A DNA stretch of 63,585 nt, the filler included, from Bigelowiella natans CCMP2755 (lineage: Eukaryota > Protista > Cercozoa): NCBI GenBank assembly GCA_000320545.1. It is 6 parts of 6 records of this genome, joined end to end, with 100 filler letters (N's around TTAATTAATTAA, not from the genome) between each part and the next. Parts side by side here need not be neighbours in the genome. Positions count along the whole stretch, not along the records: positions 1 to 14,140 come from ADNK01002189.1; 5 more parts are not named here. One strand, given 5' to 3'. The notes under the pieces were generated by a model. That model saw only the letters and a list, made by a program, of their open reading frames with translations, was not told the DNA's origin and made no database searches. The position numbers were made by a program, and so were the translations under genes. Shown here in pieces: positions 1-63,585 of this stretch; positions within the stretch are counted from its first letter, which is position 1; each line of letters begins with the position of its first letter.

Positions 1-240
1 CCCCCCCCTCCCCTAAAAAACACACAGCACACACACACACACACACAGATGCACCGCGTACATTTTCATCATAAAACCCGACGAACACTTAGCTAATGAC
101 AAACCGATCCATTTTTCAATATATTCTAAGGATCGCATAATCGAAGCGAAAACTGAAGTGCTACTACCAACAACTTAACACATAAAGGCTCTCATCGGAT
201 AGAAAGATATGATCCCCAAAAGGGATTTTGTTATTCTCAC

Positions 241-555
241 TGGCTGCCTCCGTCCCGGCCTGCCATTGCCAGATTCGCGGCTTCTAGGTCCCACAAAAGT
301 CCTCATAGGGGTAAGATTCTGCAGAAGGCGCACTCTCGGCTGCTTAGACCTACTTGGGTGCTGAGGCGAAGATGTCCCCCCCCCGCCTCTGGGGCTCATC
401 CTAGTAACCCTACTACCCCTCCCAGCATCTCCACTTAGAAGATCGCTTCTATCCTCTGCCACTATGGCCATCGTGATGAAGACGCTCAGGGCTAACACGC
501 TAGCCACGCCCCTCAGCATGCACCTGAGCCGGTGGGTGGGGAAGGGTAGAGCCAT
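241..555 (-). CDS. First exon of a hypothetical protein with signal-peptide plus transit-peptide-like leader (gene continues towards or past the window start)
   Basis: ATG at 555: MALPFPTHRLRCMLRGVASVLALSVFITMAIVA has a hydrophobic core, followed by an R/S/G/P-rich segment. It ends at a GTGAGA donor at ~240 and lies head-to-head with the ROCO gene. Confidence 0.45.
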
Positions 556-1221
556 TCCGAAGAGGCCGCAGCCTTGCCCTCGATTTTCTTTAATAAAGTC
601 AACAATTTTGTCACGTCTTTGGGTAAAAATGCCTTGTATTTGACGAATTTGTACTTGATGTCGCAGGAAAGATTGATAGGTCATTCAAGGGCAAGCCCGG
701 TATTTTTTTTATTGGCCGTTCTAGTCCCCGGTGGTAACCATGTAATTTTGTATTTGCTCAAAATTGCTCGACATATTATTGAGGAGAAAACCATGCCATT
801 TTCACATAACGATTATCAATCCAGGGCGCATGTGCTAGTGTGATGCGCCGCTCACAATTGCATAAATACAAACGAATTCTGGAAATGACGCCCATTTGTA
901 AAAATACATGTACCCAGTTCATGCTAGAAACATCCAAGATATTTCTCCCAGTACATGTAGTCCGGCCAGATCAAACCTGAAGCCGTGGAAATTAGACATT
1001 ACAAGCAGCCAGCACCCAGCAATTTCAGGCGTGCGACAAGGAACAAGGAATATCCTGGGAGAATCTTCTGTATTTCCTTAGACCAAATAACCGAATGTTT
1101 CGTAGGGGATTTTGGTGGATCGACAAGGTGCCGATAACCAATATCTACGAAATACTCGCATCGTGTAGTGCACTGACAGCTGCCATGCCTCGAACCAAAT
1201 GAAGAAGGAAGAAGAGGAAGA

Positions 1222-1342
1222 ATGGGCGCAGTGGTAAATATCAACAAACAAAGGTAAATTAGCATTGTTGATTTTTTAAGAAACCTAGACACAAGGCAAC
1301 AGTAGCAGCAGCTATTCCTTTATATAAATGACACACACATAC

Positions 1343-1380
<38 letters not shown>

Positions 1381-4300
1381 TCACACATTCACACATTCAC
1401 ACATTCACACACATTTCACCATATAAACAACCAATCAGTAGCAAGACAGTCTGGGAAGCTTTGGAAAGGAATGACATTGTTGCACTGAAGCGTTTGATTG
1501 AGGAAAAAGCAGACATTGAACAGAGGGATGCTGCGGGTAAATTTAGTGGGAAAGGACAGCATTATCGAGACTTCAGGCGACGAAAGATTTTGGAAAGGGA
1601 TAGCAAGAGGATTTTTGGGGAAATAGGCATGGGACTGCCATGAAGAGAAGGAAATTTCACTAAAAAGGCTGGTGTGATGGTTTCAGGGAGGCTCATGATG
1701 CGAGTTTATGAAATACTAATAAAATGGTGCTTTCCTATCATTCCTGCATTGATTTTTGGGGTATTCGTTCTAATGCACGATTGTTACACCGTTAATATCC
1801 TAGGTGAAACCCCTTTGATTTTGGCTTTGAGAAACGGACATGAAAGCATCGTCAAGCATCTGGTTGACGCAAAGGCGAATATCGAGGCAAAGGATAGATA
1901 TGGTTATTATGAATATTCGAGTTTTGCTAGCGTAAGGGAAGAGACGGACAACACCGAACCAAGAAAATGCCAAATTAATCGGTAATAGTTCCTATCTTTA
2001 TTTGTCGCACGCAATAGAATTTTGTGGTGGTGTTCGCTCTAATGCACGATTGTTACACCGTTGGTATCCTAGGTCGTACCCCTTTGATTTTGGCTTCATA
2101 TTATGGACGTGAAAGCATCGTCAAGCATCTGGTTGACGCAAAAGCGAATATCGAGGCAAAGGATAAACATGGTAAGTATGAATATTCGAGTTTTGCTAGC
2201 ATGAGGAAGGGAAGAAAAACACGAACAAGAAATGCCAATGATCGGAATAGTTCTATCTTCATTGTCGCCACATTGGATTTTGTGGTGGTGTGCGTTCTAA
2301 TGCACGATTGAGACACCGTTGGTATCCTAGGTCGTACCCCTTTGTTTTGGGCTTCGAGAATCGGAAATGAAAGCATCGTCAAGCATCTGGTTGACGCAAA
2401 GGCGAATATCGAGGCAAAGGATAGATATGGTAAGTATGAATATTCGAGTTTTGCTAGCATGAGGAAGGGAAGAAAAACACGAACAAGAAATGCCAATGAT
2501 CGGAATAGTTCTATCTTCATTGTCGCCACATTGGATTTTGTGGTGGTGTGCGTTCTAATGCACGATTGAGACACCGTTGGTATCCTAGGTCGTACCCCTT
2601 TGTTTTGGGCTTCGAGAATCGGAAATGAAAGCATCGTCAAGCATCTGGTTGACGCAAAGGCGAATATCGAAGCAAAGAATAATGATGGTAAGCATGAATA
2701 TTGGAGTTTTGCTAGCATAAGGAAGAGAAGAACAACACGAACAAGAAAATGCCAATGATCGGAATAGTTCTATCTTTATTGTCGCCGCATTGAATATTGT
2801 GGTGGTGTTCGTTCTAATGCACGATTGTTACACCGTTGGTATCCTAGGTCGTACCCCTTTGATTTGGGCTTCGAGAAACAGATATGAAAGCATCGTCAAG
2901 CATCTGGTTGACGCAAAGGCAAATATTGAGGCAAAGGATAGATATGGTAAGCATGAATATTCGAGTTTTGCTAGCATAAGGAAGAGAAGAACAACACGAA
3001 CAAGAAATGCCAATGATCGGAATAGTTCTATTTTATTGTCGCCGCATTGGATTTTGTGGTGGTGTGCGTTCTAATGCACGATTGTTATACCGTTGGTATC
3101 CTAGGTCGTACCCCTTTGATTTTGGCTTCATATTATGGACGTGAAAGCATCGTCAAGCATCTGGTTGACGCAAAAGCGAATATCGAGGCAAAGGATAGAT
3201 ATGGTAAGTATGAATATTCGAGTTTTGCTAGCGTAAGGAAGAGAAGAACAACACGAACAAGAAAATGCCAATGATCGGAATGGTTCTATCTTCATTGTTG
3301 CCATATTGAATTTTGTGGTGGTATGGAAGCATAATTGATGAGCCTGAAGGGAAATCTCATAATGTATCTGATGGGAGAAACGACGTAATATAACATCGAT
3401 GACCATGGTGGTTAGAATGATGACCAAATGAAGAACAGAAGGCCCATTTATAATTCTCTTTGTGACAGGCTTGACACCGTTGACCATAGGGGGATATGGA
3501 AGGATTGTCCAGCTGTTGGAAGGCGCGAAAAGAAGCCGCAACGTATATTTTAAGAATTATTTGGTGTTAGATGCATGCTGTTATTTAGCTATCATAGAGG
3601 AGGATGAAATAACTGAACCCTCTCAGATACATGATGAAACCAAGTTACACTGTGTATGCAAATATTGCTGATCCGATGCGAAGCATAATTGTTTTGCATT
3701 TTTCTTTTTTCCCCTACTCGCATCCCTTTCTTACGCCTGTATGCAACATTCGGTTTTGTGTGTGCTAAGAATGTCAACGCTCCCCTCTCCAACGAGGCTA
3801 TTAAACGGCTCTTCTCTAGAACGACGCCGTGGCGGCGGTCTCGCGTGATGATAGTTGGTAAAGAACACACTGGTAAAACGACGCTTTACATGGCTTTGAA
3901 AGGTGAAGAATTTCGCGACGTCGAATCAACGGTAATCCTACATCATAGACACAGAATATAATCATCATTAAAACAATATTCCATTTGTAATATACGGGTT
4001 CTTTCTCTTGTCACTATCTTATGAAGGTCGTGGCAGACGTTACCGTGCATGACGTCACTGTGGAAACAACAGATGCAGATCTAATCGGGGAAAACATAAC
4101 AGAAACAGTTTTCAAGCCCGTCGAACTCGGTAAGAGCTATGCAAGTGGAAGCTGTAATTCTTTAGTCCCAGTTTTCCTCATTATGGATTATTGTAATTTT
4201 TGTTTGTATAGGAGGTAATCATGAGAGGGCACTGGCATTGGCATACATAAAGGAGAAAGAAGAAGAAACAAAAAAGAAGAAGGAAGATGATCAACAGGAG

Positions 4301-4831
4301 GTGAAGGCAGATCCAATTTGTGTGAGTTCTGTCTGATGAAATTACTTATAGTATTAGTGAGGCATGATTGTGCACGGTAATGGTCATTGCGATGTATGTC
4401 TTACTACCCTCTCAGTTTCGTCCAAGTGATGAGAAGGAAGTGAATCCTTCCAGGAACGAGAAGAATGCGACAATAAACACGCATAAAGTAGCAATGGAGG
4501 AAGATACCACAGATTCTACAAAGGAAAGTGCAGCCGAGTATTCTTCTGCTGTTTTTGATGATTCAAAGGGGACCAATGCGAACGATGCCAGTGAAGCTGC
4601 CACAGAATCTAAGAGAGATCACAAACGCGGTGAAATAGACGAGGAATTGCTCCTAAAGGTACCAAACAGGTCTTGATTATAAGGCAGTTTTAGTAACAAC
4701 GAATTCCGTTAATATCTGCGCTATTTTGCTGATCCTGGGAAAAACTATTAGGAACTGAAGCCCGGGCGTTTGCAGGAATCATTTGATAATCCAGAAGCTA
4801 TACGAGTATATCTATGTGTGAATGTGTGAAT

Positions 4832-4872
<41 letters not shown>

Positions 4873-6880
4873 TGTGTGCGTGCGTGTGCCCACGAATGTT
4901 TGCGTTGTAGTTTTACGTTTGCCTCCTATGAATTTGTAGGTATCAGTCTGGGATTTTGCCGGACAAGAGGTGTTCTATACATCGCACGTAATGTTTCTCA
5001 ACCGCAACTGCCTTTACATGGTGGTGTTTTCCCTGGAGGAGTTCCTCGGAAGAGAAGCCGATGCTACGGGTATTATTTCGTATAGTATCTAATTAGAGAG
5101 CGAGGAAGTCAAACGCTACAATAGGGTTTGGGTGTATATTTGGATATTATTATGGTGTTCGGCATAATTGTGTAGAGGACAAACCATGGAAGAACTTACA
5201 CATTGTGTAATAAGCAGGTAACGTAGCAGCCAATCAAAGAGAGAGCGCAGAAGAATATCTCAGATTCTGGCTTCAAAACATCCGCACGTTTGCTCCTGGG
5301 GCGCCAATAGTGCTCGTAGGAACGAAGATCGATAAACTTAAAGAATACGATAACCCAGAGGTGACACTCGTACCACCACCACAGACACACTAGCAAGCAA
5401 AGTATTACACTCATACGTCCCGTCACTAACGTGTTTATATGATCTGGAAAAAGGAGCTCTTAGATGCACTCGAAGGCATCGATGAACATATCACGAGAAT
5501 AGCGAGAGAGGTATTTTATTATCCACAACATTTTGACATGTGAATAGGAGAAATCCATATTTGTGTGTGTGTGTATTTGTGTGCGTTCATGTTTCAGGTG
5601 TTTGAGGGGTGTGAGTCCTTTCCTTGGTCCCGATGTAAACAATGGCGCCCGAAAGAGGGTTCAGAACCAGCAGATCTGGTTTTCTTCCCTGCTGACAGCA
5701 AGTAGAGACTGTATATTACTATCTAGTCGATGATCGGCTATCTTTAGTATCTTGATTTAACCTTTTATCGGTTTCTACTATTCATCTCCAAAATCATTTT
5801 CATCATCATAAGGTTTCGATCGGGTGATGGGAAAGAAGTTCATGGCACGATTAAAGAGCTGCGCAACGAGGTGCTGAAGAAGCTTAAGAGCGATCCAAAG
5901 GTACCATGATATTATAATGGTGGTGTTATACCTATAACCTCTTTGTCCAATAATATACCAGGCAAATGAGGAAGTTCCATCCGAGTGGACCAAAGTATGC
6001 GACGATTTGATCGCCACAGAAAAGGCTGTATTTACCTTGAAAACGGCCAAAGAGATATGCCTCAGGCGTGGAATCGTGGATGAAAGGGAAGTACGATTGA
6101 TGTTGCAAAAGTAAGTTGCAGAATCAAGTATTATTGTACAATATCAGTCAATTTAGCATTCTGAATATTTCAATACTACTTAGGTATCACGAGCTAGGAT
6201 TAGCGATCTACTTCGACGAAGAGGATCTGCGAGATGTGAGTATTCCAATCTTCTCCATAATCTACTTGAAGCTTGCCTGAGGAATGCATTCGTCGACAGC
6301 ACATCGTTATGCGACCACAACACCTGATTGATCTGGTGAAGAAGCTCATATTTGATCGTCGCTCACATCGCAAATTATACAAGGATCAAAAGCTGTAATA
6401 CACTTACAACATATTCATGTTTATATGTTACTGCTTTATTTTCAACATGATTGTACATGATATATTCTCAAACGAATTTAGGGTTGCCAAGCATGGAGAG
6501 AAAGTCGAAGAGTAAGTAGAGCAATCTCCCACTTTCATCATCTTTTTAATAAGTTAAATCCAAAGATTATAGAAGCAAAATGGTCTGGAATGTAATGGTC
6601 TATATGTATGAACAGTTGTACGCTAAATCTCAGTGGGATGTGTGATAATTCTGTCGTATTTAGGTTTCTTGACATCGGAATTATACACAATGTAGTGTTG
6701 AGACACCTAATGCTCACTCATAATAGCAAAGAATGCCACATCGAAGCAGCAGACGATAAGGAGCGGCTGTATGTGTTCAGTCGCAAGATATTGCAGAAGT
6801 AGTTCATTTTATTTTAAATGCGAAGTTGAGAGGATTAGGGTTGGGAGCTTGCTATCTTGCTATTCCTCTCATCTTGTAGT

Positions 6881-6926
<46 letters not shown>

Positions 6927-8691
6927 GCTAGTAGATGATTTTCTCTAATTTCTTTCTACATATTTTCCCCATTTGCTGCTAAACAGGTTTATGATACTTT
7001 GTGAGATCGGTGGAACAGAGAAGTATTTAGTGCCTTCAATGATGCAAATCAAGGAAGAAGGCATGGATCAAAAGGAGCATTCAGTTGTCGCAATGTTTTC
7101 CTTGCACTTCAATCGCCTCAGGCCCCGTTCATATTTTGAGACCTTTTCCGGGAATATTGGTAGCGACAAATGATTGTTTTAATTACCATGCCAAGTTCAA
7201 TTCGTTACGAAAGACTGTAATTCACAATCTCTGAATTCAATATTCGAAAACTGTATGTCCATATTATTTAGCTCATTTTGTCTTTCTCTCTCAATTCTCT
7301 GCTTGTCCCTCCTTAATTTCTATCATATGTGCGTATTTTGCCGCATATGCATGACAGCCACGAAGCTCTCATCCGATGGCAAGTTTTCCAGGGAACTTCG
7401 GAGAGGTGATCAGATCAATGATTCTGTCTAGAAAAGAGATAAGAATAATCATTATGTTGGAGAAATCAATAATAATTATGGTTTGTTTTTTGTGTTCAGG
7501 AGCTACGAACCCAATGATCTTAGAGGAACAGGTACATCACAGTTATCTTAATATCATCATATTTGCAAGGACTTTCTCAATTATTTACACATCAGACTTT
7601 CGGGAAAGGAGAGGCAGAAATATATCTGGAGCCCTTACGTTTCCGGATTAGTACCTCAATGCTAGAGAAGAAAAAAGGGTCCTCAAGAAATAACACCTCC
7701 CATTCCCATAAAATAGCACCTTCACAACCATACAATGTACGATGTATGTTCTCGGTAGGAGGAGGTCAAAGCATGTAATGGCAATAAATGTCGAAGTTTT
7801 GTCGGAAATTGGACACTGTGCGAGGTGCGTAATGATATTACATTAGTGCCTCTTGTGAATATGGAACGTAACACGCAAGATAGCAGATCCACAGCAAGCT
7901 TTATCCAATAGGATATTAAAATTCATTCTGGAGATCGCCAGAAGTGTCCACAAGTGGCCGTACAAAAACAATGAAGCCTTGGATTTCAACGTTCTTCTTT
8001 TCGATCGGTATATGCCTGCATGATTATGTCAAAATATTTTAGAATAACATCATCTGTAGCAGTCGTAATAGTAGTAGTAGTAGTTGTAGTATCCGTATTG
8101 CAGCTAGAGCCGAGATATCGGTTTCCTACAATGAGTTGCTTACTTAATCAGAGCATCTTATCCATATATTCGCAGTACGATGACGTATCCCGTGAAGTAT
8201 GAAAAATGGGAAAAAGCCTGCAAGGAAAAGAAAACCAAAGTTATCTCTGAAAGAACCTCCGAAACAGCCTCCAAAATGGTCGAAATGACCCATCTCCGGT
8301 ATTGGGAGCAGTTCTACGATCTTTTCTTCGAAAACTCAACACTACGGTAGCTTCTTGATGTGTAGAATGTAAAATTGATTAAATTAATGAATTAGAACAT
8401 ATGGGAAATTGGATCAACAAAGATTACACCGACTTGACGTTAAATACAACAGTGTCCATTCTCCATCATTATGATGACTTCCTTGTTATTCGGTTGCAGT
8501 TACACATTTACCCAACGATGTGAATCCTCATCGCAAGACTTTGGCAACGATAACAACAAGAAGTTCATCAAATTGACGATCGTAACGCAAATATTTAAGG
8601 TGTCTGGATATATGATGCATGTTAAGAGCATGAAAGAGGATGTACACGACTGTATACGTAACGTTGAGAGAATAAGAGCTTCAAACATTTA

Positions 8692-8728
<37 letters not shown>

Positions 8729-11345
8729 CATAGTACATATACATACACATAACGAGAGAGGGGGAAGAAGCCAGGAGAGAATACAGATTCTATATTTCAC
8801 AGTTATTGTATCCTTCGGAAAGCGTTAAGTGCACAAGCCTGCGTATGAAGAGTCTATCTCCTGCAGCTATTACAAGTGGAAGAATCACTTTCGAAGAGTA
8901 CGTTCAAGTTTTGATTAATGTCTTGCATACACACATATCCTACCATCTGTGTAAGTATATCGATATTATATTTCATCCAACATAATCGTTGGTTATTATC
9001 CTACCCAGGTTTATTAATTTAATGTGGGTGGAGCGGGGACTTCAGTTTCGTAACGCTAAAAACGCCAATGATTTTGAAGCGAAATTGGAAGCTTGGGTGA
9101 AACCGCTCATAAATACTAAGGTACAAATCGGTACGCTGAAACGTATAAAATTTTTGGCAAGATTAAACACACTCACACATACATACGAGAGAAAGAGAGG
9201 AAGAGAGAGGGGGGTGGGGGGGGAGTGAGAAAAGAGGGAGGGGGGGTGAAAGAGGAGGTTGGCTATCGTCTCCAACTTTCCTTTTTCACTTTCTTTTCTA
9301 CGCTGATTTAGCATTTCAATCTCTATTCTTTCCAGGAATTACCTGCGCACTTGGCATTTGCATTTGCTTTGCCGTTGGACAAACCGAAGTCCATGCTGGA
9401 TTTAGAGAAAGATCTCAGAATGTTGCAAGATATGAGCAAATTCAATTGCACAGAGTATGAAGACGGTACTGTTGTCAAACGAAGCAAGCTTCACATATCC
9501 AAATGGAGAGCTACTAAAGAAAATATCTCTAGAGCTCTTCAATCGAAATGTTTCGCATTACTAGTGGGTTCTCATTGCAGAGAACAACTTGGCCTCAAGT
9601 TGGAAGCTGACCACCCTCTAGGAAAGACAACTTACCTCGAGTTCGAATCCGACAATCCTGGAGGAAAGGCAGTATACGTGAGCCCTGATGAGTTTTCCCA
9701 ATTGATTATGGAGACGAAAGAAACTCCAAAGATGTGCTCTTTGAAAGTATTGATGCTGGCTTCATGCGGGAGCGAAGCTGTAGCTAAAAGATTCGTTGAT
9801 TCGAAAGTAGTCGATCACATAATAGTTTGTAATAAAAACAAATTACTGGGCAATGAAGCTGTGCAGATATTTCAAACGGTCTTTTTCGAGAAATTGCTGG
9901 GCGGGGCTACAGTTTCTACCTCATTCAAATCTGCCAAGCAAAAGCTAAAAGATATGGCCAGCGTCCTCAAAAAAGAGGCTGCTGATTTGATTAAAAAGGC
10001 TGATAATCTTGAGGAGAAGTCCATAAGAGTCAAAGAATTTCGCAGTGAGTATGATAAATGCAAAAGTCGGGCAAAAATGTTGACTAAAAGGGCAGAACAG
10101 CTTAATGAGGAGGTTGACGAGTGCCTTCTGCTGCCTAAAGATGGGAATCATGATATCGCTTTCTCATTTAAACCTTATTCCCCCCCCACCGCGAAAATCA
10201 AGACATGGCATCCTGCTCCCCCAAATAATTTTTATCCAGAACATTTCTGCGAGTAGCTTAAGTGGGGAATTGACCACTATTTGAAACTTCAACGGAATCT
10301 ATACTCGGCTCTACAATGTGATGATAAAAACTCAATCCGTCATCGTTGGGTGCAAATCACAGGACCTAAGAATATAGGAAAGACTTCAGTAGCTAAGTTC
10401 ATTGCCTGGCGTCTAAGTCTCTACGATACAGAAGGACCTGATGGCATCTTTTGGGTAGGGATACCATGTACTCACGCACAAAATTTAACTTCTGCTGAAA
10501 GTGTTTTCTGCATGGCTTAGGTTACTGAGGTAAAGAGTGGAGACGAAGTGATGCAAAAATTCATGAGAAATTTCATCGAGGATGAGTCTTTTCGCACGGA
10601 AAATGTTCAGAATTGTGATCCTTATGGATTGATCAAGGGATTCTTTACGGAAAAAGCTAATCCTCCGACACTCTTGGTGCTTATGCTATTACTTCCCAAA
10701 TTTTGAGACATTCTTATGCAACCATTTTCATGTACCCAGATAATCGATGACGTAGAAGGCGTGAAAGCCGAGGATCGCGAGAAACTCTTCAAGAATCTCA
10801 TGAACCTCAACCCAAGACTACACATTCTCACAACATCTTTGACTCCGATCGAAGTGAAGGGCTTCGACTCCAATGTGCAGTTTGGGTGTTTGTTTGCTGT
10901 ACACATGCATGTGATTCGATATTGAGTTTAGTGTAGTAATCAAATTCATTCTTCAACAGAAAAAAGACCTGAAGTTGGAAGTATTGCCCAAGATCAAGTT
11001 TAAGAATTTTTTCAAGGAACGAGTTTGTGACTTCAAAGATCCAAAATTTGAGACTTTGGTTTGGGAAAACATCCAGCTTTACCATTTTACAAAACTGGAG
11101 GGTACATGTGCATCTTTTCATGCTTGATTAAATTTGTGTTGATCTCGTTGTGCTATGATGCACTGTGTCACATTTCAGCTGCAATCACGAATGTCAACAT
11201 GAATCCCCGGACTGCAATCCTTCTCGTGCGGAAAATCCATGAAATGAGCTCCGATGTGGACAAGTACAATGAGATCAACAAAATCAAAGACAGATCTTTT
11301 CTAGTCACAGTCTACAACGAATTGGTCAAAGAGAAAGCTATTTAG
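1222..11345 (+). CDS. Multi-exon ROCO-family protein: ankyrin repeats - Roc GTPase - COR - CHAT (caspase-like) domain - STAND/NB-ARC-like NTPase, with an in-frame TAG at 10254-10256
   Basis: Exon 1 is 1222-1253 (MGAVVNINKQ) and exon 2 is 1439-1536, followed by six ankyrin exons. Roc motifs: G1 MIVGKEHTGKTT (~3848-3883), G3 SVWDFAGQEVFY (exon from 4940), G4 IVLVGTKID (~5305-5335). COR motifs: VPSEW, YHELGLAIYF, IVMRPQHL, KYLVPSMM. CHAT exon from 9336 with LLVGSHC and LMLASCGS. STAND motifs: Walker A GPKNIGKTS (10362), Walker B PTLL|IIDDVE, sensor-like ILTTS. Terminal stop at 11343-11345. Confidence 0.85.
1765..3320 (+). repeat. Tandem array of six intron+exon units (~258-bp period), each with one 99-nt ankyrin-repeat exon
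   Basis: Exons at 1804-1902, 2073-2171, 2331-2429, 2589-2687, 2848-2946 and 3105-3203. All follow an ATCCTAG acceptor and end in G|GT (phase 1-1). The intervening introns are near-identical, and 2172-2330 equals 2430-2588. Confidence 0.97.
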
Positions 11346-11890
11346 AATGTCTAGTCTTCCAAATATAGGCATGCATGCTTCTCTCAAATTTTCAATTTGA
11401 TGAAGCGCATCATTCACCAGAATGGATAGGCACATTTTAGACATTGCGTATGCATTTGTCTCAAACACGCAGTTCTTCACCTACATGTAGCAAGCTGAAG
11501 CTGCGCGCATGATCATGCGTGCAGGCGCATCACCTTGCAAAACAAGTACTAGTGTGACCTAAAAACATTTCATTTTCACAATCACAATTTTCTTCGATGC
11601 ATACATGCTAGCATGATTAGCATGTCATCTAGTCATGACCAGCTAGCTCATTGGCGTGCTTGCTTATATGCTTGCTCACCGAGGATGCATGCACATGCAT
11701 GATGGATGCCAAATGCCAAATCTCTTGCATCCATTGGCGCACATGCACTGAGTCAAAACGTCTGCCGAAATTCCCACATTTCGCACAATCTGGTAGTAGC
11801 TAGGTCGCAATTTTAGGTGAATGATCACAAGTTCTCTTCATTGCATGCCAGCTAGCTAGTGTGGTGGATGATGTTGCCAACGCGCTGGGG

Positions 11891-12756
11891 CTAAATCCAT
11901 TGCGAAGACATGCGCGTCCTGCGAGAATCATCACCAGACAACGACGGATACGCCTCCACGATGGCCGGGAGCACATCTGCCTCGAGGTGATCGACAACGC
12001 TGTTTTCCGGGTTCACCAGTATCAATCCACACCCTCTCAAGGAACTGTGCCGTTTGCTTCTCGGCTCTTTCTGACTCCCGCTGGTACCGGGCTCATCTCC
12101 ACCACTGCTATTCTCCTCAGGAATTCTTCCAACAATATCCAGTTCTATCTCGTATATTGTATTACCTAACAGGCACCGTTTTAAAGCACTCTTCGCTTTG
12201 ATCAAAGCCCTGCTTTTCTTCGTCACCGCTTCCGATATGTTGTCGCGGAGGAGAGGGTACCAGAGAATGTGTGTGCCCTGTTGGAATGCCTTTGTGGCGT
12301 CGAACAAGCCTTGAACTATCATCTGGTATTCCGAAGGGTGCTCGTAAGGCGGGTCTATCAAGCACATCGTAAGCTCCCCGCTCCCAGAGGCAGCAGCCAC
12401 CCGTTTCTTTCTTTCCTCAGCTGATTTGCAATGCCATGCTATGTTTCGATTCAATCCAGTCCAACATTACACCAAAAACACTTCTATCTGAAAAATGATT
12501 GGGTTGTTTGACGTGAGATCTTACCCTCTTTCCGCAAGAACTGAAAACCACACTGGGGCTGGATTTGGACATTTTGATGATCCGGAAATATATCTTTGGA
12601 GTTTTCGCGGAGAGTCTCAACATCCGACGGGTGCAATTCGCAAAGGACGACACGGGAGTCTTTGCTCAGATAAGGGGCAACGTAAGCTGGTGATCCTGGA
12701 TACCTGCATCATTCGTGCGCCATCCCATCGAAATCTGTTTGCATCATGTGTGCAGA

Positions 12757-12804
<48 letters not shown>

Positions 12805-13138
12805 GGGGGCTGTGTTACCAACGCGTCGCAGAGGTCTCCACATTGTATGACTGGATACATTCCAAGTAGGGGCGCAGTGCTGCAGCGTTGGCTGTTCTGC
12901 GAAACGCGGGAGAAGCCAGCAGCTGCGCGATCCCCGTCTTGTGCTCGTTCCGCTTCCGTGCTTGCTCGGATGTCAAGTCGTACAGCCCAATGCCCGCATG
13001 GGTTTCAACATAAGAGAGTGGCGTTCTCTCAGCCTTCGCCCGAGCTGAAAGGCGACCTGCCACAGTCGTAACGACGACGTGCTTCAGCACGTCGGCGATG
13101 TTGCCTGCATGGAACGCATGCCGATAGGACAGCACCAT
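11891..13138 (-). CDS. rlmJ: RlmJ-like 23S rRNA m6A methyltransferase, 3 exons (13138-12819, 12703-12525, 12420-11891)
   Basis: MVLSYRHAFHAGNIADVLKH, YVETHAGIGLYDL, WYPGSP, LCELHP, LIDPPYE (catalytic DPPY), LWYPLL and GCGLILVNP match the RlmJ/YhiR family. Two GT-AG introns restore the frame. The start could be as far upstream as 13201. Confidence 0.92.
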
Positions 13139-13513
13139 TACGTCGGGTCGCAACTCACCAAGGTACGTAGATGACGACAGGGTCATTTTGATGTCGTTCA
13201 TATGTAAACGACATGTGTTTCCTCATAATCCTAAGAATCTCCCCCGAGATACGTTCGAGATCCTGAGACGGGATTGGAGCGAATCCCTGGCCTCTTACCC
13301 GTAAAACCGCTTCACGGTTGGCCAAGCATTTAGAAGGAAATGGCATGTGATCGCGACGGGAGTCATGTGGGTGAGGAGAAATCTTTGCCAAAATGGAGAC
13401 GAAGACGCCCTGGCTGGGAGTCATTCCGGGACTTTTTTTAAGCCGAAAATACCTAAATCGATGCTCGTCCAAGATCGCAACAGGTACTAGCAGTTTGCGG
13501 CTCAGAAAGCGAA

Positions 13514-13785
13514 ATGAGCGACCCCTTTGCCAAGGCCCCCGAGGGCAGCACCAAGAAGAAAGAGGCGTTGGCTTGGCGATCCAAGTTTTTGGAGATTGCC
13601 AATGAGCAGAATTATAAGTTGAAGAGTGACAAGGAAGTGGCGGAGGTGGGTTGTTTCCCCTCTCCTCTCTGGCGGAAGCATGGAAGTCGAGCACATGAAA
13701 GCTTCTTCCACCCCTTCTTCCTCACTTTCCCCCTTTCCTTTTCCCTCCACTCTCATTATTCTTTGCTGTCCGTTTCGAATCGTCT

Positions 13786-13847
<62 letters not shown>

Positions 13848-13970
13848 TCTCACAGAGAAAAAATGACAGAATGAGCAAACTAGAACTATACACGTAATCC
13901 ATAATAGGAGCTGAAGAAGAACGGATTATCTGTGCTCTATGTCACCTGGTCCGATGTCGGGAGATCTAAG
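13514..13970 (+). CDS. 5' part of a hypothetical protein, truncated by the assembly gap
   Basis: Exon 13514-13645 (MSDPFAKAPEGSTKKKEALAWRSKFLEIANEQNYKLKSDKEVAE), then a GT-AG intron containing (CT)n, then exon 13908-13970 (ELKKNGLSVLYVTWSDVGRSK) in phase 0. Confidence 0.5.
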
Positions 13971-14140
13971 GTCGTGATGAGCCTTATTCTTTTACTCTTC
14001 TTCTTCCCATTGGGATAGAGCGAGAGTCAACTTTGACTAAAATAAGAACCCCCCCATGGGAACAAAAATCCCGGACATGCATTTCTTTGCAATGTTTCCT
14101 TCCCAGGTGGGAAAAGGTGGGGAGGGTGGGGAAAAGGAAG

Positions 14141-14240
14141 NNNNNNNNNNNNNNNNNNNNNNNNNNNNNNNNNNNNNNNNNNNNTTAATTAATTAANNNN
14201 NNNNNNNNNNNNNNNNNNNNNNNNNNNNNNNNNNNNNNNN
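14141..14240. other. Artificial scaffold linker N44-TTAATTAATTAA-N44
   Basis: An identical 100-bp unit, with stops in all six frames, occurs five times in the window. Confidence 0.97.
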
Positions 14241-15243
14241 GAGTCTCGAGCCGTTGTAGAACTGCACAAGTACAGCAGCACCAGCTACTGTTCATCAGCA
14301 GCATTACGGGTAGTTAGTACAGCCTCGATCGACCTGGTGCTAATCTTGATATCCCCCCCGTCTGCTTTCTCCTCCGCACCCCCCCCCCCCTCAGCACTGG
14401 AGGAGCTCTTATCCCTATTTCCCTTGGTGCCTCCCTCCCCCCCCCCAATTGTGCGAAGATGATAGTGGAGCAAGCGTCGTCCTCCCCCAGCATCTATTGT
14501 GCCCTCTCCGCGTGGAGAAGCAGCTGTTGTCAAATGTCCCTGTTTGAATTACCCAGCGGCTAGTAACGAAGCCGCTCTGCGATAGGTCGTGCACCGATTT
14601 CATCTTCCCTAAACACCCAGCAGCAGCCACGCTTATGCGCCGGCAGACTCGCGCATTGGCGGGGCGTGCAGCAATCCCAGGCTTCGGGAAGAGGCGGAGA
14701 AAGCTGAGGGGACGTGGGAGGAGGGGTATATTTAGCAAGAAGTAGAGGAGATTTTTATGGATAGATGATACAACAATAATCATAAATGGCTGAAGCAAGA
14801 GACCACCGGGGAGACAGAGGTATATCGGCAGCAGCAGCAATAGCGGGAGAAGGGGGGGGGGGTATATTTAAGAGGTGGTGGAGCGGCTTCACACATTACG
14901 ATCCTCCCAACCATCAAAATGCAAAGAAAATCACCCCATGTGAATTTTGTCTCCTCCTCCTCGTTGTTTTGCAGGAGTAGCAGCTGCTGCTCTCTGGCAG
15001 TAAGGGTAGAGGCCTGTGGCCATACGAGTTGTCATCGTCATCGTTGTCGTTCTTGGGGTCGTCAAAGCTGAGGAGCTGGTAAAAAGGTAATATAGCAACC
15101 AGGCTGTCGTAATATGAACCCTTGACATTCACTATTGTCGATAGAATCGTTTTGATCGGGGAGAAGTGGGAGGGGGGGCACGGGGGGTCGTGGCTCAGAA
15201 GCATGGGCTGCAGCCCATGCTGGCGTATAGAATTTGAAAACAT
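14241..15243 (-). CDS. Probable 5' part of a hypothetical multi-exon gene, truncated by the gap
   Basis: GC-richer open segments bounded by plausible splice sites, divergent from the gene at 15492. No recognisable domain, and the exon frames are unresolved. Confidence 0.3.
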
Positions 15244-15491
15244 TTTTTACACCAAAAACATCTAAATAAGTATTTATTTTACAAGAAGAATCAGAAACAA
15301 GTGTCCCTCAATTTGCGCATAATCTTAATTTTTTAACAATAATTATTAGGTAATATAGGCTTTATTTTTAACCCATAAAATTGCTGGAATTCGTGCCGAG
15401 CTGGGTTCAGCTGCACAGTGGCATTTGGAACACGGCCGGTACCGCCCCCCTCCCCCCCACATCGTGATTTCTACTGTATCATCCCGAGATC

Positions 15492-16244
15492 ATGGGATAT
15501 AAGTCGAAGGTGGAACTGCTTCATCGTATACTGCTCTCTCGAGAGCTAAAGCCGTATGTTAAGTCCTTCCCGACGGCCATCATCATCTCTAGTATGGGCC
15601 TCGTTATCCACCGCTGGTGCTACAACCCGGCAAAGCTGGGAAAGGCGATGCAGAAGTACGTTTTTTTTTAGTTATACTGAGCGTGCTATTGTGCTAGGTA
15701 AAGTGCGTCATATTTGCGTACGAGTGCACTGAGCTGGCCACTGGTTTTTGCGCACCCCCCCAATAATTTTTTCCGTTTAGATTCCACGACTACCATTGCG
15801 GATTTACGACGGAGAATTTGAGGCAGTTTCGTGAGGAGATGAAGCGAACAGGATGGGTCAAGAACGAGACGGCCAGAAAGTGAGTAGAATCAGCAGCAGC
15901 AGCAGCATTCGTAAGTAAGAAATGCAGTATTGTATTGGTGTTATACCGGTGTTTAATGTAGTTGCTTAGCAAGTAATCGTAGTCATAGGATTATGATGCA
16001 GGCGATTTCGAACATAAAGTTTGCCGTATCGTAGTGCTCTGAATTCCCTCCCTCCTTATTAATGTTTCTGCTGTTCTTCACAGGTACATCGAGGGTTTCA
16101 CGCTTCGATCCACGCATCGAATCGCCAAGACTTTTCTCAGGGTTATGGCGATAAAGTCCATCATAATGATGAAGCTGCCGCTACCGATCAAAAAGCATTT
16201 TATTCAATACATCAGGTCAAGTGATGATACTGCTGATGGCTCCC

Positions 16245-16294
<50 letters not shown>

Positions 16295-16330
16295 TATATT
16301 AGCATTGGCCTATATGACAAAGGAACTTAA
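15492..16330 (+). CDS. Small hypothetical protein (~145 aa, 5 exons)
   Basis: Splices in frame as MGYKSKVELLHRILLSRELKP|MGLVIHRWCYNPAKLGKAMQK|FHDYHCGFTTENLRQFREEMKRTGWVKNETARK|YIEGFTLRSTHRIAKTFLRVMAIKSIIMMKLPLPIKKHFIQYIS|IGLYDKGT* using four phase-2 GT-AG introns. Confidence 0.7.
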
Positions 16331-16419
16331 ATGTTATTCATCCGACCACGCACACCGCATACATCGTGCAAGGGAGAAGCCCCACGTGCTCAAATACAAA
16401 ATTTGAAATCAGGACATAC

Positions 16420-16450
<31 letters not shown>

Positions 16451-17836
16451 TACACAGACTTACACTTGCGCTGAGCCTTCACTGTTGTGTTTTGTTTTAA
16501 GGACATGCCTAACGTGCGTGGTCGCATACCAAATTGCGATTAGAATGGTGATCATTTGGAACAACATGAAGTCCACGCCACCCCCCACCTGGTTAATCAA
16601 AGCGATGTTCCTGCTTCCAGGACTCGCTGTATTTCTTGAGGGGGGGGCTCGAAGGGTAATGTACCGTGGATGGAGAAGAAGAGGGGGGGATTGAAAGAAG
16701 TGAGTGAGCGGTAGTTCCTGTTACGAAGGAGGAGCAGGGGACAGGAGGAGAGAAAGGAGGGATGGATGAGGTGGTGGGGGGGAGCGTACACAACCGTTGT
16801 AATCATATGATTGGTACGTAAATAATTATTAGGTGGACCTCGCAGCATTCTTCATTGCAAGCCAGATTCTATCGTTCCTCGAGGAGAGAAATATCAACTC
16901 TCTTTCCTTTCACGCGCTATCTTCTTGCGTCCTAGGGTACAGGGCGTTTAAACCTCGCTCGTGATCGTGGACGGAAGAAGGAAATGAGACGTTTTCGAAC
17001 GGTTAAACTGGGATTGATAGCATGCTTGCCCCCTGATAATCGTGTGTGACGCGCTGACATCAAACACCTTCTAGCTCTCAGAGTAATAATTCGAAGAGAT
17101 ATTCTCTGACAAGATGGCCAGCACTGATATTAATCATCATCGCTGGTGTGCATCGTCGTATTTGCAGCTCATTAACAATAATAGTCCTCTGATTATACTG
17201 AGTATGTGTTTGTTTGTGTGGTTCTTGTGACTGACATGCCTGCTAATCTGCACACGAATGCAGCATGCTTTTTGCCTACATTTAGTACATAGTCGTATGT
17301 GAGTAAACATAGCGCAGCTACATGCGTATGGTGACAGTGACAATAAACGAACAGCATCGTATCATGCTGTACGTATACGCAGCAACTAGATAAGATTACG
17401 GCAGCATGCATCCTGCTTTGCATACATGTGCGTTGATCGATGCACAGCATGTAGTGCGCACAATGGACATATGTGCGTGTCCGATACACATGCATATATT
17501 CTCACACGTGCACTGTGAAGCTGCACGCATCACTTGCCGCGTGCACACGCAAGTGCCTGATGAAATAAGGTCTGCTCAGAATCGAACAAAACGGGCCGAT
17601 TACGACATGAATGGAGGCGCTGAGGTCCATGAGGCACCTCATGTACGATACGTGGTCATGCTGCTGCGTGTCATTATTTGCTGCCGTACTTCCTTGCGGC
17701 ATACACACGGAGCTCGCTGTGTGCGACACTGCTAGACTGCGTGCGCCCAAGAATTGTGCACATGTCATAACATCATTAATATTATTACTTTATTAGTTGG
17801 GAAAGCAAAGACACCTTCCTGCGACGGGTTCACAAA

Positions 17837-18548
17837 CTACAACAATGGTTTTGATTCTTCATTCTCATCGCAGCCTTCGTCATCGTCACGCTTGGCTTCC
17901 AAACCTCTCACATCGACGATGTGTGCGTCTCTACTACTCGCATTCACAGCAACCGTCCCTACCGCAGCGACTACTTCTGAACCCCTCCCATTGCTAACCC
18001 TTCGTGATTGATGCCCCCGTTGATTTCCTTTATGATAGTGATTCTCCTTGTCCCTCCTCTGCTTTGCCACGATGGTCTCCCAATCGGCGAGGATAGGCCG
18101 ATAAAGGAAAAGAATGCTAGCAATGCACATCGCAGCCAGCAGCATGTAGACGACGTGCCAACCCCCCTCCAGCAAGAGTAGGAAGGGAAGAGAAACCTGA
18201 CCTACGGCTGAACCCATGTTCCCTGACGATTTAAAAAGAAGGGAACAGTAAGCTTTATGGGGGGGGGGAGGGGGGGGGAGGTTAATGCGGGCATGCAGAT
18301 GCACCCGATCCACAGATCAGTCCATTGAAAGTCGCCACAAGTTTCATTTTCCCTTGCCCTTGCTTCTCCCCGCGGCTCCTCGAATCGCCGTCCTGCTTCT
18401 TGGAAAAGTAGGTATCTGCCTTGAGTGCCAGGTCACCAGCTATCACGCTGCTCAGCATGACTACGGGACCTCCCAACGCCAACCCGGAGAGGAAGAGTAG
18501 GGCTATCATCTCGATCATAAATATGCCTGTATGTAACGCATGAATACA

Positions 18549-18581
<33 letters not shown>

Positions 18582-18762
18582 GCATTTCATAGTGTATTTT
18601 ACATTCGATGTTAAGGGGTCAAGCTGATGTAAAAAAGAGAGGAGGGGAAGATATCAAATGGCTTTATGAGCCTGGCTATTTCGTGCGTCCAGAATTGTCA
18701 TTGGTCGCCTTTTTCATATTCATCGTTATGATACGCAACCGCGTTTATGCGACCACGACGCA

Positions 18763-18838
<76 letters not shown>

Positions 18839-20322
18839 TACATACCTTTATTCACAAACACGAAGAGGAGGAGGCTGGCCGAGGCTGTGAGCATCATGGT
18901 TGCGGACGTTATCGCCCGTGCCCCCCCCAAACTATCGCTCATCATCCCCCCTAGCACACCGCCCAAGATCAGCCCCACGTCGTGAGCGTTTGAGACATAG
19001 CCGCTGATTAGTCACGCACACAAAAAGGGAGGAGGAGGAGGAGGAGGAGGAGGAGGAGGAGGAGGAGGAGGAGGAGAGGCAGCCATATGAACCCAAGGGC
19101 ATAGGGATAATTACCCGAAATCGATCCGAAATCGTGGAGCAAGAAGAAAACGGTAGCAATATCAGAACGTCTCCTAGATAGGTACCTTTGGCTGCATTTC
19201 ACGCACAGGTGGTCATGGAGGTACAGCGGCGTCCAGAAGAACAGCGTATATTCGACGAGCTTCAGGCACGCGTAGGCCGAGCAACAGCTCCAGAGCCCAG
19301 GGAGCATTACGGCTTCGCACCACGACACAGAGGAGGAAGAAGAGGAGGATGAAGTTTGGGAGTTCTGTGTAACCTCCTCATCTTTCTTCCGCGAGGTGAT
19401 GCCATTATTATTGTTATCACCATCGGGCTCTATCATCAGGAGGACGACCAGCAGCATGGCAGACATCACCAGCGCGGGGACGAGAAAGAGGTAGAACAAA
19501 TCCAACTCGCATTCGATGAGAAAGGACACCTGCAGAGGTAGTAAGAAGGGTCCGACACAAGAAACTACGATTAGAATGTCTCTTCGATGGTGGTACTAGC
19601 GAAACGATATCAGAAATTACGCCTCATCCTACTCTTCTGCAGCTTGTAATGCTCTATGAACCAGAATCATCATCATTATCATCATCATTATCATCATCAT
19701 CATCGCCATCCTCGCTCAAGGAAGAGAACAACAGGAAAGGCAGCACCATGGTGACTCTCAGTCGGTCTCATGTGCGAGTGGGGCGAGGAGGGGTATGTGC
19801 GTGAGTAGTAAGGCCTATAAATCAGCCACCGCGTCACACGTGACGTACACGTACCAGCATAGAGCCCAGGATATTACCGACCCACGGATTCGCTCCCCAG
19901 TACCTATGCAACAACAATACGGAGCAGAGGAAAACAATGAGAGCGTGAATGAGGAGGGGAGGAGGGGGGGGGCTGGGCAAAACGGCAAGGCACATTCATT
20001 ATACCCGAACCAGCGACCACGGTGAGGCGATGACTCAAGTCGGGAGGAGAGCAACTTAATCTAGTAGGCGAAGAAATGGCCAAATCACAGCAGGAAGGAG
20101 AGGCCAATCATAACAGCTGACGACGGCCGAGTAAACTACTAAAATCGAAGAAATGTTCATACATATACTCGCGCAGCAAGCTTACGCAAGCTGCTGCTAC
20201 ACCCCCCCCGCCCTCTCCTCCTCTGCCTCCTCCTCCTCCTACTACTACTACAACCGCGCAGGGCCATCCCGTTGAGTGAGCAATGCCCTCGAATCCACGG
20301 AGCAACAAGAGAAACCTACCCC

Positions 20323-20359
<37 letters not shown>

Positions 20360-20488
20360 CATTCGTTCAGTCGCCGCAACAAGAGGCATAGCTTCAATGG
20401 GAAGCAGCGACATAAAGACGAAGGGAAAGTTGTTATCGTCAATGGTATGCTGGTGCTGCTCGTGCTACTGCGCTGTTACCACTACTAT

Positions 20489-20523
<35 letters not shown>

Positions 20524-20605
20524 ACCCTACTACCAGAGTGTATCAAGCTGCATGATTCTCGCGAAACCGAATAAAATCTGAATTATGATGCTCCCGATCT
20601 GATCA

Positions 20606-20636
<31 letters not shown>

Positions 20637-21777
20637 GATATACTCAATGTAATATATGTAAATGACAATGTTCCTAAGATAGTTTGTGACGTGGTCAAAT
20701 TGTATTTGTTTTTGCGCCCCAGGAGAAAAGCTGCTCTTCGTTTGTATCTAAAGGCTGCCACGGCAACTAACCATTCCCAGGACGAGCAGTGATTTTGCGC
20801 CGTACGTATCCGCACAGCGCCCACTAATGTGATGGCGATCCCAATTTTGATGAGGAGGGGGAAGAGGAAAAGGAAAAGAAGAAGGCGTGAATGGGCGCAG
20901 GAGGAGAAGCAGCGAGGAATGTAATTGATACAGCGAAGGACTGCGCAGGCCTGAATCTTTCAATCATTTTGGAGGTAGAAGAAGGAGGAGGGATACTATA
21001 ATTCTTTCTTTTATCGTATCATCACCTCATTGTCAGGCCGATGGCGTAAAACACGAGGAAGCACGTGTCCATAAAACCCATCTCTCTGAGGACAAAAGAG
21101 CAATAAGAACAAAACATTCACAATATGTATATATGCCCTCATTTTTTCATTAGTGCAACCAGAAGAAAAATAAAAAAAAATGGCCGTGTATGGCGTTATC
21201 CATCACTCGAGCCAATGAATCATCCAGAGGGAAAACCAAGCATCTTCAAAGAAATTCTGCAGTATGTAGAAGAAAAGGGGAAGTTTTCTGACCTTTTGGT
21301 GATTCCCCACTGCTCCTCTAGCATCATCTTGCTGCAGATGTAGCCCTTCCTCACAATGTGGAAACTAAACGTTTATTCGATATTCATATCATCTATCGGA
21401 TTGAGAGGGCTCATGAGCGATTTGAATGAATCACCTAGCAAAGGCCATGAACGTAACACCGAAGACTACGTATAACTCCCAGTTGGCATCAGCTTCTTGA
21501 GCCAGAGGGTGACGATGACGGCTGCTTCCTAGAAAGAAAAATGAACAAGAAGAAGAAGCAACAAGAAACAATAGGGGTGATTAATGAAAGAAGAAATAAA
21601 AGGGAGCGAGATTGGGATTGTAAATCTGCAGGAACAGCGCTTCGTTGTGCAATTAATGATGATGAAGGGCTGCTTACCGAATGATAATCCATCTTTAGCA
21701 TTTGGCTCTCCCTTTAGCTTTTGCTTCTGCACTTCCTCCTTATTCTGCGGAGGTTCGATGCAGGGCGAGGACGGCAT
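17837..21777 (-). CDS. MFS organophosphate:Pi antiporter family transporter (SLC37/GlpT-like sugar-phosphate exchanger), multi-exon
   Basis: Spliced segments VFGVTFMAFAS|FHIVRKGY, MDTCFLVFYAIGL, FEGIAHSTGWP, CLKLVEYTLFFWTPLYL, DVGLILGGVLGGMMSD, LALGGP...AGDL and ATFNGLICGSG|NMGSAVG match SLC37/GlpT motifs. Confidence 0.85.
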
Positions 21778-22426
21778 GGCTGGAAATCACCACCCTCCCG
21801 TGGTTTCTGCCTGCTAGGGGACGGGGATTGTGGGGAGGCAACGACAACTTGTTCAAAAATTCAAATAAAAATCATCCGTTTCGCTTGCAAATGTTGCTTC
21901 GCATGCGGCTTTAATCATGCGACAACGATTTTTCAAAGACGACATGAATTTTCCTTTGTGAAGTCAAGATTTCAAGATCGTGACGCTGGAGGAATTACCG
22001 GTGCCGGTAGGGTGTGGCCGGGGATATGTTGTCGCTCTGTTAAAATCAGTTCGAAATTGTTACTTGCGACAACAACACAGCGGAACAGCCCCGCACACCA
22101 CCAGGAACAGGAAGAGGGTTTCGAGTATGCGATGATGATGATCCTTAAGTCTGGCTCCGGCCTGCTACTCAGCGGGCTACTCGGTCGGTAGGGGGGTGGA
22201 AATGGGAATTGGTGCGCGTTTGGAAAGCGAGGGTGTTTTTTGCAAGGCCTAGGCCGCTCGCCACGAAACTGTTCTTGGGCTTGCGTTTTTTTTTTTTTTT
22301 CTCTCTCCCTCTCCACACTTTTCGATAGTAAGAATCAAGTACCATCTAAGTACGTTATAAATTGTTGAACAGCTTCCTGAATGTTGTTACCAAAGTGTTG
22401 TTCTACTCAACTTGGAACTCTATTTG

Positions 22427-23838
22427 ATGTCGTTTTGTGTTTGTTTGGTTGTCTCTTTAGCCATGATCTTCGTGGGGAGCTTGTACATATGGAAGAACGA
22501 TAAAGAGAGAGACCACCCAGAAACGATACAGAAAAGGTGCAGCTGCGCTTTTAATCTTTGTTGTGTGCGGTGATGGTTTGATGAGGATGAGTGACAATTA
22601 TGAGATGCAAGTAGTGCATGAACATCCTCTACATGACTGCTCTCTGAGCAGAGGTTACAACGTAAAGAATATGACCACTTCGGTGCCAATCGATCAGGTT
22701 CATAAGTATGGCCTTCTGCTGCATCATCTCCCCCATCCACGTTATCATGTTCATCCATTTTCAAGAGACGGAAGAGGTCACTTTACCAGAAGTTGTGTAT
22801 TAGGCTTTAACTCTCATTTTATACCAATTTGTTCTCCCTAGATTGGTATAACCGAACAAACTATGTGAATGCAGGTGGACTATCTGACATGGCTCGGCCT
22901 CTCTCCAATAGGCCTCCCTGCAGGTATGATGAGTGATGCTTCTTCTCCTCTCACGCTGCTACGTTACTATGTAGTGAGAGGCTAACGTTGATGGCAGCAA
23001 CCACCGCCATCTTCATCATCCTCACCATTGTTATGAGCATCCTCCACTAGCACCGAGTGATTCTTCCTTATTAACGTATCAGCCGTGATCCTTCCTCTGG
23101 CGCTCACCGCCACTCTATTCCTCGGGCCTCTTGTTGACATTTTTTGGCTCGACAAGAGTAGTCATTTGGAGAGCCCACTAGCCATTTTCACCGCTCTGAC
23201 AACGGACCTGCGAAAGATGCGTAACTATGTTGTTGCCCCGTTTGCTGAAGAACTGGTGTACCGAGCGTGCATCCTCTCGGTAGTGATGCATGCGCTCGAT
23301 GCAATCTGCTGTCACTGGCTCCTCTCTTCTATGCTGCTGTGTATACCTCCCACTACAGTGTGGAGAAGATGATTGATGATCGTAGGAGAGTGTGTGTGCG
23401 CGAATAATTATATGAGCGCTTACCGACTTGGTGACTACTACTTCACTTCTTTGCCTTTCTTGTGGCCGACAACCCCCCTCCTCCGGTCATTCTTGGGAAA
23501 TTGAAAACTCTCATACTGACCCTGCTCTCTTCATTCGCCACGTATTCCTTCTCCCCTCCTCCACCACTAACTAGGTGCTCGTATACTCGGGCTGGTCTCT
23601 CACCCTTGCCAGCGTGATAGCACCGCTAATGTTCGGAATAGGTTATTAATGCCGTGGTGATTGTTGTAGGAGGTGCTTTCGCTGTTGGCGGGGGTTGTTC
23701 TCTTGTCGCGTTGAATGATTGCAAGATCAAGAATTATATATCTATTGTAAACGGATTCGTCGCTAGAATTCATATATGACCCTCGCAGCCCTTTCTCTAT
23801 CTCTCCCTCTCTCTCTGCGCGCGCGCACGCGTGCGCTC

Positions 23839-23870
<32 letters not shown>

Positions 23871-24764
23871 TATGAAACCATGTATATGCGTACGTGATCG
23901 TCGTCTCGCAGCCCCACATCCCCTCCATGAGTTATCCTTCTTTACATACAGCCCACTTGCATCATTTTCGACATCTAACAAGGCACGCTGGATACGGTAG
24001 TAATGTTTCCTTTGATCCACCAGTCTCTCTTACAACCGCACTCTCTTACCTCGTATTCAACCTATAAATCAGACCGTGAGCGGTCGATGCGGATTGTGTG
24101 TTTTCAAGCCGGCTACACAACGCTTTTTGGAATATACGCAAGCTTTCTCTTCCTGAGAACCGGCCATTTTGTCGCGCCCTTCTTGTCACACGCCTTCTGC
24201 AATTATATGGTCCGCCTTATTGAGTGTGGTGTTCGATTGTCGTGAGTGAGGTTGTGTCTGTGTGCGTCGTGTGGCTACGTAAGCAAGATATATTACCATG
24301 ATAAAGATAGCGATTATCGTTATCAATCACCATCATCATCATCATCATGATCATAATCATCCTACAAAGGGTCTCCCGGAGCTCCATCGTCTGAATTCAT
24401 CCAAGGACAAGAATATCCTCATAGTCGCGTACCTTGCCGGCATCATCGGTATTTTTTTTGATAATATTGATATTTCACACTACTTGAATGTCACATACTG
24501 AGGGATAAGAATACTACTACTTCTTCAATTATATCCGAAGAAGAGATAGCACATCTAGACACTGTGAAACGAGCTTTTCACAGCTCAAAATATAGTTCTT
24601 TGTCCGCGCTAATTATGCCGAACGATTCATTCTAGCGCTCGTGGTTGTTTCAAATAGATTTGCTCGTTGTTCTCTCTGTAGGTTTCTTCGCGTTGTTGAT
24701 GCCGCTCACCAATCCGGAGTGGTACAATCCGTACATTTGGAACTTCGTCCCAAGCGAAAATTAA
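22427..24764 (+). CDS. RCE1: CAAX prenyl protease 2 (Rce1, type II CAAX endopeptidase), multi-exon
   Basis: FVGSLYIW...[27 protein letters not shown] (EExxxR), FGI|[15 protein letters not shown] and [17 protein letters not shown]|GLP. Confidence 0.92.
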
Positions 24765-24857
24765 CCCCTGAAAGTTGGACTCATCGACGAAGAAGAGGAG
24801 GTTGGAACTACTTGGCAAGCAAAGGCTAAAGCATATATCAAAATATTACATAAACAA

Positions 24858-24893
<36 letters not shown>

Positions 24894-25855
24894 GCACCAT
24901 TTATTATATGATTGAGAAAGCAAACAGTTTCAACGCATAAATACATTACATATCTACAGATTTTTATCTTTTGTTTCCTACTCGTTGTATCATACCATCT
25001 TTGTGCGGGTGAGTGACACATCTCCAGCGTGAATCTAGTAGTAATAAAGAAGCTCGAAATGGTGATTCTTGCGTGTCATGTGATGAGAAGTGCCTTTGAA
25101 TGAACTTGTTGTAATGTACGATGCGATGCTTTATTACACGCTAGCTACCGGTATCAAGCTTTGCTATGTAAGGCCGGTGTCTGCTATGTGCTATGTGCTA
25201 TGTGCTATGTGCTACAATGTGCGTTACGTTTTCATTGCATCTGGCAGATCTGCTAAAGCTGCTCATGCTCTATTAGCATGCAGCATGAGCTATGGGTCTA
25301 GTAGGCTGCAGTGCACTCGCGCATCTAACGCGTACGCAGCTAGGCAGGCCTAGCTAGCTAGCTAGAGGCGCCAAACAAATCTGCAGGAAAAACAAGTGTT
25401 CAAAATAAAAACATAGTTGAGGATGCTCAATTAAAATATATAGGGAAGCCAGAAAACTCTCATGCAATTGTACGTTCGTGTTCGATGTTCGATGGCCGTT
25501 ATTGGCTATCTAGCTAGCTATCTAGCTATATGCCAGTAGCATGTGCGCTCGCTTGCATGACATCATTGCGCACGTACATCTACGACACAAACGGACTAGC
25601 AGCTGGGTAGATGTCATCTGATCACATCCTTGGCCAGCAAGCCGGCGTGCCACACGCATTAGCATGGTGTGCTGCATGGTCAGAGTATACTAGTAAAAAT
25701 GGTTGCAATGAAAATTTTGAAACGTAAAAGTATCTAGCTAGCTAGCTTTGCATGCAAAGCACATGCATCATTGTGTAGTGCTCATGTGCTATGCTCAACG
25801 TTCTTATGACTCTGCATGATGGGGCATATACTTACACCAATTTATACGAACTGCA

Positions 25856-26166
25856 TTATGAATAAATTCGGATAACGAAGGCCTTATATATGCTCATGAA
25901 CTTGGCGACAAATGCCTCCAAGTGGTAGATCGGCTTCTTGCCCATCTTTATACGATGCTCAAAGTGTGCGGCAAGCTCGATCACCTCGTACTTCAGGTCG
26001 TCGTCCAGCGTTGTCAGTAGCTTCTTCGTCAAAGTCTGCACGATGATAATGATGATGATGATGATAACAACCACACAACATATTGCAAACACTGACTAAC
26101 ACCGTACGACACGGTTCTCCTTTTTGGAATAAATCAAGAAACTCATTGAGAATCGTTCAGTAGGAG

Positions 26167-26200
<34 letters not shown>

Positions 26201-28694
26201 GCTCTCTTCTTTCTTTCTATCTATTAAGCTGTCTGATATCTGCCTCTCTAAGTAAGAAACGTGATAATAATGAGTAGCATCATTCTCGCCATCGCAACCA
26301 TCGCAGTGGAGTTAAGGGAGCTCTATATTATCACCGTACGTAGTTGCAGTAGTAGTATTACCTTTATTATAACATCAGCCGGTATGCAGTTACCGAGCAT
26401 CTCATAGAAACGCCCTCGAATATCAAGCAGCCTGTTTGTATGCACACACACACACACACACACATACACAATAAAGACAGGAGGAACAACACAAACGTAA
26501 GAGGTGGAACGCCCTTGGTAAAGCTGCCTTCTTGCGCCTCCCCACCACTGCTCCCATCAATGTTTACTACCTCTGCGCGCTCTGCTGCGTTGTAATAGCC
26601 TTAGCAATGTCTTGGACGTAGAGCTCCCAATCACAAAGGTTTACTTTCTGATCATCGGCAAATGGGTACCTAGATGCGTGTATCAGTAGCTGTGAGAAGA
26701 CGAAGGAGGAGCTTCGCTGATGCTTGTTACTTCTTCTATTGCCTTTCTCTCTCCCCTCCCTACCCAAACCATCAAAATTGCTTCTTCTGGGTGCACTTAC
26801 TGCTGTGCTTTGGTGGCCTCTAGCATTAGAATGGCCCTTCGGAGATTTCGATCGCATGCATCGGCCACCTTATAGGCCATTGCTAAACGAACGGCAGCAA
26901 GTCAGCGTGCGGAGAACCACAGTGTGATGGAGTTTGGTGCCTACGGACTAGATCGTCGTTGTGTTTGCGCGATTCGCGCAGTTACTCACTGTTGTCGAGC
27001 TTGAAATGAGCCTTTTTTGCGACGTTGTTGAGGACCTCGACGATCTAGCAGACAACCAAGCAGCGGCGACATGAGGTTTACGCATCCTTGCTTTCAACCC
27101 GTCTCCTCTTGTGTGTGTTGTGTGTGTGTGTGTGTGTGTTATTTTGCGATAATATTACCTACGCGTGTTTATATATTTCTAACAATATGAATTGGTGATA
27201 ACTCTATTAATCCTATGATACTATTTATTGTACCGCTTTTTTCTCAGGGGCAGGGATTCTTATTCCAAGGCATCGACTTCGCAGTGGCTCGATGACACGG
27301 CAGGAGCTTTCGCAGCACATGATGATACGGCACGTGAGCATGTACCTAAGTCGAGCATGAAGAGATTGATGGGTCAACCAACGGCAACACAAACAAAGCA
27401 ATGTTGAATAATGTAAAATCGTTGGGTGTGACTTTTCCATGGTTCGGCGAAGCGCGTTTTGTGCCTGCTGGGAAAGCCGGTCGACCTCGTTCAAAACTAC
27501 AACTACACAAGACAACGCATGAATGTTAGGCGCTTTCGGAACAGGGATTTCTGTATCCTCAATAATAAAGAGTACACCAACTCAAGCATCAACAAAAAAG
27601 ATACGATCAGATATGCTTGCTACCTTTGTAAGCTTTCTGCGAAGTTGGGTCGAGTGTGTGGGTCTGGGCGATTTCCTTTATTACCTCGGAAACTACATGG
27701 GTATCGCTAAATCCGGCATCAGCGGGGCACATCTCGATGTGGTAGTTGCTTTGAAGAGTGGCAATCTCCACTTTCTTCCTTGAACTTCCGGCCTGTTGCG
27801 GTTATCACGGTGGTTATAATTGCTGTTGTTGCTGTATTTCTTCCCGCCCCCTTTTCACGGGAGAAGCTCAAAGAACCGATGGTGGAACAAGCGAATAAAG
27901 ATGGAGAGTCCTCGCAGAAAAATTCGAGGCTTAATCGTGAATGATTGCAGCAAATGTGGGTAAATTGTATAACATGAACGTTGTGCTCAGAGTATTCGCA
28001 AGTTTCAACATATGTTTCAAGGCTAAATGGTCAAGTAACTAACTGAACCACCCTGGCACATTTTGAAGCCAAGCGTACAAATTATCATCACTGCACGAGT
28101 TCTACACAAACCAAAGCCACACAACCCTACCCTTGGCCAGGGATGAGAAATGTTTCAACCATTTGTTCTAAATGATTTGCGGGTTCTCTACCTTAAAGAT
28201 CTTGTTTGAGAACTTCAGTTTTTCAACACCGCTTCCATATATCTCCCTCAGCACTTCCACAAAAAAGATAATAAAAGGAATACAGTAAGAGCTTTATGAT
28301 TAACCCAAACAGTAAAGTGGAAGTCATTGATAGGAAGAAAGTATATCAGTCTTACATGCTCGGATCCTGGTTTTCTTCCCAGCTCCCGATGGACCATAGA
28401 ACCTGAAATCGGAGAATATTGTTGTTCTTTTTGGATGGAAATATTGGATCATGACGCGGATAGCTAGATGTAGGCTTACATCATATGTGGCACGTCCCCT
28501 GAAGTCACCTATAGATAATATTTCGTCAGTAAACACGTTTTACATTAGAGACTACGAGGCAATTGCGCTGTTTCAAAATGCGGTCGTTGGAGTAAACTTA
28601 ACTGTACCAGAGATTTGATTTTTTTAGTGATCTTAGGATGGAGTTCAAGCTTATCCAGGGACTGAGGCCGGTATTCATCGACCCAGAGACCCAT
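25856..28694 (-). CDS. RFC3: Replication factor C small subunit (human RFC3 / yeast Rfc5 type), multi-exon
   Basis: MGLWVDEYRP, FYGPSGAGKKTRI, VVVLNEVDRLSQQAQNALRRTMEK, VIEPLRSRCLGIRIPAP, RNLRRAILMLEA and EHRIKMGKKPIYHLEAFVAKFMSIYK. Confidence 0.95.
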
Positions 28695-29973
28695 TTTTCT
28701 GCGCCTTTCTTCTTCTCGCGATTGCGAGAGTTAGGATTGGGTTATGCAATCACCTAACTCAGACCAATACTGAAGAGAAAGTAATCTAAAATGTATATAG
28801 TGTCCTGTAATTAGGTAAGAAGAATGTCTAAATTATGTTATAATGCATAAAAATGTCGCATTTCCTCCTCAACCTATCAGCAGAATGACTTATAAGTCTG
28901 TGGCGGGGAACTAATTGTATTTTACCTGGGTTTTCAAACTATATTTCAAATATGCTCGTGAATGTACAGAAGACGACAACAGAAAAACGACGATCCTAAC
29001 CAAATGGGCTGCGCAAGCCCTTCCCTCCAAAATATTTGGGAGCAAATGGGCTTCATTATATGTCGCTCTTTAGGGATCTCCTGCATCTCCAAAAACAAAC
29101 TGCACTGAATCTATCCAGATTTGTTAGTGCAGGATTCCTTTGAAATTTACAAATTAATTGAAATAATTTGAGTCTTTAGTGAATTATTATATGAATTATT
29201 TTTCCTAATTATCTAAAACCGGGATTTATTAGAGACATCTGCAACAATATAGGCTGGTTCTCTACGAGCATGATGTCACACGTCCACATATTAAGACCTA
29301 GTGTTTTGCCCAGGCACAAAGCATTTAGTCGGAAAAAAGGGCGCTGTATGCTGGATACATGCACAGTCTTCTATTTTCTTCTGATTTAGTGACTAGAACT
29401 CCGTAATCATGTCATAATAATACTTACGACATCTTCCAAAATGTGTCGTCACAATTGGAATCACCTATGTATTTTCTCGTGGCGTCAGCAAATCTGAAAA
29501 CCTGAAATCGCGTGTACGTGCGCAGGACCCCCCCATCCACGCTTTTCACCGACCTCCACACGCCTAGGTATGGATATCACCCTCTTACCACATCACGATT
29601 TGATCCTTGTAGTTTCTACGTAACGATCCAGATGCGATGAAATTATTGTCTTTGCACACGCCACATGCCCTGTGCCTTTTTCTCGAGTTGCTTTTATCGT
29701 CACCAGACCAAATTCTGGCTAATTACGTCACCCTAAGATGTGTGTATAGAAAGTTACTGCTCATTTATGGTGATGAGATTTATATTTTTGAATGTTAGCC
29801 GTTAGTGCGATGAGAGCCCACAATAATTATAAGTGTTAACAAGATGCCGATTTGTGCATGCTCTTCTTCACAGAACCACCCGGTATTCATCTCAGCGAGT
29901 AAGGGGTGAGAGGTAAGGTTGACCTTATCAAGCCTGGGAGACAGAACAAATCGATAGACCACAAGACACAGCC

Positions 29974-30971
29974 ATGGCCCAGCGTCCATACCAGCCCCCA
30001 TACAACAGCATGGGGGGGTACCAGCGCCCCCCTGGACACATGGGTCCGGGTGGCGGAGGCATGCCACCCCCACGGGGAGGAGGAGGCTTCAGACCTAATA
30101 ATAATGCCCCGCCTCCTGGACCTGGGGCGATGGGAGGCAGAGCACCGCCTCCTGGCCCTGGGGTGATGGGGGGTAGAGCACCGCCTCCCAGCCGCCCAAT
30201 GATGCAACCCAGAGCAATGAACGGCGGTATGCCAAGACCAGCGCTTCATCAGCAGCAAATGGACCGCAAGATGCCCCCACCCTCCGGAATGGGAAAGATG
30301 CCACCACCCTCTGGGATGGGGATGAATCCTCCTTCCAATGCTATGAATCCACGCCGAGGGATGGCCCCGCCTTCGTCCCAATTCCAACCACGCACCCGCC
30401 CGATGGCCGCTGCTCCTCGTCCCCCCCCTGTGGGTACTGTCAGAGGTCCAGGCATGGTAGCGGGAATGAATGGCTCACGTGGACAGCACATACCAGCTTC
30501 TGGGGGGATGCTCCGTGCCCAGCCACCACTGGCCGGGGGAGGGAATCATCTCCCGGCATCAGGGCGATCTCCCAATCCTGCTACCATGCAATCGCGGCCT
30601 GCGCAGAATTTCCATAGGCCCCCACCTGTGCGCAACAACCCCCCACCGATGCGTAGGGGTGGAGGGGGTGGGGCTCCTTTCACACAAAACAAAATAGCAC
30701 CCGCCGCCGTGAATAACTCCAGAATAAACACACAGCGGCAAGGCTTTCCACAGGTTGGACAAAAAAGAAACTTTAGTAGTAGTAGTGGTAGTAGTGGTAG
30801 TAGTGGTAGTAGTAGCAGTAGTGAATGTATCAACCTGATTTCCAGTCAAAGTGAATATAACCACTATGGCTATCACTAAGGCCGCCTGTGTTTCCAGTGA
30901 CGACATGATCACTACTGCAAATACTATATTTTCTAATTAGTATTAGTGCGGGGATGGATGTGTGTATGTGT

Positions 30972-31024
<53 letters not shown>

Positions 31025-31475
31025 GTGCGTGCGTACGTTTGGTGTGGAGGATCGATTCACATTAATTGGACAACCCACCCCTCCTCTCCCCCCCTCTCTC
31101 CTTCGAATATGATACCTCTACAGCGTGGTATGCAGTCCCACAGCTCCCCGCAGAGGCGAACAATAGCAACCCAGCGGCAGCAGCAGTCATCGCAGCAGCA
31201 GCAGCAGCAGCAGCAAGTTGGAGGAGCGGTTCCCACTGCTGCAGTGATGGCGCAAGACACTCCTGTGATACCGCCGATTAAGTTTCTGAAGCGGAGTAGT
31301 GCGGTCGCCTGGTGCCCATCCTCGAAACCCCAGCACACTGGCCTGATGGCATCCGGTGATAGATTATGATGACGATGGTGGTGATGGTGATGATGGTGGT
31401 AGTGATGAGGATGGTGATATGATGGTATGGGGTTGTGCATTCGTATAATCTCAAGTGCGATGTTGAAAACACATG

Positions 31476-31515
<40 letters not shown>

Positions 31516-31562
31516 TCTCTCATCCGCTTCTTTCGCTGTGTCTGCGTGTGTTTATGTGTGTG

Positions 31563-31606
<44 letters not shown>

Positions 31607-31692
31607 CAGGGACCACATCCAGCACCATCGACGCCAGCTGGAGCGCTCAGTACAGTCTTGAGATCTTCTCTTCGAGTTTTGGAGAACAGGTG

Positions 31693-31735
<43 letters not shown>

Positions 31736-33343
31736 TGCGATGAAAGTCGAAGAAATTGCCCCATTGTTTGAGCGGATAAATGCTGCTACCTTCTGTATAT
31801 CTATCCATCATCATTTTAATTTTTGTCGGTTCTCTGTGTCTGTTTTTCTGCTGGTCTCTTTTTATCATCCCCCCCCCCCCCTAGTCGAAAGAGATGCGGC
31901 GTATTGGCGCTGTTGAAGTAGCTCAAAGCTTCTGCTCCGTCGCATGGGGGGAGGTATGCGAAGTTGACGATGATAAAAGAAAGAAAGTGATGACGACGAC
32001 GACGACGATGATGATGATGGTGGTGGTGGTGGTGGTTATTTGGCACTGACGATGATAAACAATCGGACGATAGTGATATCCCATGGTGTGCTGTACTGTT
32101 AAACAGATCGGAATGGCAGAGGGCAAACACCCAGCAGGAATCATTGCAGGCGGCTTCTCGGGTAGCTTCAGCATTGATAATAACCAATAATGCGACGAGC
32201 AAGCAGATGCAGAGAGAGGATGGCACCTGTGTTGGTGACGATGGTGATAAATTATATATGCGTGTGTTTTTGTCGTGTGCTCTGTTGTTGTGTGTCGTGA
32301 AATACAAAGACGGTTCCATCGGCATCCACGACCCCATTGCAATTGCGAGCGGGGACGGCAAAAACTCGAGACTGGGGGAGTGTCGCGGACACCAAGGGGG
32401 GGTCACCTGCCTTGAATTTCACCCGACGAAGAAAAATCTTCTCGCTTCGGCCTCACAGGACGGCGATGTACGTCCCTAGTCGTTGACATGCACGCCGTGT
32501 GGGGCATCGTCTTTTGCTTTTTTGAGAGCGAGCGGTGGTTTGGGTAGTAGCGTAGGAGGAAAAAGGCGCAGCGGCAGCCCTGGCTTCTTCCTTTTCTTCT
32601 TCTTCTTCTTCTTCTTCTTCTTCTTCTTCTTCTGCTCATTGGTGCTGCATGCGCACTGTGTTTTCCACAGTCGTAGAATAGTCAATACCATGTGACTGCC
32701 ATCATCATAGATCATCATAGATCATCATAGATCATCATAGATCATCATAGATCATCATAGATCATCACCACCATCACCAGGTGTTCATCTGGGACCTTGC
32801 CAACATGTCGCGGCCGGGCCTCTCCAAACCGCACAAGGCATCGAAGGCTCACGCTATGGGCGTCACTGCTGTCGCGTGGAACAGGGTAGAATACTTATCT
32901 GCTCACCCACACACGCACACACACACACACACACACACATTATATATTATAAAACATAACTACATAATGATCGTCGATGTTCATTCGTGCACTGAGTGAT
33001 GAGCTGACAGTTTCCAACAAACCACCTCTCCCCCCCCCCCCTCCTCCCTCTTGTTCCCATTTCCCTTCTATCTCCCCCCCCCCCTGCTGCAGGCTCCAAA
33101 CGTACCGTTCATCCTGGCTTCCAGCTCTGAGCAGGGGATAACCAATATATGGGACCTCCGCAACAAGCGAGCGATCGTGAATATGAAGAGTCCTGGGCAG
33201 TACCGCCTTGCTACCACTGGCCTGGCGTGGCATCCCTTCGATTCCACACAGATCGCTGTTGGTTATAAGGGGCCCGTGGTTGAGATATGGGACCTCAGGA
33301 AGCGAGGGTATTATTATTTTATTCATTAATCGGTATCATCAAA

Positions 33344-33386
<43 letters not shown>

Positions 33387-33712
33387 TGCCGTCGGTCCTC
33401 ATCAGCTTTCATCGTCATCATCATCGTCATCATCATCTTCTTCTTCTTCTTCTTCTTCTTCTTCTTCTTCTTCTCACGTTTGCTCCCCTTCCAGGTTCCC
33501 AATCATCAAGATATCAAACGAAACATCGCCTTACATGCACATGGGTAGCGTTGAAGCGATGCGATGGTGCCCCCATGAGCCACGCGTACTGCTGACGAGC
33601 GGCGACGACAGACGAACAGTGCTGTGGAACGCTGCGGACGGGAGCTATCTCACGGAGCATTCTCTTGGAGGTTGTGGTGGTCATGATGGTGATGATGATG
33701 GTGATGACGATA

Positions 33713-33748
<36 letters not shown>

Positions 33749-36683
33749 TAATGTGGTGGGTGGGGTTCGCAGTAATGGTGGGATGGATGGCTACGAATGT
33801 ACGTGTTACGTGTGCGTGTGTGTGTGTGGACTGATGTATTCCTTCCTTCAGGTCCATTAAACGACGTGCAGTGGCATCCCACCCGCCCCTCAGTACTTAG
33901 CTCATCCAGCTTCGAGGGCGAGATCCACGTGCACGCTATACACGATTTTGGTAAAATAAGAGCGACGAACGTAACGTGCATGTACTCTGTGTTAAGACGA
34001 AGAGGAAGAGAGGGGGGGGATGGGGCTAGTAACACATAAAAAGGAGACGCAAACTACTGCGCCCACAAAACGAATTACGAGTGAATGAATTAACTGATAT
34101 TGGCGATCATATGAAGCTATGTCCTGCATCATCATCATCATCATCATCACCACCACCACCATTTTCATCATCATAATCTCTTCACATGAAGCTTATCGCC
34201 TCTCATCACTCTCCACAGGCCCTTTGGTCCCAAGCTGGCTGCGAAGGAGCTCTGGGGTGTCATTTGGATTTGGCGGAAAGCTCTTGAGCTTCTCTGGGGA
34301 TTGCGTCGATATGAAGTCGGGCAGCCCTCAGCAGCAGCAGCAGCAGCAGCAGGGAACGACCAAAATCACGCTCAAACGAACGGTAAGATTGCAATGAGAG
34401 AAGAGAGATCATGCCGTTATATACTGCTTCTTCCCCCAACCCCTCTTCTCTTCAGCCTTCCTTCTCATTCTTGTTCTTCGTCGTTCTCCTCCTCCTTCCC
34501 CCTCTCAGGTCACGGAGAAGAAGTTCGTGATGGAGGCCAAGGCACTCGTCCAAGCCACCCGTGAAATGCAACCGAGGCGCTTTTGTGAAGAGAAGGAGGC
34601 GGCTGCCTCCACGGAGAACGAGAAGGAGATCTGGCGGCTGATGAATGTTCTCCTGGAGCAATCCGGTGGACAGAAGCAGGATCTCCTACTATCAGAATTT
34701 GGGTTCCAGCCTCCACAGAAGCAGCAGGACAACAACAACAACAACAACAATGTGAAGGAGAACACAGACAACGCGGCCAACGCAAACGACGATATCGCGC
34801 GGAAGGCTGCGGAGGATGCCGCAGCAACGGCGGCCTCGCTGCTGGATGAGAACGAGTTTTGGGAGAGTGTGCAGGGGGGAGGGGAGGAGGAAGAGAAGAA
34901 GGAGGAGGGGAAGAAAGAAGCTGGCGACGATGGAAGTAAGACTGAACAGAAGAAGACCGGAGAGGAAGGAACGACTACGACGACGACGACGACGGCGGCG
35001 GCGGCGGCAAAGACGGAACGCCGTGCAGAGACCAAGATCGACCGCGAAATCCGCCTGGCGATCGTTGTCGCCGACTACGAAAAGGCCGCGAACCTGTGCG
35101 CCAAGAATGGTAGGATGGCTGACGCGGTTCTGATCGCCCAGATGTCGCCTGACGCCGAGCTTTGGCGCCGCGTCGTCCAGCAGCACTTCGACTCCCACCC
35201 CCTGTCCTGGGCGCAGCAGCAGCTGTTACCGATGGTGATGAAAGACTTCCAGAAGGTGGTTCAGCAGGCCGACCTCTCCTCGTGGCGCGAAACCGTGGCG
35301 ACCCTCGTGTCGTACACGTACGATACGCCTAACTTCGCACCGTTACTGAACGAGCTGGCGAGTAGGTTGGAAAGCGCGGGGAATACCCACGCCGCGACCC
35401 TCTGCTACATGGTTTCGGGGAACATCGAGAAGGCCGTGGAACGGTGGCTTGCGGAGGGCGCACATAGCAAAGAGGGCAGCAGCAGCCAGGGAGCAGCAGC
35501 CTCATCATCAGAGGCATCTGCCGCTGCCTCGGCGCTGCAGGCTGCGATTGAGAAGCTCCATTTCTACTCCCTTGCGCGTGGGTGCAATGGCCCCCCCTCA
35601 ATGATAATAGCGAAGAAGTACTGCGAGTATGCCGGATTGCTCGCGGCGCAGGGAGAAGCTGCCGACGCGCTGTTCTACCTGAAGAGCGCCATCCCGAACC
35701 CTAACCCCAAGGACATCGAGACCATCTCCCTCCTCGAGCGCCTCAACCTGGCCATCGAAGAAGAGCAGCAGCAGCAACAACAACAACAATACTCACAGCA
35801 GCAGCAGCAGCAGCAGCACTACTCACAGCAGCAGCACCACCACCACCAACAACAACAACAACAGCCGCAGCGTGGACGGCAGATGGGCATGCCACCTCAT
35901 ATGGGCGGGCGCCGAGGCCCTGCCCCCGGTCCCCGTCCCACTCGCCCAGGAGGCATGCTGAGGCAGACTCCCGGGAGAACACAGCAGCAGCAGCAGCAGC
36001 CTGTAGCAGCACTCAGGCGTCCACAAGTAGCAGCAGCAGCGAGCGGGGGTGCAATGCGAATGATGCCCCCTGCTGCCGGCCGTGGAGGCGTGGGGAGTGG
36101 GCCAAGGCGGATGATGCCCCCACCCACTGCTAGTGCCGCTCCTGGCAACCCCGCTGCACGCCGAGGGGGGCCATCAAGCGTCCCTGGCGACCGATCGAGG
36201 CCCCCTCCCGCTTCTGCAGCCGCGGCAGGTGGTGGACGCTTTGGCACGCCAATGGGAGGCGGGGGCAGATTTGCAGCAGCAGGCCCGGCGGGGGGCAGGT
36301 TCGGCCCCCCTCCCTCGGCGAGACCAGGCCGAGGCCTCCCCCCGCGTCCAGCAGCTTCGAATGGCGGTGGCGTACAACGGGGGGGGCCACCTGCAGCTGC
36401 AGGACGGATGCTTCGTGCACCTGCCCCTGGAGGACTCATGCAGCAGCAGCAGCAGCAGCCACCTCCAGGGAGAACTGGTAAGAAGATGTTAACCGCAAGA
36501 AGCGCATAGTGTGCGTGTGAGAAGGGGGAGGAGGACGAGGGGAGGGGGGTGGAACCAGGGTAGTAATGATGGAGGTTGCGCCGGACGTAGCTTTGTTTGT
36601 AGTAGAGAAAGTAGCTAACAGTAAATCGTAATTCTCCTTGCTATGTGTTTCCCTCCCCCCCTCTTTCCCTCCTCCCTCTCTCT

Positions 36684-36730
<47 letters not shown>

Positions 36731-38021
36731 CTCTTTGTTTTCTTCACTTACTGATCAATCCTCCTATCTTCAGGGATTCCGCCCGGAATGCAGCAGCAGC
36801 AACCGCAGGCAGCGGCTCCCAGGGGAATGCTACCACCACGTGCGAAGAATCCAATGATGATGAGAGGACAGCAGCAGCAGCAGCAGCAGCAGCCTCCGCC
36901 TTCATCCTCAAATATGATGCAGCAGCCCCCCGCGCCGGGCAGTAGCGCCGGCCCTCCAAACCCACCTCCATATCCTCCTGCGGGGCGGATGGGGATGATG
37001 CCGCCCCAGCAGGGGAATAGACATCCCCCCCCACAAGCCGCAGCACCAGCTCCAGCACCAGCCGCCGCCTCGGTTGGAGGGAGGATGATGCCTCGACAGC
37101 AGCAAGCGCCCTTGCCCCACCAAATGAATAACAACGCTCCCTCGCCATCCCCGTCGATGATGATGATGAGGGGGGGGGGGGGTAACAATGCCGTTGCAGC
37201 TCCTGCAGCAGGAGGAGGAGGAATCTCAGGCCTGACGCCCCGTGACCAACCGAAGACAGGTCCTCGCTATTCTGACCTCCCAGGACTCCCTGCGGCCAAA
37301 GGTGAGAGATGATGGATGGTGATGCTGCTACCGCTGCTGGAAAAGAAGCGAATTGATGACTGTCAATGCAATGCGATGGTGGTGGTGGTGTAGTGGATGG
37401 AAATAATACACGCATTACGCAAAACTCGAATCGTTCTCATCAGCCTAACCCTAACCCTAACCCCTTCTTCCTCCCCCCCCCTCCTCACAGGCACAACGAA
37501 TAGCACCGCTCCGGCAAATCCCCAGCAGCTATCATCTGCCAACGCTGCCGCCCAGCAAGCTTTTGGGTCATTACTAAATAGCCTAAGGAACTCAGGCAGA
37601 ATCGTATCATCTAGGGAGCAAAAGGTGGTAGTAGTAGTAGTAGTAGCAGCAGCAGCAGTAGTATGTCGACCTGCTTTGTAGCTCTTAGTCGTAGTAGAGG
37701 CGAGCGAAGGCGATGGTGCTGATGGGAAAAAGGGGGGGGGGGGGGGGAGCGATGAATATATCATCATCGATTAGATTGGAATCCCAAGCTCCGTGCACGA
37801 TACGCGTGGGTGTGTAAAAAGCGTGTTCACTGTTCTTCCTCCTCCTCCTCCTCCTCCTCCTCCTCCTCCTCCTCCTCCTCCTCCACGCTACAGAAACTGG
37901 CAGACGTAGAAAAGCGCATTGGCGAGTTGTACCAAAAACTAGCAACCGGCAATGTACTTGCGTGCATGTGTGCAGCAGCATACGACGATGAGATATCACA
38001 TATTATTTATCATTATTAAGT

Positions 38022-38056
<35 letters not shown>

Positions 38057-38612
38057 GAAAAAGAGCGTTCCCCAACACACTCCTCTTCTTCAGATATCGG
38101 TCGTAGAATCCAACCCCTCCTCATATGTAGTAGCCTCCTCATCAATCAATATAATTATTCCGACGATCACGCACGTGTGCTCTGTGATATGGTAGGGCAT
38201 CACCTCGCAGTGCGCCGACGTGCTCACAAGACTCTGCGCGGTTCTTTCCACCCCCCAGGTAGTCGAGTCGTCTTCTAATGCCAATTGCCAATTTTGTCCA
38301 TCATGTTTTTGGAAAGAGTAGTTTGATGAAGAACACACCTGCGTTGATGAATGAATGGGTGAAACTCAACTGCGCTCCTTACCCAACGTTTACGCTTCAT
38401 CGCAGGGCCCCGACCTAGTAACGGCAAAGCAGCTACACCTGAAACTCGTCACTGAAGATAAAGGTGGGAGAAGGAGGGGGCTTATTTTGCCTGCGTTGGC
38501 ATTTGCTATATCTCTCTCAAAAGACATATCGCATTGAGAGAGAGGCTATCTGTAGCTGCTGCTAGCAATCTTGCCATCCGGCCGTCAAACCCAGATGTTC
38601 CTGAAATATCGT

Positions 38613-38647
<35 letters not shown>

Positions 38648-38760
38648 GATGGCCACCCCTGGAGTGAACAAGTCACTCATCCGTCGTGTTGATTACAGGC
38701 CGCGTGAATCTGAAGTGGCTGACGGCTGTGAAGCAGCTTCTCACCTTCTGCTCAAAGTAA
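29974..38760 (+). CDS. SEC31: COPII outer coat protein Sec31, multi-exon, with a long Pro/Gly/Met-rich N-terminal extension
   Basis: The WD40 region starts IKFLKRSSAVAWCP...ASG|TTSSTIDASWSAQYSLEIF. Further motifs: IWDLRNKR, PSWLRRSSGVSFGFGGKL, an ACE1 region (GRMADAVLIA, WRETVATLVSY, ATLCYMVSGNIEKAVERW), a Pro-rich linker, and C-terminal KLADVEKRIGELYQKL...WLTAVKQLLTFCSK* (stop 38758-38760). Confidence 0.92.
32701..32766 (+). repeat. Intronic 10-bp tandem repeat (ATCATCATAG)x6
   Basis: Perfect decamer array directly upstream of the Sec31 acceptor at 32780. Confidence 0.9.
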
Positions 38761-38790
38761 TCTTAAATGAGTAGTTTTTGTTTTCCAATA

Positions 38791-38827
<37 letters not shown>

Positions 38828-40020
38828 ATCCCTAATCCTCACCCCTTCTCCCTTGCAATATTTGCTTGGATATGCACATGGGTGATTTGAAATCATTTGG
38901 GGTTTTTGTCCTTCGTTGCCCCCCCCCCCCCCTCCCCACTTCCAACGAATGACGATAATGGATTACCGTTTCTCTTTCCCTTCCACCTAGATATGGGTGT
39001 GTACGCGGCGTTCTTCGAAAATCCATCCTTGCAACATATCCTGAATTTGCTTATCTTCCTCTTCTATTTTCACAGGTAATGAGGTCAACAATGATAACTT
39101 GAGGCATCCCCGCCAGGCTTCCATTTAGCGATTTGCTGGAACGTGGCAACAGAGGGATTTCGTTTGAGCGATATGCAAAGAATGGCGCCCCTTTTATTGC
39201 ACATAGAGCATTTGACGGAATAATATGTTGCGAGACTGGCACATTATGTAATGTTTATTTAGAATGGAGCGATGAGATACTACCTGTACGTAGCTATACA
39301 TGAAACAAAAGCGCATGCGATGACAAGTCCCGCGGTGCGTATTTTGTGCGCATTTACCCTCTGTTCTAATCTTAACTTAGTTGTTCAGCACGCCATCAAC
39401 GATTGGCATTGTCGTGCTGAACAAATGTCAAAGTAAGTATCTGGAGTGCACATGCATGTGATGCGAGCACTCAATGTGTAACTACGCGTACACATGCAAC
39501 CGTGTTGCATGCGTAGCGTTCGTTGCTTTGCTCGCGCGCGCGCGCCTGGTGATCTACACTGAGTCCACTACGCACGTATCATGCTTCATTGCCATTTGCA
39601 CACGTGCTTGCTTGGTACATGAAGCAACAAATCACAATGGCAACAGCTACATGTGCAACAATGCATGGTTGTTGTACGCGGCCCGGCCAGAACGGCTGGC
39701 GTGGCTATACGATCACTTTTGTATAGCAGCTGTGCGGCTGCCGTCGTACAGTAGTGTCACGTGGACGCATGACAAATTTTGTGACTCGTGATCATCTCAA
39801 TTCTCATCGATCAATCATTAATTAATTGGCCATAGCTTATCCATTGCAAATAAAGGTATTTAACGACACGTTGTATGCACATTCATATGCTAAGGCATAC
39901 GCAGTCGCTTGGCGTCAACACGGCTTGTAGAGCTGCTCATCAGCTTCGCGTTGTAAAAATATGTTGTTTTCATACATTACATAGCTACAATAGACACTTC
40001 GTATTTACTAATATGTATAC

Positions 40021-40088
<68 letters not shown>

Positions 40089-40188
40089 NNNNNNNNNNNN
40101 NNNNNNNNNNNNNNNNNNNNNNNNNNNNNNNNTTAATTAATTAANNNNNNNNNNNNNNNNNNNNNNNNNNNNNNNNNNNNNNNNNNNN
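40089..40188. other. Artificial scaffold linker N44-TTAATTAATTAA-N44
   Basis: Same 100-bp linker, flanked by (TA)n on both sides. Confidence 0.97.
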
Positions 40189-40192
40189 TATA

Positions 40193-40249
<57 letters not shown>

Positions 40250-40252
40250 TAG

Positions 40253-40300
<48 letters not shown>

Positions 40301-40332
40301 GCACATATGACACACACCCGCAATTATCATCG

Positions 40333-40364
<32 letters not shown>

Positions 40365-40412
40365 TATTATCTTCATCGCAATCTTTGTGTTTCCATTCGT
40401 TGATACTGGTAG

Positions 40413-40587
40413 GGGCAAGTCTGGACGAGTTCTGGAGCTACGGAATAGTGTGCACAGGGTGGAGGCACGCGAAAGAGCTGCTGAGCAGAGTATTCAAACA
40501 TGAACGCATACACTAATTGGCGACGATGTGTACATGCACACACACAAATATATTTTCATTTTTTAAAAGAAAACACGGATAGATAAA

Positions 40588-40629
<42 letters not shown>

Positions 40630-41208
40630 CTCAAATTTTCCTTCTCTGATGAATGGTGGTTGGTTGTAGGTTCGAAAGGGCAAGCTGCAACTAGCGGCTG
40701 GCGATGATATGCTGGTGCGTGCGTGTGTTCTCGATGTGGAAGCGTGAAAACTGTATTTACTGCTCGCACTCCTTTAGTTCAGACAATTTGCGCGTCGTGC
40801 ACGCGCACAAGTGTGAGTGAGTGAGTGAGTGAGTGGGTGAGTGAGTGCATCCGCATCATCCTCATCATAAATACTTAGAGGCAGATGGAAGATATCGTCT
40901 TGGGGAACATCAAGGTAGCGATTGTGCTTGTTGCTCGTTTGCAGCTAAGATGAAAGAACAACATCATATCATAATATCACTACACTCATTACAAACTACA
41001 TGCATCCGCGAAATTCGATTGGAAGGCGAATAATCAAACATACCATGGTCGATGCATGACGGTCGTTATTGTCGATTTAAACTCATTTGAAGAAAGGGCC
41101 ACATACTGAGTATTGCTGCAGGTCCACAATCGTCGATTCGGCAGGGCATATGCGGATCTCCTGAAAAATCCTGACGCACGGGTGTATCTTGAAGGCAACA
41201 AACCATGA
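40413..41208 (+). CDS. 3' exons of a hypothetical protein (5' part lost in the gap)
   Basis: A phase-consistent exon chain ...ASLDEFWSYGIVCTGWRHAKELLSR|VRKGKLQLAAGDDML|RQMEDIVLGNIK|VHNRRFGRAYADLLKNPDARVYLEGNKP* with GT-AG introns. Confidence 0.55.
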
Positions 41209-42135
41209 GTCATATGACAGCAGTACGTCGTCGAAAAATGACCGGTGCCTCGCATTGCAACGATGATCGTGAAAAAATTTTAGATTACTTAATTATCTGC
41301 ATTCGAAGTACATAGGCTGCATCACAACATACGATATGCATGATGCATGCCACCGCGCGCGGCATGTAGGCATGTGCACCCACGCCGTGCTAGCGTTTGC
41401 ACCACATGCTAGCTTGCATGTAGCACAATTAGGCTACCTATATGTTACACAAGCGCTGTATGTAACCGCTGCTTTGCATGCTAGCTAGCATGCATGTAAA
41501 GATATATGTTATCACTTCGATCATTACATCCGTCTCAGATGCTATGCTACGCACGTAGGTGCTATACATACATAGCTAGCTAGCAAGCCTACTGCTGCAC
41601 ATCACGCCTACGTACGTACCTGCATGCATGCATACGCATATACGCATGCGATACATGCTGCATGTAGTAGCAGCATGTACACCGTCATCCTCTATATATA
41701 CGTGCATGCCAGCATGTACTAGTATATGTAGTGTGTATAGTATTGTACGTACCAGCCACACAAATTGTTGGATGTCGTACTACTATCGGTGTGTGTGCAG
41801 CTAGCGTAGCTATGCAGCGTTTTGCATGCGTATCGTCATTGTGCCTATGCTGCTTGCACACACACAATCAGCGCGCAGTGATTGCATCGCAGCGTTCGAT
41901 GCGACTCACGACATGCATGCGCATGCCACAATTGCCATGCGAGCTGACAATGCATAGGCCCTCCTACCATGACGCGCGGGGCATGTAGCAAGCACGTTTC
42001 ATGCCATCTAGACATGCAGAGATTGCACATCGGGCATATAGGCACAGTGGGGAGAAGCGTGTCCTGTTACGGACACATTTGTACAGGAAACAGCTAATCC
42101 TCAATTGGAATTGACGACCTGTTACTACAATCTCT

Positions 42136-43266
42136 TCAGCTTTCCTTCTTCTCCTCCTCCTTTGCTTCCTCCTTTGCTGCCTCTCCTTCTCCAGCCTCCT
42201 TTTTGGCTTCTTCCCCCGCCTTCGCCTTAGCTTCCTCCTCTGCCTTCGCCTTGGCTTCTTCCTCTGCCTTCGCCTTGGCTTCTTCCTCTGCCTTCGCCTT
42301 GGCTTCTTCCTCTGCCTTCTTCTTAGCTTCTTCCTCTGCCTTTCGCTTAGCGATCTCTTCCTCCACAACTTTGCGCAACGCCAATGCAGCTTTGGTGTAG
42401 CCTAATAGCTCAGATACAACACAGTTTTGGGCACGAAGTTCCTCTTGCTTGAGCTCAGCAGTCATCGTCTCGATGGCCGCCATTTCCGTTATCGCAGTCT
42501 TCCGGAGATCGAGCTTCTGTGCAAGGTCAGGGCCATTCTGAATCTGACTCTTAATTCCGGCAAAGCTCGGGGTGCCATCCGGAAAGCACACCGTTTTCTG
42601 GGTTACCCCAACCGTGTAGAGGAATGCCTGGACTACTGTAATCAGCTCTGGCTTCATTAGGGCGTACGTTCTAAGCTGAGCTATCTTGCCAGCGATGGGT
42701 TCGAGCTTCTTCTTTGCGAAGGCAAAATCAAAGTCTTCCTGAACGAATGCAAATCCTTCTACAAGATAGTCATCTTCATCAGCCTCATCAGCTGCTTTAG
42801 ATTTCTCCTCCAGAGTAGCCTTGTCATCTCCACCAGCCTCATCAGCTGCTTTAGATTTCTCCTCTAATGTAGCCTTGTCATCTCCACCAGCCTCATCAGC
42901 CGCTTTAGATTTCTCCTCCAAAGTAGCCTTGTCATCTCCACCAGCCTCATCAGCCGCTTTAGCCTCGTCATCTCCACCAGCCTCAACAGCCGCTTTAAGT
43001 TTCTCTTCCATAGTAGCCTTTATCTCCTCCTTTATTTTTTCATCCTCCTTTTCGTCTACCGGGTTATCCTCTAACATTTTCGCCAGTTCAAAGTGCCTGA
43101 GAATTGTGAATTAGGTCATTTTCTAATCAAAAAAGCATAGAGTCGAAGAAAATTCAATAATTTAAGTGTTTTTCTTTTTAGGCTTTGCGTTTGGCATATA
43201 TCTGAAATCACAGAGTTGTTCCCTTCATGTTTAAAATAATACCCATTGTAGTCTCTATATACACAC

Positions 43267-43339
<73 letters not shown>

Positions 43340-44627
43340 ATACCTTTCAAGCTCCTTTATAAACGTTCCTTTATCACAGCGCTCGAGGACTGACGCAGAC
43401 TTCTTGATTTGTTCCACTACATAGCTCTTTGCGCTCTTATCAACATGCTTCATTGATCCTAGTGTATCCAGACAAAGGGCATAGTCGTGTACCGCTGGCT
43501 CTATTTTCGTGAAAACCTCAACCTTCCAGTCAGGGATCTTTTCGTACTCTTCCTTATCGATCGCCTCTTTTTGTTCCGTAAGCTCTTTTTTCTTGGCTTC
43601 TCGCTCCTCTGCTGCTTTCTTTTCCTCTTCCTTTTTTCCCTCCTCTTCTTTTTTCCCCTCCTCTTCCTTTTTCCCCTCCTCAACGGAAGCCTCAGCGGCC
43701 TTTTGTTCTGCCTCCTCAATGGCTTTTAGCTCTTCCAAAATCTTTGCTACTTTTTCTTCATTCTCCTTTTGCTTGGCTTCAACCTCTGCTTTCTTTTCCT
43801 CGGCAGCTTTCTTGACCTCTTCGATCGCAGGTAGGGCAGCGTCAAAGTTGGCGAGGCTCGTGTATGCCTTACAAGAGATATGCGCGCAAAAGTAGGAGCC
43901 AGTTTTGGGGGTGGTAAAGAAGACTGTCTTCCTGGCCGCCGGACCAATCAGAACGTTTTCTATTGAGAGCGTATTTGGATCCTTTGGTGGATTCTCTTTC
44001 CCCTCCTCTGGCTCAGCTTCCTCCTCCTCTCCTTCCTTCTTTTCGAATATAGTGAAAGTCGATCCCTCGTCCTTTTTGAGCAGCTTTGTGAGCATGAACT
44101 TTTGGCCCGAAGTTGCGGCAATGTACTTCAGCACCTCCTCCTTTTCCTCTCCTTTAGGACGCTCTACCTTCTCACCGAGGTATACGTTAGGTATCACCAG
44201 ATTTTCGCTCAGGTGTTGGCAAAGCCGATCAAAGTATAGTTGTGTGTGATTCACTTCCTCAAGGAATGCATTGAAAGCCTTCAGTTTCTCCTGGACGGCC
44301 TTCTTCGATTTGGTCATTGCCATCTGCACTTTCGCTGCACTTATTGCTTGCATGTTAATCATTTTCATACTCTTTTCTGCCATAGCGATTTCCTTAGCTT
44401 TGGCTTTCCCCTCACGCTTCAGCTTTACGTAGTTCAACAGCCACTTGCCGAGATAGTCAACGGAATCGGGTGGCGCTTGTAGAACGGTTTCGGTGAGACC
44501 TAAACGAACGAAGTGCAACAATTAGAACATCTACATATCCTTTCAAACTTTCAGATATTTGTAGTGGAGTGACATTACCCTCAGAGAGAGCCTCGCCAAC
44601 ATTCTTTTTCAAGTACTCCACGTCCAT
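42136..44627 (-). CDS. Dpy-30-motif axonemal protein, radial spoke protein 2-like (3 exons, E/K/A-rich coiled coils)
   Basis: The N-terminus MDVEYLKKNVGEALSEG|LTETVLQAPPDSVDYLGKWLLNYV is a Dpy-30 dimerisation motif. It is followed by a coiled coil, a GAF-like segment (NVYLGE...LKYIAAT...EGSTF) and acidic repeats. The RSP2 assignment is inference from architecture. Confidence 0.7.
42780..42995 (-). repeat. Coding 54-bp tandem repeat (ADEAGGDDKATLEEKSKA) x3 plus partial copies
   Basis: Direct repeats are visible in both DNA and translation. A second, 24-bp repeat (AEEEAKAK) lies at ~42210-42340. Confidence 0.9.
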
Positions 44628-45410
44628 GACCTAACAGAGAAAACGTGAGCGTTCGTTTTCCAGCTGTGTGTTGTGAAAACGAACGAAGGCTGTCGCCTCG
44701 CTAACTGTTAATCTTGTACGTCTTTGTGAAAATGAGTTTGACGAAATTCGAACGGAAAGCACGCCTGTGTGGAGCAAGGGGGGAGATAGGTCGTTACAGG
44801 AGGCGTTTCAGACCTTTGTACGAGCTATTCAGCCATACGGGAGAGGCAAGTAGTAAAACGAAAGAAGAAAGAACCTCTATTTATTATTACGTCTCAATAT
44901 ATAAGTTGTCGTATCAATGTAACACAGAACAACAGCCATAAAGTGGTTTCCTAACCTCAATCCCGAGATTTTAGTATAAGATATTCGATAAAATATAAGT
45001 CGGCAACGATAGAAACCATAATTTGTAATTGACGTATTATAAAAAAGGGTCCTAATTTTATCATCTTTTACATGATGTCGTTATGAAAAAGGCGCATAGA
45101 TTTCAGGACAAAATTACAATATTGAATGTAGGAGTAGTTCGTCGTAGTAAAAAGGGGAGCATTTGTCGCAAGTTCAGTATGCTGTGTATTTTATCCAACT
45201 GTAAATTCAAGATAAGCAAAGCGTGAATATGATCCGGGATCCCTCATCAATTACATCACTTGTACAAATATGAGCATGATTCAAAATGACGACATCATTT
45301 AATTGAAATCAATTATCAAACTTCTTGGTATTTTGCGAACTGATCAAATCTTAAATCTGCCGCATCCCTCGACTGCCCCCCTCCTTGCTCCTTGCCCCTC
45401 TCACAGAGAG

Positions 45411-46464
45411 ATGGAGAGGCTTCGACCCTACCGTAACCGGGGCCGAATAGGGATCGGATTATCGGTTGGGTTCCGGGTACTCGTAGTGATGGCTGTCGTA
45501 AGCCTTCTCTGCGCTAGCCAAAGTGGGAGTTTTAACACATGATCATTCACTACCGGCAGACACGCGCGCATTTGCATGAGGACGCGTTTGTTGCAAATAG
45601 GTACTCATGGTGGAAAGCTAGGAGTAAAGCCATGGTGGCGGCGTTTCCCCTGGGACTGGCAAGACCCGCACCTGGAACCTGCATGGAAGCGAGGCCTGCT
45701 CCTACCGCAGGTGCTAGCCGAAAATACTCTCAGAATATAGCCTGAAAACGAAACTCTTTCTGTTATGATAGTTTGGCAACCCTGGCATGGATTCATATCC
45801 CTTCTGGTCTTTGACGCTTCGGATTCTCTCCCTGCCAGTCAACGCAGTATTTTACCCTACACGCACCGTCCTCGACATTCCCAAAGCGATCTACAAGCGC
45901 TATGTGCTTCTCAAACCTGGAGCTGTTGTGAGGGTTGGAGACTGGGATCTTGAAAAGGTGTTTTGTATGATATAAGTTCTAATAGAGTTAACTTTGAAAC
46001 ATAGCTGGGTTGCGGTCCCCGTACAACTTCGTCTACATGTGCATTTGTTCTACTTCGCACCCAAGATGAAACCGCACCATTTCGTTCTCCGTCCACTACG
46101 CGCATATTCCTGATTCGCACAATCATGTGTTCTCCTATTTTGTGTACAAGGACCATGGGTATTTTGGAGACCAGAAAGGCAGTCTCATCAAGAAGGTATT
46201 GTGGAGCAAAACGTGTAATAACTTCGGAGTCTGCTGTGATTAAACTACTGTGATAATTGTACAAAGAACGTCCTGCTGGGGAAATACGAGATCCAGCTCA
46301 AAACCGGAAGGATTAAAACATACAACTGCAACGATCTCTTTTATATCAGTAAGCAGTTGACCACTGTAGCTGTTAGCTTAGAGAAACGCTTCAAGCAATA
46401 CATATCTGTCGGCCCTCCTAAAACAATATATATCCATCGTTCCTCTGAATACTGGGCTAAACCG

Positions 46465-46504
<40 letters not shown>

Positions 46505-47264
46505 TATTTACGTGTACGCAGAAAAAGACCAGTATGATAAGGAATTTGACAGCATTGGGCACTTCAAAAACTGTTCCGTCCTGTACTCCTACAAGAACGA
46601 TGTGCGTGTTTGTTTCTACACCAATACGTCTAAAACCGGATCTTTCACACCCCTTAACATCATCCTCTTTGACCCCCCCTCCCCCCACTCTCCCTCTTGA
46701 AGACAAAGTACTACGATTTCGATGCGACGATCAGCGACGATGATGGGGAGGAATTCCATCAAGCTGTGAACCTTAGGTTGTAAAAAAGAGTTAAAAATAA
46801 TAAAGACAGGATGCCGATATGAGAAGAGCCTCAATCGAGAGCAACTAATGTCAAAAATATCCCATATAATCGATTTATCCCATATCATCGATTTTCATGA
46901 CTGTCGCACGGATATATGACAGACCTACGCTGCTGTTCGGAAACCGCACCTACTTCATGCCGGGTGGGTGTTGTTTACTGGAGTGTTTGTGGCGGTTGAC
47001 AAGATAGTGTGTACTTGCTGCGTCCTTGCTATGTTTGTGCTGTGCTGCCGCAGACGTTGTTTTCCGTTCGTCCGCTCGCTTTTACACTTCAAACTAGTAC
47101 ATGTGTGAGATGTAACCACCATTGTAACTACCAGGCGACCGTGTGCGAATAACTAAGGGCTATCGAGCCGGAGAATATGCGACTATTCTCAAGTGGCTGG
47201 CAAGGAAGCAGAAATGGGGGGTATTCCTCAAGCGATATTTCTCTCTCCCCTCCCCCCCCCCACC

Positions 47265-47360
<96 letters not shown>

Positions 47361-47400
47361 GTGTTGTTATGCCTTGCCTTGCCTTGCTTCTTCTGCTGAC

Positions 47401-47431
<31 letters not shown>

Positions 47432-48472
47432 CGACGACGACAACAACAACGACAACAACGACGACAACGACAACGACAGCAACCTTTACTACTACTATTA
47501 CTACTACTACTACTACTACTATTTCTTCTACACATTCCTGAAAATCGTCGTGAACTTTTCTGGCAGGTGACAGCGATGATAGGCGATGAGATGCTGGCCT
47601 ACAGCGCCTCGCAACTAGAGTTTTTCGACCCATACACCCCCTTAGAGAACCTGATCTCGCAGTCTGACCCTCGCATTCAAGGTAGTAATGGTAGTAGTAG
47701 TATTAGCAGTGTATTAAACAACACGAGTGCTGTTTACCCCCCCCCCCCCTCCCCCGTCGATTGATGATGGCTACGATAAACGATGACCACTCTTCCCTGC
47801 TGCCAGACACCAAGCGTTTGATTGAGACGTTCCGCAAAGACCCCGACGGGTGGATGCGCGGTCTCCAGGGCACGTGCAAACAGCTTGCTGACGACCCCAA
47901 CGAGGCGATAAAGCTGAGAAAGGAGGCGGAGGCACTGAGCGGTTTCGACGTAGAGAGGACATGCCACAACCCGGTCATTTGATATACATTCCCACGGCCT
48001 TTTCTCCCCGCCCCTCCTTCAAATTGTTTAAGAACTGCGATGTAGTAAACCGGATAGTATGCCTCCTACCCCCCCCATTCTCCACAGGAGGTTTATCTAC
48101 ATACGCACGCACACGGTCTTCTTCCACTCTCAGGTTTTGCAGCACCTGATATGTCTCCAAGCCCTCTACTATGGCGATGAAGTGAATGAGGTAGCGTTGG
48201 ATATGGTAGAGTTGGAGGGGGGTGGGGGGCAGAGTGTGTGGCGGGTCTTATCATCCCGCAGACGATTGGATAGAAGCATGCCTGTACCTTAGGCTTCGTT
48301 GTTAGTGGCGCCCACTAGGGGAACAACGCCACGCCGCCGCCGTTAGATTTGAAACTAAGATGAGCGTGGATCCCATTCTGAGTCCAAAGGTTTTTAAGAT
48401 GCTATACAACAACGCAGTCAACTATGGGGGGGGCCGAACGGTGGACCCTAGGGAGTCATCAAGTCTTCCATG
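45411..48472 (+). CDS. Hypothetical protein with N-terminal signal/transit-like leader and KOW/SH3-like motifs; probably truncated by the gap
   Basis: Leader MERLRPYRNRGRIGIGLSVGFRVLVVMAVVSLLCASQ. In-frame exons include LKPGAVVRVGDWDLEK|DHGYFGDQKGSLIK, NVLLGKYEIQLKTG, GDRVRITKGYRAGEYATI (KOW-like) and DTKRLIETFRKDPDGWMRG. Confidence 0.6.
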
Positions 48473-48529
48473 GTATGGATCATAGTTTCCCAATGATGAA
48501 TCGATAAATTTATGGTTGGATTTCTCTCC

Positions 48530-48629
48530 NNNNNNNNNNNNNNNNNNNNNNNNNNNNNNNNNNNNNNNNNNNNTTAATTAATTAANNNNNNNNNNNNNNN
48601 NNNNNNNNNNNNNNNNNNNNNNNNNNNNN
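48530..48629. other. Artificial scaffold linker N44-TTAATTAATTAA-N44
   Basis: Same 100-bp linker. Confidence 0.97.
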
Positions 48630-48715
48630 TTTTGACGTCGTTTCCTGGACATGCAAACGCAAACGCACACGCACACGCAAAAGCCGCGCCGTCAAAACCA
48701 ACGTGCTTTTTTGGT

Positions 48716-48754
<39 letters not shown>

Positions 48755-48842
48755 CTAGAGAAATCACTGAATATCTTGAATATCTCTGATTGAAAATTGA
48801 TTTTTCTGGAGCGCCTCTTTGACTCCCCCCCCCCTCGCCAAC

Positions 48843-48984
48843 CTTGTTGAGTCCCGCACGACCAATCGAGTAGACTTCCGCGGTGAGGCCATCCGAGATG
48901 ATGAGGCTTTTGTTGTCGATTGCAACGTGGGTTATGCGAACCCCGGCTTCCAGTTGAAACACTGCAGAGAGAGAGAGAGAGGTA

Positions 48985-49022
<38 letters not shown>

Positions 49023-49064
49023 CAGAGTGTTTGTCTGTGTGTGTATTGGGATGACTGCGGACAC

Positions 49065-49101
<37 letters not shown>

Positions 49102-49147
49102 GTATCAATATCATAATAATACATGCAGTTTCCCCCATCACCTACCA

Positions 49148-49186
<39 letters not shown>

Positions 49187-50016
49187 ACCCCCACCTTTCT
49201 CCTCGCTCCGGACGATGAGATGCGACTTGGTGAGCTGCACGTAGGATTTCCCCAACACTGACTTGCACAGCAAGCGGTGCTGGTTGAGAATGGCCACGGC
49301 GTGGTGCGTCCCCACCGCCAGCAAACCATGAGAACCAGGCGCCCACGTTAAGTCAAAGATCCCGCTGCTCATCCTGGTGATAAATAAATAAGTAAAAATG
49401 CCGACGAAACAAGAGACAAATTAGAAGAAGAAAAGGAAGAAGAAGGAGAGGAAGAGGAAGAAAGGCAAGCAGTTGCGGAAATTATCTAACGACATCGAAG
49501 AGTTTCACACATCAACAATGGGAATCCCAAGACCGAAGCACATCGGAGCTTGCGGTTGGAGGAGCATCATCCGAAACAAAAAAAGAAAACGTGAAAATCA
49601 TCCTTTTCCATTTTTTAAAGAAAAATGGAAAAAAAAAAAAAAAAAAGGCCAGCAAGCACACGCAGCGTTACTTCTTCGTGGCCATCGGGTGCCAAGAACT
49701 GTCATCATTCTTCGCATCCGGAGATCCGACATATCTCCAAAGATGCACTCTGCCCCTCGCTGTCCCCGCTGTCAGAAGACGCTTTGTAGGGTTGTAGGCG
49801 ATGGTGCGGATTGAGTCAGGCGACGCGTTTTTCTTCTCCGACGGCTCCTCCTCGGGGTGGAGAGTGTAGTTTTCTCCTGCTTCTAGGTCCTGTTAAATGC
49901 GATGGCAGCAGCGGTGTTTGCGTGCGTGAGTGCGAGCTTATTAGATGTAACCCTGTTAGATCATGTTAGCGCCGTTGCAGACAGAAAATTCGCACGGTGA
50001 TATCTCCACATTGTTT

Positions 50017-50061
<45 letters not shown>

Positions 50062-51259
50062 GATAATATGAACCCATAGTCGAATCATCGATTCGGAGTT
50101 TGCAGCCGCAAGAAGGCCAGGACCGGCCATAGAGCACTTCATGTCCGACCCACTTCCTCTCACGGAAAGCTTTACCTGCGGAGGATGGGAGGGGAAAAGA
50201 GAGGAATGGGGGGGGGGTTGGGAAGGGGGGGATTAGGAAAACGAAAGTGCACTCGATGAGAGAAGATATCGCAATATGCAAAATTGCTGCCATAGTGAAG
50301 GCAGCGATATACAGACGACCTTTTTCGTCTCCGCCATCCTCATCTGTGGTGAGAGGGTGATGGTGTACTTGAGTAGCACAACGTTCTTGGTGACGATGAC
50401 AAGGTAGTTGCCGGCGATCTCGTGATGCATGAAGGCCACGCCGCCATCGACGGTGAGGACGTGACTGCAATGGCCTTGGTCATCCGCGATGAAGAGCTCT
50501 CCTGACTCGCTTCCGAGGAAGAATGGGGGGCAGCTGCGCCCCCCGACCCCAACGCTGAACACGCAATGCGAAAGAGCGACACGCTTCGAGTGCTTGCACA
50601 TCAGCATTAGCGACCCGTCGGGCTTCGGCGCCCAAACAGCGATAGTGCCGCCAAGATCCGCGCTCACAAGGCGAGATCCCACAGGGCTCCACACTGCAAT
50701 GGTCACCCGCTTCTTGTGCGTGGATTGGTGCACGCGCAGCACGCCTGCACGTGGCGTCCATACAACGAGCGCGCCGTCTTCGTATCCTATAGCGAGGAGT
50801 GGAAGCTGAGGGTGCCATGCCAAGCAAGAGCAAGGCACCTTACGGTCGTAAGGCTCTATGATCTGCTCGCCCTGTTTGGGGGGGGGGAGGGGGAGGGGGG
50901 AGCGGTTGTTATTTACTTTGTTGTCGAATAGTACAGAGGAATTTTGAAATGGCGTTTTCGAGCATTTGTGCTCGGGTGGATCTTTCTGGCTTGTTTTGAT
51001 TAGCAGCACAAGAGGTCGGGGCAGAGCCAATATGAGTATCGTCGCGAAAATGATGGCACAGATTAACCACCCCCCCCCTCCCCCTTCAAGCTCCCCTTAA
51101 TTCTAGCTGTAGTATCACCTCCTCATTGGAGAATCTTACAGTGCCGTTTGAATAAGCTACTGCAAGCACCGGGGACTCCCCACTGCTCCATTGTGACTGA
51201 AACACGTAGTGCTGTTTGGCACTCTTCGCCTCGACAGGGTATTCGAAGAAGAGAGACAT
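48843..51259 (-). CDS. IFT140: Intraflagellar transport protein 140 (N-terminal WD40 part; truncated by the gap)
   Basis: MSLFFEYPV...VLAVAYSNG, GE...CSCLAWHPQLPLLAIGYEDG, HKKRVTIAVWSPVGSRLVSADLGG, FFLGSESG...ADDQGHC, WVGHEVLYG and LTWAPGSHGLLAVG follow the IFT140 N-terminus. Confidence 0.85.
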
Positions 51260-51402
51260 GCTGCTAATTGGCGTTTACTTTATTCCTGCGCGTTTGTTTG
51301 GCCAGAACGTGGATGTGAGGCGGTTTGGTGAGAGGACTCAGTTAATGATCAATTTCATGCTGAAAAGCAGTTTCCACCCTATTTCTACAAAATTTCTCTC
51401 CC

Positions 51403-51451
<49 letters not shown>

Positions 51452-52469
51452 CATATTTCCTTTATAATAAACTTACTCTTGCCAGTTTATCCGCTTTACT
51501 GGTCTATTCTTCCACTTCTCTCCAACGTGATTTGGCCACACCACCTCAACTGACAGCTGTACCCAGCGAGTGCCTTGTAAAGCGTAAGCGTCGTTCTGTC
51601 ACAGAAACTAGGAAACATAAATAAATAGATATAATGAGGATTGAGATGGTAACAGATCAGAGAACACACTACTTTACTTACACTTCTGCCCCTCTCTCTG
51701 ATAAGCTTCTAAGCGCACCTGGCCGTTTGCTCTAACGCTTTGAGCACAGGATTCTCTCTGTTGGCGATGGAATTTATATAAATGCCCATTCATTTTGTAC
51801 CTACGACTTCTACAAATGTCGTTAAAATCTCAAAAGTCTCATTTCCTGACTTCTTGAAACGGTCTTGAAACGATTGATCCTTTGAACTTTGCCAAATTTC
51901 ATTTACAATTTGAGTTGAGACTCAGAAAACATGTTGTCGCAACTGGTTTGTACAACACATTCATTGTCGTATGGTTTTCTAAGGTAAAAGTTCCAATTGA
52001 AAATCTTGTCAGCAGTCAGCAGTCAGCAGGTCAAAACTGCCACAAGCTGCACCATAATTCAAAAGCGTACAACTGAACATAGGATTTATGATGTACGACT
52101 AAAAATAATGATGTCTTCCCATTCAAAACCCGAATGTCCCTCTTTCGAATCCACTGGAAATATCACATGATTTATTAAAAAACGACAGAGAAAAATTTAT
52201 GTCGCATACAAAAATCGTCTTTTGTTTAAAAAACTTGAACTGTGACGATTAGTATCTAGGAGAAAAGCTCGCCTTGGAGCCCCTCCCCCACCTCATTACT
52301 TGCTTTGCCCGACCTTGGTAAACGGAGAGTACTTTGAAAATCGGTTTGGGCGAGGAAGGGAATGTGTTTTTTATATGATTGTGACAACGCGTCGTGTTGC
52401 TTCAGCCGATGATTTAGCGATTGCACCTAGCGTTGAATTGTGCACCTTTTTGGAAGGAGACGAAGAACT

Positions 52470-53130
52470 ATGAGTGAGCTGCCGCGGGTGAAGAACCTTA
52501 AAGAACGCCTGGAAGCGCTGAGGAGAAGCTCTGCTGAATGTAAGCACCACTACCGCACCGGTGCAGTTGCATCGTCATGTTAGAAGCGAACTTTGACGTG
52601 CAATATCAATGCTTCCCGTTTAGCCTTTCATCGCCGAGAGGCCGTCGGTTGAGCAAATGGGCGTTTCTCTCTAATCACGGACGGTTTGTCGACTTTAATT
52701 TTATGTTATTCAGCGTCGAGAAGTGCGGAGGCAGCCTCCTTCTCCATCTCCAGAACACTTCCAGCTGGGCGTTCACTGCCTACTTCTAAGCCCCCCAGAG
52801 GCTATCGAAATCTGGTTAAATGACGCATAACGCACGCACGCTATAACAACATGCATACACACGCGCATGAAGAGAAAGGGCGAAGGGAGGGAAGTATTTC
52901 ACGGATCCGATAAAGGGGGTCAGCATATCGTGAATCTTATCATCTTGTCGATGCCATCTCCTCGTCGTTGCAGGGCAAATTATCCTCAACCTACGAGTCA
53001 AAGTCGCGTCATGTTAGAAGCGACTCCAGTCCGCCCCCGCCCCCCATGGTAGCCGAGGTTGAAAATGGCAGACCATCAAGGCCTTTCGATGGCAGCCCCC
53101 CCCCCCCCCCCCCACCCACGAGGGGTAGAG
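52470..53130 (+). CDS. 5' exons of a Pro/Ser-rich hypothetical protein, truncated by the gap
   Basis: MSELPRVKNLKERLEALRRSSAE|SSRSAEAASFSISRTLPAGRSLPTSKPPRGYRNL|GKLSSTYESKSRHVRSDSSPPPPP... joined by phase-consistent GT-AG introns. Confidence 0.5.
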
Positions 53131-53365
53131 GTGCGTTTTTGTGCTCTATCTTGTAAACACTATTGCTAAAAACGTTAGATCTACGGAAGGGTGCATGTTT
53201 CACTAGAACTGCTGAGTCTGTGGTAGATTTCGAAATGAATGCGGATTAATGCCCAGTACTCTTCCCGTCTCATGCCAAACACGACGACGTATACCGCGCT
53301 GCTTCGGATTGAAACCGATATAGTGTTCGCAGCTTTTCCCCTCAAGCCCATCAGCATCTCTTTAC

Positions 53366-53465
53366 NNNNNNNNNNNNNNNNNNNNNNNNNNNNNNNNNNN
53401 NNNNNNNNNTTAATTAATTAANNNNNNNNNNNNNNNNNNNNNNNNNNNNNNNNNNNNNNNNNNNN
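53366..53465. other. Artificial scaffold linker N44-TTAATTAATTAA-N44
   Basis: Same 100-bp linker. Confidence 0.97.
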
Positions 53466-54705
53466 CCACCAACCGTCAACAACCACAGATTACGTTTACC
53501 GGGGTGATTCTTGGAACGTGCTCCCAGAGCGTAGTGTGGTTGAACATCTCGACGTCAGAAGCTTTTTGGCCCAGGGCTGAAAATGAACTCAGCAAGATTC
53601 ACTGGGTTATCTGGTGCTGCGGTGTCGCCATAGTCGCGATTATCACGACGACGTATCTCTGCAAGGTGGCCACAACAACATGCAGACAAAAATGTGTGAT
53701 GGTGATAGCGCTCGTCGTGGCCGTTTGCTACATTTGTTGGTCATATAGTGGTGTAAGATAATTTTTTGGCTATGCAATAAATGCACACCGCTGTCTGTTA
53801 CAAAAGGCTTTCTACTGGTGGGGGGCGGTGCTACGAGAGCTGCATCACCCCTTCCGACTCAACTTCTTCTTCGACCCTTTGATCGGGATCATGTTCTTGG
53901 CAAATGGCACACCTCCTGATATCGTAGAGAAGTAAGGGCCGCACGACCAAGTTCGACTTGAGGAGAGCGTGATATTGATGATTGACTATGATGCATGATG
54001 AATAAATCACCAACAGAACCGCAAATCCTCCTAACAAGCAAACGCCGGTTTGGCTGGCCGTGATTGTAATGACAGTGCAAGTAATCGGTTGGGAGAAACT
54101 TGAAAGATACATTCTAATTTTTAATGATAAAAAGGAGAGTGAAGAAAAATTGTAACAACCGACAAGTTTCAATCCGCTTTGTGCCTTATCACACGCTAAA
54201 TGCACATTCTTGCCAACACATCCATTTAAAATGCGTGGTTTCAACTCCTTGTCGCCTCTCTCACCATCTATTATCATACCCTTGATCGTATTTTTTACCT
54301 GTGCCAAGGGGAGCTCCTTGTGTACCACGAGTGGATATTCAGCCAGTCGCTCTCCATTCGGAATAATAACCCATCCTACCAGATCGCTGTTGTCGGTGCT
54401 GATTTAGAATTACAGCAGTTACGCTACATAACGATAAAGATAAATACCATACTGACAACAAGCTCTTGGTTTTCAACACCAAAAAGGCAATTTTGTGGGC
54501 GCAACAATGCTCGCTCGTGCGGAGCTGAATAGGTGGTTGTGATGGAGTTTGATTGGGAAAGTGATATCACGAAGAGCTAATGAAATAGAGAATTTGCTTA
54601 TCGTCATCAACAACCTCGAGAAGAAAGAAAATTGAAAAACGGAGTCATCAAATCATTGATGACATGGATCACCCTATCATTCCGACGCCGAATCATCACA
54701 CGCAC

Positions 54706-54743
<38 letters not shown>

Positions 54744-56227
54744 TCTCCCATAGGATGGCGATGTTTTTTTGGAGCGTGGGCTTGATTTTCTGGTTGCTTA
54801 TCTTCATCTCTCTGTTCCAGACGATATCCGTCATGGCACGTCGCGACGACAAGGGCCACCGCACCGACATATGGCGCTTCCCGAGCTCAGCGCACCCCAT
54901 GGTTTTTCTGCTTAGTAATCGAGGATCATGATGATGAAGATGATGATGATGAGGAGGAGGAGGAGGAGGGGGAGGAGGAGCGTCCTTGCATATTTATAAA
55001 GGAGCGTAATTTATGCCAATATATGCCCTGGGAGAGCACTTTGTCGCGGGGAGAAATCCTCGACGTTTTTCACACTTCAGAGATGAAATGCTGAGTTTGA
55101 ATATGAGGGGGCGAATGAATTGATGTTCGTGGAAATGGTGGCGACAATAACGACGAATATTAAGATGTTGAAGCTAGTGCGTGGAGGAGATGTTTGAGTG
55201 AGACGCACACATGAATGGGGGCATCCTGTTGCAGAAGTACACACCAAACACCCCGCACGATATCTGCTCACTGACAAATTATGACGTCTCCTCAGCTTTT
55301 CCTCTTCATCGCTGCTCCCTCAGCAGCGGGAACCTCTTGGGGGGCCATCAATGGATGGGACAACGTCTCAATCGTTTTCCACTCCGTTGCGTGTTTTATT
55401 TCCATGTTCATGCTGCTCAATATACGGTATTATTTATTACTGGCGAGTCAAATAGCTCTGCTGCGGGTAGAAAGGGCAATGTCGTAGTCATCGGCTATCG
55501 TCGGCGTGTTTTAAAAAATCGATGTTAAGTGATAATGTTGGCTGGGAGAAATCAGTATCTACGCACTCGATCAACGCCGCGGAACTTAACAAGTTTCTCT
55601 TCCAATTTGAACAACGAGCAGGCTGCTGCTGAGAACTAAGTTTACGGTATCATGGTGGGCATACACCTTCCCTCTCGCTGCCATCTCAATCGTTACGACA
55701 AGGTAGAAATGAGGGCGGGTTAATCGCCCGCTTTGAGATCTATGCGTGATGATGACGATGATGCGATGACGACGATGATGATGGTGTTTGTGATGGCTGC
55801 GACGTATGGGAGGGTTTCTAATAATATTCATTTGCGTTGTTTTATGGGGTTGGGGACAGATATGCGGAGGGTGTAGGTGCCGACGATGAGGTGCTAAACT
55901 TACTGGCATTTGTTCTCTCAGTGTTTTCGACCTGCGTGGTGAGTGACGATGAGTATTTGTATAAGATCTTAATGTATTCTCACACTTTCGCTTTTTGCTA
56001 CATAGATGATAATCCATGTAGCAGCAGCAGCAGTGGTATTAGAAGGACGCGTAACCACACATAGCAGACATTTTATCCCACGATAAAACCACAGCTACTT
56101 GCCGTCTATCTATAGTCGCGTGTGCTGAAAACTACCTTTGCTGCTAGGTGTTGCTAGTTCTCGGTTTCACGATATACACAGGATACAATGAGGATTGGAC
56201 GATTGATGAGCGTACAGGGAAGGTGTT

Positions 56228-56258
<31 letters not shown>

Positions 56259-56709
56259 GAGGAGGAGGAGGAAGGGGGGGCGCAGAAAGATGAGAAAGAG
56301 GGAGAGTAAGGTAGGGGCGGGGAGGCAGAGATGACAGCTGTGACGACAGCTGGGATACAACTATGACATTGCGACTATAACCAAAGCAGCAAAATTAATA
56401 TAGGTTACACGGCCTGGGTTGTTTGGAATCGATGATGTAATCGAACTCTGCCTTGTAAAGAGCGAGAACAGCGAGAAAGTGGAACTGGCTAGGTGCAGGA
56501 GGAATAAGCAACAACAGGACTCTGCCGGCAGCTATCCGTTCCGCTTCTCCATCGATGATCACAAGCATCTCGAGCGACAACATGAAAATATAATGAATCA
56601 CAAGGCGGTGGGTAGGAGCGAACTCGACGGTACCAAAGAAACAAACGACACCGCCAAGTTCCGAAGAGGCAGTATCTCTGCATCCGTATTGCATCGCTGC
56701 CCTCATTGA
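53466..56709 (+). CDS. SLAC1/SLAH-like anion channel (TDT superfamily), 5' end lost in the gap
   Basis: GVILGTCSQSVVW, AVLRELHHPFRLNFFFDP, YHEWIFS...NNPSYQIAVVG, FFWSVGLIFWLLIFISLFQ, LFLFIAAPSAA and FTVSWWAYTFPL are characteristic SLAC1-family motifs. Confidence 0.88.
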
Positions 56710-57357
56710 CACTTTTGAACTCGTATCATGCACGCTAGCACTTCACACATTTGTGTAGCTGTTTTTTAGCATGCATGCGCTTTTAGTTCAGTATGTCATC
56801 ACCATGCGGCTGCGCGAGCTAGCGAGCATTGTGTAGCCGACGATGCATTAGCGCTATCTACACACTGCAATTTGTGCATTCTAGCATTGCATGTTCACTG
56901 CCATGTCACTTTGGTGAATCTTCCTCTCTTCTTCATTTTGGAGCACGCGATTTGGATATGGGGTTGGTTGCTCTGATTTATTTGCTAGTTTGTTTGTTTG
57001 TGGTTGTGCCTCTTGGGATTGGATCGATCGCAGTGCGCAAGTGCCTCTTCATTTCATTGGAGCACATTTTGCAGTTGGTTCTGAGTGTGTTTGTTTGTGT
57101 GGTTCATGATGGAAACACGCTGATTCGGATGTCGTGATGCATGATCTGCACAGTCTTGTTAGCATGCATTTGCGCTGCATCGCGACCACAAATGCGCTTA
57201 GTTGTTGTTGCAAAGCCTGATGTTACGGAAGGACTCTACTGTAGCAGCAACTAACTCAAATGTATTATGGCTGAAACTAAAGCGTTAGAGCATACGACAT
57301 ACACATGGTGATTTGACGCCAAACACTCATACTCTCTCTCTTCTCAATAAAAAGAGT

Positions 57358-58210
57358 TTAAATAGTGAGAAGGTCCTTCTCTTTCTTTGAAATCATTGCT
57401 TCGATTTCCTTCGATATCTTGTCCGTAAGATTTTGCGCCTCACCCTAATAATGGTTATGGTGAAGAGAATGAGAATATAGATTATTGGATGAATGGATGT
57501 GAGATTCAATCTGCTTATACACGAATATTAGCTTGCATTTAGGCGGCATACTTCAAAGAGTATGATGGAAAACACCCCTGAAGACAACGAATAGGAAAAA
57601 TGCACCGATAAGAAAGTGAGAAATCAAGCGAGGAAAACCTGGTAAAATTTGCTGTCATCCTCCGAAACCGACTTAGCTTTCTCTGCCTTTTTGACGAAGT
57701 CAATGGTGTCTCGGCGAATATTACGAACGGCCACCTACATCAACATATACATTCATAAGGTTGGCGATGGAAAACGATGGTAATCCCTCATGGTGTGCTC
57801 CCTTTCCGTCTCCACAAAGATGTACGCACACACATGCGAAACTCGTACCTTAGCCTCCTCGCCAAACTTTTTCACGCTTTTCGCGAGCTCTTTGCGTCTG
57901 TGTGGTGTGGAAGAAGGAAAGGGTGATGAGGAAGAGTCGCATGACATGTCGTTTTTGAATACAATGAAGAAAGACGGAGGGGGGTGGAAGGTGCCGGAGA
58001 ACTCTCCTCCCTGGCACAAACTACATCGGCTAGGCTACTTTCTATCAATACTAACGTTATATATTTGTATTTTGAATTTTCTGAGCGGATGACGACATAT
58101 CGCTCTTCGTGTCACCTGTCTTCTGTGAGCATAGGCACCGAGATTCTGATAATTTTTCCATCGTTGGATGGAGTCAGTCCCAGATTTGCCTGTGTTTTTG
58201 TACAAAGTAT

Positions 58211-58251
<41 letters not shown>

Positions 58252-59868
58252 GTACATTTAATATTATTATATCATTAGAGAGATGGAAAGAAGAAGAAGA
58301 AGAAGAAGAAGAAGAAGAAGAAGAGAGTTTTATGGCACCATGGGGACCGTGAAAGTAACATTTCCAATAATGAAAGGGAAGAAGATAAAGTCCATGTTTG
58401 TACACACCGCAAAAATAGCTCGTTCGACGTCTGCTAGAGCGGCCTTATCATAGGGGTCTACAATGATTTCCTGAGCACTAACAAATGGCAAAGGGGAATA
58501 TATTATAATCATTAAAAACGATCATAAAGAAATTATCATAAAAAATCTAGGTCCCTAGCCCTCCCCCCCTAACCATAAATACTACCTTGGCGTTGTTATT
58601 CCAGCTAAGCTTCGGATAGGAGTAGGGGCACCATAATAATCTACGTTCACACGATCGAGTACCGCAGGATTTGCTCGGCCCTGTTATGAAAACCGACCGA
58701 TCAACGAAAAGATATAATTATGAATGGATGGCGACAGCATAAAGTTCCGTGTTCTCACACAGATGCGGAACCACTCAATGTCAATATCTGTTTCTCAGTG
58801 TATTGAAACGTCCACTATTGAAGCTTCCCTTTTCGGGACAAATTCAAACGATGCAGTTCGCAGTGTACCTTCGCATACACACACACACACACACACAAAC
58901 ACACACTCTACCGCCGACACTACCACCACCCTAGCTCCATACATGGGCTGTTCTTTTGCCTCAACATTAAGACATTTGATAACAGATCCTAACTCTAATA
59001 CTCCGTGATTGTGAGTGAAAACCATGTACGCACTACCGTAGAGACGGTCATGAGAGAGTTCTGGAGCGAGACGATGCTCTTGCGCATCCGCTCCTCTGCC
59101 TCTTCGAGTTTTGCATCAATGTCCGCTGGCAAATGGGGAACACAGAAAGGAGGGGAGGGACATTTATTGCACGAAAAACAATTCGACAGTAATAGAGTAG
59201 TAGCTACATCATGGCTTCGAGGAAGCAGAACTTACGTCCTTCCTCCCCGTCCGCTGCGGCAAAGGCATACATGTCTCTGGTAACCGCGTTTCTTCGACTT
59301 GAAATGGAACCCATCATTATGTCGTTTGGCATGCCAACGATCTTGTAGCCGCGATGATTGCTCTTCGATCCAGAAGTTGCGTGCATGAACTGTTTGTTTA
59401 CACAGCCTCTCCGAGCTCGAACGGGGACCTTCGCTACACCACTAACGACCATACGATTCGCGGTCGGACTGTAACCTGTAGATAGAGGGGGTGGGGGGAC
59501 ACCAGTCAACAGCGAAGTTATTAATCGACAAAAGCATTCATTGATTCGTTCTTTGGAGTGCGTTTCTCCCGAAGGAATCCAGTGAAAAAGGAATGAACAA
59601 AAGCGGATTGTGACTTAAATTCAGCTTAAGCAAGCTGCTTTTGGCTACCGTATGCCTTATTTCTTAGAACACATCCTTCTATCTTACCTAGCAGGGGCGC
59701 ACCCCCACGAAGGGAGAAAGCTGCAGCAGCGAGAGATAGCAAGGCTATAACGGTGACCACAGAAGCTGTGAGAAGGCTGCTACGACATAAACGATGACGT
59801 CTTCCACTGGCCACAGCGAAGAGGCCCGTATCGTCAACGCCGTTCGGAGAAGAAAGGCTGTGGTACAT
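57358..59868 (-). CDS. frr: Ribosome recycling factor, organelle (probably plastid) targeted via a bipartite leader, multi-exon
   Basis: [22 protein letters not shown]|[64 protein letters not shown]|[15 protein letters not shown] and [17 protein letters not shown]. Preceded by a hydrophobic signal ([15 protein letters not shown]) and an R/S-rich transit-like exon. Confidence 0.93.
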
Positions 59869-60495
59869 GGAGAAGGGAGGGGTATTTGTCCGTCGACTTG
59901 AGCAGTAAGACTTTGCGAAGCACATTAGGAAATATGAAAAGGCGTAAAAAAGGATGAGTAGACGCCATTGTCCACGTCTTACAGAAGAAATTGCAGGTTA
60001 TCACACATTAAACGAAAATATATAAATTATACCATGTTTTATCCTTGCGACATGAATATTTCGAGAAGAATCGAGGAAATAGCCGGATTTTGCTGTTGAG
60101 CCCCGCGCACACACGCCACGGCGAGGGAATCCAATCCCCACACTTCACGGAGATTCAATCTTACGTGGTGCTCATTGCCCACCGCCCCCGTTGCTCTCTC
60201 GGTCCGAAGCCCTACCAGGTAGTTATGATGCACGATAAATGGTGGTGGTGTTGGAGGATAGGGGATGATGAACAATGGGCTGGCGATTCGCGATGGGTTG
60301 ATTATATCTTACAATTGCTCTGTGCACGTCGCGGCTGAATGAATCGCAAAGAGGAGGGGGCCAAGTCTGGGAAAATTCTCGAATTCCCAATATTTTCTTC
60401 TTTGTATTGTTTCATTGAAAGCAACGTGGGATTGAGTCTTCCACACGCGGGACGAATCTAGCTCCTCTCCCCTCAAATCCTTCCCACACACGATC

Positions 60496-61165
60496 ATGGC
60501 GACACAGGAAGCCAACGGACAGGTAACGCTTGTCTCTGAAAACCTGACACTCATGACTCACGAAGCTATTACGTAAAAAAATGATAACATCCATCATGAC
60601 TTTGTGCCGTCCTCCTCATCACTTAATAATAATGGTAAATGGTTTCACTTCTTCTTTGCGAACAGATGCGCAAAAGCATCAAGGTCCCCATCCCCACGGA
60701 TCGATACCCACAGTACAACTTCGTGGGTCGTCTACTCGGACCCAGGGGCAGGTTTCTCATCTAATGCTCTCCATACTCTCCCTAAAGCACTCTTATTATG
60801 CTTCCTGTAATATTGAATCACTGCTCAATTCTTAACATTTAATCCCCCCCCCCCCCCCCCCTCTGCTGGTGGCTTTCATTACAGCACACTAAAGCAGATG
60901 CAGCGGGATACACAAACGTGGATTCGAATACGTGGCCGTGGTTCGATGAGAGACAAACAGGAAGAGGTAATTGTGGAGTGTCTTAGTAGTAGTAGCGACC
61001 GCCTTTGTTATTCGCCTCCTGACGACATGAACGAATCTTAGGCACGGATACGCAACCAACCGGGGCATGAGCACCTCCTTGAGCCACTGCACGTACACAT
61101 CGAGGCGAGAGGCGATCAGAACATGATCGACCATCTTTTATCCAATGCGGAGCAAGTCGTCAAGG
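60496..61165 (+). CDS. STAR-family (Quaking/SF1-type) KH-domain RNA-binding protein, 5' part; truncated by the gap
   Basis: MATQEANGQ|MRKSIKVPIPTDRYPQYNFVGRLLGPRGS|TLKQMQRDTQTWIRIRGRGSMRDKQEE|ARIRNQPGHEHLLEPLHVHIEA matches the STAR KH signature. Confidence 0.9.
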
Positions 61166-61248
61166 GTAGTATGAGCACCCACAGTACCAATAGATCATCG
61201 TAAACAGTTGTCATCTCTCACAGTCATTTGAGGAGCAATGGCGACTAG

Positions 61249-61298
<50 letters not shown>

Positions 61299-61398
61299 NN
61301 NNNNNNNNNNNNNNNNNNNNNNNNNNNNNNNNNNNNNNNNNNTTAATTAATTAANNNNNNNNNNNNNNNNNNNNNNNNNNNNNNNNNNNNNNNNNNNN
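61299..61398. other. Artificial scaffold linker N44-TTAATTAATTAA-N44
   Basis: Same 100-bp linker. Confidence 0.97.
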
Positions 61399-62954
61399 AT
61401 CCCTGAATGCCCTTCATTTACGTAAATAACTCGGTACATCGGCTTGATAGAACTCAAAATTCCCACTGTTGTCACGATGAGCAAATGGCATGATTTTGCA
61501 CGGGTCGACTAACCGGGAACGCTGCCAGAGATTCGCTCATTCACAATGCTCCACTCTTGGTTGCGTCTTCGCACGCTGCCAAGTGTCTTGCAAGCACTTT
61601 GGAAGTGCAGTTTGTCATCATTGTTCATCGTTCATCGTTCATTGCTCTGCTGCAAATCATTGTTCACTGTTGCAAACGCTTGTGAGACGGATGTGCATCG
61701 TCACACACATCCATGTGGTTCTTGCGCACGCAGTCCGTCTAGCAGTTTTGTTGCGTGCATCGATCAATGCCCAGTTCAAATTTCAGTGTTCAGTGCTGCC
61801 AACGCCGCGTGCGTTCTTTCGATTCCTGGGTATGAGAGTCAAGGCGACGGGTGGGAACCAACTCCATCAAGCTAGCGAGGCAGCGGGTGGGCGGCATTTT
61901 GCGCGTGTGTGTTTTGCCTGGTTTCCCCGGAGACAGACCTGATTGCACGATCGCGATGAGCAGTTCACAGGTCTGGAGGTGTTTTGAATCAGACTCAGTT
62001 CAACAATCACTTGATCATCTTCCTCCGCTTGCTTGCCAGCTTGCCCAGCTAGCCAGCGGCTTTCCAGCACTGAACAAATGCAACTGAAGCACTCTGTGTG
62101 GGCGGGGAAAACAGTGAGTGTGCGGGCTAGCTAGCTAGCGGGCTCGAAAAAAGAAGCTCTTGAGCATCCACCATCAAGGGCAAAGCAGCGCACGTTCACT
62201 CATTGCATCGTCTCTGATCCTGATAAAGTGTGACCCTCCTGACAAGCATCGATCGACACAAGAGCATGCACACCGCGTCATTGTGTCCGCATTGTCGATT
62301 TCACAATGACGACGACGCTGCAGCAAAATGAGCGTGTGCGTGCTCAAGGCAGCACCGACCACGCTGCATGGCCACGCTGTAGTTTCAAGTTGTTCCTGTG
62401 TGCGCAACGCGCACACATGTATGCTATAATGCATGTGTCTCGATGTTGCTTCTGTGCGTTGTTCGGTGGCCCTCGCGATTAGGGAGTCTGGGCCAACTAG
62501 CCAACGACATGTGCGTGCTAGCGTGCTTTATCTTGATTCATGCGCACATGCCTAGATGCGCACAAAGGCATTGCATGTCCTGCTAGACTTCTTCGCAAAC
62601 ATTGCCCAAGCCTAGCTAGCTAGCACTTTTCATCTGGCGGTTTCGATCCCAATGATGTACGTTTCACAATTGGTAGCAACAGCGTTTCTTTCACATTTCT
62701 CTTTGTCTAGTTTTCTCTCCCAGCTCTCTAGCTCCCCCTCCTCCTCGTCCTCCTCGTGTTCTCTAATTTTCTTTGCTTTCCATCTAATGCACTTTGTATT
62801 GATCGTGAAGACCCATTTGGCATTTACCTCTTTCATCATCAACATCGAACCATTCTTGTCGCTTTCACCACTCATCCGAAACCAATCATTCTTTCTTCTT
62901 CTTCTTCTTCTTCTTCTTCATTCACGGGGCTTAGTCAGCAGCATCGCCATCTTC

Positions 62955-63323
62955 TTATGTGTGGCGAAGATAATTTGTACCGTACCTGAAAGACACACAT
63001 ACGTCATACCAAAAGTACACATACACGATGTATTTAATATTTATATAAAACATAAAATGGAAACACCATCGCAACACAAGCAACCAACAAGAACCACGCG
63101 CTTGTTCTCCATAAACAACCCGGATTAATTACACAGCACAATGCAGCAGCGAAAAAGTTAAGAATCGCCTAACTCCGCCATTGCTGCAGCTCTAATTCGG
63201 CGAATGGGTTGTCATCATGTTAGTATTGCATGGGCATGGCGACTCGTTACTTGGCGATGTACGGCATTGCAGATTCTGCCATATCGAAATCCGGGTCGAG
63301 CTCCCTGATAGACCCTCTGAGAT
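62955..63323 (-). CDS. Last two exons of a probable ABC1/UbiB-family atypical kinase (gene begins beyond the window end)
   Basis: GSIRELDPDFDMAESAMPYIAK|YGTNYLRHT* resembles the ABC1 C-terminal EGxxRxLDPDFD...AxPY motif. Only ~35 aa are visible. Confidence 0.45.
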
Positions 63324-63585
63324 CTGCAGTGAGTGGCGAACATATGAGTTGATTAATGGAGGGTGGCAGCCTCCTCTTCTTCCCCTCGCTCCGCGAGATC
63401 GGTGTTGTATTGTTTGTATCCGATGTGCACCGCAACTTATTTTTCGAATGGCACTAATACTATCGTCGTCATCATTATCATCATCATCATCGTCGGCACT
63501 GTGGTTAGCTTTAATTCTTACGTTCATTTTAGCCCCCCTTCCCTTCCCTTCCCTCCCATCTCTAACTCTCGCTCTCTCTCTGCCC

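What the first reader, a model, noticed from the sequence alone, without database searches (positions are those of the whole stretch)
1222..11345. Single-gene sensor-switch-protease: ANK array - Roc/COR - CHAT caspase-like protease - STAND NTPase
Seen: one exon chain carrying ankyrin repeats, the Roc G1/G3/G4 motifs, COR motifs, a CHAT-like domain with a His (GSHC, 9573) and a Cys (LASCGS, 9765) at the catalytic-dyad positions, and a STAND-type NTPase (GPKNIGKTS; LLIIDD; ILTTS; NMNP at the GxP position) with no C-terminal TPR/LRR/WD40. Established: ROCO proteins, CHAT proteases and STAND NTPases are each recurrent modules of innate immunity and cell death in prokaryotes and eukaryotes. Inference: two nucleotide switches flanking a caspase-like effector, with the sensor repeats at the N-terminus, is an inverted NLR-like design. 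I do not recognise it as a described architecture. It is the best candidate here for an undescribed protist immune or cell-death system.
Basis: partly seen in the sequence, partly recalled or inferred. Interest (0 to 1): 0.92.

Follow-up and report, generated by a model that had tools for sequence, protein, structure and literature searches.

The report
Protist ROCO–CHAT protease–NLR fusion gene
This Bigelowiella natans gene fuses ankyrin repeats, an LRRK2-type GTPase switch, a caspase-like protease and an Apaf-1/plant-NLR-type ATPase on one spliced transcript, an apparently undescribed mix of immune and cell-death modules, but a stop codon in this copy cuts off the ATPase.

Summary
The window is nuclear DNA of the chlorarachniophyte alga Bigelowiella natans. 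I built a 38-exon model, all GT..AG, from ATG 1222 to TAG 11343-11345.

- **One transcript:** spliced transcriptome contigs identical to the window join the COR exons to the protease exon. They run unbroken into the P-loop region and end in a poly(A) tail at 11419.
- **Protease:** the region called CHAT is a caspase-like (clan CD) domain. A family profile matches the solved SAVED-CHAT structure at E 5e-18. The predicted structure (pLDDT 81) best matches SAVED-CHAT, Csx29, metacaspase, MALT1 and caspase-9. The His (9573) and Cys (9765) are conserved.
- **NTPase:** it is NB-ARC-like and has no C-terminal repeats.
an in-frame TAG at 10254-10256 lies between protease and NTPase. Three paralogs have CAG there. 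This copy's open frame therefore ends after 1431 codons; 265 further codons remain open.
- **Recurrence:** Roc and CHAT exons lie in the same order at six or more loci. The protease-NTPase cassette is a family of about 30 matches.
- **Ankyrin exons:** they diverge faster than their introns, as expected of a sensor.

Any immune or cell-death role is inferred. I rate it a new variant of known kinds.

The parts
1222..11345 (+). Whole gene model: 38 exons, all introns GT..AG. The frame is open for 1431 codons, then an in-frame TAG, then 265 more open codons to the terminal TAG.
   Evidence: frame check in a local script. Boundaries of exons 18-36 come from RNA joints. Exons 1-17 and 37-38 come from open frame, GT-AG sites and exon-by-exon conservation in paralogs.
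1439..3542 (+). Ankyrin repeat array: N-cap exon 1439-1536; six 99-nt phase-1 exons at 1804-1902, 2073-2171, 2331-2429, 2589-2687, 2848-2946 and 3105-3203; C-cap exon 3469-3542.
   Evidence: Pfam Ank E 4.6e-7 and 6.4e-7; exon scan.
1747..3322 (+). Tandem array of a 258-bp unit (one 99-nt ankyrin exon plus one ~159-nt intron), 6.1 copies, 90% matches. Exons are less alike (88.8%) than introns (95.1%).
   Evidence: Tandem Repeats Finder; exon/intron identity and nonsynonymous/synonymous counts.
3770..5701 (+). Roc GTPase domain, exons 10-17. G1 at 3857-3880, G3 at 4952-4966, G4 at 5322-5333. An acidic low-complexity insert (exons 12-13, 4212-4658) lies between switch I and G3.
   Evidence: Pfam Roc 30.6 bits (cut-off 27) on 4940-5089, with weaker hits on the G1 and G4 exons. 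LRRK2 Roc is the best solved match, E 2e-6.
5813..8007 (+). COR region, exons 18-29. COR-A core is exon 19 (5962-6110) plus exon 20 (6184-6235, YHELGLAIYFDEE). A COR-B-like YLVPS motif is in exon 24 (6987-7159). Exons 27-29 are placed approximately.
   Evidence: Pfam COR-A E 0.096 on exon 19. Exon 19 matches two ROCO open frames of the same genome that reach the COR-A cut-off: BLASTP E 2e-4, hhalign E 6e-5. Joints. Exons 27 and 29 are supported by paralog conservation; exon 28 rests only on the 245-nt contig length and the depth bins.
8176..9120 (+). Four linker exons (30-33) with no recognisable family, conserved in paralogs.
   Evidence: No Pfam hit. 52-97% amino-acid identity in C2356 and C3059 (exon 31 not matched in C3059). 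Joints 8597>8801, 8897>9009 and 9118>9334.
9336..10253 (+). CHAT / caspase-like protease domain (about 9336-9920), then a long helical hairpin and a conserved strand. Catalytic-position His codon 9573-9575, Cys codon 9765-9767.
   Evidence: Profile against PDB 8tl0 SAVED-CHAT, E 4.7e-18. AlphaFold2 model pLDDT 81, pTM 0.81. Foldseek hits: SAVED-CHAT E 1e-9, Csx29, metacaspase 9, MALT1, caspase-9, legumain. The Cys is invariant and the His at least 90% conserved.
9584..9668 (+). 42-bp tandem duplication (2 copies) that inserts about 14 residues just after the His motif. The C1554 paralog shares it; more distant relatives lack it.
   Evidence: It falls in the low-confidence loop (residues 87-91) of the model.
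10254..10256 (+). In-frame TAG, codon 1432 of the model. Paralogs have CAG (Gln) here.
   Evidence: The TAG is present in RNA contigs of runs X1, X2 and X5 with no differing letters. The JGI model Bigna1/63593 ends here.
10257..11342 (+). NB-ARC-like STAND NTPase, open for 265 codons: rest of exon 34 to 10454, then exons 10521-10676, 10740-10874, 10960-11101 and 11179-11345. P-loop 10362-10388; Walker B 10671-10676 plus 10740-10751; ILTTS in exon 36; NPRTA in exon 38. No C-terminal repeats.
   Evidence: Paralogs hit Pfam NB-ARC, AAA_16 and NACHT weakly. Family profile against Apaf-1 E 0.002 and MLA13 E 0.046. The predicted structure of paralog P0004 best matches Sr35, NRC4, ZAR1, Apaf-1 and CED-4.
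11346..11419 (+). 3' untranslated region, with a poly(A) addition site at about 11419.
   Evidence: Loose end of 23 A behind 11419 in run X2; raw 3' reads of run X22.

Best explanation
This is an expressed member of a Bigelowiella natans gene subfamily. In that subfamily a caspase-like CHAT protease plus NB-ARC-type STAND NTPase cassette has gained an N-terminal ankyrin array and a Roc-COR GTPase.

Proposed mechanism (inferred from what each module does elsewhere):
1. The ankyrin array, which varies on its binding face, binds a ligand or guards a host target.
2. Roc-COR acts as a GTP-controlled dimerisation or conformation switch.
3. In intact paralogs, the NB-ARC module oligomerises on nucleotide exchange.
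4. Either step brings CHAT domains together and switches on proteolysis of an unknown substrate, giving a defence or cell-death output.

In this copy a recent CAG>TAG change stops translation after residue 1431. The main product would be ANK-Roc-COR-CHAT without the NTPase: a truncated, possibly regulatory or decaying, family member.
For: Shown:
- Domain identities.
- One spliced polyadenylated transcript.
- Single frame of 1431 codons, then TAG.
- CAG in three paralogs.
- Roc and CHAT exons in the same order and on the same strand at C1548, C3059, C2355, C2356, C3236 and C1834. C2356 and C3059 are colinear with the window exon by exon.
- At least 31 CHAT-like matches in the genome.
- The cassette is combined with other heads or tails: SAM, an MGCG lipidation motif, TPR, SH2, cold-shock-like repeats.
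- Ankyrin exons are 88.8% identical against 95.1% for their introns. There are 56 nonsynonymous and 24 synonymous codon differences. All amino-acid changes fall at repeat positions 2, 6, 7, 9-13 and 31-33. This resembles the concerted and diversifying evolution reported for fungal NLR repeats (PMC4986451).

Established knowledge used:
- Roc-COR proteins cycle between dimer and monomer with the bound nucleotide (PMC11052575).
- STAND, AP-GTPase and caspase-like modules recur in conflict systems (PMC7159879).
- CHAT proteases activate gasdermins in fungi (PMC8851545).
Against: - No functional data exist; substrate and trigger are unknown.
- The residue after the His is Cys (GSHC) rather than the Gly usual in caspase-type HG motifs. 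A copy-lineage 14-residue insertion follows it, so activity is not assured.
- The window's own exons do not reach Pfam cut-offs for CHAT or NB-ARC.
- COR-B was not verified.
- The TAG lies more than 1 kb and four introns upstream of the last exon. Such an mRNA would normally be an NMD target, yet contigs are readily assembled.
- ROCO proteins such as LRRK2 work in trafficking, not immunity.
Confidence: 0.6

Rival explanations
1. The TAG is read through or recoded at a useful rate. The full 1697-residue ANK-Roc-COR-CHAT-NB-ARC protein would then be made alongside the 1431-residue form, giving two isoforms from one mRNA.
For: - The 265 codons after the TAG stay open across four correctly spliced introns.
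- Changes on the window's branch after the TAG, polarised with C2356 as outgroup, are 4 nonsynonymous to 6 synonymous. The intact C1554 copy shows 2 to 6, so there is no visible decay.
- The base after the stop is C. From general knowledge, that is the leakiest context in eukaryotes.
- The mRNA is abundant enough to assemble in three studies.
Against: - The gene otherwise uses the standard code. There are no other in-frame TAG or TAA codons in 1696 sense codons, and its own terminator is TAG.
- No known readthrough motif follows the stop.
- A very recent mutation explains the intact downstream frame equally well; the counts are small.
Confidence: 0.12
2. This copy is simply a young transcribed pseudogene in a fast-turnover family. 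Neither the truncated nor a readthrough product has a function.
For: - The nonsense change is copy-specific against three paralogs.
- The family is large and is being reshuffled.
- The stop lies far upstream of the last exon junction.
- The current JGI model for the locus is only a 174-residue fragment.
Against: - Only one disabling change is seen in about 5.1 kb of coding sequence.
- All 37 introns keep GT..AG, and those laid with RNA are spliced.
- The upstream 1431-codon frame with an intact His/Cys dyad is complete and could work by itself.
- There is no excess of nonsynonymous change.
Confidence: 0.22
3. The ROCO part and the CHAT-NTPase part are two adjacent genes.
For: - The C1554 paralog carries the same CHAT-NTPase cassette (94% nucleotide identity) without Roc-COR and is expressed.
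- RNA depth is higher over the 3' part.
- Database gene models cover only the 3' part.
Against: - Contigs identical to the window carry the joints 8897>9009 and 9118>9334, with upstream COR exons on the same record (X5 record 13).
- The frame is continuous across these joints.
- The same exon order is conserved in C2356 and C3059.
- The extra 3' depth and the foreign upstream sequence at 9336 come from the C1554 transcript.
Confidence: 0.03
4. The protein is a housekeeping signalling or trafficking scaffold, like LRRK2, and the CHAT domain is a processing protease or an inactive adaptor. It would have nothing to do with immunity or cell death.
For: - The best-studied ROCO proteins act in membrane trafficking and cytoskeleton control.
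- The HG glycine next to the catalytic His is replaced.
- The N-terminus MGAVVN fits the loose N-myristoylation pattern, which could suggest membrane association (inference).
Against: - Housekeeping genes are not usually present as about 30 diverging, domain-shuffled paralogs restricted to one lineage. Only 21 representatives below E 1e-3 were found among 1.8 billion proteins.
- They do not usually have repeat exons that evolve faster than their introns.
- NB-ARC and CHAT partners are characteristic of conflict systems (PMC7159879, PMC8851545).
Confidence: 0.12

Closest known systems
ROCO proteins (LRRK2, LRRK1, DAPK1, MFHAS1; Dictyostelium and bacterial Roco such as Chlorobium tepidum Roco)
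   Same: A Roc GTPase is followed directly by COR, with N-terminal repeats (LRRK2 also has ANK). The G1, G3 and G4 motifs are present. LRRK2 Roc is the best solved match to the G3 exon. The COR-A motif is present.
   Different: The output domain is a caspase-like CHAT protease plus an NB-ARC NTPase, not a kinase or death domain. The Roc domain has a roughly 120-residue acidic insert. COR-B was not verified.
CHAT-domain proteases with regulatory modules: SAVED-CHAT (PDB 8tl0), Csx29 TPR-CHAT (Craspase), fungal HET-Q2-like CHAT and NLR-like proteins
   Same: The fold is caspase-hemoglobinase with a His/Cys dyad. The protease is coupled to a sensor or switch module, and in some relatives to a STAND NTPase and repeats (PMC8851545).
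   Different: The switch here is Roc-COR (plus NB-ARC in paralogs). There is no SAVED domain and no TPR in this gene. The sequence is too divergent for Pfam CHAT to score the window's own domain. The substrate is unknown and no gasdermin-like neighbour is on this 14-kb contig.
AP-ATPase / NB-ARC STAND proteins (Apaf-1, CED-4, plant CNLs such as Sr35, NRC4, ZAR1)
   Same: Walker A, Walker B (hhhhDD) and an hhTTS/R strand are present, with a following helical domain that has a GxP-like NP motif. The best structural and profile matches are to these proteins. A caspase-type protease is functionally linked, as in the Apaf-1/caspase-9 and CED-4/CED-3 pairs.
   Different: The protease is fused in cis, N-terminal to the NTPase. 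The module stops after the first helical domain: no winged-helix or HD2 domain and no WD40, LRR or TPR sensor. In this copy a stop codon separates it from the rest.
Other B. natans and chlorarachniophyte CHAT-NTPase genes (Bigna1/142209 CHAT+NB-ARC+TPR; Bigna1/89576 MGCG-CHAT-NTPase with cold-shock-like repeats; Norrisiella CHAT-NACHT-SH2; C1554 paralog)
   Same: The CHAT plus helical hairpin plus NTPase cassette is homologous: 30-96% identity.
   Different: Those genes lack Roc-COR, and several keep C-terminal sensor-type domains. The window's subfamily instead carries ANK-Roc-COR at the N-terminus and no C-terminal domain.

Membership tests
Ankyrin repeat proteins | Tandem 33-residue repeats that match the Ank profile | tested here: met
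   Pfam Ank 30.2 and 29.8 bits (cut-off 21.1) on single-repeat exons. Six 33-codon exons plus caps.
ROCO | Roc-type small GTPase domain with G1, G3 and G4 motifs | tested here: met
   Pfam Roc 30.6 bits (cut-off 27) on exon 14. G1 GKEHTGKT, G3 DFAGQ and G4 TKID are present. LRRK2 Roc E 2e-6.
ROCO | COR-A immediately C-terminal to Roc | tested here: met
   The direct Pfam hit is weak because the domain is split over four small exons (E 0.096). Exon 19 aligns to two same-genome open frames that reach the COR-A cut-off at 35.3-35.5 bits: BLASTP E 2e-4, hhalign E 5.7e-5. Exon 20 shares 12 of 18 residues with their FHDLGVAIYFDEE motif. The evidence is transitive, not a direct cut-off pass.
ROCO | COR-B (dimerisation half) | tested here: inconclusive
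   No Pfam or PDB hit for exons 23 and 24 taken singly. Only a YLVPS-type motif seen by eye. The joined sequence was not searched.
CHAT / clan CD caspase-like peptidases | Caspase-hemoglobinase fold | tested here: met
   AlphaFold2 model pLDDT 81. Foldseek: 8tl0 SAVED-CHAT E 1e-9, then Csx29, metacaspase 9, MALT1, C11, caspase-9, legumain.
CHAT / clan CD caspase-like peptidases | Catalytic His after one strand and Cys after the next strand | tested here: met
   The His (9573) is at least 90% conserved and the Cys (9765) invariant in 24 sequences. They align to the GH-G and nAC motifs of 8tl0. Caveat: the Gly after the His is replaced by Cys.
CHAT / clan CD caspase-like peptidases | Pfam CHAT (PF12770) score above the gathering cut-off | tested here: not met
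   No CHAT hit for the window's exon. Relatives pass: P0031 30.5 bits and P0008 28.3 bits (cut-off 24); P0009 passes Peptidase_C14 at 25.8 bits (cut-off 21.4). Membership therefore rests on profile and fold evidence.
STAND NTPase, NB-ARC / AP-ATPase clade | Walker A, Walker B with acidic pair, and an hhTTS/R strand | tested here: met
   GPKNIGKTS, LLIIDD and HILTTS are read directly.
STAND NTPase, NB-ARC / AP-ATPase clade | Significant profile or structural similarity to NB-ARC proteins | tested here: inconclusive
   The window's P-loop exon alone gives only nSTAND3 E 0.054. Paralogs score NB-ARC at 19 bits, under the 23.5 cut-off. The family profile hits Apaf-1 at E 0.002. The predicted structure of paralog P0004 (pLDDT 69) best matches CNL resistosomes and Apaf-1, E 2e-5 to 3e-4, with low TM-scores. 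The more distant relative P0036 scores NB-ARC at 2e-22, but on a second NTPase region. The results are consistent but were not obtained on the window's own joined sequence.
STAND NTPase, NB-ARC / AP-ATPase clade | Winged-helix/HD2 arm and C-terminal sensor repeats | tested here: not met
   The frame ends about 235 residues after the P-loop, at the same point as paralogs P0004 and P0030. No repeat follows.
Canonical NLR (effector - NOD - C-terminal repeats) | Tripartite order with repeats C-terminal to the NOD | tested here: not met
   The repeats are N-terminal and the NOD is the last domain. In this copy the NOD lies behind a stop codon.

The most novel reading that the evidence does not exclude
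Chlorarachniophyte algae may have evolved their own innate-immune or cell-death receptor repertoire around a cis-fused caspase-like protease plus NB-ARC cassette. In one subfamily an LRRK2-type Roc-COR GTPase and a hypervariable, exon-by-exon expanding ankyrin sensor were added. A GTP switch and an ATP switch would then jointly gate one protease. That logic is not known from animal, plant, fungal or bacterial NLR-like systems. The truncated copy in this window could act as a natural NTPase-less regulator or decoy.
Probability: 0.3. Interest if true: 0.8.

Novelty: new variant of a known kind. Interest (0 to 1): 0.62.

Why it matters
ROCO GTPases, caspase-like proteases and STAND NTPases are the three main nucleotide- or proteolysis-driven modules of cell-death and immune signalling. 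Here they are joined in one polypeptide, which has not been described.

- **Direct handle on coupling:** an intact paralog would show whether a Roc-COR switch can control a protease, and how two nucleotide switches are combined.
- **Unstudied lineage:** Rhizaria have essentially no studied immune-type receptors. This family gives them an expanded, fast-shuffling candidate repertoire.
- **Gene annotation:** the published B. natans models for this family are fragments. The model at this locus is 174 residues, against a 1431-codon frame here.
- **Clean case study:** the ankyrin array, one repeat per exon with exons diverging faster than introns, shows concerted plus diversifying evolution that is easy to survey among isolates.

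Tried and rejected
- **Pfam on single exons of the COR-B and linker regions:** nothing useful.
- **Pfam COR-A across the whole genome:** missed the window because the domain is split over small exons.
- **PDB sequence search with COR exon 24 and with a COR-A open frame:** nothing.
- **PADLOC on eight family members:** only one weak SAVED_CHAT hit.
- **The look-up of encoding contigs for the local JGI protein:** not on record.
- **Alternative genetic code (TAG = Gln):** rejected. The other 1696 sense codons contain no in-frame TAG or TAA, and the gene terminates on TAG.
- **An intron that removes the TAG:** rejected. RNA contigs are colinear with the genome from 9491 to 10453, and the flanking residues are conserved coding sequence in paralogs.
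- **An alternative 5' exon spliced to 9336 (loose end in X2):** rejected. It is the transcript of the C1554 paralog.
- **Exact exons between 7596 and 8176:** many GT-AG combinations fit the frame. I chose the set that fits the 245-nt contig length and the depth bins; exons 27 and 29 also show paralog conservation. Exon 28 (7759-7824) was not checked against paralogs.
- **Joined model:** the joined spliced protein was not given to any search or folding tool. Searches were done exon by exon by reference, or on database paralogs. The joined coding sequence was assembled only inside local scripts to check frame continuity.
- **Unseen joint:** one search did not list 7 of its 22 joints. My model accounts for 21 introns in that stretch, so I did not see one extra joint.

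Full report
**Source and layout.** The piece (1-14140) is contig C1548 of the 91-Mb assembly G000. A 174-residue protein identical to the translation of 9732-10253 is EukProt/JGI model Bigna1/63593 of Bigelowiella natans, a chlorarachniophyte alga in Rhizaria. The + strand from about 1200 to 11400 is about 40% G+C. It is broken into many short open segments with microsatellite-rich spacers, the look of an intron-rich nuclear gene.

**Gene model.** Two transcriptome-type runs of organism A, one of organism B and one raw RNA-seq run were laid on 5600-11500. This gave 22 joints; the 15 listed all have GT..AG ends.
- The joints chain 5701>5813 and onward through 8897>9009 and 9118>9334. The contigs are colinear with the genome from 9334 to 10453. 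Then come 10453>10520 and 10675>10739, a short loose end that fits 11101>11179, and a 23-A tail behind 11419.
- One organism-B contig (record 13, 1774 nt, no differing letters in the listed pieces) carries COR exons, linker exons and the first 187 nt of the protease exon.
- After shifting ambiguous joints to GT..AG, and using the contig's length to fix 245 nt of exon between 7596 and 8176, I obtained exons 18-36.
- Exons 1-17 and 37-38 were derived from open frames and splice sites. Exons 10, 11, 14, 15, 17 and 37-38 were then checked exon by exon against paralogs. Exons 1-9, 12, 13 and 16 rest on open frame and splice sites only.
- The model has 38 exons and starts at ATG 1222. It reads 1431 codons without a stop, then TAG at 10254-10256, then 265 further open codons to TAG 11343-11345.
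- The joined protein was not sent to any search or folding tool. All searches were by single-exon reference or on database paralogs. The joined coding sequence existed only inside local scripts for the frame check.

**Domains, N to C.**
- *Ankyrin.* Six 99-nt phase-1 exons each encode exactly one 33-residue repeat, with an N-cap and a C-cap exon. Pfam Ank gives E about 5e-7 for one repeat. The exons sit in a 258-bp exon-plus-intron tandem unit, 6.1 copies at 90%.
- *Roc.* G1 GKEHTGKT, G3 DFAGQ and G4 TKID are present. Pfam Roc is above its cut-off on the G3 exon. Human LRRK2 Roc domains are the best solved matches, followed by archaeal and bacterial Roco proteins. An acidic insert occupies exons 12-13.
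- *COR.* The domain is split into exons of 9-57 codons, so direct hits are weak (COR-A E 0.096). Two other ROCO loci of the same genome have this part in one open frame and reach the COR-A cut-off. The window's exon 19 aligns to them: BLASTP E 2e-4, profile-profile E 6e-5. Exon 20 carries their core motif almost unchanged. COR-B could not be verified.
- *Linker.* Four linker exons (8176-9120) have no recognisable family but are conserved in paralogs.

**The protease.**
- The 314-residue open segment has no Pfam CHAT hit by itself.
- An exhaustive HMMER search of 1.8 billion representatives found only 21 relatives below E 1e-3.
- The nearer relatives are B. natans or chlorarachniophyte proteins. 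Several pass Pfam CHAT or Peptidase_C14 cut-offs.
- Most of the distant relatives scanned hit Pfam CHAT. Three of them carry AAA_16 or nSTAND NTPase domains, and one of those is from the ciliate Tiarina fusa.
- The profile of that alignment hits the solved SAVED-CHAT filament protein 8tl0 at E 4.7e-18, aligning both catalytic motifs.
- The AlphaFold2 model (pLDDT 81, pTM 0.81) has an alternating strand/helix core followed by a long helical hairpin.
- Foldseek ranks SAVED-CHAT first (E 1e-9), then Csx29, metacaspase 9, MALT1, a C11 peptidase, caspase-9 and legumain. The ESM Atlas neighbours are CHAT clusters.
- The refutation test 'does not fold as a caspase-hemoglobinase domain' is therefore not met.
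- Two caveats apply. The residue after the His is Cys, not the usual Gly. A 42-bp tandem duplication (9584-9668), shared with the closest paralog, adds about 14 residues right there.

**The NTPase.**
- Walker A, Walker B, the hhTTS strand and an NP-containing helix are read directly. They align exon by exon to paralogs at 32-80% identity.
- Paralogs give sub-threshold NB-ARC, NACHT and AAA_16 hits.
- The family profile finds Apaf-1 (E 0.002) and the barley CNL MLA13.
- A moderate model of paralog P0004 (pLDDT 69) is most similar to the plant resistosomes Sr35, NRC4, NRC2/3 and ZAR1, and to Apaf-1 and CED-4.
- The module ends after the first helical domain, and no repeats follow. I call it NB-ARC-like STAND. 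The evidence comes from paralogs, not from the window's own joined sequence.

**The stop codon.**
- The window reads TTCTGCGAGTAG where paralogs C1554, C2356 and C3059 read TTCTGCGAGCAG. More distant relatives also have Gln there.
- The TAG is present in RNA contigs of three runs, with no differing letters.
- It is not a code change: no other in-frame TAG or TAA occurs, and the terminator is TAG.
- No intron removes it.
- With C2356 as outgroup, the window's branch shows 4 nonsynonymous and 6 synonymous changes in 158 post-TAG codons. The intact C1554 copy shows 2 and 6. There is no sign of decay.
- The mutation is therefore recent, or the region is still translated by readthrough. I favour a recent truncation; readthrough gets about 0.12.

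**Family context.**
- The genome has at least 31 matches to the protease domain.
- Close copies of the Roc G3 exon occur at nine loci. At six of them (C1548, C3059, C2355, C2356, C3236, C1834) a CHAT exon lies 4.5-5.5 kb downstream on the same strand.
- C2356 is colinear with window 3722-11436. C3059 is colinear with 1723-6526 and 9334-11507 at the nucleotide level, and with most of the exons in between at the protein level.
- C1554 shares 94% nucleotide identity with window 9150-11473, introns included. It lacks Roc-COR. Its transcript joins a remnant of the ankyrin-cap exon straight to the protease exon, which explains the foreign sequence at 9336 and the extra 3' depth.
- Other members combine the cassette with a SAM-like N-terminal segment (recognised by eye; Pfam reported no SAM domain), an MGCG lipidation motif, cold-shock-like repeats, TPR or SH2.
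- The cassette is thus a shuffled module, and the ROCO fusion is a recurrent, expressed architecture rather than an annotation accident.

**Ankyrin evolution.** Among repeats 2-6 the exons are 88.8% identical, while the introns between them are 95.1% identical. Codon differences are 56 nonsynonymous to 24 synonymous. Every amino-acid change lies at repeat positions 2, 6, 7, 9-13 and 31-33, and positions 14-30 are invariant. High internal repeat conservation with variability on the binding surface is what Dyrka et al. describe for fungal NLR repeats (PMC4986451). This is the best internal evidence for a recognition role.

**Mechanism (inferred).**
1. The ankyrin array binds a ligand.
2. The signal passes through Roc-COR, whose dimer/monomer state depends on the bound nucleotide (PMC11052575).
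3. In intact paralogs, NB-ARC oligomerisation would add a second nucleotide-dependent step.
4. Proximity of CHAT domains activates proteolysis of an unknown substrate.

STAND NTPases, AP-GTPases with COR, and caspase-like peptidases are recognised building blocks of conflict systems (PMC7159879). CHAT proteases activate gasdermins in fungi (PMC8851545). None of these papers, nor five literature searches, turned up a Roc-COR-CHAT-STAND fusion or any account of this B. natans family. The library is incomplete, so this is absence of evidence only.

**Verdict.** The protease and NTPase calls hold. I rate it a new variant of known kinds (ROCO and CHAT-NLR-like), of moderate to high interest. It is best pursued on the intact paralogs at C3059 and C2356.

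Noticed in passing
window 1804-3203: One ankyrin repeat per 99-nt exon. The exons of repeats 2-6 are less alike (88.8%) than the introns between them (95.1%). All amino-acid changes fall at repeat positions 2, 6, 7, 9-13 and 31-33. This suggests diversifying selection inside a concertedly evolving exon-plus-intron tandem array.
   Followed up: partly
L013 (G000:C1554) 1001-4482, minus strand: This paralog shares 94% nucleotide identity with window 9150-11473, introns included, but has no Roc-COR. A different 153-residue N-terminal open frame (3630-4091) and a remnant of the ankyrin-cap exon are spliced straight to the CHAT exon. It has CAG where the window has TAG. It is expressed: a contig of run X2 carries its upstream exon.
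   Followed up: partly
window 869-1065: This block is 84.6% identical to C1554 4290-4482. In both genes it lies 150-400 nt upstream of the start codon, so it is probably a shared promoter or 5' UTR segment.
   Followed up: no
window 11891-12454 and 12815-13201, minus strand: Two open frames match Pfam RsmJ/RlmJ rRNA methyltransferase (E 4e-12 and 1.4e-9). A convergently transcribed housekeeping gene appears to lie 3' of the finding.
   Followed up: no
P0032 (Bigna1/89576), residues about 560-1090: This family member continues after the NTPase with several repeats that look like cold-shock/OB-type motifs (…YGFIKV…DVYFDRGCCK…GDEV.V…). That would be an unusual candidate sensor for an NLR-like protein. 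Pfam gives no hit there.
   Followed up: no
P0037 (Norrisiella sphaerica MMETSP0113) and P0016: These proteins have a CHAT-NACHT/NB-ARC-SH2 architecture. A phosphotyrosine-binding domain on a protease-STAND protein in protists would suggest a link to tyrosine-kinase signalling.
   Followed up: no
window 4212-4658: A roughly 120-residue acidic, low-complexity insert lies inside the Roc domain between switch I and G3, encoded by two dedicated exons. The nucleotide alignment to C3059 runs across this region, but whether the insert itself is conserved was not checked.
   Followed up: no
G000:C3227:107785-107988 and G000:C233:9213-9413: These are further ROCO genes of B. natans in which the end of Roc and COR-A lie in one exon. 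The intron density of COR therefore differs among paralogs.
   Followed up: partly
window 7773, 8061, 8829: Loose ends of RNA contigs (up to 255 letters unlike the window) were not found in the three paralog contigs I fetched. They may be alternative isoforms or other paralogs. One of the 22 joints was not shown and is not accounted for by my model.
   Followed up: partly

Follow-up and report, generated by a model that had tools for sequence, protein, structure and literature searches.

The window is the whole stretch of 63,585 nt of Bigelowiella natans DNA that was analysed, and the features described below lie on its plus strand. A tandem array of 6.1 units was found at positions 1747-3322 by Tandem Repeats Finder, with a period of 258 bp and 90% matches. 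The array was also recovered by self-comparison, in which its units matched one another at 85-100% identity. Each unit consists of a 99-nt exon and an intron of 158-170 nt. An AG stands directly before and a GT directly after each of the six exons, which are read as G|GT...G, that is, with intron phase 1 on both sides. On translation, each array exon gave one 33-aa ankyrin repeat.

Ankyrin exon 1 (1804-1902) reads GETPLILALRNGH...DRY, with ILALRNGH as helix 1. It is followed by exon 2 (2073-2171; helix 1 ILASYYGR, turn DKH), exon 3 (2331-2429; FWASRIGN, DRY), exon 4 (2589-2687; FWASRIGN, NND), exon 5 (2848-2946; IWASRNRY, DRY), and exon 6 (3105-3203; ILASYYGR, DRY). Six 99-nt exons of phase 1-1 had been claimed in the initial annotation, and their borders and all helix-1 and turn strings were reproduced exactly. 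The donor of exon 1 is GTTATT, and the other five units carry GTAAGT or GTAAGC. The exon at 2075-2170 scored 29.8 bits against the Pfam Ank profile PF00023 (gathering cut-off 21.1), covering profile positions 3-33 of 33. Furthermore, a single array exon was aligned by phmmer in register with consensus-ankyrin and DARPin chains, with E-values down to 1e-18 on these multi-repeat chains.

The array introns had been described as nearly identical, which proved too strong. Their pairwise p-distance ranged from 0 to 14.5% with a mean of 9.3%, introns 2 and 3 were the sole identical pair, and indels were present in intron 1. An RNA hosted in the introns was also considered as an explanation for the array and was rejected. 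No Rfam match was obtained in 1420-14140, and the folding of intron 2 was no better than that of its shuffles (z = 0.26).

Domain order of the gene and its paralogs

The gene that carries the array begins with a putative first coding exon at 1222-1253, which opens with an ATG and has a GTAAAT donor in phase 2. Its frame joins the exon at 1439-1536 as AG|T. A dinucleotide microsatellite occupies 1381-1416, within the first intron of the gene. The exon at 1439-1536 encodes an N-cap, a divergent partial ankyrin repeat with a helix-2-like ...IVALKRLIEEKADIEQRD... segment, and ends in phase 1; a homologue of this exon is present upstream of the array in the paralog C3059. On the other side of the array, the C-cap exon (3469-3542; G-LTPLTIGGYGRIVQLLEGAK...) has phase 1 at its start and phase 0 at its end, where the donor is GTATAT. 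A homologous C-cap occurs in the transcript-derived protein P0001. Neither the N-cap nor the C-cap exon gave a Pfam match when searched singly.

A Roc GTPase domain, divided over several exons, follows at 3770-5369, as indicated by the PF08477 profile and by collinear tblastn matches with the proteins P0001 and P0002. It includes G1 (GKEHTGKT) within 3770-3931, G3 (WDFAGQE) within 4940-5069, and G4 (TKID) from 5218 to about 5369, and an acidic insert exon lies inside the Roc region at about 4413-4658. The searches with the window gene were run exon by exon. Three successive exons matched PF08477 positions 1-30, 59-91, and 90-119 in order, and the G3 exon alone reached 30.6 bits, above the cut-off of 27. 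The COR-like C-terminal region extends over many exons from 5440 to 8350, with a probable stop after 8347, and was assigned by homology to P0002. The exons at 5440-8347 were collinear with residues 284-722 of P0002 (tblastn), which carries the COR-A domain PF16095; the direct COR-A Pfam match on one window exon was weak (E = 0.096). The predicted product therefore consists of an ankyrin domain of N-cap, six repeats, and C-cap fused to Roc-COR, and because of this fusion the gene is classed, on its sequence, as a putative ROCO GTPase. When the protein collections were queried with a Roc exon, P0002, and the ankyrin part of P0001, no product or transcript of the window gene itself was found, and the matches were solely paralogs and generic ankyrin proteins.

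The genome contains nine close Roc loci and at least four ANK-ROCO paralogs with ankyrin-exon arrays of their own. Each of the ROCO paralogs C3059, C2355, and C777 has four ankyrin exons of 99 nt in phase 1, and their units repeat about every 255, 530, and 654 bp. Array sizes of 6, 4, 4, and at least 4 exons were counted in the family, with differing unit lengths. Ankyrin-exon matches also adjoin the Roc exon of C2356. Ankyrin exons of this kind number in the hundreds across the genome, in arrays reaching 30 exons or more, and the C2798 array has no Roc downstream. The window locus is a small member of a genome-wide class and not a singular device.

Two paralogs are represented by proteins. 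P0001 is an MMETSP transcript protein encoded by G000:C3059, with 584 of its 592 residues within exact 8-mers; when the contig collection was searched for P0001 itself, no exact match was obtained. Its ankyrin exons are spliced exactly at the predicted phase-1 borders. P0002 (jgi/Bigna1/135601) maps best to G000:C2355, with 84-97% identity per aligned exon piece. At least one reference gene model, that of P0002, opens with Roc and leaves out the ankyrin exons that lie upstream; therefore, the ANK-ROCO family may be under-annotated.

Recombination traces and possible exon skipping

A lag-258 identity scan revealed a recent duplication of one unit at 2169-2670, which is offset in register from the exon borders. 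Positions 2169-2412 equal positions 2427-2670 over 244 nt without a difference, and this was the sole identity run of at least 60 nt at this lag. Exon 4 is the same as exon 3 over its first 82 nt. The exons belonging to the identical introns 2 and 3 show a difference of 14%, exons 2 and 6 are separated by 2 nt while the introns of the same units are about 7% apart, and the exon and intron genealogies disagree across the array. In a tree of ankyrin exons, the exons were grouped by locus. The scaffold distance was 0.00-0.12 within arrays compared to 0.08-0.43 between arrays, and it was 0.13 or more between arrays except for the pair of C1330 and C2352. Unequal crossover and conversion in the germ line are indicated by the offset 244-nt duplicate and by the way in which exons cluster within loci. 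Unequal crossover and conversion had been proposed before, and both the offset perfect duplicate and the discordant exon and intron genealogies speak for that proposal.

A genome-wide search had been suggested for paralogous arrays and for orphan donor exons. The first were found, at 72-87% DNA identity, and the second were not: outside the array, the paralog arrays were themselves the best DNA matches, and a bank of donor cassettes was rejected. Two helix-1 variant segments had no second occurrence in the genome within 2 mismatches.

The possibility that the repeat is mis-assembled or the gene is a decaying pseudogene was considered at this point, as the 244-nt perfect repeat in units 2-4 is open to collapse or expansion by an assembler. 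However, each unit has substitutions of its own by which reads can be uniquely placed, and the stretch is present in 14 DNA runs from 13 studies. In RNA-like runs, whose RNA status is a guess, 26-29% of the words of 1200-6200 are contained, which is roughly the exonic share and likewise counts against this reading. In its favour, the contig is short (14 kb), and just 0.80-0.83 of the sampled words occur in the DNA runs. A mini-exon that is used in a paralog has lost its GT donor in the window gene, as might be expected of a decaying copy. Against this, the six ankyrin exons and the cap exons are all open with canonical splice sites, and the Roc-COR exons follow intact paralogs collinearly along 722 residues. 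We consider an artefact or a dead gene very improbable.

The skipping of any subset of array exons would keep the frame, as had been claimed, and the flanking exons at 1439-1536 and 3469-3542 are also in phase 1 on the array side. The array might thus act as a combinatorial isoform generator, in which symmetric exons would be skipped alternatively within a cell or clone and one gene would give many ankyrin domains; this is the strongest form of the interpretation in the initial annotation. Every junction is in phase 1, and the splice-site contexts are near-identical in five of the six units; however, five of the six exons also carry consensus-type GTAAG donors, which argues against such skipping. 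In P0001, ankyrin exons A and B are followed by the C-cap, and the genomic exons C and D of C3059 are missing. This gap may instead be a shortcut of a short-read assembler through the identical 39-nt 3' end of exons B and D. [quoted passage not shown] An isoform generator of this type is, in our judgement, unlikely.

Variable surface and constant scaffold

Across the six array exons, 24 of 99 columns are variable. The exon differences had been described as concentrated at the turn and helix 1, and 20 of the 24 variable columns indeed fall in the 12 codons of this region (20/36 columns). In helix 2 and the loop, 4 of 51 columns are variable, and all of these changes are synonymous. Repeat positions 14-30 (ESIVKHLVDAKANIEAK) are invariant in the protein in all six exons, in agreement with the scaffold invariance reported earlier at the protein level. 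The beta-turn and helix 1 are the usual ligand face of ankyrin repeats.

Five of the six exon positions that we take to be equivalent to the randomised DARPin positions vary (2, 10, 11, 32, and 33), and the presumed equivalent of DARPin x33 is an invariant Lys. The randomised positions are reportedly those listed by Binz et al. in 2003. Variable columns made up 32 of 158 in the introns, compared with 20/36 in turn/helix 1 and 4/51 in helix 2/loop (Fisher p = 4e-5), and 12 of 18 at the DARPin-equivalent positions compared with the same introns (Fisher p = 9e-5); these column-based tests overstate significance because changed bases lying side by side, for instance in exon columns 26-32, do not count as separate events. 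The pN of the window array was 0.33 at the DARPin-equivalent positions and 0 in helix 2.

The contrast between surface and scaffold was also observed in other arrays. The entropy profile of the window array recurs in C2798, C1330, C2352, and C3059, and low scaffold variation is likewise combined with high surface variation in the arrays of C2355 and C777. Family-wide substitutions were counted over 33 independent nearest pairs. With local synonymous sites as the reference, the surface pN/pS was 0.9-1.0, and with those of the whole exon it was 1.55-1.77 (p about 1e-3 to 1e-4). A dN/dS above 1 had been expected at turn and helix-1 codons; the surface pN/pS exceeded 1 only with whole-exon pS as the reference. 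Across the family, the rate of change at surface codons is close to neutral or a little higher. For the turn and helix-1 codons, this pattern is suggestive of diversifying selection but is not proof of it.

A neutral, young exon amplification could produce a similar picture, if the turn and helix 1 varied merely as the least constrained ankyrin positions and no function depended on diversity. The family-wide surface pN/pS of about 1 against local synonymous sites is in line with this, and the low intron divergence (3-14%) indicates young units. Such arrays also occur in genes with other partners, for example C2798, which lacks the downstream Roc. However, the surface pN of the window array (0.29-0.33) is about 3-fold the intron distance (0.09) and about 2.5-fold the whole-exon pS (0.13). 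In addition, the exposed helix-2 residues E14, S15, K18, H19, D22, K24, E28, and K30 show zero replacements in 15 exon pairs, where several would be predicted under neutral divergence, and the surface-variable, scaffold-conserved contrast is repeated in the six further arrays. We regard neutral expansion as a minority possibility that is rather less than likely.

The reading that we favour, and hold to be probable, is an intact ANK-ROCO gene whose array is reshuffled by germ-line crossover and conversion, with the scaffold kept and the ligand-face residues free or favoured to differ. The apparently intact gene would encode a cytosolic ROCO-type GTPase with the ankyrin domain followed by Roc and COR. 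Germ-line unequal crossover and short conversion tracts between units would let the array grow, shrink, and be reshuffled, and the symmetric phase would keep every recombination product in frame. Recent ancestry, homogenisation, and purifying selection may together maintain the identity of the helix-2/loop scaffold. The beta-turn and helix-1 residues would be free or favoured to differ, giving each repeat a distinct surface patch. The ankyrin solenoid would bind a protein partner, and the Roc-COR module would transduce this binding. The gene anatomy, the family, the traces of recombination, and the variability by site are shown by the sequence analysis, and from these we infer that a ligand is bound, that the protein acts like a receptor, and that diversity is selected for.

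Comparison with known systems and implications

In animal ankyrin genes, such as that for the membrane-binding domain of vertebrate ankyrin, a 99-nt exon corresponds to one 33-aa repeat, and duplication of exons enlarged the arrays, as in general models of exon duplication for repeat proteins. The window gene has the same 99-nt exons, 33-aa repeats, and growth by exon duplication. In animals, the arrays are old and have diverged, and their introns are unrelated. In the window array, by contrast, the introns are 86-100% alike and the scaffold is identical, and for this reason the process appears to be ongoing.

DARPin libraries and the window gene both combine an N-cap, internal repeats with an identical framework, and a C-cap, which is a functional analogy only. 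Unlike DARPins, the window array also varies at positions 6, 7, 9, 12, 13, and 31, including the His of TPLH and the GH pair. Its diversity resides in six fixed repeats, whereas that of DARPins is a combinatorial library.

Exon shuffling is described for the LRR-ROCO and NB-ARC-TPR genes of Ectocarpus and other brown algae (Zambounis et al. 2012, PMC3341825; Front Plant Sci 2024, PMC11378527). For the brown algae, both positive selection and alternative splicing have been reported. The repeat-per-exon ROCO system has been proposed there as a candidate system of immune receptors. The parallel with Ectocarpus ROCO genes drawn in the initial annotation is closer than first thought, because the window gene, with its downstream Roc and COR exons, is itself of the ROCO type. 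Both have a Roc-COR core with N-terminal solenoid repeats, one repeat per exon of equal length and symmetric phase, a multigene family in which the repeat number varies, and variation concentrated at the presumed ligand face. They differ in the repeat, which is ankyrin (99 nt, phase 1) in the window gene and LRR (72 nt, phase 2) or TPR (126 nt) in brown algae, and in the host, a rhizarian chlorarachniophyte as opposed to a stramenopile. Furthermore, unlike in brown algae, exon and intron together form the tandemly repeated unit, which is young and clearly evolves in concert within each gene. With its ankyrin repeats, the array represents a new version of the ROCO exon-shuffling scheme that has been described in Ectocarpus.

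According to the surveys cited in PMC11378527, ANK-ROCO proteins are found in oomycetes and Gonium, and ankyrin domains occur in LRRK1/LRRK2 and DAPK1. These proteins have the same order as the window gene, with ankyrin N-terminal to Roc-COR. The reports, as they are represented in PMC11378527, concern domain architecture, and a hypervariable repeat-per-exon array is not described there.

A wider interpretation would give B. natans a large, undescribed recognition repertoire of ankyrin cassettes, with faces diversified by selection and with exon skipping, as a counterpart of LRR immune-receptor repertoires. The repertoire of this unicellular alga would then comprise the ANK-ROCO genes together with the arrays of 30 or more exons in other genes, and it might be aimed at giant viruses or other partners. 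We find this interpretation unlikely.

The favoured reading of a germ-line-reshuffled ANK-ROCO gene has a more general meaning. The genomic logic of the brown-algal genes recurs in Rhizaria, a lineage unrelated to them, where it employs the ankyrin fold and extends across the genome; therefore, a convergent use of symmetric-exon tandem arrays for the quick evolution of binding surfaces is suggested. The locus would also provide a natural case of a constant ankyrin framework with predicted variable contact positions, in which the introns are still alike enough for single recombination events to be reconstructed.

Ankyrin exons and the gene that carries them

Tandem Repeats Finder confirmed the array at 1747-3322, with a period of 258 bp, 6.1 copies and 90% matches. 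Six copies of a conserved 32-nt core are spread across it, each inside a 99-nt segment that has AG immediately before it and GT immediately after. These six exons lie on the + strand at 1804-1902, 2073-2171, 2331-2429, 2589-2687, 2848-2946 and 3105-3203. Each is read as G|GT...G, the intron splitting a Gly codon after its first base, and encodes one 33-residue ankyrin repeat. A lone exon scored 29.8 bits against Pfam Ank, above the gathering score of 21.1, and was in register with consensus-ankyrin and DARPin chains from the PDB. The one-repeat-per-exon array is genuine and far exceeds chance expectation.

Translation of the six exons reproduced exactly all helix-1 and turn strings listed in the initial annotation, and the scaffold it called invariant showed no protein-level change at repeat positions 14-30. 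Its description of the introns as nearly identical was too strong: introns 2 and 3 are the one identical pair, with differences of 3-14.5% in the others. Unit 1 is the outlier of the array, with the donor GTTATT (GTAAG(T/C) elsewhere), a 170-nt intron (1903-2072) with several small insertions and 12-15% divergence, and Glu at residue 2 where the other units have Arg.

The surrounding gene was analyzed exon by exon, and its model consists of predicted exons. On the + strand, the array is preceded by a putative start exon at 1222-1253 and, at 1439-1536, by a divergent exon resembling an N-cap, both ending in the matching phase; it is followed by a divergent C-cap-like exon (3469-3542, +) beginning in phase 1. 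The domain is thus read as an N-cap, six internal repeats and a C-cap, and any subset of the six exons could be skipped in frame. Further downstream on the same strand, three consecutive Roc GTPase exons match positions 1-30, 59-91 and 90-119 of the PF08477 profile, the second exceeding the cut-off by itself. A COR-like region 3' of Roc is collinear with the paralog proteins to about position 8347. The predicted gene is thus of the ANK-Roc-COR (ROCO) type, extending over approximately 1222-8350.

The transcript of a paralog on contig C3059 has a 45-nt mini-exon between the C-cap and Roc. Its homolog at 3598-3646 (+) has TT at 3645-3646 in place of the GT donor and an acceptor out of register; it is probably skipped or spliced from another donor, and was modelled as skipped. 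Dinucleotide microsatellites were observed in introns and intergenic DNA at 1331-1413, 4815-4888, 8696-8727, 12757-12801 and 13787-13851.

Two further genes were predicted nearby. The one at 9312-11350 (+) includes a 314-codon open frame, which had no Pfam match above threshold; its language-model features placed it nearest CHAT (caspase-like) protease clusters, with a score of 0.93-0.94. The next exon contains a P-loop (GPKNIGKTS) and weakly resembles nSTAND3 (E=0.054), so that a protease-STAND NTPase gene may adjoin the ROCO gene. Two open frames at 11891-13201 (-) align with positions 2-61 (E=1e-9) and 116-172 (E=4e-12) of the RlmJ family profile PF04378, which looks like an intron-split gene resembling this rRNA methyltransferase.

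Distribution and origin of the differences among units

Across the six units, 24 of the 99 exon columns are variable. Twenty of them fall within the 12 turn and helix-1 codons (positions 2, 6-13 and 31-33), where the initial annotation had placed the differences, and the other four, all synonymous, within the 17 helix-2/loop codons. The positions randomised in DARPins, which we take to correspond to 2, 10, 11, 30, 32 and 33 in exon numbering, were fixed in advance, and the register was checked against PDB DARPin chains. At these positions 12/18 columns were variable, compared to 32/158 ungapped intron columns (Fisher p=9e-5), and 9/18 compared to 13/158 when the divergent first unit was left out (p=3e-5). 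By the Nei-Gojobori method, pN was 0.33 at the DARPin-equivalent positions and 0 in helix 2/loop, with a whole-exon pS of 0.13 and an intron p-distance of 0.09. These column tests and pN/pS values come from a small sample of six units, and adjacent changed bases in the column tests (e.g., columns 26-32) are not independent events.

The sole long perfect run at a lag of 258 is 244 nt (2169-2412 = 2427-2670). It represents a duplication of one unit that is out of step with the exon borders, starting at the end of one exon and running up to column 82 of the following one, and the two copies of the duplicated unit are distinct only in turn codons. The introns after exons 2 and 3 are identical although the exons themselves are 14% apart, whereas exons 2 and 6 are 2 nt apart, yet their introns differ by about 7%. 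Exon and intron genealogies are therefore in conflict, and such a mosaic is the expected outcome of unequal crossover combined with short conversion tracts.

A genome search for the unit (91.4 Mb, 3736 contigs) recovered the anticipated paralogous arrays as the best DNA matches outside the array, at 72-87% identity. Donor copies were found neither by this search nor by look-up of two helix-1 variant segments, which had no other genome occurrence at ≤2 mismatches. The array introns contained no Rfam family, and intron 2 folded no better than shuffled sequences. Neither splicing-based nor somatic diversification of the array is supported.

Selection was assessed on 33 phylogenetically independent nearest exon pairs from seven arrays, with pN/pS based on local or whole-exon pS (0.093). 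The surface (turn and helix 1) gave pN 0.144 and pS 0.143, the DARPin-equivalent positions 0.164 and 0.182, and helix 2/loop 0.032 and 0.069. The anticipated excess above 1 at the turn and helix 1 appeared against whole-exon pS (1.55 for the surface, p about 8e-4; 1.77 for DARPin-equivalent positions, p about 1e-4; Fisher) and disappeared against local pS (1.01 and 0.90). Helix 2/loop gave 0.35 against whole-exon and 0.46 against local pS. The scaffold is under purifying selection, and the rate of change in the surface face is neutral or somewhat above neutral. Synonymous changes are locally more frequent there, which suggests that changes arose in clusters, through patch conversion or from older haplotypes. 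The original interpretation is supported in part: germ-line shuffling and a variable putative ligand face are supported for this gene, while adaptive diversification is suggestive only, and diversifying selection on the face is plausible.

Related arrays, transcripts and comparison with known systems

A single-exon protein query of the B. natans genome returned 483 first-look candidates and 145 scored matches, many in evenly spaced runs. Arrays of 99-nt phase-1 ankyrin exons were present on contigs C2352 (10 exons, period about 179 bp), C2798 (14, 256 bp, with a three-unit higher-order repeat), C3059 (4, about 255 bp), C2355 (4, about 530 bp) and C777 (4, about 654 bp). C1330 contains at least 31 ankyrin units, 28 of which passed the 99-nt exon filter (period 179 bp). 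Its units (43500-50200) combine a 99-nt exon with an intron of ~80 nt; several variant units, reading CNTPGHTPLFCGHLEIVKC..., follow a gap 12 bp below the usual 179 bp. The C2798 array (6200-9877 and 10050-10262) is organised in a higher-order repeat of 768 bp, with helix 2 alternating among three types as well; no Roc was found downstream of it, where a C2H2 zinc-finger-like open frame lies instead.

Nine close Roc paralogs were found in the genome. Four Roc loci, including the window gene, have a sequenced ankyrin-exon array upstream on the same strand, and at a fifth, on C2356, ankyrin-exon matches adjoin the Roc exon. Entropy in C2798, C1330, C2352 and C3059 followed the window array, with peaks at positions 2, 6-13 and 31-33 and low values at the remaining positions. 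Each array has a private scaffold, with distances of 0.00-0.12 within and 0.08-0.43 between arrays (at least 0.13 apart from the closely related C1330/C2352 pair), and exons cluster by locus in the maximum-likelihood tree. Therefore, the arrays expanded or were homogenised within genes after these separated.

Words sampled from 1200-6200 were present at 0.80-0.83 in 14 DNA runs of 13 studies and at 0.26-0.29 in six runs guessed to be RNA, near the exon-internal expectation, which hints that the window gene is expressed. The MMETSP transcript product P0001, a paralog ROCO protein, is encoded by C3059 (584/592 residues in exact 8-mers), and its junctions are the predicted phase-1 borders. Two of the four ankyrin exons in the genome are missing from it, in frame (C3059:13052-13405, minus strand). 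The exon just ahead of the gap ends in the same 39 nt as the final missing exon, so exon skipping and an assembler shortcut account for the gap equally well. The C3059 paralog also has a GC donor at its N-cap and a truncated first unit. Published accounts of exon skipping in B. natans contradict one another and report no bias toward exon lengths that are multiples of three (PMC6142364).

LRR-ROCO genes built from 72-nt phase-2 exons and NB-ARC-TPR genes built from 126-nt exons are known from Ectocarpus and other brown algae, where shuffled exons, alternative splicing and positive selection acting on the concave face have been reported (PMC3341825, PMC11378527). ANK-ROCO domain orders were noted in oomycetes and Gonium (PMC11378527). 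Full-text literature searches found no paper on B. natans ROCO genes or ankyrin-exon arrays. The repeat-per-exon scheme is shared with the brown-algal ROCO genes, but the repeat fold (ankyrin), phase and lineage (chlorarachniophyte, Rhizaria) differ, and the B. natans array was caught with its introns still alike. With its caps, constant framework and variable contact positions it resembles DARPins, as a functional analogy rather than by membership.

The paralog ROCO protein P0002, recovered like P0001 by searching the whole library with one Roc exon, is the gene model jgi/Bigna1/135601, with its best genome match on C2355. Starting only at the Roc P-loop, this model leaves out four 99-nt ankyrin exons upstream (C2355:38700-41400); judging from it, the ANK-ROCO family may be under-annotated. 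The main interest of these results lies in the genome-wide reach of the phenomenon in B. natans.
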